Source: Acaryochloris marina MBIC11017 (GTDB lineage: Bacteria; Cyanobacteriota; Cyanobacteriia; Thermosynechococcales; Thermosynechococcaceae). From it: a DNA stretch of 32,000 nucleotides. Shown in pieces: positions 1 to 32,000 of the stretch. The notes beneath the pieces are model-generated. The model did no database searches. It had not been told where the DNA came from and saw only the letters and a program-made list of their open reading frames with translations. Made by a program: the position numbers and the translations under genes. Where the stretch lies: contig NC_009928.1 in the NCBI RefSeq assembly GCF_000018105.1, positions 210,001 through 242,000 of the forward strand, written 5' to 3'. The number at the start of each line of letters is the position of its first letter. The first letter of the stretch is position 1.

Positions 1-422
1 ATGGTTTCTGAGGTAGCTGAGACCCGAAAGAATGGATTATCCCTCCTTAAACCATCTATATCTTTCTCATAAGAAATTTCTGATAGCCAACTCTTAAAAT
101 CTTCAGGGAAAGGATTTTGAACGATTACAGATATAGACTTTTTATTTACATGTTTGAGTAATCTGCCAAATTCTACACTCGTTGTGGAGGCATCCAAGTT
201 GAGATGTTCAACCTCACAACCTAGCGCTTTAAAGGTTTTTACCTTATGTTCTGTTGAAAATCTGGCTGCCTCATACTTAGCCAAGAGAGTAGGATCTTCT
301 AGATTAGGTGGTGGACTTAAGCGGATAATTGTTACACGCTGATTCGAAAAATCACCTGAAAATGGAGCTAGTATAGTTTTTACCTTTTTTAATACTGGCC
401 CCCCAGTAACTTTATTGACCAC
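1..422 (-). CDS. FolD-like tetrahydrofolate dehydrogenase/cyclohydrolase family protein, 3'-partial (runs off the window start)
   Basis: Own minus-strand translation from GTG at 422-420: VVNKVTGGPVLKKVKTILAPFSGDFSNQRVTIIRLSPPPNLEDPTLLAKYEAARFSTEHKVKTFKALGCEVEHLNLDASTTSVEFGRLLKHVNKKSISVIVQNPFPEDF..YEKDIDGL. This is collinear with the FolD N-terminal domain (..VQLPLP..KDVDG). The frame is open to position 1. It is missing from the ORF track because there is no stop in the window. The start overlaps the stop of the upstream ORF. Confidence 0.45.
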   Translation of the reverse strand, partial: MVNKVTGGPVLKKVKTILAPFSGDFSNQRVTIIRLSPPPNLEDPTLLAKYEAARFSTEHKVKTFKALGCEVEHLNLDASTTSVEFGRLLKHVNKKSISVIVQNPFPEDFKSWLSEISYEKDIDGLRRDNPFFRVSATSET

Positions 423-900
423 CTGCTAACCTATCTAAAATTTCTGACACTGAGGTGAATGAAACTCTAGAAAACAGTTCCTCTTGTTCAGATTCACTCA
501 GCACAACTTCTTTACGCTCCCACACATTGAAAGTTGAAGATAGAGGCCAAACGAGATAAATCTTTGTCAATCGGTCTGGAGTACCGATATTCTCAAACGA
601 GTCAGCCACTGAGAACATTCCATAGTGACAGATCCAAGTAACATCGGTAATTTTAGTTGGGTCAAGTAATTCAGGATATTGGTTTGCAACCGCTAGGGCT
701 AACTCTTCAAAGTGCCTAGAAACATGTTTTCCCATTTCGTTGTTGCTATAAAGTTCTGATGCCACCACATAAGCTTTCTGGGTTTGGTCATCAGAATAAA
801 TCCTGAGTAAACAATGACTCGGATCATCAGCTTGCCAATGAAAAATGGTCTCAACCACGGGGCTAAGCTTATGGGCTGCAATGACTTCTTTGCTGATCAT
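412..900 (-). CDS. hypothetical protein (162 aa)
   Basis: Track ORF. ATG preceded by a GAGG Shine-Dalgarno. Sits between the GT2 gene (stop 905-907) and the FolD-like ORF in a tight, overlapping operon arrangement. No recognisable motif. Confidence 0.5.
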   Translation of the reverse strand: MISKEVIAAHKLSPVVETIFHWQADDPSHCLLRIYSDDQTQKAYVVASELYSNNEMGKHVSRHFEELALAVANQYPELLDPTKITDVTWICHYGMFSVADSFENIGTPDRLTKIYLVWPLSSTFNVWERKEVVLSESEQEELFSRVSFTSVSEILDRLAGGQ

Positions 901-904
901 GTCG

Positions 905-1660
905 CTACCTCGCGAATGCTGGTAATGGAGTCTGAGATTTCTGTTGGTACTTCTGAATCGCCTGGGGCATCCAATCAGCCCAATCTGCCCTTATTCCTCC
1001 ATAGGCTAAGCGCTCATCATAGAGCTGTTGCAACTCCCTCGCCCATTCAACATAGCCTGATTGTCCAATAATGCCGTCCGTGGTCTGAATGTAATTTACT
1101 AAGACTTTAGGATTGAAGAAAAATTGTTCGCCCCAAGTGATGTCGCACTGGCTGATGCATTGGAGAAAAAACTCATAATCACAGAAGATCCTATAGTGGG
1201 GATTCCAACGTGGTGCCCCTATGCGTTGGTGAGTAAATCCATTGCTATCGAACAGCGAGCGCTGAGTAATCAGATCCTTAAGGGTCGTTTCAGGGTGAGG
1301 TGAGACAAAGGGGGTTCCCTGCTTGATCACCTGACCATCCTTAAGGACATCTCGACGACGCCATTGCTGGGGGAGGAAGAAGCGACACTGAGGCTGTTGT
1401 TCAATCCAAGTATTGATAGTTGCTACAAATTCAGCTCGAAGGCTATTGTCATCATCTAGGTAGCAGATATACTCTCCCCGAGCAGCATCTATGCCTAAGT
1501 TACGAGCAATGCAGAGACCAAAGCCTTCTGGGGGATGGTCAATTTCCAGGTATTGGTGAGCAAAGGGAAGTTCAGTAGATTGAATGAACTGACGGGTACC
1601 TGCATCTTTACCATCATTGATAATGACCCATTCAAAATCAAGGTCAGCTTGATTGAGCAA
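905..1660 (-). CDS. family 2 glycosyltransferase
   Basis: Track ORF with GT2 hallmarks: ..FEWVIINDG.., ..ARNLGIDAARGEYICYLDDDN.. (DxD). The family-typical first beta strand (KLSIVTATRHRATTLKNNALSSLL) lies upstream of the TTG at 1660, in the same open frame (open to 1780). No ATG, GTG or TTG is available there. Confidence 0.75.
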   Translation of the reverse strand: MLNQADLDFEWVIINDGKDAGTRQFIQSTELPFAHQYLEIDHPPEGFGLCIARNLGIDAARGEYICYLDDDNSLRAEFVATINTWIEQQPQCRFFLPQQWRRRDVLKDGQVIKQGTPFVSPHPETTLKDLITQRSLFDSNGFTHQRIGAPRWNPHYRIFCDYEFFLQCISQCDITWGEQFFFNPKVLVNYIQTTDGIIGQSGYVEWARELQQLYDERLAYGGIRADWADWMPQAIQKYQQKSQTPLPAFAR

Positions 1661-1859
1661 GCTAGAAAGGGCGTTATTTTTGAGGGTTGTAGCCCGGTGA
1701 CGAGTGGCTGTGACAATCGATAGCTTGAATGGTTGATCTCCTATGATTAGTCCAAAAGAAGACTGAGAATAGTTACAAGTTCAATTATATGCCTTGTATA
1801 ATTCCGATTGTGATAGAAAGCCCGATCTATGATGGAGCTAGCCTTTCCAGGTGCCCCAG

Positions 1860-2648
1860 ATGGCTTATCCCCTCTCAGCCACCAAACTCATCACCTACCA
1901 GCAGTGCCCCAAAGCCTACAACTTCAGATATGAGCGGGGACTCTCTTCACCCTCTGCCTTCGGTTCGCCTGCCTTTGGGATTGCCCTTCACAAAACTCTC
2001 GCAGATATCTACAAAGATTGGAACTACGGTTACCCCCTGCCTTCCCTCGATTGGTTCGCCGTTTGCTGGCAGGCACATACTGGAGAGCTGAAACCAGCCC
2101 AGATTCATGAGGGGTGGATGGCATTGCAGATCTATTACGAGAAATACGTTGCCCCACTTCCTCAGATCCGCAAGCCGCTTGGCGTCGAGGGCAAGATCAA
2201 GGCCAGCTTCCAGGTGAACAATATCGAGTTTTCCATCACAGGTCGTTATGACCGCTTAGACTATACCGATAATGGTCTGGAGCTAATTGACTACAAAACG
2301 AGCAAGACGATTGGCCCATCTGATGGAATAGATCTACAGCTAGGACTGTACTTTTTGATTCTGGAGCAGATCTACCCAGAGGCACTGGAAACGCTGAGTC
2401 TGATTTATCTACGGCAGGGGCAGAAAGTTACGTTTGATGTGACGCCTGATCATCACCAGCAGGTACGGGAGTTGATCGGGGATATCGCGGTAAAGCTCAG
2501 AGCAGATGATGAGTGGAAACCGGAAGTTGGGGAATACTGCAACCACTGTGGATATCAGAAGTACTGTCCTGCAAAGTCCGAGAAGCCAGAGCCATTACCG
2601 GAGGGGACGAAAGAAGCGCGGCAGGTTCAATTAGTGTTGGGATTGTAA
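1860..2648 (+). CDS. PD-(D/E)XK nuclease, Cas4/RecB-like, with a four-cysteine cluster
   Basis: Track ORF; the ATG at 1860 (MAYPLSATKLITYQQCPKAYNFRY) is preferred over the GTG at 1851. Core motif ..GRYDRLDY..LELIDYKTSK... One N-terminal Cys plus a C-terminal CNHCGYQKYC (C-x2-C-x5-C), as in Cas4/AddB Fe-S nucleases. Confidence 0.75.
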   Translation: MAYPLSATKLITYQQCPKAYNFRYERGLSSPSAFGSPAFGIALHKTLADIYKDWNYGYPLPSLDWFAVCWQAHTGELKPAQIHEGWMALQIYYEKYVAPLPQIRKPLGVEGKIKASFQVNNIEFSITGRYDRLDYTDNGLELIDYKTSKTIGPSDGIDLQLGLYFLILEQIYPEALETLSLIYLRQGQKVTFDVTPDHHQQVRELIGDIAVKLRADDEWKPEVGEYCNHCGYQKYCPAKSEKPEPLPEGTKEARQVQLVLGL

Positions 2649-2687
2649 TCAACACTTTAGTCATCCAAAGATGAGAATCTAAAAAAA

Positions 2688-3173
2688 ATGGCACACTACA
2701 ATTTCATTACAGTTTGGGACATTGATGCCCCTATTGAGGACGTTTGGGAGCAACTGATTCACTCTGAAGATTGGCCTCAATGGTGGCCTGCTGTCCAAAG
2801 TGTTATTGAATTGGAAAAAGGGGATGAACAGGGGATTGGCAATATCCGTGAATATCATTGGAAAACTCCTCTCTCCTATGCTTTAAGCTTTAAAACTCGT
2901 TTAGTTCGCATTGAACCGCCAATACTGATTGAGGGAATTGCAAGCGGCGAAGTGGAGGGAAAAGGAATTTGGGAACTTCAATCCATACCTAAAGGCACTC
3001 GTGTCCATTATTACTGGACTGTAGTGACAACCAAACTCTGGATGAATCTACTAGCATTGCTGCTTAAACCACTCATGGAGTGGAATCACAATGCAACCAT
3101 GAGACAAGGTGCCCAAGGTTTAAGCCAAAGGATGGATACAGAGGTAACTTGTCAGGAGATGGCTGATTCCTAA
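2688..3173 (+). CDS. SRPBCC (START/polyketide cyclase-like) family protein
   Basis: Track ORF. The N-terminus ..ITVWDIDAPIEDVWEQLIHSEDWPQWWPAV.. is typical of SRPBCC ligand-binding proteins. Confidence 0.7.
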   Translation: MAHYNFITVWDIDAPIEDVWEQLIHSEDWPQWWPAVQSVIELEKGDEQGIGNIREYHWKTPLSYALSFKTRLVRIEPPILIEGIASGEVEGKGIWELQSIPKGTRVHYYWTVVTTKLWMNLLALLLKPLMEWNHNATMRQGAQGLSQRMDTEVTCQEMADS

Positions 3174-3292
3174 GCTTTGGAAGTAAAGATCATGCAAGCT
3201 TTGATGATGCCCTTCAGTCGCAGTTGCAATGCTGTGATTTAGAGGGAGCTAGGAAATATGCCTGGGACTCTTGATCGATCAACCAATAAACC

Positions 3293-3661
3293 CTATAAAC
3301 ACCTACGACTAGCATCTCCCAGCAAGAAAACATGCACGAGTTTCTGTGCAAACTTGCACGGTATCACCCAATGAGCGCATCCCACGACTAGGTATGCTTC
3401 TGGTTCTCCGGTGAAGTAATAGTTGAGACAGACCTTGCACTTGTTCACCGAGTCGTAAAACATACAGGACAACTCAAAAAACTTGGGTGGGGCCATTTCC
3501 AGATTCGCAAAGCCCTCAACGATAACTTCTGAAGTCTTAAAGAGTTGGATTTCGATCTTCAAGCTTCCTGGCCCAGATATTTCCAAAGTCTGAGATTCTA
3601 TGCCGACTTGAGTCTCAGACTTCAGTCCTACTCGCCACCCTTCGATGTCGTCGCTCATCAT
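3293..3661 (-). CDS. hypothetical protein (122 aa), last gene of the phage-type operon
   Basis: Track ORF. GGAGGTGA Shine-Dalgarno upstream of the ATG. Starts 15 nt after the DUF5131 stop. Confidence 0.5.
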   Translation of the reverse strand: MMSDDIEGWRVGLKSETQVGIESQTLEISGPGSLKIEIQLFKTSEVIVEGFANLEMAPPKFFELSCMFYDSVNKCKVCLNYYFTGEPEAYLVVGCAHWVIPCKFAQKLVHVFLLGDASRRCL

Positions 3662-3676
3662 CCACTGTCACCTCCA

Positions 3677-4552
3677 TCAACCAAACTCTGGGAATTCCCG
3701 CACTCGAAGATCCTTGGGCCACTCCTCAGCATCCCCACCCTTTGCAGAACAGTGCTTGGGAACCCCCACGGGATTGCTGCCGAGCTGCTTGATAAACACG
3801 GGGATATTGGCTGACTTGCATTGGTCTCGAATGGAGCGAATCCAAGCCACATCACAAGGCCGAGCGCCTGAGCCAGACTCACCCCCGGTAATGCACCAGA
3901 TCGGAGACGATGATGCCAGATTAAGGTCTACTGCTTCCAATAACAGCTCACAACTCAAAAACCGGATGGCGGCTGGTATTTGCCCGAGTAAAGGAATCCG
4001 CTCGTCTGCGGCTTTCTGATTCTCGACTGATACGCCTAACCAAAGATTAGATAGGGGCCAATCCCACTGATACGATTCAAGGTCGGCTAATACCTTGTGG
4101 TTGATATTGGCGGATCGACCCTTATCGACAGCGGCAAGACGGATTCTGTTTTTGGCAGTCTTTAGATAATCCCGCATTCGTTTTTGCCGCTTGGTCAGCA
4201 TCTGAATTGTGACTTTGGGATTGAGGGCAATTGCAGCAAAAATCTGATCCAACCACTCGTCTTTAACCGCTGAATGAAACGGATCAGACATCGAGGGCAT
4301 GAATACTCGGGTCGGTTTGCGGAACTTGAATAGTTTCTCTAGTTGATCAGGGACAAAGTTCACCTGGCCCGTCCAGTTCCCCTTCTCATCCACAACACCG
4401 TGGTACTGGGAGAACTGTTGCAGTCGCCCTGACTTGGAAGCTCTGGCCACATAGCAATGTTCACAGCCGCTGCTTTTTGCACCTTTGGCTCTAACCTTTG
4501 TACAACCCACCAAACAGTTGATAGTGTGATCGGTCCATTCGATAGTGGTCAT
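3677..4552 (-). CDS. DUF5131 (phage Gp37/Gp68) family protein
   Basis: Track ORF trimmed to the ATG at 4552. MTTIEWTDHTINCLVGCTKVRAKGAKSSGCEHCYVA matches the family signature TxIEWTD..N...GC....GC..CYA. Confidence 0.8.
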   Translation of the reverse strand: MTTIEWTDHTINCLVGCTKVRAKGAKSSGCEHCYVARASKSGRLQQFSQYHGVVDEKGNWTGQVNFVPDQLEKLFKFRKPTRVFMPSMSDPFHSAVKDEWLDQIFAAIALNPKVTIQMLTKRQKRMRDYLKTAKNRIRLAAVDKGRSANINHKVLADLESYQWDWPLSNLWLGVSVENQKAADERIPLLGQIPAAIRFLSCELLLEAVDLNLASSSPIWCITGGESGSGARPCDVAWIRSIRDQCKSANIPVFIKQLGSNPVGVPKHCSAKGGDAEEWPKDLRVREFPEFG

Positions 4553-4592
4553 GTCTGTTTCTCCAAAAGTTTTTATCAGGCTTGCTTCATCC

Positions 4593-5219
4593 CTATGCTT
4601 CCGCTCCCCAACACTCCCAACCCGGACGAGGGCACCGGGCAAACAACTCAATTCGCTGGCCGCCCAAGGCATCACCTAGCCGATCCGCCATCTGGTAGAA
4701 CTCTTCAGGCTTTTGAGAGTGCTGACCAAAGGGAGCCTGGAATGCGGTGGGAATATTAGTCAATCCAAGGGCGGTAAAGGTTTTGGCCTTACCCTTGCGG
4801 CCTATGAGAATATGTTCAGTTGCATTTCGACCGTAATGCCCTACGCCGAATCGTATGCAGAATAGGTCTTTTGTGACCTTCAGCCATGTGTGGATGGCCT
4901 TTTACTCAAACCTCCAGGACTCCATAACTCTGAAGGCCAATGGCAGGTGGTTGTTGGTCGTCCATAGCAGCAGATAGGAGTCGGGAGCAGCAATCGAACT
5001 CACGGGCATTGCCATGATTTCCTCATCCGTCATTGAGGGATAAGGGCACCGCCCCCGGTGGGTTTTGTCGCTTTCTCTCAGGTGATAGCTCCAAGGCGGA
5101 TCAGCCGCTATCAGGGAGAATGCACCCACGGGAAGGGGTGGCGTATTGGGTATGAGGTTGAGCGTGATGGCAAGCTTCTGTTGGCCGAGCTTGTCGGTTG
5201 GTGCGTACTTAGTTTTCAT
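4593..5219 (-). pseudogene. MT-A70 family N6-adenine DNA methyltransferase with a single in-frame TAA
   Basis: The track ORF carries the DPPW catalytic motif (..LIAADPPWSY..). Own translation past the TAA at 4902-4904 continues in the same frame: KAIHTWLKV..GVGHYGRNATEHILIGRKG..GQHSQKPEELY..IELFARCPRPGWECWGAEA, stop at 4593-4595. The stop sits where the family has Tyr (WGFEY). The likely start is MKTKYAP at 5219. Confidence 0.75.
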
Positions 5220-5334
5220 GGGTGGCTGCTCAAGACATACCTGAGGAAGAGATAAAGAAACATGCCGAAGTAAATTGATTGCCATATAAGCCACCAGAGA
5301 AAGGTGTAGCTATTCATAAGGTGAGTTTCCATCG

Positions 5335-5496
5335 CTAAGCTCCCCACCGATTGGATTCTCGGCAAAACCCCTCGGGGTCTAGTTGAGATGACTTGAACCA
5401 TTCGCCACAAGCACGACATTGCTGCTTAGGCTTGGGGGTAAGACCTCGCTTGACGGCCTGAACAATCCGATGCAGAAAGCTGTTCTCTAATTTCAT
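5335..5496 (-). CDS. small Cys-containing protein (53 aa)
   Basis: Own translation: MKLENSFLHRIVQAVKRGLTPKPKQQCRACGEWFKSSQLDPEGFCRESNRWGA. AAGGAG Shine-Dalgarno directly upstream. Sits between the PAPS-reductase remnant and MT-A70. Below the track's size cut-off. Confidence 0.35.
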   Translation of the reverse strand: MKLENSFLHRIVQAVKRGLTPKPKQQCRACGEWFKSSQLDPEGFCRESNRWGA

Positions 5497-5507
5497 GTCT
5501 AATCTCC

Positions 5508-5861
5508 TTAAGTCGGTCCTGCATCCTCCCCAAATGCACCCGCAGCCAGAGTCCAGGCATTCGGGTCAACGAGGATGGGTAGTGTGTATTCTTGGCTCAG
5601 GGCTAACCAGAGCTGGTCAGGATGTTGGTGGATAGCGTCATTGACCTTGCCCTTAGATGCCAACTCAGGAATGGAAAGCTTGTTGTCGAGAGTGTGCTGA
5701 AATACTTGTTCGTACTGGTGCAGTCGCTCTGTGCGTTCTGGCGAGATGGCTAGATTGGAAGCCCATTGGTTGGGAGAGCCGAAGATACAGAACTGGCAGC
5801 TCAGCCGCCCCCAGCCCAGGTAATAGGCAGGATGAACCTGCACTCCCCAGCGTATTACCTT
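5508..5861 (-). pseudogene. PAPS reductase-like (PP-loop ATPase family, phage type), C-terminal fragment
   Basis: The track ORF plus the open frame up to the TGA at 5862-5864 reads KVIRWGVQVHPAYYLGWGRLSCQFCIFGSPNQWAS...AGAFGEDAGPT. From memory this resembles the C-terminal ~115 aa of phage/plasmid PAPS-reductase-family proteins. There is no N-terminal part and no start codon. Confidence 0.55.
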
Positions 5862-5937
5862 TCAATTTATTTCAAGGGAACCAGAGTAATTACCACCACT
5901 GTCTCTATAGTTATTGCCGTGTCACTGCTGAATACCG

Positions 5938-6606
5938 ATGGCCCATATTCTTATTGCTGAGGATGAACCACGGATTGCATCTTTTATCGAGAAAGGTCTA
6001 AAAAGCCATGGCTTTACCACTACTACCATCGGTGATGCGCATGCAACCCTATCCCTCGCGGCGAGTGGTGAATTTGATCTTTTAATACTAGACCTGGGAT
6101 TGCCGGATAGAGACGGACTTGAAGTTCTAGCTGATTTGCGAGGACATGGGGCTAAATTACCCATCCTTATTTTGACCGCCAGAGATGATATTCAAGACAA
6201 GATTTCTGGCCTTGAGGGTGGGGCAGATGACTATATGACTAAACCCTTTCGATTTGAAGAGTTACTTGCCAGGGTACGTGTTCGCCTGAGAACCAATATC
6301 CATCAATCAACCTCTCAACCACTGACGATGGTGGCTCGTAATGTGGTGCTAGATTTACGGGCTCGTAAAGCCAAAGTCCATGATCAGTGGATTGAACTAC
6401 CTGCCCGGGAGTTTATTCTCACTGAAGCTTTCTTCCAACATCCGGGACAAGTACTCAGTCGCCAGCAACTTCTAGATCGCGTCTGGGGATATGACTATGA
6501 TCCAGGATCCAACATTGTGGATGTCTATGTGGGCTATCTACGCAAAAAGCTGGGTGACGATCTGATTCAGACTGTACGAGGGGTTGGGTATCGGCTAAAT
6601 GCTTAG
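5938..6606 (+). CDS. OmpR-family two-component response regulator
   Basis: Track ORF. Receiver domain (..ILIAEDE..DLLILDLGLPDRDG..TAR..KPF) followed by a winged-helix output (..VWGYDYDPGSNIVDVYVGYLRKKL..TVRGVGYRL). Confidence 0.9.
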   Translation: MAHILIAEDEPRIASFIEKGLKSHGFTTTTIGDAHATLSLAASGEFDLLILDLGLPDRDGLEVLADLRGHGAKLPILILTARDDIQDKISGLEGGADDYMTKPFRFEELLARVRVRLRTNIHQSTSQPLTMVARNVVLDLRARKAKVHDQWIELPAREFILTEAFFQHPGQVLSRQQLLDRVWGYDYDPGSNIVDVYVGYLRKKLGDDLIQTVRGVGYRLNA

Positions 6607-8092
6607 TCTAGATGAAGACGTTATGGCAATATCCAAACAGCAAAAACATCTACTGATTATTCCCAATCGCTCACTATGGGGAAGTTTTTTTCGCCAAACC
6701 CGGACACGTATTTTACTGATGTACGTTGTCCTGCTGAGTCTATTCACAGGACTGGCAATTCCTCTATTTCAGGTCTTGGTTACAGCTCAGGTTTCTCGAC
6801 GAGTGCGGAGTGATCTCAAAGGAGCCAGAGAAGTTTTCCTGGAAGCCTATACCGATTGGGAACAACAACCCAATCAAACGAAGCGTGATCTAGAAGACTT
6901 TGCAGATCAGTTTTTATCAAATCAAATCCCCGAAGATGATAGCTTCTTCATCTTTATCATTGATCAAGATCTCTATCGCTCAAATCCACCGCGATTATTG
7001 GAACCAATGCGGCCAGGGTCTGAGCTTTATCAACAATGGGCCTCTGTGACTCAATTTAGTCGAGGAGAGTGGAAGACAGCAAATACGGATCTAGGCAACA
7101 TTCTTTATAAAGCAGAGCCGCTGATCGTAGATGGTGAACAACTAGGAATTATGGTGCTTGCTCATGATACGGCAGGAGAGCAACAAGAATCTTTAGCCAG
7201 CGTTTATACCTTCACCTTAATTGAAGGAGGGGTTGTATGTATTTCTCTCTTGTTGGCTTGGTTCGCGACAGGGAGGTTACTCAAACCTGTTCGGGAGCTG
7301 GCCATTGCTGCTCGCAAAATTAATGAATCTGATTTAGACCTGCGTTTGTCCCCACAGGGGTCAGGAGAATTGTCAGACCTAGCCCAAACCTTCAATGCGA
7401 TGATGGATAGACTTCAAGATAGTTTTAATAGCCAGCGTCGCTTTGTGAACGATGCGGGCCATGAACTCCGTACCCCGATTACAGTTATTCGCGGGCATCT
7501 GGAACTGATTGGAGATGACCCCCAAGAACAGCAAGAAACGATTGAACTGGTTCTAGATGAACTGGATCGGATGGGTCGGTTAGTGAATGACATGGTTGCC
7601 TTAGCCAAGTCTGAACACCCCGACTTTCTTCAATATGAAATGATTGATCTCAAGCAATTCATCTACGATTTGCATACCAAAGCCCAAGCCATAGCAAAGC
7701 ACAATTGGCAGCTCACCCTGAAATGCTCTGGCTCAATGATGGGTGACCGTCAGAGGCTGACAGGAGCCCTACTCAATCTCCTGAGAAATGCTGCCCAACA
7801 TACCCCATCCACAGGAACCATTGAGTTAGGTTGTAAACAAACCCTTACTCAAGTTGTTTTCTGGGTTAAGGATACTGGGAAGGGGATTGCTCTAGAAGAT
7901 CAACAGCGAATTTTTGACCGTTTTGCTCGCTTAGGCCAACGCCAATCGGAAGGTTCCGGCCTGGGATTAGCCATTGTTCAAGCTTTTACCAAAGCCCACG
8001 GAGGTAAAATTGAGCTGATGAGTCAACTAGGTGTCGGCTCTACCTTTAGAATTACGCTGCCCCTCTCTGCCCAAAATAGCACTGTGGTATGA
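6599..8092 (+). CDS. sensor histidine kinase (two TM segments, HAMP, HisKA, HATPase_c)
   Basis: Track ORF. The ATG overlaps the response regulator stop. H-box FVNDAGHELRTPIT, N-box LLRNAAQHT, G-boxes DTGKGI and GSGLGLAIV. Hydrophobic segments lie near aa 40-60 and aa 205-225. Confidence 0.9.
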   Translation: MLSLDEDVMAISKQQKHLLIIPNRSLWGSFFRQTRTRILLMYVVLLSLFTGLAIPLFQVLVTAQVSRRVRSDLKGAREVFLEAYTDWEQQPNQTKRDLEDFADQFLSNQIPEDDSFFIFIIDQDLYRSNPPRLLEPMRPGSELYQQWASVTQFSRGEWKTANTDLGNILYKAEPLIVDGEQLGIMVLAHDTAGEQQESLASVYTFTLIEGGVVCISLLLAWFATGRLLKPVRELAIAARKINESDLDLRLSPQGSGELSDLAQTFNAMMDRLQDSFNSQRRFVNDAGHELRTPITVIRGHLELIGDDPQEQQETIELVLDELDRMGRLVNDMVALAKSEHPDFLQYEMIDLKQFIYDLHTKAQAIAKHNWQLTLKCSGSMMGDRQRLTGALLNLLRNAAQHTPSTGTIELGCKQTLTQVVFWVKDTGKGIALEDQQRIFDRFARLGQRQSEGSGLGLAIVQAFTKAHGGKIELMSQLGVGSTFRITLPLSAQNSTVV

Positions 8093-8097
8093 AAAAC

Positions 8098-8263
8098 GTT
8101 CAATCTTTCTCCTGGGTACACCCAGTTCCAGTAGCCTGAGCAGACAGCAGATAGAGTCCTTACCACCCGAGAAGGCAACCAAGATACGGTCATAGGTGGA
8201 CAAATCAGGGAGCGTCGAGGCACCAGGTACTTGGAGAGGCAAGACCATTTGGGTGGTACTCAT
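8098..8263 (-). pseudogene. PAPS reductase-like protein, N-terminal fragment
   Basis: The first ~55 aa of track ORF 8027..8263, MSTTQMVLPLQ..YDRILVAFSGGKDSICCLLRLLELGVPRRKIE, carry the SGGxDS PP-loop. Family-like sequence stops at ~8098, a few nt from the convergent histidine kinase stop (8092). Confidence 0.6.
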
Positions 8264-8537
8264 GATCCTGCCCCTAACAACACAACTTGAGTCGAAGAGC
8301 GGGGCGTAAATCCATAATTCTGACAGTGGTGAAGTTCTTACTCCACTTCCCGGATTTGTCCTTGGAAATCATCAGAACGTGCTGTCTGGAGACTGTCGAG
8401 AACACCTTGAGACGGGTGCCGTTTTGTCTCCTGAGTGTTCCGAGGAAGTACACCAGATGATGCTGAGGCGAGTACACTTAATCGCTCATGGGATTTTCCT
8501 CCAGTATTCAATTGGTTAATTGGGGTTGTGGTTACCG

Positions 8538-8762
8538 TTAAAGTTCGAGATAGGTGACGGCAAACGAACCCTCAATATCTGCAGTGCATTTTATAAAGCA
8601 GATGCAATCACTGTCCGGTTCTAGGAAGTACTCCAACCAAAACTCATGGCGAACCTGATGAACTTCAGCAGGACAATCTGGATCGACAGCCAGCCAGGGC
8701 AAACACAACTGAGTCGTGATGACCGAGGGCATAGCAACCTTACAAGCCACCGATCCAATCAC
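8538..8762 (-). CDS. hypothetical protein (possibly starting at the internal ATG, MPSVITTQ..)
   Basis: Track ORF only. Cys/Asp-rich with no recognisable family. A short ATG ORF with an AGGAGA Shine-Dalgarno overlaps its 5' end in another frame, so the gene may be frameshifted. Confidence 0.3.
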   Translation of the reverse strand: MIGSVACKVAMPSVITTQLCLPWLAVDPDCPAEVHQVRHEFWLEYFLEPDSDCICFIKCTADIEGSFAVTYLEL

Positions 8763-8984
8763 AGCTCACTTCCTGCAATTCCAGAACTTCGATCATGGGG
8801 CTGTCTCCTATTTCTATTCATAAGCAAGCGGTGGCAACTTCATCCTTCTGTTGAAGTCGTAATTTTGTTGTGGTGGCTCACCCAAATCTGGCAGACATTG
8901 AGCAGATAAAATATAGATGTATTCTTCTCCGGCAACTCCCTTAACGGTGGGTTGCCCTTTATTTAAAGGAGAGAGAACACGTCT

Positions 8985-9266
8985 TCACACTTGGGCCAAG
9001 ACCTTCATTCCCACCTCCGTCTCGCCTCCTTCGTCCATCTCTCGAAGGTTCTTCAGGTATTCTGGTGTCGGATAAATTCCCCGTACCTTGCCGCAGTCTT
9101 CACAAAGCCAACGACAGTAGGGGCGACCAGAGGATTTGTGGATCAAGACTTGGGATGCGATGGCCTAAGGCCGGTCGGAGACCATCGCAAATCGTAATTG
9201 ATGACAACTATGGCAACGACGAATCAGCGGCACCTCAATGGGTCGCACAGTTAGTTTCATAAACAT
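8985..9266 (-). pseudogene. small zinc-ribbon protein gene interrupted by a palindromic mini-element (in-frame TAG)
   Basis: Own translation from the ATG at 9266 (AGGAGA Shine-Dalgarno 8 nt upstream): MFMKLTVRPIEVPLIRRCHSCHQLRFAMVSDRP*AIASQVLIHKSSGRPYCRWLCEDCGKVRGIYPTPEYLKNLREMDEGGETEVGMKVLAQV*. One frame runs throughout. The TAG at 9165-9167 lies inside the 34-bp palindrome. Confidence 0.45.
9156..9189. repeat. 34-bp palindromic mini-element, copy 1 (TGCGATGG-N18-CCATCGCA)
   Basis: tgcgatggcctaaggccggtcggagaccatcgca. Its reverse complement matches 15105-15138 except for 3 positions. The terminal arms are perfect 8-bp inverted repeats. Confidence 0.75.
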
Positions 9267-9308
9267 GGTAAATTTCTCCTAGCAAGCAAATTTCAATGAT
9301 TTAGCTTG

Positions 9309-9339
9309 AGGCGATTCTTCCCACCTTGAATCGCCTTTT
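9309..9339 (+). terminator. hairpin plus T-run (plus strand), antisense and upstream of the zinc-ribbon gene
   Basis: aggcgatt-cttcccaccttg-aatcgcct followed by tttc. No plus-strand gene lies upstream. Confidence 0.3.
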
Positions 9340-10106
9340 CCTATTACTTCGATTGACTCAAGACCGCCCTATCTGCAAGCTTCTTTGTGCTTCAACTCCA
9401 AGTAGGACTTAATGACATCGCCGTGGCAGGCCAGGGGAATGCACTATGCTATGTTGTTCCTTGAGCAAGGGACAAATGAATTTCATTGTCAAAGGCAGTT
9501 TTCAGGTATGGGAATCGCCTTTTTCAAGAAATACCTCGGTAGCTCTATGACCTGGAATGTTGGGAATCCACCTAGTAAGGGAACCCTGAGCACATGTCTT
9601 ATTCATCAGGTTTCTAAAGGTAGCTTTCTGAGTGAGCTGCCTTTTTTATGGCTTAAATCGCCCTCAGAGCATTTAGGCTGTGTTAAATTCACAAGTAATT
9701 ATGAATGGCAATTATTGCTGGGCAATCTCAATCACCACAGGCTGCCCTTTCCCTATCCAAAGGGAGTCCAAGACCTTTACCCCAGCTTTGTCATTATTTA
9801 TCTTAATCAGGGTATCCTCACCTTTAGAAATGTGAGAGAGGCTATCCACTCTCACAGCCTTTTCAGAACAGATTTTAGACAGCTTCGGTAGCAAGAAGCT
9901 GTCTTTTTTAATCTAGCCTCATCACTTTCCCTCACTCGCTGATTTACAGCGGATATTCTTAGAGCCTTCTAGCAGTTAAACATGACCACAATCATCAAGA
10001 TTTCAATGGTCATTACAGGTTTGTAACTGCCACAATCCCTACATTGCTCGATGTGCTGATCATAGAGTCGATGGCTTGTGATCATGGTTTTTTATCTCAA
10101 AAAATA

Positions 10107-10627
10107 CTATTGCCTACTTGGGTGATTCTCTAAATATGAGTCGCCTTTTCCACAGCTATTGCATCCTCTCCCCTCACACCAGGTCATCCTAGATTTAGCC
10201 AACTGGCAATCACTGACATCATCTGGTTGCTCTGCCCAGAACAACTCAAAAGCTTGCTGAATCATTCCGTCTCCAGGTTTTCGCATTCTGCCCCTGAACC
10301 TCAGCACCTCTACTTGAGAACTGCTCTGCCGTTCCACATGCCAGCATTGATTGCCCTCAAAATCAGGACAAAATTAGGCTGACTGTATCCCACGGAGTAG
10401 ATGTAAGCAATATTTCATTTCTAAGATCACTTCCGCAATCGTTTTATACCCTGCTGATACACCTCCCTGATTTGAGGCGATGATAAGCATATGCCCTTGT
10501 AAGGTGTGCCATCTCACGGCATCCAAAACACCAGGAAGTAAAATTTGGTCCTCTGGTTTTTGCACAAACTTCTTGCCCTTTTGGGGGTAGTGAGAGTTCC
10601 GTCCTTATCTAGAATGATGAGTTTCAT
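10107..10627 (-). pseudogene. HAD-IIIA family phosphatase (GmhB/PNKP-phosphatase-like) with one frameshift and one in-frame TAA
   Basis: Own translation: MKLIILDKDGTLTTPK (DxDGT motif, ATG at 10627). The frame then changes within the C5A4G3 run at 10576-10587. It continues ..KKFVQKPEDQILLPGVLDAV..LIIASNQGGVSAGY... An in-frame TAA lies at 10374-10376, followed by FCPDFEG....RGRMRKPGDGMIQQAFE (the CRKP..GM motif). Confidence 0.7.
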
Positions 10628-10669
10628 CGTTTTGGATAAGATATCCAATGTCTTATCTAATAATTGAAT

Positions 10670-10825
10670 CTAAGACTCATACCAATAGATTAACCTCAAC
10701 CCCATCGCAGCCACGTACTCCCTGATGACCGCCCCAAGGCTTTCCTGGGTTTGGGCTTGTTGGAAATCAATCAACTGGAAGGAGCGGCCATTCCAGACTT
10801 CGATTTTGGCGATGTGGATTTTCAT
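10670..10825 (-). CDS. small hypothetical protein (51 aa)
   Basis: Own translation: MKIHIAKIEVWNGRSFQLIDFQQAQTQESLGAVIREYVAAMGLRLIYWYES. GGAGGT Shine-Dalgarno upstream. Lies immediately upstream of the HAD pseudogene. Confidence 0.35.
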   Translation of the reverse strand: MKIHIAKIEVWNGRSFQLIDFQQAQTQESLGAVIREYVAAMGLRLIYWYES

Positions 10826-10996
10826 GGGATTACCTCCGGTGATTCAGAAGGAAGCCCCCCGGCAGTGAACCAAGGAGCAGCAAGTGTGAGGGAAAAAGCA
10901 AAGATAAGACAAGAAAGAGAAAGGTTTGGGGGGGGAGGGGGGTGCTGTTGACTGGGTTGCAAGGCTGGGAGATATCCCACCAATATTTCAGAAGAG

Positions 10997-11026
10997 AAAA
11001 CCCCGGACAGGAGCAGCCGGGGTTTT
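10997..11026. terminator. bidirectional rho-independent terminator
   Basis: aaaa-ccccgg-acaggagcag-ccgggg-tttt. GC stem flanked by an A-run and a T-run. Confidence 0.6.
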
Positions 11027-11224
11027 AGGGAGTAACCGAAGATCGAGTGACAAACCCAATCGGTGAGAGAAGAAACTCAAAAATGAAGTATTGAGGCTTA
11101 AATACTAGATAATGCTACTTATTGTTAGGTATTAGACTACATTTCTAGACCTAATCATGTGGTAAATTTGGCCACATATTAATCAAGTTCTCAACCAATC
11201 AGAGAAAAGGACGAAAAGCTGGCA

Positions 11225-11440
11225 TCAAGCCGTAGGAGCCGCAAACCCTACCTTGGTCCGATCCAGGATGGTCTGGGCTGCCCTGATGCCAAGGGGATTA
11301 TCAAGGCGAAGGCAAGGATTTTCTGAATTCGGTTCAAGAATCCAGGCAATACCCTCAAAGCGTTTGCCGCACTCCACAGCAGCATCAACCCTGATTTGGT
11401 CATCGACCCAGACGTAAGCGTAGGTAATTTCAGGAGGCAT
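11225..11440 (-). CDS. hypothetical protein (71 aa)
   Basis: Track ORF. GGAG lies 9 nt upstream of the ATG. Its composition is more protein-like than the overlapping 11248..11475 frame. Confidence 0.45.
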   Translation of the reverse strand: MPPEITYAYVWVDDQIRVDAAVECGKRFEGIAWILEPNSENPCLRLDNPLGIRAAQTILDRTKVGFAAPTA

Positions 11441-11523
11441 GGGTCTTGCTCCGTCAAAAGGACATGGGAAAACACCCCAGCAAAAGGCCAGGGTGCTAGG
11501 AGTAATATTGTTTGTTGTCGGGA

Positions 11524-11736
11524 CTAGCGGTTAGTGACAACTGGAATAATAATTGCTAACGCCGCAGTCAGAATTAAGCCAAAAGCAAGATTCACCACCT
11601 GCTGGCTAGCCTTTAGATAGAGTTCAACCCTTTCGTTTGACTTGATAGATTGCTCTTTGAGCGCTTTCAAATCCTCACCAAAGCCAGTAAGTAACCCTTC
11701 AATGCGGTCAAGTCGATCAGGGTCAGATGCTGTCAT
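11524..11736 (-). CDS. coiled-coil protein with C-terminal transmembrane anchor (70 aa)
   Basis: Track ORF trimmed to the ATG at 11736 (AAGGAG 6 nt upstream). MTASDPDRLDRIEGLL...; the hydrophobic tail is LAFGLILTAALAIIIPVV. Confidence 0.5.
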   Translation of the reverse strand: MTASDPDRLDRIEGLLTGFGEDLKALKEQSIKSNERVELYLKASQQVVNLAFGLILTAALAIIIPVVTNR

Positions 11737-11818
11737 CGTAAGCTCCTTGGTTATTGTCATTTTACCAATCTGAGATGGGAAGAGCCCTAGCCCGCAAGCC
11801 AGGGTGCGACGGAAGACG

Positions 11819-12163
11819 TTAATACTCACTGGAGTGCATGATGGTCATCACTCGGGTGGTGATGGCTGTGTTAGTGGGGTCTTCTGAACCGTGGATCAGA
11901 TCCGGCGCGTAATAGTCAATCTTGAAAAAGTATTTTCCACCCTTGAACTCCACACTCCCGTAATCATGCTCTTTCCACAGGTCATTATCTTTCGTAAACT
12001 CATCGAACGTGCGGACCAATCGGAAGAGTTCTTGTTGTTCCTTTGACGAAAGACCTTGAACAAGCTGAGTCGTGTAGACCTGGCCTAGGGTATGGTCACC
12101 TTGGCGGAAGCGGTCATTGAGCTGGGCAATAGTGGGGGCTTGGGTTGCTTCTGTAATGGTCAT
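11819..12163 (-). CDS. DUF3768 domain protein (plasmid/conjugative-element associated)
   Basis: Track ORF. ..KEHDYGSVEFKGGKYFFKIDYYAPDL..GSEDPTNTAITTRVMTIMHSSEY matches the DUF3768 signature as I recall it. Confidence 0.7.
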   Translation of the reverse strand: MTITEATQAPTIAQLNDRFRQGDHTLGQVYTTQLVQGLSSKEQQELFRLVRTFDEFTKDNDLWKEHDYGSVEFKGGKYFFKIDYYAPDLIHGSEDPTNTAITTRVMTIMHSSEY

Positions 12164-12229
12164 AAGATTGTGTCCTCTGAATGTTCCTGAGACGGGGCAG
12201 GGGCAAGAGGTGCCCCTGTGGTGGATGGA

Positions 12230-12496
12230 CTAGAATTCGTCCTCAGCCAGTAACTGCTGAGTCGTGAATATAGGCTGAACAAAAATCAGGCGACCTGAAG
12301 GATAGTTTTCTTCTACCCACCGTTCGCATTGTTGGCGACTGGTCACATGGGCCTGACTGGGAAGCTCGATGGTTAGGTCGATTTCTTTGCCGCCGCCTCT
12401 CACGCCAGGGTAGAAATCGATGGTGATATCGAACTTCCGAGTCTTGGGATAGAGAGCAGCATATCGTTGCTCTGGAGTCAGAAGTGCTACAGTCAT
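12230..12496 (-). CDS. hypothetical protein (88 aa)
   Basis: Track ORF on the same strand, just upstream of the DUF3768 gene. Confidence 0.5.
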   Translation of the reverse strand: MTVALLTPEQRYAALYPKTRKFDITIDFYPGVRGGGKEIDLTIELPSQAHVTSRQQCERWVEENYPSGRLIFVQPIFTTQQLLAEDEF

Positions 12497-12526
12497 GTCG
12501 TGAACCTCGTAGAGGGTTTACATGGA

Positions 12527-12569
12527 GAGCCGCTGGAGTCTCCTGCCCGGAATGTCCAGCGGCTCTTTT
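12527..12569 (+). terminator. strong hairpin plus T-run with no plus-strand gene upstream
   Basis: gagccgctgga-N17-tccagcggctc, then tttt. The stem is a perfect 11 bp. Confidence 0.4.
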
Positions 12570-12724
12570 AATGAAAGTTTTGTCTCTATCCTTTGATTGC
12601 TTCTTCTAGCTTCTTTACCCAGTCTGGAAGACCTTGTGCTCTGCCTAGAAGATCATGTCTCTGGACTATTTCGGTGGAAGCCTTTCGGGGCGCTTTCCTT
12701 TCCTTTTGATATACTATAAATATA

Positions 12725-12785
12725 ACGTTATACGTCTAACGTGTCAAGTAATTTGCTAGATTAGACATCTATTACGTTGTACGTC
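12725..12785. promoter_or_regulatory. two direct copies of ACGTT(A/G)TACGTC upstream of the XRE regulator (candidate operators)
   Basis: acgttatacgtc at 12725-12736 and acgttgtacgtc at 12774-12785. An AT-rich tataaat box at ~12713 precedes them. Confidence 0.35.
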
Positions 12786-12809
12786 ACACTTAAACAAAGG
12801 TAATTCGGT

Positions 12810-13049
12810 ATGTACTCTGGCGTGAAAGTTGTTAGAACCCAAGAAATAAGCGTTCCTGGACTAGGCGACCGCATCAAAAGTGCAAGGGAAAATGATCCAA
12901 GATCCCTCAGTGCAATCTGTGGGGCAACTGGTATGAGTGCCACCAATTGGTATCGCATTGAATCTGAGAAGCAACTCTTGCCTGAAGAGACTTTGAGAAA
13001 AATTGAGTCAGTCTTAGGGGTTGATTTTGGAATTAAGTTTGACGAATAA
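12810..13049 (+). CDS. XRE-family helix-turn-helix transcriptional regulator
   Basis: Track ORF. ..LGDRIKSARENDPRSLSAICGATGMSATNWYRIESEK.. is a typical Cro/C1 HTH. Confidence 0.7.
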   Translation: MYSGVKVVRTQEISVPGLGDRIKSARENDPRSLSAICGATGMSATNWYRIESEKQLLPEETLRKIESVLGVDFGIKFDE

Positions 13050-13100
13050 CTCGGTGAATTTTTAGACCTACTTCATGAATAACTATTGGGATAACTGACA

Positions 13101-13397
13101 ATGACCAATGAGCGATGGACCGATGAAAGGCTTGACCGCCTCGCCGATATCGTTGCCAACAACAGAGCTGACATTCAAGTCCTGATCCAGGGGCAAGAAA
13201 GATTGCAGAATGTCCAAACTGGACTGGCAGAAACACAAGGGCAGCTAGCACAAACACAAGAGGTTATTGCTAATGCTGTTACTGCAATACAAAATAGCCA
13301 AGAGAGACAGGAGGAAATCCTCAGTTCGCTAGCAGCAGGGCAAGAGAAGCAAGACAGAATCCTTGACTACCTGATGAGCCGCGACTCTAGCAGCTAA
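13101..13397 (+). CDS. coiled-coil hypothetical protein (98 aa)
   Basis: Track ORF. Q/E-rich heptad-like sequence. Its N-terminus (..ERLDRLADIV..) resembles that of 11524..11736. Confidence 0.5.
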   Translation: MTNERWTDERLDRLADIVANNRADIQVLIQGQERLQNVQTGLAETQGQLAQTQEVIANAVTAIQNSQERQEEILSSLAAGQEKQDRILDYLMSRDSSS

Positions 13398-13414
13398 GAA
13401 AACATTCCAAAAAC

Positions 13415-13545
13415 TCATAACACCCCCCACAGCCCACTTCTCGGACTTGTCCTAGGAAGCTCCGGGGTTCTCCTCTGGCGCTTCCGCAGGGCCAAAGATC
13501 TTCCGGTGGAGGTTCGGGGGGTGGGGGTGTGAGGGAGCTTGGGTC
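13415..13545 (+). repeat. G-arm/CA-arm repeat family, copy 1
   Basis: The core ggacttgtcctagg..ctggcgcttccgcagg..ggtggaggttcggggggtgggggtgtgagggagcttggg aligns with 13972-14130 and 29685-29836. It abuts the VOC stop codon. Confidence 0.7.
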
Positions 13546-13920
13546 TCAGTTCTCCTCATGGCTTGGACCGATTAGGCCAATCAAGTTCCCGTCAGGATCC
13601 ATCACCTGGCACATATACTTCCCATCTTGTCGATCTAATGGGCCACGATAGAGCTTGGCTCCTAAATTGAGTGCTCGTTCAAGTACCACACCGAAATCTG
13701 CAACTTGCCAATAGGCAACATGTCCCGCTGCTCCTGATGGCACTTTGCTATCCGATTGATGAAAACATACTTCATGATTGCCAACTTTTATAAAGAAGTG
13801 CTCCAAATTCTCTAACCAGGTAATCTCAATGTCAAACAAGGATGAATACCACGCTGCTGCCGCATAGCGATCAGAGACAAAATACATGACTTCAGCAACA
13901 TACTCAAACAAGCTACTCAC
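13546..13920 (-). CDS. VOC (glyoxalase/bleomycin-resistance/dioxygenase) family protein
   Basis: Track ORF. ..HVAYWQVADF..ALNLGAKLYRGPLD...MCQVMDPDGNLIGLIG is a typical VOC fold sequence. Confidence 0.8.
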   Translation of the reverse strand: MSSLFEYVAEVMYFVSDRYAAAAWYSSLFDIEITWLENLEHFFIKVGNHEVCFHQSDSKVPSGAAGHVAYWQVADFGVVLERALNLGAKLYRGPLDRQDGKYMCQVMDPDGNLIGLIGPSHEEN

Positions 13921-13971
13921 CTACAATTACTCTATCAACTGCTGACACCAACACCGTCTAATGGAATACTA

Positions 13972-14130
13972 GGACACCACAACCCGTATCAGCCAGCCTA
14001 AAACAATCCCAAGTCTACCCCTGAACTTGTCTTAGGGTAGGCTTGGGATCTGTCTTTGGAGCTTCAGCAGACCCACAGATCCCCTGGTGGGGGTTCGGGT
14101 GGTGGTGTGAGCGAGTTCGGTTATGGTGGC
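13972..14130 (+). repeat. G-arm/CA-arm repeat family, copy 2
   Basis: gaacttgtcttagg..ctttggagcttcagcagacc..ctggtgggggttcgggtggtggtgtgagcgag. The terminal ~12-nt arms gacaccacaacc and ggttatggtggc are imperfectly complementary. Confidence 0.7.
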
Positions 14131-14262
14131 ATCAAAGATGCGATCGCGAATCCAGCTTCAACAAATTACTAAAACAATCATTGAGATATCTCAGCTTCTA
14201 GGTAGATACAGAATTCTCTCCACATCATTTATCCTAGGCTCCAATATCCCTGGACCGAAGCC

Positions 14263-14676
14263 ATGACTTGCATCCCATTACTGGAGCCACAACAGTTGGA
14301 GTTGCTTAGTATCGCCATCAAACATCCCAATGAAATCATTAATCTTTCATATGAATTTCCTGTAACGGGTCAGCATGAACCACCGAGTCAACATCCTGCA
14401 TTCATCCAAGACTTGATCGATGAAAACCTGATTCAAGTACAAGTAACTGGACTTCAGATCCAGCGTTCCAAGGTTCAGCAAGAAAGCTGGTCAGTGTATT
14501 GTGATGACATTCATTCCCCCTCCCAAAAAGATTGGGAGTTGTGGCGAAAGGCGTTTACTGCCCAGAGAGCAGGTAGCATCATCCCTGACATGACACCTGG
14601 GGCTGGGTTTGAAGAATTCAGTAACGTCTGGATTCGCGAGATTGACCTTCAAGTTATTCAGCCCCAAAAGCTATGA
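14263..14676 (+). CDS. hypothetical protein (137 aa)
   Basis: Track ORF only. Confidence 0.45.
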   Translation: MTCIPLLEPQQLELLSIAIKHPNEIINLSYEFPVTGQHEPPSQHPAFIQDLIDENLIQVQVTGLQIQRSKVQQESWSVYCDDIHSPSQKDWELWRKAFTAQRAGSIIPDMTPGAGFEEFSNVWIREIDLQVIQPQKL

Positions 14677-14788
14677 TTGAAATAAGGTTTTCAGGGAAAG
14701 TCTGAAGCAGAATCGTCTCAGTTGCTTCAGTGGCTTATTGATGTGTGCTTAGCCCATGATTAGCGATTGCTATTTAGGAGGTTTCGTC

Positions 14789-14869
14789 ATGAACAACACC
14801 ATCTATGTCATTATCGGTATCCTCTGGTTTACTCTTTTCTTTTTCATGATCATCAACTTTATTTTATAG
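14789..14869 (+). CDS. 26-aa hydrophobic peptide (candidate small membrane toxin-like ORF)
   Basis: Own translation: MNNTIYVIIGILWFTLFFFMIINFIL. AGGAGG Shine-Dalgarno 7 nt upstream of the ATG. Confidence 0.3.
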   Translation: MNNTIYVIIGILWFTLFFFMIINFIL

Positions 14870-14992
14870 AGATAAATCTTGCTACATTTATGGGGTTTTG
14901 TCAGTCTTTTATGCAAACATCGCTACCTCGGTACTACCAAAATCAATCACCGAAATTCCGGTATTTGAGCATAGAAGTTAAAAACCACAAAA

Positions 14993-15160
14993 ATGGCAAT
15001 TCAGTCTACAAAAAGGTTTCAAGTGCTTTTCTCTGATGCACTCACCCAATCTCTCAGTGAAAGGGGCAAGGACAAGGAGTTGGTCTGTAGCCTGGTATTG
15101 GGATTGCGATGGTCTTCGACCGGCCTCCGGCCATCGCAAATAACAAGACCAAGACTTTAG
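14993..15160 (+). CDS. ribbon-helix-helix-like small protein carrying an in-frame copy of the palindromic mini-element
   Basis: Own translation: MAIQSTKRFQVLFSDALTQSLSERGKDKELVCSLVLGLRWSSTGLRPSQITRPRL. The N-terminus resembles CopG/RHH antitoxins (KR.QV.F.D.L...L). Residues LRWSSTGLRPSQ are encoded by the 34-bp palindrome. Confidence 0.35.
   Translation: MAIQSTKRFQVLFSDALTQSLSERGKDKELVCSLVLGLRWSSTGLRPSQITRPRL
15105..15138. repeat. 34-bp palindromic mini-element, copy 2 (opposite orientation to copy 1)
   Basis: tgcgatggtcttcgaccggcctccggccatcgca. See 9156-9189. Confidence 0.75.
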
Positions 15161-15193
15161 CGAAAACCCCAGACACCCCAAAGCTCACTCTTA

Positions 15194-15232
15194 GGCCTAA
15201 AACGACCGAAGCTGCGATATGGGGCAATTTAG
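15194..15232 (+). repeat. transposon terminal inverted repeat, left copy (unoccupied intron homing site at 15232/15233)
   Basis: ggcctaaaacgaccgaagctgcgatatggggcaatttag. It is 39/39 identical (40/40 including 15193) to the reverse complement of 20874-20912. Its length and its inner ..TTTAG end are reminiscent of Tn3-family 38-bp IRs, which end in TAAG. Confidence 0.8.
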
Positions 15233-15275
15233 TATATATGTACTTAAATGAGAGGCGATTCTGTCACAATTACCG

Positions 15276-15776
15276 TCAGCCCTCCTTCTCCACATGGAGC
15301 GCTTTTAGGGCTTGATAAGCCGTTCCACAATACGGACAGAATCGATGCTTGAGAGACGCAATCTGTTCATTGCAATTGACACATCTGTCTCGAAGTTGCG
15401 TACCGCAAACATAGCAGTATTGAGCACGGCTATGAAGCCAGATTGAATCTGGAGGCGTTCCCGGCCGCCAACAGTGAGGGCAAAACCGAATCCCTTGGTT
15501 GGGACTAACCACCGTTCCACGACAGACCGCATCAAGATAATCACTGGGAATTTGGAGGGCAGCTGCTAATCCTTGTTTCGTTTTCCGATTCAAGGAACTG
15601 GTTTTATTGCGTTCTAGCTTGCCATAGCTTTGGGCATGGACCCCTGCCTTTATCGCCACTTCCTTTTGGGACAAACCGAGCGTTGTTCGGAGACGATGGA
15701 CATAATCACCCAAGGATTCTCCAGCTTGTGGAACCGAGCTAGATTCTAAACGCTGCATTACAAGCTTACTCATCAA
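15276..15776 (-). CDS. XRE-type HTH protein with C-terminal double zinc ribbon (transposon passenger or regulator)
   Basis: Track ORF. ..LRTTLGLSQKEVAIKAGVHAQSYGKLERNK.. (HTH), then FCPHCW..YCYVCG..CVNCN..FCPYCG (four CxxC pairs). Confidence 0.7.
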   Translation of the reverse strand: MMSKLVMQRLESSSVPQAGESLGDYVHRLRTTLGLSQKEVAIKAGVHAQSYGKLERNKTSSLNRKTKQGLAAALQIPSDYLDAVCRGTVVSPNQGIRFCPHCWRPGTPPDSIWLHSRAQYCYVCGTQLRDRCVNCNEQIASLKHRFCPYCGTAYQALKALHVEKEG

Positions 15777-15839
15777 TCATTCATCAGAGGTATACTTCAT
15801 GCGGCTGTTGGAGCCTTAAGACTTAACAGAAAGATCATC

Positions 15840-16736
15840 ATGTCCAAGCCTTTGGCAATGGTTACAACCGAGTTTTTAGATCGCCCTGGCTTAGCTGCCA
15901 GCACGGTTCGCTCCTACGAATTCACCTTATTGCCTTTGCTTCAACAATATGGTCAGTGGTCCTTAGAATTACTCGACCGACAGACCCTAGAAGAATATCT
16001 CAATTCCTTGAGCCATCTATCGTTCAAGACTCATCATCGTCACCAAGCCATCCTACAAGCACTCCTCAACTTTGCAGTTGAGCAAGGATACCTGCGGTCT
16101 AATCCAATGACCCGTATGAAACGGCGTAAGCCAGATCCTGCTAAAGGAGAGCATGACTCAGACTAGATCATTCGATACCTAACCCCAGACCAACTACAGC
16201 TGCAATACCAACTGGTCAGCAAAGATGCTCGTACTGCAGCTCTTGTCCGCTTACTCCATCGCACCGGTGCCCGTATTTCTGAGCTACTTAGCTTAGACCT
16301 TGAAGCACTGGATCTGGAACAGCGCAAGTTTCAAGTGATTGGCAAAGGTAATCGACAACGGTGGTGTTTTTACAGCGAAGATGCAGCAGAAGTTTTGCAG
16401 AAATACTTGGCAGGGTATCGGCACCCCGGATCTCCAGCGCTGTTTACCGCACAGCAATACTTAAGTGGCCAGGTGAATCGACTCAGTTATCGGAGTGCCC
16501 ACCACAATTGGAAGCAGCTCATCAAAGGCCATCCAGCATTAGCTGGAATTCGGCTCCATGATCTGCGCCATACATTTGCCACCGAGAGAGTGGGCATCAT
16601 TGCCCTAGAAGAGCTCAGGGCCTTAATGGGGCATCAGAGTATTCAGACAACCTTGCGCTACCAAAAAGTCACTTCTGAGCAAGCACAACACGCAGCTCAA
16701 AGAGCCTTCAATAAACTCTCTCAAACCACCCTTTAA
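15840..16736 (+). pseudogene. tyrosine recombinase (TnpI/XerC-like) with a single in-frame TAG
   Basis: Track ORFs 15840..16166 and 16335..16736 are in the same frame. Own translation across the gap: ..KGEHDSD*IIRYLTPDQLQLQYQLVSKDARTAALVRLLHRTGARISELLSLDLEALDLEQRKFQVIGKGNRQRW... The C-terminal catalytic motifs HDLRHTFA and GHQSIQTTLRY are present. The TAG is at 16164-16166. Confidence 0.8.
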
Positions 16737-16959
16737 GGAGAGTTGAGTATTTCTTGAGAAATTGTCCTTATCCATGTCTATACAAGAATAGAGCCAAATT
16801 TAGAGAGTATGGACAGTACTGTGCAAGTGCAGACTATGAGTCAATTTAAAAGCCTGGGATCCTTGCTAAGAGCTACAGCAATAGCGGGACACACACTTTT
16901 GGATTCATCTGCAAAATCCGCTATCTTGTCGCGAGGGAGTGGTAAGCGGAGCAAGCGAT

Positions 16960-18750
16960 ATGAAGCGCCAATGGCAGCCGGATGAACTGATTGAATCCTT
17001 CATTTTGTTGCCCAATGAGTTGGAGCTTATTCCCAACTATCAGACCAACGCCACGGAGCATAACCAGCTGGGTTTTGCTGTGCTGCTGAAATTCTTTCAA
17101 CTTGAAGGTCGCTTCCCCAAGCACCTGGGCGAGATTCCTCAGATCGTCGTGGAGTTCATTGCCAAACAACTAAAGCTGACGCATCAAAGCTTGGTTGATT
17201 ACAAATGGAAAGGCCGGACTATCAAGGAGCATCGAGCTATCATCCGTTCCTTTCTCGGATGTCGTCCCACCCAGCAACCCGAAAAGAAGTCATTGATGAC
17301 CTGGCTCAAAGAGAAAGTGATGCCTCTGGGGCTCCATTTGAATGCGATTCGAGAGCAAGCCTATCAACGTCTGCGTCACCTTAAGCTTGAACCCCCTTCC
17401 CCCAAAGAATTGACCCGGCTTATCAGCTCAGCTGCCCACAACCATGAACAGGACTTTTGCCAAACAATTGCGGCACGACTCCCAGCAGATACTCGAAAAA
17501 GGATGGATGCTTTATTAGAAACAGAATTCACCCGAGACCATGAGGAAAGTCAGTTCCGGCAGTCCGACTTCAACCGTCTCAAGTCAGATCCGGGGCGTCT
17601 AGGCCTGAAAAGTCTCTTCAATGAAATCGATAAGCTGCAAAGTATCCGACAGATTCAGCTGCCTACAGATCTATTTGCCTCCTATTCTCCTAAGCTGATT
17701 GAGCAATATCGGCGTCGAGCCTCAGCCGACCTGGCGGGACGCCTACGCCGCCACCCAAAGGCCATTCGCTACACTCTCATTGCTTCGTTCTGTTATCAAC
17801 GCGAAAAAGAGATCACTGATAATCTAGTCGATTTGCTAGTCCAGACCATCCATCGTCTTAGCATCAGTGCCGAGCGTCGTGTAGAGCGAGAACTGATCGC
17901 TAATTTCAAACGCGTCAATAATAAAGAGGCCCTTCTATACCGAATTGCGGAAGCGGCCTTAGCCAATCCAGATCAACCCGTTAAAGAGGTGATCTTTCCG
18001 GTCGTTAGTCCCGATAAATTGACTAACGTAATTGAGGAGCGAAAACGAACCGGCATTACCTACCGAGAAAAAGTGAATGTCAAGATTCGAGCCTCTTATT
18101 TGCATCACTATCGGCGGATGGTGCCGGCCATTTTGGAGACCCTGGATTTTCACTCCAACAACGAGCAGCATCGCCCTGTCATTGAGGCCATTGAATTGCT
18201 CAGGCAGTATCAGGGCAGTGGAAAGCGATACTTCACTGAGGATGAAAAGGTGATCACCACTGGTGTCCTAAAAAGCGGTTGGCGCGAGCTCGTCATCGAA
18301 TCCAATTCCAAAGGCCAAGACCAGGTCAACCGCGTCAACTATGAAATCTGTGTCTTGCAAACGCTGCGAGACACACTGCGCTGTCGTGAAGTGTGGGTGA
18401 TGGGTGCCAAACGCTACGGGAATCCTGATACGGATTTACCCCAAGATTTTGAAGCTCAACGAGAGCAGTACTATTTAGAACTCAACCAACCCTTGGATGC
18501 TGAAGCCTTCGTCACGAAACTGAAACTGGATATGACGGCAGCTCTGTCCTCCTTAAATACGAGCATCCCCAACGATCCACAGGTCAATATTCTGTCCCGA
18601 GGTAACGGCTGGATTAGTGTTACCCCCTACCCGGCTCAAGAGGAACCCAGTAATATCCACAAACTGAAACAGGAGGTGGCGAAACGCTGGCCAATGACCA
18701 GCTTGTTGGACATCCTCAAGGAAACGGACCTGCGCGTTAATTTGGCCTAA
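16960..18750 (+). pseudogene. tnpA: Tn3-family transposase, N-terminal ~600 aa only
   Basis: Track ORF; the ATG at 16960 is preferred. It has a DUF4158-type N-terminus (..ELIESFILLPNELELI..NQLGFAVLLKFFQLEGRFP). Full-length Tn3 transposases are ~1000 aa. The final codons and the TAA are supplied by the intruding terminal repeat (..aat ttg gcc taa). Confidence 0.85.
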
Positions 18751-19024
18751 AACGACCGAAGCTGAGATGGGCCAATGACGTTGCTCAAGCATCGATTCTG
18801 TCCGTATTGTTGAACGGCCTATCAAGCCCCAAAAGCACTCCATGTGGTGAAGGAAAGCTGCCGGCAATAGTGGCAGAATAGTCTCTCATTTAAGTACAAA
18901 TATAGTCAGGTAGAGAGGACCTCTTCAATACTTAGGTCTGCTTTGTATTCCCTGTTTCTCCCTCCTTTCGGCTCAGGAGTGTCACAAGATTTGACCCTAT
19001 ATTGTTGAGAGCCTCCCCCCCACA

Positions 19025-19057
19025 GAAGCCCGCCTGCGGTTTTCCCGCACGAGCCTC
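19025..19057 (-). ncRNA. group II intron domain V candidate
   Basis: Minus strand: GAGGCUCGUGCGG-GAAAA-CCGC-AG-GCGGGCUUC. It has a 9-bp lower helix, a 2-nt bulge on the 3' strand, a 4-bp upper helix and a GAAA-type loop. It starts 21 nt after the RT stop. Confidence 0.6.
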
Positions 19058-19078
19058 TTCATATAGCCTTTGTCAGGT

Positions 19079-20377
19079 TCAATAGAGAGAAACCAATCGC
19101 CTGGGGCGTGGTAATGGGTAGCATGCTTCATAGTGCAGAAAATCACCCCATGAAAAGCTTCGCCGTTGACTGCGACGATTGAGCCACTTAAATAGCAGCT
19201 TGTAGACTTCTCGCCTGAAGTAGTACAGAGATTGACTATTGTCGGTCACTCCAAAGTAGTTAAAGTGCCCACACAACTTCAAACTCACTACTCGCCAGAT
19301 CACAGGAAGCTTATAGATATTGCGTACCTTCCGCAACCACATTTTTAGTTGCTTAAGGGAGCGACGTAGCCGTTTCTTTGATGTCTTACGTTTCATGCGG
19401 ACATACCCCTTGCGACTCCGGCCCCAATAGTGGGTCAACCCAAGAAAATCAAAGGTTGATGGACGTTGCCCAGTCTGGAAACAGCGCCGAGCATTTCTTT
19501 TACCAAAGGCCAACAAGTGGGTTTTCTTTGTATTTAGTCGTAAGCCATATTTCTCCAGCCGTCGCGGCAGTACCCGCATAAATCTAATGGCATCTTCTTC
19601 ATGTTCAAACACAGCCGCAACATCGTCTGCGTATCGAATAATGGCGCAATACCCTCGGCAGTGATGTCTCACTACGTTGGTAAACCATTGGTCCAACACG
19701 TAGTCGAGGAAGATATTCGCAATCACAGGGGAGACGATTGAGCCCTGAGGACTTCCGAGTTCGTCGTACACCACGCCTCCAGGTGTTTGTATGCCCGCTT
19801 TGAGCATCCGTGCTATCAGACGCAGAAGATTCCCGTCCTTTATTCGGATACTCAATACGGAAAGGATTTCCTGGTGAGGCATTGTGTCGAAGAATTTGGC
19901 TAGATCGATATCAGCGACCCAATTTACGGGTTTACGCATCACTTCCCTATTTAGCTGCCTTAAAGCATCATGGCAGCTCCGCTTTGGGCGGAATCCATAT
20001 GAGGTGTCGATAAACACGGGTTCATAGATCGCTTCTAGGATCCGACGGGTCATCTCCTGAACTACTTTATCTTCCGTACAGCTGATCCCTAAAGGACGCA
20101 TACTGCCATCCTCTTTTGGGATCTCTACCTGACGCACCGGTTGGGGTCGATACGACATTTGGCGTAGTTTCAGGTGTAGATTCTGGAGATTAGTCTCCAA
20201 ATTTTCCTGGTACTCCGCCTTGGTCACTCCATCTACTCCAAGCGCTTTGTTTCCATCCAGCGACTCGAAGCAGGCTCGCAGATTTTCCACACTATAGTGG
20301 TGCATCAGAGCCGTGAATGGCTCCTCTGGATGATTACGAGCCCGACTAGCTATCCGTTCAACTCCTGTTTCCGCCAT
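19079..20377 (-). CDS. group II intron reverse transcriptase/maturase (no endonuclease domain evident)
   Basis: Track ORF 19079..20446; the ATG at 20377 (MAETGVERIA.., GAGGTGGA Shine-Dalgarno) is preferred. RT blocks are present, including ..RRVEIPKEDGSMRPLGI.., ..FDTMPH.., ..GSPQGSIVSPVIANIFL.., ..IRYADDVAAVF... The maturase X region is ..LCGHFNYFGVTDN... Confidence 0.9.
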   Translation of the reverse strand: MAETGVERIASRARNHPEEPFTALMHHYSVENLRACFESLDGNKALGVDGVTKAEYQENLETNLQNLHLKLRQMSYRPQPVRQVEIPKEDGSMRPLGISCTEDKVVQEMTRRILEAIYEPVFIDTSYGFRPKRSCHDALRQLNREVMRKPVNWVADIDLAKFFDTMPHQEILSVLSIRIKDGNLLRLIARMLKAGIQTPGGVVYDELGSPQGSIVSPVIANIFLDYVLDQWFTNVVRHHCRGYCAIIRYADDVAAVFEHEEDAIRFMRVLPRRLEKYGLRLNTKKTHLLAFGKRNARRCFQTGQRPSTFDFLGLTHYWGRSRKGYVRMKRKTSKKRLRRSLKQLKMWLRKVRNIYKLPVIWRVVSLKLCGHFNYFGVTDNSQSLYYFRREVYKLLFKWLNRRSQRRSFSWGDFLHYEACYPLPRPRRLVSLY

Positions 20378-20873
20378 GAGTCCACCTCTGCGTGTAGATG
20401 ACGTTTCCGTTGGACGGGCGACTATATGTGTCCCCCTTCGCTCCATGGGCGTTACTCCATTTCTTCACTACTATGAGGACATCCGACTTCCCATTAACCA
20501 TCAGGCTTCCTCCTGGTTTGCCAGTTGTGCTGCCTTACCCCCACAAGGGAGGAGTTAGTGGGATCTCCCGAGTTCCCAGCTTTGCCTTGGTGACGTGCCA
20601 CGGTCTTTGACCCCGGTGGACCTGCTAGAGCCATGGCTATTGGCTCTTTAAGTTTTGCCTTCCATGATTTAGAACATGTCGGCATCCACAGTTATTGGGG
20701 ATAACGGGGCTCAATCCCTTCACGCTTACGCATTGCGGCCCATCACCTCCTTGTGTACGCTTCACTCCCCTCGTTACCGGGAACAGTGCAACACTCAGTA
20801 CTTAGTGCCTAGCCAAGGCTTCTAGGGTGAGGACTTTCACCTCACGGACAAAGCCGAGCTTTGCTCGGCGCAC

Positions 20874-20912
20874 CTAAATTGCCCCATATCGCAGCTTCGG
20901 TCGTTTTAGGCC
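20874..20912 (-). repeat. transposon terminal inverted repeat, perfect inverted copy (serves as the intron 5' exon)
   Basis: Reverse complement of 15194-15232, 39/39 identical. Confidence 0.8.
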
Positions 20913-20913
20913 T

Positions 20914-21300
20914 TGTGGCGACAGTATCTCCGTCGATTTGCGCTGGAGCATTGGTATCGGTTTGTCCGCCAGCGTCTCCATTGGACCGTTCCCCAACCCT
21001 CAACCATAGAGCAAATGGAAGCTTGGTCGGATCTGATGCCCCTGCTCACCTGGCAGTTATGGCTGGCGCGTTCCCTCGTCGAAGATACGCCACTACCCTG
21101 GCAAAAAAAGGTTGACTCACTATCTCCAGGACGGGTTGCTGACTCTATTACTGCACTTTTAGCAAGGATTGGTTCCCCTGCACCTGACCCCAAACCTCGC
21201 GGAAAGTCGCCGGGGTGGACGACTGGCAGAAAAAGAACTCCGCGACCTCGCTATCCAACAGTAAGGGAAAGAGCATCCAAGCCCCCAAAAACGGAGAAGG
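20914..21300 (+). pseudogene. IS4/IS701-like DDE transposase, C-terminal fragment
   Basis: Track ORF 20913..21392 begins abruptly at the IR junction. WRQYLRRFALEHWYRFVRQRL fits the Y-x2-R-x3-E-x6-K/R signature of IS4-superfamily catalytic domains. It has a basic P/R/K-rich tail. No N-terminal part exists anywhere in the window. Confidence 0.55.
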
Positions 21301-21692
21301 TAGCCGCCTATGCTTCCGATCTTAGTCTCGTAATATCGCGATCATGCGAGAGAAGTGCTCGCGTGATAATTTCTGCTGAAGCTTCTTTTTAGTCTAAATT
21401 CCAATTGATATGGCAATCCTAAATGTCGAAGCGGTTTTAAGATCAGTACATCGGTCCAATTGGATCTGAAGTTGTTCGATTTTATCTAGCGTTAACAGAG
21501 ACATAGATGACCACACCACTAGATTGCAAGCTTAATTAAACCATTTAATGGTATAAAAATCTGTTCCTGCCATACGACGATCACAAATTTAGCCCCGTTG
21601 ATTTCATCAACTTGCAGTTTCTCTAAGACTGGATCTTGAATAAATTATTAATAAATATCGTAGACATATAAAGATTACACTCCCGCTTCCCT

Positions 21693-21721
21693 TGGCTTAT
21701 CCTTTGTTCTCACGGTAAATT
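21693..21721 (+). promoter_or_regulatory. candidate sigma-70 promoter conserved upstream of both DUF4259 paralogs (copy 1)
   Basis: TGGCTT-17 nt-TAAATT. The whole ~45-nt block gcttatcctttgttctcacggtaaattgtcc is conserved with 31325-31355. Confidence 0.4.
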
Positions 21722-21748
21722 GTCCTTGAAGCTAACCAGAGTACTTCA

Positions 21749-22147
21749 ATGGGCACATGGGGACCAGGGAGCTTTGAGAATGATGATGCAATAGACTGGG
21801 TTGCAGAGCTAGAGAGCTACTCAGACGATGGCCCTATCATTGATGCCCTCAACACCATCATTGACAGAGCCGATGATTACCCACAACCTCTAGATTGCTC
21901 CGTTGCCATTGCGGCGGCAGAGTTAGTTGCTGCACAGTTAGGTAATTCCCATGAGGACTGCCCAGAGGAAATCGAGATATGGGTAGAGGGGCATCCAGCC
22001 CCCTCAGCAACGAGGATTGCCCAGGCTCGACAAGCCATCGAGGTAATTCTGGCTGAATCTGGACTCAAGGAAATGTGGCAAGATTCAGATGAATGGGAGA
22101 AATGGGAAGAAGCGATGGAGGATATGCTGTCTAGACTGCCATACTGA
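21749..22147 (+). CDS. DUF4259 domain protein
   Basis: Track ORF. MGTWGPGSFENDDAIDWVAEL.. is the DUF4259 signature N-terminus as I recall it. Paralog of 31380..31778. Confidence 0.7.
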   Translation: MGTWGPGSFENDDAIDWVAELESYSDDGPIIDALNTIIDRADDYPQPLDCSVAIAAAELVAAQLGNSHEDCPEEIEIWVEGHPAPSATRIAQARQAIEVILAESGLKEMWQDSDEWEKWEEAMEDMLSRLPY

Positions 22148-22232
22148 GGAAGAATTATGACTCCTAAAGATTTCTACAGACTTAAGCGATTGTTCAATAC
22201 ACCCCCTAAGATGGGGCTTTGGGAGTATTGTT

Positions 22233-22811
22233 GTGGACGATTACGACCAACCAGAAAATAGCGATGATGATATCCCTATAAATGACAATGCCGGGGCACA
22301 ACTTATCCAAAAGCTAAAAACTTATCTTGCTCCAGGGGCGTCACTCCTAGAGCTAGGAATGGGGTCAGGCAAAGACTTGAATCTATTGAGTCAATCTTAT
22401 GTCGCCACAGGCTCTGATTACTCTCAAGACCTTCTCGATTGCTATCTCAGACGATTTCCTAAAGCTGATTTAATCTTACTAAATGCACTCACATTACAGA
22501 CTGTCAGAAAATTTGACTGCATTTATTCAAACAAAGTCCTTTATCAGTTGACCCCTTTCGAACTGAAAAAGTCGTTGGTGCAACAACATCGAATCTTAAG
22601 CGATAAAGGAATACTCATGCACTCCTTTTGGTATGGGAGCCACGTTGAAGACTTTCACGACACAATATGCACCTATTACACTGAACAAACCTTAAATGAA
22701 ATCATTAGCAAACGTTTTGAACTCTTGGAGATACAGAAGTACCAAGAGATAAGGAAAGGGGACTCTATTTATATCCTGCTTCGCAAATCAACCCATGCGG
22801 TCCACCTCTGA
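22233..22811 (+). CDS. class I SAM-dependent methyltransferase
   Basis: Track ORF. Motif I is ..SLLELGMGSGKDLNLL... The acidic residue after beta-2 is ..ATGSDYS... The start codon is uncertain (GTG). Confidence 0.7.
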   Translation: MDDYDQPENSDDDIPINDNAGAQLIQKLKTYLAPGASLLELGMGSGKDLNLLSQSYVATGSDYSQDLLDCYLRRFPKADLILLNALTLQTVRKFDCIYSNKVLYQLTPFELKKSLVQQHRILSDKGILMHSFWYGSHVEDFHDTICTYYTEQTLNEIISKRFELLEIQKYQEIRKGDSIYILLRKSTHAVHL

Positions 22812-22979
22812 ATCACTGTTACTCAGGTTTTATCTTTCATACCGCTCTTGTTCATCAATGCATAATACTTGCTACGCTCAATCCATGGGTTCATGCTCAA
22901 GAAATGCTTACTCACGCTAATTGCTGCTGAATGTTTTGTCGGACTCGAAAATATCCTTCATCATCAGGAGGAAAAATTG

Positions 22980-23321
22980 ATGAAATTTCAAGACATTTTT
23001 GAGTACTTCAAAAACCCTCCTCCTACCAAACTGTGTCAAGAAGTAGCAGCATGCTTTATCTTGTCTGTACTAATCGATTTGGGTGACTCCGATTTTACAG
23101 CCATAAGCCAATATCTTAAGTCTAAGCATCCAGCTTATCGGGTGTCAGATCACATTCTGTATATTGCCCGAAATTTCTTAGTTGATGAGGCTCTGATTCT
23201 ATCTTATTGGCAAAAACAACCTGGTCAGGGCAGACCAAACCAAATGTATAAAATCTCAGTAGAGAAGCAAGGTGAAGCACTACAGCTAGCCCAACTCTGG
23301 CATCGTTATCTGGGTGAGTAA
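22980..23321 (+). CDS. PadR-like winged-helix transcriptional regulator (tentative)
   Basis: Track ORF trimmed to the ATG at 22980 (AGGAGG Shine-Dalgarno). ..GQGRPNQMYKISVEKQGEAL.. resembles the PadR wing motif (R.K.Y.lT..G). Confidence 0.45.
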   Translation: MKFQDIFEYFKNPPPTKLCQEVAACFILSVLIDLGDSDFTAISQYLKSKHPAYRVSDHILYIARNFLVDEALILSYWQKQPGQGRPNQMYKISVEKQGEALQLAQLWHRYLGE

Positions 23322-23704
23322 AATTAAACGATTGCTTATTGCTTGGGCATCTGGCTCAATAAGAGTGAGAATATAAGTCCAAATGATATGCCTGGGGAGA
23401 TATCTAAGATGCCCAGCACCCATGATCCAATTAGAGGCATACCCCTAACCGATAAGCCAGCAGAGACTTCTAGATGCGGGATGTCCAATGCATCCTTCGC
23501 TCAACATCGCACTTCTAAAAGATGGTATGAGCTTTCAGTTGGAGGGAGAATTCTTGGCTCACCACTGGAATTTGACTTCTACAGACATGGAAATCAGCAA
23601 GGACCAAGTACACGGTCTACGGTCAAAACCAAGGAATTATCCAAGATTTCGTGAAGTCCTGATCCAGGCAATTCTACCTTACTCTAAGTAGCGCAGGTTT
23701 ATCT

Positions 23705-23974
23705 CTATGCCCCTGAGAAGTATTTGCTTTCTCGAATAGACTTGGCAACTTGGTCATTAGAAAGAATAGCAGTGGAAGTACCACTGCAGTGTGGCGGTAC
23801 ACTCTCTGGGTAGCAGGCTTCCCATGCTTCCGCCATCGCTCTAACTGCAACTTCTAATGGCAACTTTTGTAGATGTTTATATTGGTGAAATTTGATACTG
23901 ATCGTCAGTTGCTTTCTCAGGCGTGATATCTCATCTGAATCAGCCGTTTCACTGAATTGCTTCGGTCCCCCCAT
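23705..23974 (-). CDS. hypothetical protein (89 aa from the internal ATG)
   Basis: Track ORF 23705..24067, trimmed to the ATG at 23974 preceded by GGGGAG. Divergent from the cyAbrB gene. Confidence 0.35.
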   Translation of the reverse strand: MGGPKQFSETADSDEISRLRKQLTISIKFHQYKHLQKLPLEVAVRAMAEAWEACYPESVPPHCSGTSTAILSNDQVAKSIRESKYFSGA

Positions 23975-24114
23975 ATCACTCCCCGCCTTGCAATGCTCTA
24001 TTCCTAGTGTGGGCAAATTATCTAAAAAATGACCCACCTCCAGAATTCGTCCTACACTCAATAGCAATTAATTTGCTTATCAAACTGGATGAAAGTAGAC
24101 AGTGAGGTTTAAAG

Positions 24115-24504
24115 ATGCCGAAGAAAACTAAAAAACAAAGTAAGCCTTTAGCAGGTCAAGCGCTATTGACTAAAGTTAAAGCTCTAAACGATTTGACTCG
24201 GGAAGAAAAAGCCAAAGCTTGTGGTTACTACAAAATCGCTAAAAGTGGCACTGAACGCATTAATGTGATGGCCTTCCTGAATGCAGTCTTAGATGCAGAA
24301 GGAATGGACCTGGATGCACAAGTCAAGCGCAACAAGAAGATGGGAGGACGTCAACCCAACTATCGCATCAGCGTACAATCTAACGGCAAGCTATTAGTCA
24401 GTAGTGCTTACACCAAGAAAATGGAGCTGCAACCGGGAGATGAGCTTGAAATTGCATTGGGGCGTAAGCATATTCATTTGAGACTCAAGACTGAAGAAGA
24501 TTAA
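24115..24504 (+). CDS. cyanobacterial AbrB-like (cyAbrB) transcriptional regulator
   Basis: Track ORF. The C-terminal SpoVT/AbrB domain ..YRISVQSNGKLLVSSAYTKKMELQPGDELEIALGRKHIHL.. combined with a basic N-terminal half is the cyAbrB architecture. Confidence 0.8.
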   Translation: MPKKTKKQSKPLAGQALLTKVKALNDLTREEKAKACGYYKIAKSGTERINVMAFLNAVLDAEGMDLDAQVKRNKKMGGRQPNYRISVQSNGKLLVSSAYTKKMELQPGDELEIALGRKHIHLRLKTEED

Positions 24505-24518
24505 TCATTGTGAAAAAA

Positions 24519-24549
24519 GACTCCCCTGTATTCTCTTCTACAGGGGAGT
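24519..24549 (+). terminator. rho-independent terminator after the cyAbrB gene
   Basis: gactcccctgta-ttctcttc-tacaggggagt, an 11-bp stem. An A-run lies before it and T-rich sequence after it. Confidence 0.6.
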
Positions 24550-24681
24550 TGAAAAAGCTTTTATAACCTCAGAGGAGTTTATTCCCGACATCCGCCTATG
24601 ACCCATTGATATTGCCCTGATTCCCAAATAAATCCTCCAACCCCTGCTATACAATGCTCATAAGCACTTTGAGGCAAGACC

Positions 24682-24957
24682 ATGAACAAAGGCGAGTTAG
24701 TAGACGAGATTGCTGATAACGCTGGGGTCACAAAGAAGCAGGCCGACACTATCCTCACAGCACTAACAGAAACCATCATGGAGACCGTTAGCTCTGGCGA
24801 TAAGGACTCTCTAGTGGGCTTTGGCAGCTTTGAGGCTAGGGACCGCAAAGCTAGAGATGGACGCAATCCAAGGACGGGAAAGAAGCTTAAAATCCCGGCG
24901 ACCAAAGCACCCGTTTTCAGTGCGGGCAAGGTCTTCAAGGAAAAGGTTAAGGGCTGA
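24682..24957 (+). CDS. hup: HU family DNA-binding protein
   Basis: Track ORF. MNKGELVDEIA.....FGSFEARDRKARDGRNPRTGKKLKIPATKAPVFSAGK is a canonical HU/IHF fold sequence. Confidence 0.9.
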   Translation: MNKGELVDEIADNAGVTKKQADTILTALTETIMETVSSGDKDSLVGFGSFEARDRKARDGRNPRTGKKLKIPATKAPVFSAGKVFKEKVKG

Positions 24958-25137
24958 TAGACTAAGAATATCGCTAAAGACTTAACCTCATTCCAACACC
25001 CAAGCTGGCGGATGCTCTGGTGATTCTGCCAGCTTCCTTATGCTGACATCTTTTTCCTGAGCATCAACGAGATAATCACTCAATTGCTAGCATTGGGGGG
25101 GACGACCTCGTAACGGTGATGTTTGTGAGGATCGATA

Positions 25138-25944
25138 ATGATTACTACTCCTGATAGTACTCAGAGCTACCTTCAGGAGATAGGACGCTATCCACTCCTA
25201 TCTCCTGAAGAAGAAATTAACCTCGCTCGGCAAGTAAAAGCGGGCAATCTACGGGCCAAACAACGGATGATCGAGTGTAACCTACGCCTGGTCGTCTCCA
25301 TTGCGAAGAAACACCAGAATCGGGGTCTACCTTTATTAGACTTAATTCAGGAAGGAAACATCGGGCTTAGTCGAGCCGTAGAGAAATTTGACCTAAATCA
25401 AGGCTGTCGGTTCAGCACCTATGCTTACTGGTGGATTTGGCAAGGAATCACACGAGCATTGCACAATAAGACCAAAATGATTCGACTGCCGATTCACCTC
25501 AATCAGCTCCACAGCAAAATTAAACGTACCTACTTCCAGCTCAACCAAGAATATGGGCGTCAACCATCCCTTGATGAAGTCGCTTATGCAATGGATATTG
25601 ACCCAACTCACATACAGGAACAGCTCCAACTCTCTCAAGAGGTTATCTCTTTAGATAAATTCGTGAGTGAAAACCAGGGAGACACATTAGGCGAACTCGT
25701 TGCCAAGGATCATTCTTCCCAAAAATACTTTGAGAATCTGATGAATAAAGATGAATTGTCCAAACTCATGGGGCACCTGAGTGAGCGACAACAATTCATC
25801 ATTGGTCAACGATTTGGCCTTGAAGATGGTCAACCTAAAACGCTGGTAGAGATTGCTAAGTTACTCGACATGAGTCGGGAGGGTATTCGCAGAATCGAGA
25901 AAAAGGCTTTCCAGCAATTAAAAAAGTATGCCCAATTTGCTTAG
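25138..25944 (+). CDS. sigma-70 family RNA polymerase sigma factor (group 2/3 type)
   Basis: Track ORF. Region 2 is ..[55 protein letters not shown]... Region 4 is ..[28 protein letters not shown]. Confidence 0.9.
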
Positions 25945-26124
25945 GTAACCCCTAGACATCCAAGTACCCTGTGGTGATTCACAGGACATTCATCGGATCT
26001 TCAATCTTATCTGGGAACAAGAGCAGCTATCTAGAGGGGGAGCTTGCACCAAAGCCTCACAAGTTGTGCAGCCAAATCCCCCACCCCATAGATGATCTTA
26101 GGGATGGACAGCACACAACTACAA

Positions 26125-26832
26125 TCACAAAGAGTCAGTCAAGAGTCTTGGATCTAAAGCAACATCAGAACCGCCATCTGAAACCATCGATCCATCAAAA
26201 CCTTGCTGAGTTCCACTTCTTTGGCTGCTCTCATCCTTCCACTTCTGCGGTATATCTCTAGCATTGTCCCAACTACCAATTGATGACCAATTCGTTTCAA
26301 GATCAAAACGGATGTTGAGAAGGTCTGCTCCCTCAAAATTAGCTCCTTCAAGATCCGCACCAGAAAGATCCGCTTCATAGAGATTAGCTTCACATAGGTA
26401 GACTTCACAAAGGCTCGCCTGACTGAGGTCTGTCTCACTGAGATTGGCTTTGTAAAGATAGGCTCTACAAAGGTTGGCACCACGGAGATCGGCTTTATAG
26501 AGGTTGACGTTATAGAGATTGGCTTTCCAGAGACTAGCCGTACACAAGTCAGCCTCAATGAGGTTGGCGTCTTTAAGGTTCGCTTTACTTAAAATGGCAC
26601 CACGAAGATTGGCTTTCCAGAGGCTGACTTCACAAAGGCTGGCCTGACTGAGATTAGCACCCGTGAGATTAGCCCCGATCATGATCGCTTTATCAAAGTT
26701 AGCCCCATGTAGATCCATCCCAGTCAGGCTGGCCTTGCTGAGGTTAATCGATACCTTGAGATTTTCCTTTCTCCACTCATTCCAAACTTCAACACCCTGA
26801 CTCAGCAAGGCTATCTGTTCCTGATTAGCCAT
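26125..26832 (-). CDS. pentapeptide repeat protein
   Basis: Track ORF. Long run of A(D/N)LxG/A(N/D)Lxx repeats (..ANLTGANLSQASLCEVSLWKANLRGAIL..). Confidence 0.9.
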   Translation of the reverse strand: MANQEQIALLSQGVEVWNEWRKENLKVSINLSKASLTGMDLHGANFDKAIMIGANLTGANLSQASLCEVSLWKANLRGAILSKANLKDANLIEADLCTASLWKANLYNVNLYKADLRGANLCRAYLYKANLSETDLSQASLCEVYLCEANLYEADLSGADLEGANFEGADLLNIRFDLETNWSSIGSWDNARDIPQKWKDESSQRSGTQQGFDGSMVSDGGSDVALDPRLLTDSL

Positions 26833-27064
26833 CGTTAGTTCTCAAGAATGCTCTGAAGTCAATTTTCTTATCCCATGCATGATAGCAATGCTTTCGGGAA
26901 ATTCTGGAAAACAAACATGAGCTTGAAATCCCCATATTCCCAGTAACCCAGAAACACCAGAGAACAGGCATTGGAATGACTTGAGGCAACTCATCTAAGC
27001 TGCTGGGGGAATTCGTTAGACTAGATAGCAAGGCTTGCAAACTGCAATCCTCACACCACACTAA

Positions 27065-27162
27065 ACTGACAGATGCCCATAACACTGTCAGTTTTTCATA
27101 GCCGACACCATTACAAGGCCCAAAACAGAAAGAACCCCTACAGCGCAGTATCTCTAGGGGGG
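27065..27162 (+). repeat. terminator-hairpin plus conserved ~70-nt tail module, copy 1
   Basis: actgacag-atgcccataaca-ctgtcagt-ttttc, then atagccgacacc..gcccaaaacagaaagaacccctacagcgcagtatctctagggg. Aligns with 28217-28314. Confidence 0.65.
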
Positions 27163-27298
27163 TATACCGTTAAGAAGTTTCATATCGTAGATAAGGGGAA
27201 CTCTGAGGAAACCCCTATCAGAATGTATCAAGCAAATCTGAGGATAGTGATTATCACTCCCTCAAATGGAAAAACAAATCTCAAAGGGTCACTCTAAA

Positions 27299-27393
27299 GC
27301 TATTTACGGGTTCACCTTAACGGTAACCTGTATAACGATTGCCTGTACTGCGTTCCAGGGATTTAGTAGGCCGGAAGGGAACCCGTAAATAGC
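27299..27393. other. 95-nt long imperfect hairpin (15-bp perfect basal stem); candidate structured RNA or miniature element
   Basis: gctatttacgggttc (27299-27313) pairs with gaacccgtaaatagc (27379-27393). Further pairings are ccttaacgg/ccggaagg and cctg/cagg. It is flanked by the 9-nt direct repeat tatcactcc at 27252-27260 and 27399-27407. Confidence 0.4.
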
Positions 27394-28216
27394 AAGAGTA
27401 TCACTCCTCCGACATACCCCCTAAGCGAGTTAACCAATGTGTAGTTTCAGGGCGTTTTTGTCAACTTAAGATGCCCAAATGCCGACCATGAGAGGACTCA
27501 GAGACACTGGAACCTCATCACCAGCAGCAAGAAACCCCTCAAAGCTCTCCAGGAGATTCAAGGGGCGACCCTGTATTCATGGACATCAACAAGGTCTTAA
27601 GGAATGCTTCCCAGACTCTACCAATCAAATTTGGGGATAGTTGGGGGCTCTAAAATCTCATCCTATTAATAAAATCCCTCTAAAGACACGCGCCTTAGAG
27701 GGATTCAACCGTGTTTCCATTTCTATTCAGATGCTATCAGTAGAATATGTGCATAGTTTGAAGCTAATAGCAGGTTTCATCGCTACCCACCGAAGCTTTC
27801 TACAACGGCACTCCCATCGCCCCACCCTCAAATCATCTGACGACAGAACAGAAGCTGGAACTGCTGGACTGGCATCCGATCTTCGCGGGACGATGCCCCA
27901 ACTGTGAGAGGCCGATCCGGGAGACTACGCCACCGAGGAGTCACTGGGAGTGTGCGGAGTGTGGATGGAGGGATGAGTCAGAGCGCAATCACACTGAGAA
28001 CTCGCCGTAATCAATCACCGGGATTCCAACATGAGGTTTTGCGTTTTCAAATCGCAAAACTCCAAATCCTTTCAAAGTTCTCATACAAATGCTGCCATTC
28101 TTCATCTGTTACTACTTCAGCTTCAGTCCATAGTGTAAGCAATACTCCAGAGAAAATTAAAGCTGATACAGTGAATGCAGTGTTCGCGACACGTTCACTC
28201 TATTTACTACGCTAGG

Positions 28217-28314
28217 CTGGCAGGCACCCATAACCCTGCCAGTTTTTTTATAGCTGATACCCGTCTCAATGCCCAAAACAGAAAGAACCCCCTACAGCAC
28301 AGCATCTCCATGGG
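28217..28314 (+). repeat. terminator-hairpin plus conserved tail module, copy 2
   Basis: ctggcagg-cacccataac-cctgccag-ttttttt, then atagctgatacc..gcccaaaacagaaagaaccccctacagcacagcatctccatggg. The stem sequence differs from copy 1 but pairing is preserved. Confidence 0.65.
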
Positions 28315-28329
28315 TCTCTATTACATTCA

Positions 28330-28484
28330 GGTTTTTTTGCACAACCCCTCGGAAAGGTATATTCCAGGCTTTTGAAGTGTAGGTATAACCGAGTAAACTA
28401 TGGCTATGAGTCTTTTATCGTAAGAGTTTTAGCCATTTTGGGAAATTAGTGTGAGCGCTGAAAGATCACCTCAAAAAGTATACC
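28330..28484 (+). repeat. ~155-bp imperfect inverted repeat, left arm, flanking the DinB gene
   Basis: ggtttttttgcacaacccctcggaaaggtatattccaggcttttgaagtg..gagtcttttatcgtaagagtttt..attagtgtgagcg.. aligns with the reverse complement of 29521-29677. Roughly three quarters of positions match by eye. Confidence 0.7.
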
Positions 28485-28647
28485 TTTTTAAACCTTGCAA
28501 AAAGTGTGTCTTAAATTATGTCTCAGAAGTGCTTTCTCGAAAATCCTAAGAGATTGTAAGACATGTCTTTAACGTTTCTGGTCAATGGTTGCAAATAACC
28601 TCCGCAAACATACCACCCCCTTCTACCAATACGCTGCACCAGGGTTG

Positions 28648-29157
28648 TTAAGCGGCAACAAACTGAGGCATGAATGGAATGTCTGTGCTCCCAATATCTA
28701 ACCCCATTTGTGAGAGCAAAGTAGTCACTTGCCCCCTGTGGTGTGTTTGATGATTGAACATATGCATCACCAAAGCCCAGCGGGGAACTGTGCGAATTTT
28801 GCCGTCAACCTTACTTTGATATGTTTGCTCTTCGTCCAACCAAATGGGATCTAGCGCTGAAACCCAATCTATGATCCGAATATCCAACGCTTCTCTCTCT
28901 ACCCTAAGATCCGTAAATGAAGAAGCTAACTCTTGACCTAGCTCAGGAACCTGCACTGGATTGCCTGTGAATCGAGATAAAAATGCTAAATCCCCGTACA
29001 TAATGTGGTTAATCGTCATGTAAATAGAATCAAAAAAGGCTTTTCGATCTAGCCGAAGCTCCTCTTCGGACAATCTCGAACACACATCAAAGAGCTTGAT
29101 ATTCATCCACTGATTATATTTAGCCAATAGCTGAAAGCATTTGTGTTCAGACATCAC
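28648..29157 (-). CDS. DinB family protein (DinB/YfiT-like metal-dependent four-helix bundle)
   Basis: Track ORF. ..LAKYNQWMNIKLFDVC..INHIMYGDLAFL..MHMFNHQTHHRGQVTTLL.. shows the DinB His triad pattern. Confidence 0.85.
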   Translation of the reverse strand: MMSEHKCFQLLAKYNQWMNIKLFDVCSRLSEEELRLDRKAFFDSIYMTINHIMYGDLAFLSRFTGNPVQVPELGQELASSFTDLRVEREALDIRIIDWVSALDPIWLDEEQTYQSKVDGKIRTVPRWALVMHMFNHQTHHRGQVTTLLSQMGLDIGSTDIPFMPQFVAA

Positions 29158-29520
29158 TACTCCAGATCAGAAAATTGACAACCTTTATGAATCCTATTAG
29201 TAACCATCCGACCTGTCACTTAGTAACCATCCGACCTGTCACCCACATTGATCGAGCTTTGCAATATTCAGTATGTTTTCTGGCTTCGATTTAGAATCCA
29301 GCATTCACTGGCCCAAAACAAGGGCGGCAATTGTTTGTGGCTTTTCTTGCCACCTAACGCTTCGTCAACAGGACTTCCGATGAAATACCAAAAGCTACTA
29401 CCTTCGAATGATGCTGCACCTGCCATTCTGAGCAGCTGATAGAGTGCTGAGGATGGCCTCAGTAGGTATATGAAACGATGCTCTGTTTTCTTTTCTCATG
29501 TCCTACCTGTGTCTCCTCAT

Positions 29521-29677
29521 CTCTACTTTTCAAGACGGTGCGTTGGGCACTCACACTAATTCTTAGAGAATAACTCAAACTCTTACTAGAAAAGACTCTT
29601 GGTCATAATTGACTTGGTCATAACTCCACTTCAAAAGCCTGGAATATACCTTTGCGAGGGGATGTGCGAAAAATTCC
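29521..29677 (-). repeat. ~155-bp imperfect inverted repeat, right arm
   Basis: See 28330-28484. Confidence 0.7.
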
Positions 29678-29684
29678 AGCCTCG

Positions 29685-29836
29685 ATACCACCATGACCGC
29701 AACAACCACAGCCCATCCCTGGACTTGTCGTAGGAACATCTGGGGTCTGCCTCTGGCACTTCAGCAGGCCCGCAGTTTTCCTGGTGGGGGTTCGGGTGGT
29801 GGGGGTATGAGAGAGTTTGGGTGTGGTGGTATTGGC
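29685..29836 (+). repeat. G-arm/CA-arm repeat family, copy 3
   Basis: The terminal 9-nt arms ataccacca (29685-29693) and tggtggtat (29824-29832) are perfectly complementary. The core is ggacttgtcgtagg..ctctggcacttcagcaggcc..ctggtgggggttcgggtggtgggggtatgagagag. Confidence 0.7.
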
Positions 29837-29955
29837 GTTGCACCCCGTATCACCCCGTATTACTTGTATTTCCGTAAAGTTTCGGATACAGAATACAAAA
29901 GTGCTTATTTACTATGGAGAAATAAATAGATAAATATATATAGCAGTTAGCAATT

Positions 29956-30072
29956 ATGTCACCGTTAGAAACAGAAAATCTTCCTATAGATGAAAATGAT
30001 AGCTCGCTAGAGATTGACGAGATAGATGTTGCAGTCCTTGATGATCTACTGAAAGATCTACAACAAGATTGA
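29956..30072 (+). CDS. small acidic protein (38 aa)
   Basis: Own translation: MSPLETENLPIDENDSSLEIDEIDVAVLDDLLKDLQQD. Lies 35 nt upstream of the next ORF. Confidence 0.3.
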   Translation: MSPLETENLPIDENDSSLEIDEIDVAVLDDLLKDLQQD

Positions 30073-30107
30073 GGCTTGCAAATATTAATAGAAAAGATTA
30101 ACCCTAT

Positions 30108-30599
30108 ATGGATCCAATTAACCTAGCCCTCTGGAAAAACTTAGAAACTCGTCTCAATACTCCTTTCAGGAAGAATATGGTCGATCTTGTTTTGGAGATG
30201 GCTCGTGACCGTACCACCGATCCGCATAAGATAGCGACTTGGATGGTGACTACTTCTACCTACATCTGTTATGCCATTTTCGGGACGAATAATCCCATGC
30301 CCTTGCTCTCACTCTATATCCGAGCACTAGATACTCAGTATCCAGCCACCATGCAGAAAATATATGAAATATTATCCTATGAAGGTCTGGTGATATACGC
30401 TCCCTCGTCTCTTAAACGTGACGACTTTACGAGTATTCTCTGGGCAGCTGGTTCGACCTTTGCTAACGGCGAATTGAAACTGATAGAAGACAAGATCCAT
30501 ATCAACCCAAAGGGGTTACAGCGATTGAGATCGATTTGGCAAGCACCCACTAGGAAATGCAATAACCTTTCGGGCAACGCTGAGTATACAAGCCAATAG
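30108..30599 (+). CDS. hypothetical protein (163 aa)
   Basis: Track ORF only. Confidence 0.45.
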   Translation: MDPINLALWKNLETRLNTPFRKNMVDLVLEMARDRTTDPHKIATWMVTTSTYICYAIFGTNNPMPLLSLYIRALDTQYPATMQKIYEILSYEGLVIYAPSSLKRDDFTSILWAAGSTFANGELKLIEDKIHINPKGLQRLRSIWQAPTRKCNNLSGNAEYTSQ

Positions 30600-30794
30600 T
30601 AAGGGTGGCGCATAGAGGCGAACAGCATAGACCTCTAAGATCAAATTAACCACCTCTCCACAAGCGGACGAGGTATCAAAGATCTTTCACTCCTAAACCG
30701 TCGATTTGGATTGTAAGCGCAGTAATTCGCTGCAAGCAGTGGGGATGTACCCTTTCTAGATTCAACCATCCCCAGACTCAACTGAACGCGAAGT

Positions 30795-31142
30795 TCAATC
30801 GTGCCAACAGCCACTACCTAGCTTGTAAAGAGTATGGGCAAATATACGTTCATCTCGTTCCTCAAGAATGTTCTCGACCTTAGCTCGATATCGCTGCAAC
30901 AGACCATCCAGGTCTCTGGATGGTCTGTTGATCAATGCCGTTGGTGTTGTCTGACTTTCTTTGATGTGTGTTGCTACAAATTCTCCTCGCTGTTCACACG
31001 TAGGATATTTAACCAGCAACTGTTCGACAGTGGGCGGTCCAACATGCACAAAGTCGATGTAAAGGAATCCTGCAATCACGATTACAAGGGGAGCAATAAC
31101 TATCAAGAAGACTCCAATTGCATAATCGCTGAGTTTCTTCAT
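30795..31142 (-). CDS. membrane-anchored hypothetical protein (115 aa)
   Basis: Track ORF. GGAGG Shine-Dalgarno upstream. N-terminal TM segment AIGVFLIVIAPLVIVIAGFLYI. Confidence 0.5.
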   Translation of the reverse strand: MKKLSDYAIGVFLIVIAPLVIVIAGFLYIDFVHVGPPTVEQLLVKYPTCEQRGEFVATHIKESQTTPTALINRPSRDLDGLLQRYRAKVENILEERDERIFAHTLYKLGSGCWHD

Positions 31143-31322
31143 GTTCGTGCCTCCTCAATTACTGGATATTGGCAGCCTGATGATTGGCATTGCTTGATTA
31201 TTGAGTCTCTCTTGGTTTCTGAATATCAACCCATTCAGCTTCATCAAGATTGCTGATGACATCACTGACCATTACCGAGAGAACTCTTGGCCCAATTTCA
31301 CTGTATCCAAGACGGCATCCCT

Positions 31323-31351
31323 TTGCTTATCCTCTGTCCTCACGGTAAATT
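31323..31351 (+). promoter_or_regulatory. candidate sigma-70 promoter conserved upstream of both DUF4259 paralogs (copy 2)
   Basis: TTGCTT-17 nt-TAAATT. In this copy gcttatcc (31325) can also pair with ggataagc just before the ATG. Confidence 0.4.
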
Positions 31352-31379
31352 GTCCCTGGAACTCACCAGGGGATAAGCG

Positions 31380-31778
31380 ATGAGCATATGGGGACCAGGC
31401 AGCTTCGAGAATGATGACGCACTAGACTGGGTGGCTGAACTGGCCGATTCTGATGACGACAATCCGATCATTGATGCTCTAAACACCGTCATCGACCAAG
31501 CAGACGAGTCCCCAGAAGCCCCTGATTGTGCGGTTGCCATTGCAGCGTTGGAGGTTGTGGCTGCATGGATGGGAGAACCCTCAGACGATTGCCCAGAGGA
31601 GGTGGAGGCATGGGTTGAAGGACGGCCAGCCCCACCCGCAACAATGATTTCTCAAGCGAGATATGTTGCCGAAGCCATTTCAGAAAAGTCTGACCTCAAA
31701 GAGTTGTGGAAGAATTCAGATGATTTTGAACTATGGCAAACTTCCGTGAATGATTTACTAGGCAGGTTGCTTTACTAA
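31380..31778 (+). CDS. DUF4259 domain protein (paralog)
   Basis: Track ORF. MSIWGPGSFENDDALDWVAEL... Same length as and collinear with 21749..22147. Confidence 0.7.
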   Translation: MSIWGPGSFENDDALDWVAELADSDDDNPIIDALNTVIDQADESPEAPDCAVAIAALEVVAAWMGEPSDDCPEEVEAWVEGRPAPPATMISQARYVAEAISEKSDLKELWKNSDDFELWQTSVNDLLGRLLY

Positions 31779-32000
31779 AGAGGACAAAATTAACGACCCA
31801 AGCTGTTTGATGTAACGCAGGATCTGATAATTTGTCATCAATCCTCTGATTAAATCATCACCATGACAAAGCAAGCTGAGTCCCCTCAATGGCAACCGAT
31901 CAGGGTAATGCACGAATGTATTCCGATGGTCGATGGCATGTTGGAGGAGGTGCAAAGCCAGCACAGCAATATGCTGGAAGCCCAGAAGAAACCTCATACG
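31758..32000 (-). CDS. hypothetical protein, possibly 5'-partial (frame open to the window end)
   Basis: Track ORF 31758..31997. The codon upstream of the ATG is still open at the window edge. Confidence 0.3.
   Translation of the reverse strand, partial: RMRFLLGFQHIAVLALHLLQHAIDHRNTFVHYPDRLPLRGLSLLCHGDDLIRGLMTNYQILRYIKQLGSLILSSLVKQPA

Follow-up and report, generated by a model that had tools for sequence, protein, structure and literature searches.

A 32,000-nucleotide stretch of plasmid pREB3 of Acaryochloris marina MBIC11017 (hereafter the window; contig C4, positions 210001-242000) contains three copies of an unannotated, non-coding repeat of about 150 bp, which we call el. Within this genome, el is found on plasmids only, mostly in one homologous region of the plasmid backbone; its copies lie at boundaries between gene modules, some of them are chimeric, and the amount of DNA between copies differs from strain to strain. 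We favor the view that el is a passive dispersed repeat of the plasmid backbone that offers plasmids a patch of homology at which to recombine with one another. Because the recombination breakpoints are scattered along the repeat, we prefer this view to those of a site-specific cassette site, an active miniature transposable element (MITE) or an RNA element. We put the probability of this reading at about 0.5, and rate el as a new, lineage-restricted dispersed intergenic repeat serving as a recombination substrate, of local value for understanding the plasticity of Acaryochloris plasmids.

The repeat search of the window returned one direct-repeat family with exactly three copies, all on the forward strand, which share a 62-nt core at 73-84% identity. 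Copy 1 (13415-13547), the chimeric copy 2 (13980-14135) and the full-length copy 3 (29684-29836) were delineated from the sequence, this search and a covariance model, with copy 1 also placed by the MAFFT alignment, in which the three copies show 75% mean column identity across ~150 nt. An nhmmer profile matches them with E = 1e-44 to 1e-54, and a sequence-only covariance model sets the bounds at 13417-13547, 13987-14133 and 29691-29834. The three same-orientation copies proposed in the first-pass annotation of this DNA are thus borne out by the repeat search, the alignment and the profile, and the boundaries it gave are right to within a few bases. The family was also described there as novel, and this holds: Rfam yields no match at the gathering score in the window and none up to E = 5 at three loci with four el copies between them, and the RefSeq records of related plasmids annotate nothing at these positions. 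The repeat family is confirmed as real, unannotated and non-coding.

The copies differ at their ends. Copy 1 lacks the usual GCGATCGCAACCCGTATCAC terminus at its 5' end and is truncated at its 3' end, at ...TTGGGT, by the stop codon of the adjacent VOC gene, whereas copy 3 is the sole copy with perfect terminal inverted repeats of 9-10 nt; the pairing of ATACCACCA with TGGTGGTAT previously pointed out at its termini is present in the sequence. Across 21 aligned copies, three blocks are nearly invariant, namely, CTCTGGCACTTCA, CCCGCAG and GGTTCGGGTGG, and the best-conserved block of the family is GGTTCGGGTGGTGG, at 14092-14105 in copy 2. Several short blocks and YCTGG-type sub-repeats are conserved. 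To judge from this conservation, the near-invariant blocks may act in a sequence-specific way, for example in the binding of proteins or the processing of RNA, and their presence counts against a purely passive repeat. A coding remnant is ruled out by the single-nucleotide indels in the core, the stop codons in every frame of most copies and the lack of 3-base periodicity. Two other candidate origins were rejected: a tRNA-like origin of GGTTCGGG, given that ARAGORN detects no tRNA or tmRNA gene in the window, and a Tn3 terminal repeat, the start of which is matched by GGGGTCTG although this segment is variable among the el copies.

The 8.36-Mb assembly of MBIC11017 consists of ten contigs and contains eight el copies, all located on five plasmid contigs: three on C4 (pREB3), two on C5, and one each on C2, C3 and C7 (pREB6). 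The 6.5-Mb chromosome, which accounts for 78% of the DNA, has none. The same eight copies were recovered by iterated nhmmer, by a rebuilt profile and by the sequence-only covariance model, so that the genome-wide homology search proposed in the first-pass annotation ends with plasmid contigs only. Among the other Acaryochloris genomes, four of seven carry el, in one to five copies (in one of these, only as a weak partial match), and none of the 39 genomes from 13 other genera of the same family does. In the plasmid collection, matches are confined to Acaryochloris plasmids and have no annotation beneath them. Beyond the genus, exact patterns were scanned for twice in 185,579 species genomes and once in metagenomes, with no match; these scans also failed to return some known matching loci. 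Across the genomes and collections searched, el is lineage-specific, with relatives in Acaryochloris only. There are about 25 copies in all, many of which share descent, and any statistic on their orientation or covariation is therefore weak. Among bacterial genomes, that of A. marina is one of the largest and richest in duplicates, and much of what separates its strains lies on the plasmids (PMC3156569). The placement of el within a homologous region of the plasmid backbone would explain its restriction to plasmids.

Using the ORFs and the RefSeq annotation of relatives, we separated about 15 distinct el contexts. In nine of these, a co-oriented gene ends 3-100 nt before el; in three more, its stop codon is 155-205 nt away. 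A small gene for an XRE-type helix-turn-helix (HTH) protein, with or without a gene for a 97-aa coiled-coil protein, is the upstream neighbor in at least five contexts; NERD nuclease, GGDEF cyclase, a 258-aa gene and others take this place elsewhere. On the right, el is followed either by a co-oriented gene that starts 75-400 nt on or by the 3' end of a convergent gene. The exceptions to the stop-codon arrangement are the position upstream of VOC (copy 2 and three relatives), copy 3 and the C3 copy. The orientation bias and the proximity to stop codons are not explained by a purely passive repeat, and both count against the reading that we favor.

Most el copies of MBIC11017 fall within a single homologous backbone region. 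Upstream of el, this backbone encodes DUF932, DUF3768 and an HTH protein, with DUF3768 found at three of the seven loci; 1-4 kb downstream, four of the seven loci encompass genes for an 80-aa protein, AbrB and sigma-70, joined at two of these by HU. The repeat is located at the start of, and inside, a variable accessory-gene region that extends from DUF932, DUF3768 and the small HTH gene (with or without the coiled-coil gene) to the 80-aa, AbrB, HU and sigma-70 genes. In the window, copy 1 is preceded by a backbone pair on the forward strand, the 79-aa HTH regulator gene (12810-13049) and the 98-aa coiled-coil gene (13101-13397), the stop codon of which lies 6-20 nt before the repeat. To the right of copy 2 is module X, a forward-strand 137-aa gene without an assigned function (14263-14676), identified from the ORFs and the flank BLAST. 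The left neighbor of copy 3 is the DinB unit (28333-29673), in which a reverse-strand DinB gene (28648-29157) lies between inverted repeats of 105 nt; copy 3 starts 11 nt past the right arm (29569-29673), in agreement with the placement beside this inverted repeat originally proposed. On its other side lies module E (29857-30599, forward strand), which consists of a conserved upstream region with a TCCGTAAACTTTCGGA palindrome followed by a 163-aa gene.

The locus that runs from the HTH-coiled-coil pair to module E is polymorphic in size, with 0, 0.8, ~5 or 16.3 kb of DNA between el copies, depending on the strain. In contig 21 of genome G002, the homologous HTH-coiled-coil pair is joined to module E via one el, the flanks being 73% and 92% identical to the window, and contig 151 of G005 likewise has a single el. 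Plasmid pMB03 of the Moss Beach strain carries el, one 153-aa gene and a partial el, whereas pREC3 carries el, VOC, el and then ~5 kb of DNA. The largest variant is the window itself, in which 16.3 kb separate copy 1 from copy 3 (13409-29750). This interval, missing from contig 21 of G002, accommodates VOC, copy 2, module X, remnants of Tn3-family elements, a group II intron, a second AbrB-HU-sigma block, a pentapeptide-repeat gene and the DinB unit. On pREB4, a Gp49/HI1420 toxin-antitoxin pair is found in place of the 3' third of el.

All-against-all BLAST comparison of the 1.4-kb flanks indicates that left and right modules combine freely around el. Each of the left modules, namely, VOC, NERD nuclease, GGDEF cyclase and HTH-coiled-coil, is found with several right modules (X, E, VOC and others), and the reverse is also true. 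VOC on the left is joined to X in the window, to another module on pREC3 and to a third one in G002; X on the right is joined to VOC in the window, to NERD on C7 and to GGDEF in G002; and E on the right is joined to the DinB unit in the window and to HTH-coiled-coil in G005. The junction of module X with the 3' part of el is found in the window and again on pREB6 (C7) and pREC2 and in G002. The genome encodes at least 17 paralogues of X, only two of which follow an el copy, and the paralogues of E elsewhere are mostly without el. Together with the mapping of crossovers, the flank comparison bears out the view that the copies mark boundaries between gene modules.

Several copies are chimeric. 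An example is copy 2, which differs from its pREC3 counterpart at 3 of ~200 positions up to 14105 (99% identity) and is unrelated to it beyond that point; compared to the copy on contig 21 of G002, it is near-identical from 14092 on but only ~55-60% identical before. The switch of partner between 14092 and 14105 on the forward strand implies that the exchange took place within GGTTCGGGTGGTGG. The 14 identical nucleotides shared at this crossover, the best resolved of all, are short for RecA-dependent exchange and would also fit a recombinase core site, an observation that counts against the reading that we favor. In pREC3, the el at the position of copy 1 is a composite, with the first 55 nt resembling the C7 copy, the central 100 nt resembling copy 3, and the VOC junction resembling copy 1. 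Breakpoints map to approximately positions 50, 110-123 and 135 of the element; they are thus spread along el and do not define a single crossover point. In addition, el is more diverged than the DNA around it, with 79% identity between copy 1 and pREC3 against 97% for the flanks, and 62% identity between copy 2 and C7 against 93-95% for the flanks, as expected if copies exchange sequence with non-allelic copies.

The VOC/glyoxalase-family gene (13546-13920, reverse strand) is bracketed by copies 1 and 2. As originally noted, copy 1 abuts the stop codon of this ORF, and copy 2 lies upstream of it, beginning 52-65 nt before the start codon. The proposal that VOC is a unit flanked by direct repeats stands insofar as the bracketing copies are indeed direct, but each junction also occurs alone elsewhere: the el-VOC junction on pREB2 and pREC1, where VOC is the last gene of an operon of three, and the VOC-el junction in G002 and on pMB01. 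Given that the two junctions are found separately, the bracket does not have to be a cassette; a single crossover inside VOC, between an el-VOC and a VOC-el locus, would suffice to produce it. Other copies flanking single small genes, which had been suggested as something to look for, are present around VOC on pREC3 and around the 153-aa gene on pMB03.

Under the homology-patch reading, similar el copies on several co-resident plasmids would supply short stretches of homology at which the plasmids would recombine or gene-convert, such that modules could be swapped, inserted, deleted or bracketed. We infer that these exchanges are driven by homology, through RecA-type recombination or template switching, and not by a dedicated recombinase. 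MBIC11017 has seven recA copies, and these have been proposed to foster recombination among its replicons (PMC3156569). The repeat provides a testable handle on how VOC, DinB, toxin-antitoxin pairs and whole transposons move between Acaryochloris plasmids.

Among the alternatives, a role as a cis-acting RNA element in 3' untranslated regions, be it as a terminator of non-canonical type, as a signal for stability or processing, or as the precursor of a small RNA derived from the 3' end, appears unlikely, although several observations point that way. In 9-12 of the ~15 contexts, el follows a co-oriented gene, and where the next gene is convergent, el lies at the 3' end of that gene, too. Copies 1 and 3 can be folded into long imperfect hairpins that, owing to G-U pairs, are more stable on the plus strand (-67 and -70 kcal/mol) than on the minus strand (-57 and -48 kcal/mol), and an apical, GC-rich hairpin formed by alignment columns 73-83 and 97-108 is ~75% paired in the family. 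However, the paired arms and the strand-specific RNA structure envisaged in the first-pass annotation dissolve at the family level. The consensus fold obtained with RNAalifold amounts to only -2.9 kcal/mol (an earlier alignment gave -2.7 on the plus strand and -0.15 on the minus strand), the mean z-score of 21 copies against dinucleotide shuffles is -0.59 on the plus strand and -0.51 on the minus strand, and the minimum-energy folds of these single copies vary from one to the next. When the hairpin of copy 3 is mapped on the 21 copies, 69.4% of the cells are paired compared to 68.4% in shuffled alignments (45 of 500 as high), and the covariation is 0.154 compared to 0.152 (193 of 500 as high), so that the covariation analysis suggested along with the original claim yields no excess over the shuffled control. 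A scan of all column pairs for conserved helices produced only short self-pairings of YCTGG (CTGG) and TCGGG. With neither a conserved fold nor a match to a curated Rfam model, the suggestion of a structured non-coding RNA is not supported at the family level.

Other evidence against an RNA element comes from termination, context and rate of evolution. No intrinsic terminator, that is, a hairpin followed by a U-tract, was detected in the region spanning copies 1 and 2 (12700-14800), where 2.1 are expected in shuffled sequences, and the 3' part of el, although rich in G and T, contains no T runs. The position upstream of VOC (copy 2 and three relatives) and copy 3 have no co-oriented gene upstream. 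In the only context retained across species, NERD-el in the Moss Beach strain, el is 64% identical compared to 61% for third codon positions of the gene; el thus diverges about as fast as third codon positions, with no sign of strong purifying selection. We infer that el is without RNA-level function. The possible G-quadruplex fares similarly. The run GGGGGG-T-GGGGG-TGTGA-GGG-AGCTT-GGG noted in copy 1 is present and makes a canonical motif (four runs of at least three G with loops of up to 7 nt), but such a motif is absent from the other copies, most of which have two GGG runs; in copy 3, a quadruplex would need a 13-nt loop. The structural-looking features of the window copies vanish over 21 copies, which calls for caution in reading RNA structure or quadruplexes from a few copies.

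The possibility that el serves a dedicated site-specific system as its recombination site, similar to attC or to a resolution site, with the neighboring genes as cassettes, is decidedly improbable, even though several features of the loci speak for it. Direct copies bracket single genes at two loci, VOC (in the window and on pREC3) and the 153-aa gene on pMB03; the homology of the NERD module begins exactly at the start codon and ends with el; the best-resolved crossover lies inside the most conserved 14-nt block; tyrosine recombinase genes are found near el on some plasmids; and VOC and DinB are typical cassette-type genes. There are further parallels with attC sites: the length (the V. cholerae repeats are 123-126 bp), the position 3' of small accessory genes such as VOC, and the direct copies that bracket single genes. 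However, the genome encodes no intact integron integrase, the best TIGR02249 match being an N-terminal fragment on the chromosome that covers model positions 1-125 only and scores 124.5 bits against a cut-off of 265, and no recombinase is consistently linked to the el neighborhoods. The alignment contains neither RYYYAAC/GTTRRRY core sites, the R''/R' cores of attC, nor the conserved bottom-strand hairpin, and the conserved block has no dyad symmetry. Arrays reach three copies at most, in contrast to the long arrays of attC, the neighboring modules X and E have no el of their own, and the remaining breakpoints lie elsewhere in the element. With no intact integron integrase in the genome and with scattered crossover points, the cassette-boundary site that had been among the initial interpretations is not supported, and el fails every defining attC feature testable here. 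A similar comparison applies to the pdif modules of Acinetobacter plasmids, which also are small plasmid accessory modules bounded by short repeats in varying contexts. In those modules, genes are flanked by XerC/XerD sites of 28 bp that are dyad-symmetric and inverted in orientation, whereas el is 150 bp long, directly oriented and without a dyad-symmetric core.

A bolder version of this idea, which we regard as a long shot, is that el could be the attachment site of an unrecognized gene-capture platform on cyanobacterial megaplasmids. Such a platform would resemble an integron in outcome: single accessory genes would be inserted and excised beside a 150-bp site at a fixed backbone position, with an unknown recombinase or an extra RecA paralogue acting at the GGTTCGGGTGGTGG core.

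It also seems improbable that el is a MITE, which would insert immediately behind genes, possibly into the HIP1 palindrome GCGATCGC. The size of el, its occurrence behind unrelated genes and the perfect 9-10-nt terminal inverted repeats of copy 3 would fit an element of this kind, and several copies are flanked on both sides by GCGATCGCA (HIP1), a possible duplicated target. However, the consensus terminal inverted repeat is weak (GTATCAC versus ATACCAC, 5/7), and several copies lack one end. The terminal motifs are found only at el or as isolated chance matches, and none ends a transposase-encoding element of the genome. A copy number of only 1-8 per genome and the confinement of the copies to one plasmid backbone region are likewise unlike a MITE. 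No empty site was detected when the flanks were compared to the genome, the genus and the plasmid collection, the paralogues being either too diverged or always accompanied by el; the NERD, GGDEF and VOC contexts retain el in every relative seen, and NERD is still followed by el where gene identity has dropped to 77%. The suggestion of a MITE is therefore not supported, given the inconsistent terminal inverted repeats, the low copy number and the negative searches for a partner transposon and an empty site.

Least probable of the functional readings is a DNA site for plasmid proteins, which would make el an HTH operator, an AbrB or HU binding site, or a sigma-factor promoter. What speaks for such a site is the small XRE-type HTH gene that immediately precedes el in at least six contexts, the AbrB, HU and sigma-70 genes downstream, the conserved short blocks and YCTGG-type sub-repeats, and a promoter-like site just before copy 2. 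Yet one and the same el lies behind HTH genes whose products are not homologous to one another, and in five contexts the repeat faces a convergent gene, an arrangement that speaks against a promoter. Plasmids C6, C8 and C9, which encode relaxases and paralogues of some backbone-associated genes (X137 and the coiled-coil gene), do without el. Given that these three plasmids possess relaxases but no el, the repeat is neither an origin of transfer nor an indispensable part of the backbone. Indeed, TrwC-type (MOBF) relaxases are encoded on C2-C9, with el 15-130 kb away from the relaxase and present in three copies on C4 and two on C5, so el does not track relaxases; the GGGTGTGGTGG block, which we take to resemble the nick region of the F plasmid, is poorly conserved among the copies. 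A Chi-like hotspot can be dismissed, because although CTGGTGG resembles E. coli Chi, the genome has no RecC and no AddA above the cut-off.

By analogy with known systems, el would work most like repeats of the ERIC and Correia type and like the hotspots in the backbones of conjugative elements. ERIC (IRU) and Correia (NEMIS) sequences are, similarly to el, non-coding intergenic repeats of 100-150 bp that often lie just behind genes, have some dyad symmetry and no transposase of their own, and act as substrates of rearrangement. Their terminal inverted repeats are clear and their hairpin is conserved; they number tens to hundreds of copies on the chromosome and duplicate a TA target, whereas el is present in 1-8 copies, almost exclusively on plasmids, and has no conserved fold. 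Recombination between dispersed repeats, such as IS copies, and between conjugative elements offers another parallel, in that homologous exchange between co-resident elements generates mosaics. In the hotspots of SXT/R391 integrative and conjugative elements, accessory DNA of differing length occupies the same intergenic point of the backbone, just as the el locus holds 0 to 16 kb of accessory DNA at one intergenic point in different strains. What distinguishes the el locus from those hotspots is that a specific repeat of 150 bp, itself duplicated and chimeric, marks it.

The right neighbour of copy 2 of el, the ~150-bp non-coding repeat family of Acaryochloris plasmids, is module X, which encodes a 137-aa protein (window 14263-14676, plus strand). 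This protein has no Pfam match; at least 17 paralogues, 39-95% identical, are encoded on the chromosome and on eight plasmids. At the right end of the module (window 14885-14945), the 3' terminus of el recurs in inverted, imperfect form, along with the region of HIP1, a short palindrome that flanks several el copies; the sequences aligned there are TGGTAGTACCGAGGTAGCGATG and TGGTGGCATCAAAGATGCGATCGC. On contig 3 of another Acaryochloris genome (G002), the 805-bp module X is missing, and its two flanks are joined. A few bases 5' of el copy 2, on the side of the VOC gene, ends a promoter-like site (window 13942-13970, plus strand; CTGACA, 17 nt, TGG-AATACT), the sequence of which is kept in each of the four relatives with a VOC-el junction.

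Module E, the right neighbour of el copy 3, contains a palindrome, ATTTCCGTAAACTTTCGGATACAG, that is kept 5' of the gene for its 163-aa protein in at least six paralogous loci (window 29857-29900; paralogues at C2:342016, C2:120118, C3:55289 and C5:86136 on plasmids, and C1:211830 on the chromosome) and is probably an operator. Most of the module E paralogue loci that bear this palindrome lack el. In pREB4 (G000:C5:86141-87552), a Gp49/HigB-like toxin and HI1420-type HTH antidote pair occupies the expected site of the el 3' third; in the relative G005, el is intact, with module E directly joined to it.

A 34-bp palindromic mini-repeat, TGCGATGG...CCATCGCA, is found at window 9156-9190 and 15104-15138, with many more copies on the chromosome. 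In one relative (L014), it lies immediately to the right of el, and in a Moss Beach plasmid, it is placed between the NERD nuclease gene and el.

A 155-aa open frame on the chromosome (locus L020, G000:C1:2623416-2623790), with no el copies nearby, looks like a truncated integron integrase. It matches TIGR02249, the model for such integrases, over model positions 1-125 only (124.5 bits, E = 2e-35). The tyrosine recombinase at window 15840-16736 is divided between two frames, one with a SAM-like N-terminal domain and the other with the catalytic domain; a whole-genome search gives it as a single 328-aa frame with an internal TAG. Finally, a pair of DUF4259-type genes (window 21685-21810 and 31315-31441), upstream regions included, are 85% identical and 9.6 kb apart, and both belong to a block (DUF4259 ... 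AbrB-HU-sigma-70) that is duplicated inside the window.

Follow-up and report, generated by a model that had tools for sequence, protein, structure and literature searches.

A group II intron without an endonuclease domain borders the inner edge of a Tn3-family terminal inverted repeat in Acaryochloris marina MBIC11017

Why does a 2-kb segment stand exactly at the inner edge of a transposon terminal repeat in Acaryochloris marina MBIC11017, when the same repeat runs on uninterrupted a few kilobases away? The window analyzed here, a 32,000-nt stretch of plasmid DNA (NC_009928.1:210001-242000), contains both arrangements. Positions 15193-15232 are the reverse complement of 20874-20913 at 40 of 40 positions, which upholds the 39/39 identity of the original prediction and adds one flank base, the repeat proper being 39 nt. 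A 19-nt core of the repeat occurs three times in the window versus 0.01 expected, and had 0 matches in a metagenome scan. On the minus strand, the repeat is followed by GTGCGCCGAGC, and the GTGCGCC start was found where it had been proposed, running from 20873. The 126 nt running down from 18904 are 87% identical to 15233-15358. The sequence had been described as resuming at 18905; the boundary stands, with 18905 as the final intron base and the exon restarting at 18904. Because the site at 15232/15233 is empty, as claimed, and a 99%-identical intron-free 200-bp copy exists in A. marina MBIC10699, both splice boundaries are exact to the nucleotide. The 1969-nt segment between them (18905-20873, minus strand) begins 5' GTGCGCC and ends CTCTCTACCTGAC 3', and the predicted ligated-exon junction joins CAATTTAG to TATATTTG. 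The junction of TTTAG with GTGCGCCGAGC had 0 matches in one metagenome scan.

Rfam model RF02005 (group-II-D1D4-6) matches the segment with 140.9 bits (E = 2e-40), and all of its positions (1-225 of 225) are accounted for by the domain I core at 20601-20837 (minus). More than 12 relatives align colinearly over the full length at 71-80% nucleotide identity with both ends in common, and the group II termini (5' GUGYG, 3' AY) are kept in all of them, here as GTGCG at 20873-20869 and ...GAC ending at 18905. Within domain IV lies an intact reverse transcriptase (RT)/maturase ORF of 455 aa (19079-20446, minus) with the YADD motif; its TIGR04416 score of 334.5 bits exceeds the cut-off of 300, and RVT_1 gives 135 bits. 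The protein lacks an endonuclease domain, and a profile search of the 455 aa gave no HNH match. The C-terminal 432 residues of this intron-encoded protein (IEP) are identical to a shorter annotated MBIC11017 protein (ABW32255.1/WP_012167571.1); exact-sequence look-ups of the 455-aa ORF (P0001) and of a 46-aa fragment (P0121) returned no record. Judged from its sequence, the group II intron at 20873-18905 (minus) is complete and its RT/maturase intact. [quoted passage not shown]

The predicted recognition sequence of this intron is the terminal repeat itself. EBS1 (CUAAAU, 20667-20672, minus) was rightly located; it occupies the terminal loop where the Rfam model puts EBS1 and pairs 6/6 with IBS1 AUUUAG (20879-20874), and its columns pair at 5-6 of 6 positions with the 5' exon in eight relatives having different exons. 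EBS2 had been assigned to GCCCCGT (20710-20704), which complements ATGGGGC with one G-U pair. This heptamer falls within GAGCCCCG (20712-20705), a stem strand whose partner in the Rfam consensus is CGGGGTC (20615-20609). Relatives with different exons keep that stem unchanged, and the heptamer is therefore not EBS2. Both elements are expected in domain I loops; EBS1 is in one, and EBS2 as first placed was in a stem. The revised EBS2, CCCCA (20696-20700, minus), lies in the internal loop that follows the stem GAGCCCCG and pairs 5/5 with UGGGG at -13 to -9 (20886-20882). Its loop covaries with the exon in L003 (GAGAA/TTCTC), L005 (ATAAC/GTTAT), L007 (TAGAC/GTCTA) and L027 (CACCA/TGGTG), and EBS1 and EBS2 are therefore both complementary to the 5' exon, as in domain I of group II introns. 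EBS3, a single A at 20608 (minus), pairs with the first 3'-exon base, T18904; its column complements the +1 base in 9/9 sequences compared, with all four bases represented, and a second column, intron position 104, also got through the lenient EBS3 screen. By eye, the base 5' of EBS1 does not follow the +1 base. The +1 base is thus read from domain I by EBS3, the IIB arrangement, and not by a delta base adjoining EBS1. Counted along the terminal repeat, IBS2 is nt 27-31, IBS1 is nt 34-39 and IBS3 is the next base, so that the repeat bound by the transposase would double as the homing site.

Domains V and VI are unusual. The domain V hairpin (19024-19058, minus) has 10 bp, a 2-nt 3' bulge, 4 bp and a GAAAA loop, a shape seen in the minimum free energy fold and in a consensus fold, where a C-G to U-A change is compensatory. 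A hairpin like that of domain V had been foreseen; the catalytic-triad position reads AGG, not AGC, and the domain V/VI model RF00029 has no match on the intron at the gathering score or at E <= 1. The canonical triad is AGC or CGC (PMC4424553). As RF00029 does match an unrelated intron in pREC4 of MBIC10699 (L024), its miss here reflects the unusual domains V and VI of this lineage. Domain VI (18907-19022, minus) is unusually long at 116 nt, with a 2-nt tail before the 3' splice site. In the consensus fold, A18911 at position -7 is the sole unpaired base in the basal helix, in agreement with its proposed role as the bulged branch-site A of group II introns, 7-8 nt from the 3' splice site; the pair beneath it covaries from G-C to A-U. 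Across nine sequences, 11 of the 53 consensus pairs are changed on both sides. The AGG domain V and the long domain VI argue against simply filing the intron under class D with RmInt1.

Such departures could also mark a fossil, an intron that retrohomed and is now immobile or non-splicing, stranded in a dead transposon remnant. Besides the non-canonical triad and the RF00029 result, the copy number fits this reading: the exact IEP is on record on one replicon only, a degraded 46-aa remnant lies on another (374-kb) replicon, and the records searched contained no second full-length copy. So do the empty site nearby, the defective surrounding transposon and the lack of a clear promoter, since a scan upstream on the intron's strand, where the DNA is an antisense transposase fragment, found none convincing and no more matches than shuffles. 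However, the ORF is intact, with YADD and a score above the NCBIfam cut-off, and the exons as they now stand pair with all the RNA elements. AGG in domain V is moreover common to all relatives, some ten near-identical Leptolyngbya sp. Cla-17 copies among them, and is thus a lineage trait compatible with spread. A fossil is therefore possible, though we doubt it, and the intron may still splice and move.

The DNA that received the intron is a miniature element. The 5' exon (20874-20912, minus) is a left-type 39-bp terminal repeat containing IBS2 and IBS1; L023, L024 and L026 carry repeats identical to it, as does the window at 15194-15232. The 3' exon (18744-18904, minus) is the rest of a 200-bp Tn3-derived unit, 97.6% identical to L023 4204-4040; it holds the last ~31 codons of a zinc-ribbon gene (tblastn) and ends in a right-type repeat with its tip at 18744 (18744-18768, 96% complementary to 20888-20912). 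The Tn3-family unit spans 18744-20912 with the intron and 200 bp without it, and has 126 nt of left subterminal sequence between its left and right repeats. That a miniature derivative is the interrupted unit, as had been suggested, is evident from plasmid pREC1 of MBIC10699 (L023 4001-4200), where an intron-free copy is contiguous across the insertion point (198/200 nt aligned, 99%). The element occurs in pREC1, in pREC4 beside the transposon, and in the window, where tnpA adjoins one exact tip and an unrelated transposase fragment the other. No host gene depends on splicing, since the insertion point is non-coding. The repeat keeps its canonical 38-39 bp unbroken, and the earlier statement that the inverted repeat is untouched holds approximately; in the intact transposon, left and right ends are alike to nt 41 (ATTTAGTA), and the intron thus separates the final two matched bases.

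Tn3-derived inverted-repeat miniature elements (TIMEs) were reportedly described by Szuplewska and colleagues in 2014. The present host resembles them in being a short gene-less unit with Tn3-type repeats, derived from one transposon end and found in different contexts. It differs in that the target duplication is only 4/5 (TAATC/TAATA in L023) in the single miniature copy with comparable flanks.

Next to the miniature element lies a truncated Tn3-family transposon (15194-18743, plus), colinear at 97.7% with L024 16905-13356 on pREC4; the match stops exactly at the miniature element tip, which the transposon abuts. Its left terminal repeat (15194-15232, plus) is the unoccupied homing site, with IBS2, IBS1 and +1 T identical to those of the occupied one. 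Only the N-terminal ~596 of 986 codons of tnpA remain (16939-18750, plus). They match positions 1-573 of 954 of the Tn3-type DDE transposase profile NF033527 at 424.6 bits, with a DUF4158 domain, and were also found by tblastn with the full-length Moss Beach TnpA; TnpA is full length (986 aa) in L026. A tyrosine recombinase gene (15840-16736, plus) has an in-frame stop at 16164-16166, and the ORF list splits it in two, with tblastn giving a single-frame match (298 aa, 97%) to the intact pREC4 gene. A gene with HTH and double-zinc-ribbon domains (15276-15776, minus; Pfam HTH_3, HTH_31, DZR) reads toward the left repeat. On the far side of the miniature element, whose tip cuts it, is the C-terminal fragment of an NF041680-family transposase (20913-21392, plus; profile positions 317-438 of 439). 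The intact pREC4 transposon (L024 9654-16905) has the hallmarks of the Tn3 family, terminal inverted repeats of about 38 bp (here 39-41 bp, alike as far as nt 41) with a 5-bp target duplication (AGATA/AGATA), and the repeat is thus a genuine transposon end, as proposed. Rearrangement explains why the window copy shows no target duplication. That the miniature element simply inserted into tnpA was considered and rejected; its two flanks bear no relation to each other and carry no target duplication, so that the junction more likely arose by a deletion or recombination that ended at the tip of the repeat. The suggestion that the host element could stay transposable was inference only. The window transposon is dead, with tnpA cut at ~aa 596 and a stop in the recombinase gene; the interrupted miniature element might be mobilized by transposase in trans.

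When repeats elsewhere were scored, six IRL-type target sites in three strains proved empty (window 15194; L023 4001; L024 16905 and 8560; L026 9001 and 15636); five of them match the last 20 exon nt exactly, and the sixth differs at one position. The intron is precisely absent at window 15232/15233, 5.6 kb from the occupied site, and at L023 4039/4040. Presence and absence alone give no direction, and the 2-kb segment could in principle be ancestral and the empty copies precise deletions. This is extremely improbable, since six independent repeats in three strains lack the intron, this insertion point is just what the EBS/IBS pairing leads one to expect, and precise DNA-level loss of an intron is rarer than retrohoming. 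The original prediction had also made every repeat copy a homing site. That is unproven: six targets are empty, the exact IEP is recorded on one replicon only, and IBS2 (TGGGG) is absent from both the tnpA-proximal right repeat (TCGCA) and the miniature-element right repeat (GGGCC).

One occupied site raises the question of whether the intron landed incidentally, by one insertion on a chance EBS match and with no lasting relationship to Tn3, introns gathering in tolerant mobile DNA. A general tendency of bacterial introns toward mobile DNA is documented (PMC4424553), the exact IEP is confined to one replicon while other matching sites are empty, and relatives at 70-85% identity lie in varied targets (an IS1 repeat, a hairpin-like motif, a simple repeat, beside ordinary genes), which are unrelated, so that the lineage as a whole is not confined to Tn3 repeats. 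The nearest relative, by contrast, is hard to explain by chance. At 88% protein identity (P0002/L027), it is found at the homologous point of a Tn3 repeat that has diverged, after GGGGCCTAACACAACGGAACGTGCGATTTGGTGCAGTTTAG, where ~31 of 39 positions match the Acaryochloris repeat (counted by eye; ~8/39 diverged). Its EBS1 is CTAAAC and its EBS2 CACCA, and both changes restore pairing; the C-terminus of a Tn3 tnpA lies 32 nt downstream on the other strand. The association of intron and Tn3 repeat is thus not a one-off, and we regard an incidental landing as unlikely. The downstream ORF of L027 had been considered as the zinc-ribbon gene, to which it has no similarity; it is the tnpA C-terminus. 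For L003, the 5' exon was considered as a possible second repeat abutting the transposon tip; its likeness to the repeat covers only ~14 nt.

The overall explanation that we consider probable is that an endonuclease-less intron reached the inner edge of a Tn3-family terminal inverted repeat by retrohoming into DNA, and the same degree of confidence covers, jointly, its description as IIB-like, mobile and of the Rfam D1D4-6 type. Its RNA would pick the site by pairing EBS2 with repeat nt 27-31, EBS1 with nt 34-39 and the EBS3 A with the next base, and priming would come from a replication-fork strand, as in other endonuclease-less introns.

Which fork would serve is a further matter. A replicative Tn3 fork starting from the transposon end might open the target briefly as single-stranded DNA, 39 nt from the nick. 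The intron sense strand runs from 5' tip to 3' interior, and in the Shapiro model this tip-to-interior strand is the lagging-strand template for a fork entering from that end. Two diverged repeats carry the intron at the same position, and the endonuclease-less RmInt1 favors lagging-strand templates (PMC8914252). Yet the IS1-targeting relatives are oriented oppositely, from interior to tip, and the occupied and empty sites of the window are on opposite strands, which fits ordinary plasmid-fork strand bias equally. Coupling to transposition is improbable in our estimate. Equally a long shot is the broader proposal of a dedicated hyperparasite, a sub-lineage with the Tn3 repeat as its homing site, EBS1/EBS2 tracking repeat divergence and invasion at transposition forks (39 nt from the nick, on the lagging-strand template). 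If it were true, every transposition would offer a chance to home, and the transposon would carry the intron from replicon to replicon.

Bacterial introns inside other mobile elements are already an established principle, for which RmInt1 in ISRm2011-2 is an example. The insertion point of RmInt1 is in the interior of its IS, as against the non-coding inner edge of a Tn3-family repeat here. RmInt1 (class D/IIB3, Sinorhizobium meliloti) likewise has an IEP without an endonuclease domain and homes into a multicopy mobile element (PMC8914252, PMC1802570), and its target pairing via EBS2, EBS1 and EBS3 spans -13 to +1 (PMC8914252), the same span as in Acaryochloris. RmInt1 fills many sites, whereas one occupied site was seen here, and the Acaryochloris intron differs in its AGG domain V, 116-nt domain VI and match to D1D4-6. 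In TnMERI1/Tn5084 of Bacillus megaterium MB1, a group II intron also lies in non-coding DNA of a Tn3-family (mercury) transposon and is 'exon-less', but between tnpR and merB3 and not at a terminal repeat, with no repeat-EBS link reported (PMC6920998). Class C (IIC) introns, found at terminators and integron attC sites, are similarly endonuclease-less and use a recurrent feature of other elements as a safe insertion site (PMC4424553); they recognize a stem-loop and short IBS1/3, in contrast to the full IIB-type EBS1/EBS2/EBS3 read-out here. What the Acaryochloris locus offers is a nucleotide-exact natural occupied/empty pair for an endonuclease-less intron targeting a Tn3-family terminal repeat, with which it can be tested whether repeat function is kept and whether transposition replication feeds retrohoming. 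The second, diverged occurrence with compensatory EBS changes makes tracking of the repeat by the intron over evolution testable as well. The locus also draws attention to an intron lineage, with AGG domain V and expanded domain VI, that escapes the standard models of domains V and VI.

We identified a group II intron on the minus strand at 20873-18905, inserted at the inner edge of a Tn3-type terminal repeat. Its identity, put forward in the original prediction, is upheld by a domain I, a reverse transcriptase/maturase ORF, hairpins of domain V and VI type and ends common to its relatives. The Rfam model RF02005 (group-II-D1D4-6) was matched end to end at 20837-20601 (140.9 bits), and the ORF at 19079-20446 (minus strand) encodes a 455-aa intron-encoded protein (IEP) with a YADD motif and a score of 334.5 bits against NCBIfam TIGR04416 (cut-off 300). 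RVT_1 was the sole Pfam match to the IEP, and an HNH endonuclease domain is absent. Its C-terminal 432 residues are identical to a shorter annotated protein, ABW32255.1/WP_012167571.1, of the A. marina MBIC11017 273,121-bp replicon. A genome collection search retrieved 20 related loci. Full copies among them can be aligned from intron position 1 through to 1964-1969 (71-80% nucleotide identity), and they share the 5' end GTGCGCCGAGC and the 3' end CTCTCTAC(C/T)(C/T)GAC.

The boundaries are set by an uninterrupted allele in the same window. Minus-strand 20912-20874 was said to equal 15194-15232, and the identity is 40/40 when one flanking base is included; GTGCGCCGAGC follows directly as the first intron bases. 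The predicted end also holds, with 18905 as the last intron base, and the 126 nt from 18904 downward match 15233-15358 at 87%. For a 19-nt repeat core, 0.01 occurrences in the window are expected by chance, and three were found (15196+, 18746+ and 20910-). The predicted ligated exon junction, across 20930-18880, is CAATTTAG joined to TATATTTG.

EBS1 was correctly placed at CUAAAU (20672-20667), which lies in a terminal loop as in the Rfam consensus and forms 6/6 pairs with the last six exon bases. EBS2, previously assigned to 20710-20704, had to be discarded from that position, since these bases belong to the Rfam consensus stem of GAGCCCCG with CGGGGUC, which is invariant in relatives with different exons. 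The internal loop that directly follows this stem contains EBS2 proper, CCCCA at 20700-20696, which pairs with UGGGG at -13 to -9. The aligned loop covaries with IBS2 in four relatives: GAGAA with TTCTC in Phormidesmis priestleyi (L003), ATAAC with GTTAT at locus L005, TAGAC with GTCTA in Leptolyngbya sp. Cla-17 (L007) and CACCA with TGGTG on a metagenome contig (L027). A screen of domain I columns for EBS3, in which at most one non-pairing sequence was allowed, flagged two columns. Intron position 266 (window 20608) complements the +1 base of the 3' exon in 9/9 sequences, with all four bases used, and is taken on this covariation as a IIB-type EBS3, while pairing at position 104 is less consistent. 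The complementarity at position 266 independently confirms the 3' splice site. The resulting pairing span of -13 to +1 is that described for RmInt1 (PMC8914252).

The domain V hairpin (19058-19024, minus strand) lies 3' of the ORF, and its computed fold consists of 10 bp, a 2-nt 3' bulge, 4 bp and a loop. It is followed by a long domain VI hairpin of 116 nt (19022-18907, minus strand), in which the proposed branch-site A18911, 7 nt from the 3' splice site, is indeed the only bulged base. Across nine sequences folded to a consensus, 11 of 53 pairs have changes on both sides, including the pair directly below the branch A. The catalytic triad of domain V is canonically AGC or CGC (PMC4424553); within 19024-19058 the position reads AGG (G-C, not C-G, at the third pair), as do the same columns in L003-L018. 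RF00029 matches neither the intron nor any of the more distant D1D4-6 introns (L019 and L020), whose domain V sequence is different again. Because the AGG domain V is common to all relatives, multi-copy ones included, and the distant introns are also missed by RF00029, we take both features as a probable class trait rather than decay. A promoter scan upstream of the intron identified none.

The repeat belongs to a Tn3-family transposon whose intact reference copy lies on pREC4 of A. marina MBIC10699 (L024 9654-16905), flanked by a 5-bp duplication (AGATA), with terminal repeats GGCCTAAAACGACCGAAGCTGCGATATGGGGCAATTTAGTA and GGCTTAAAACGACCGAAGCTGCGATATCGCACCATTTAGTA and with an HTH/zinc-ribbon gene, a tyrosine recombinase and a Tn3-family transposase. 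In the window, a truncated transposon at 15194-18743 is colinear with L024 16905-13356 (97.7%); its tnpA is cut off after ~596 of 986 codons, precisely where a repeat tip starts at 18744, and its recombinase gene is interrupted by an in-frame stop (16164-16166). An intact 986-aa TnpA is encoded at L026 12150-15110 (Moss Beach). The intron's immediate host is a miniature element at 18744-20912, which is 2169 bp long with the intron and 200 bp without it. The 200 bp comprise the left repeat, 126 nt of subterminal sequence from the left end, among them the last ~31 zinc-ribbon codons, and a right-type repeat. An intron-free miniature element on pREC1 (L023 4001-4200) aligns with it over 198/200 nt at 99%, is continuous across the insertion point and is flanked by TAATC and TAATA. 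One tip of the window element adjoins tnpA and the other an unrelated NF041680-family transposase, present as a C-terminal fragment. A target duplication is absent around the window element, so its junctions would reflect repeat-end-mediated deletion or recombination, and simple insertion was rejected. Beyond the mobile-element cluster, the backbone on both sides shares synteny with pREC3 of MBIC10699. On pREC4 (L024 10538-12991), and likewise on pREC1, a different group II intron, with a 567-aa ltrA and a 3' end matched by RF00029, splits tnpA of the same family exactly between codons 716 and 717; two unrelated introns thus occupy two sites in one transposon family. The window contains two copies of a ~35-nt self-complementary motif (TGCGATGG...CCATCGCA), at 9156-9192 and 15104-15141, one of them ~55 nt beyond the left repeat of the transposon.

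The original prediction had the intron spare a 39-bp repeat, which holds only approximately. Going by what is established for the family, the 38 bp of a canonical Tn3-type repeat stay contiguous. The intron lies between repeat nucleotides 39 and 40. In the intact transposon the two repeats continue to agree at nucleotides 40-41 (TA), which places the intron at, or marginally inside, the inner repeat boundary. The site is non-coding, 43 nt past the zinc-ribbon stop codon and on the opposite strand.

The nearest relative (IEP P0002, 88% protein identity), on metagenome contig L027, follows GGGGCCTAACACAACGGAACGTGCGATTTGGTGCAGTTTAG, which is ~31/39 identical to the window repeat (counted by eye). 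Its EBS1 (CTAAAC) and EBS2 (CACCA) each differ from those of the window intron in a way that restores pairing, and on the other strand the C-terminus of a Tn3 tnpA ends 32 nt downstream. These features would count in favour of a lasting association between the intron and the Tn3 repeat. Several observations speak against the expectation that every transposon copy serves as a homing site. Six left-type (IRL-type) targets are empty: window 15194, L023 4001, L024 16905 and 8560, and L026 9001 and 15636. Over the last 20 exon nucleotides the match is exact at five of them, with one mismatch at L024 8560. IBS2 is missing from right-type repeats. The exact IEP is on record from one replicon only, and a 46-aa remnant from another. 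This remnant ORF (ABW31382.1), on the 374,161-bp replicon of A. marina MBIC11017, is 93% identical to IEP residues 269-312 and comes from a second copy of the window intron or of a sister intron.

Relatives at 70-85% identity have targets other than that of the window intron, each with matching EBS. In Leptolyngbya sp. Cla-17 (L007-L014; also L018), ~10 near-identical copies of a 70%-related intron lie within an IS1-family terminal repeat, between GG and TAATGTTCTAGACCTGTGG and 2 nt from the outer tip; at L007 and L010 the element is occupied at both ends by introns arranged head to head. An intron at this position should separate the cleavage site from the remaining repeat. Four organisms (L004, L005, L029 and L030) share a hairpin-like target, GGGGTTATTTGCAT followed by nnCCCCCCGAAAAGG; its form, GGGG(C/T)T(A/T)TTTGCAT before nnCCCCCCGAAAAGG, resembles the loop of a G/C hairpin. 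The L029 intron (2123-8230) is ~6.1 kb long owing to an IS66-family transposase gene that it contains directly after the IEP ORF. In P. priestleyi (L003) the target, CCAAAATTTCTCCGATTCTA followed by TACATAGGCG, is 27 nt outside a Tn3 repeat tip and resembles sequence just past the tnpA stop within that transposon (sequences at 2385-2425 and 2544-2573 + 4544-4555). Ordinary intergenic sites are also occupied by relatives in this range. A full-length intron with a 72% identical IEP was found in Candidatus Entotheonella sp. TSY1 (L006), a non-cyanobacterial sponge symbiont, which suggests transfer across phyla.

The window insertion is best read as ordinary RNA-guided retrohoming of an En-less, IIB-like intron, whose guide sequences read the transposon repeat. 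[quoted passage not shown] The occupied and empty sites of the window are on opposite strands, a single case that fits such a bias. It is more speculative that homing is coupled to transposition, in that the fork which replicative transposition starts at the transposon end would expose exactly the target strand as lagging-strand template; the IS1-targeting relatives, however, have the opposite orientation. The closest analogue is RmInt1 in ISRm2011-2 (PMC8914252; PMC1802570). TnMERI1 also carries a group II intron within a Tn3-family transposon, but between tnpR and merB3 (PMC6920998). Searches of the open-access literature brought up no case of a Tn3 terminal repeat used as homing site and only passing mentions of Acaryochloris group II introns. 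The window intron is a clean, well-resolved case of a kind of system already known.

Other repeats were observed in the window. Eight overlapping copies of a 68-nt unit (26366-26673), spaced at multiples of 15 nt, lie within a minus-strand ORF (26125-26832) that looks like a pentapeptide-repeat gene. A DUF4259 gene and its upstream region are duplicated (21685-22147 and 31315-31778; 85% nucleotide identity, 9.6 kb apart). A 105-nt inverted repeat (84%; 28333-28437 and 29569-29673) brackets a 1.1-kb segment that contains a minus-strand ORF (28648-29157) and a perfect 23-nt tandem duplication (29197-29242), and the region 28333-29673 may be another small mobile element.
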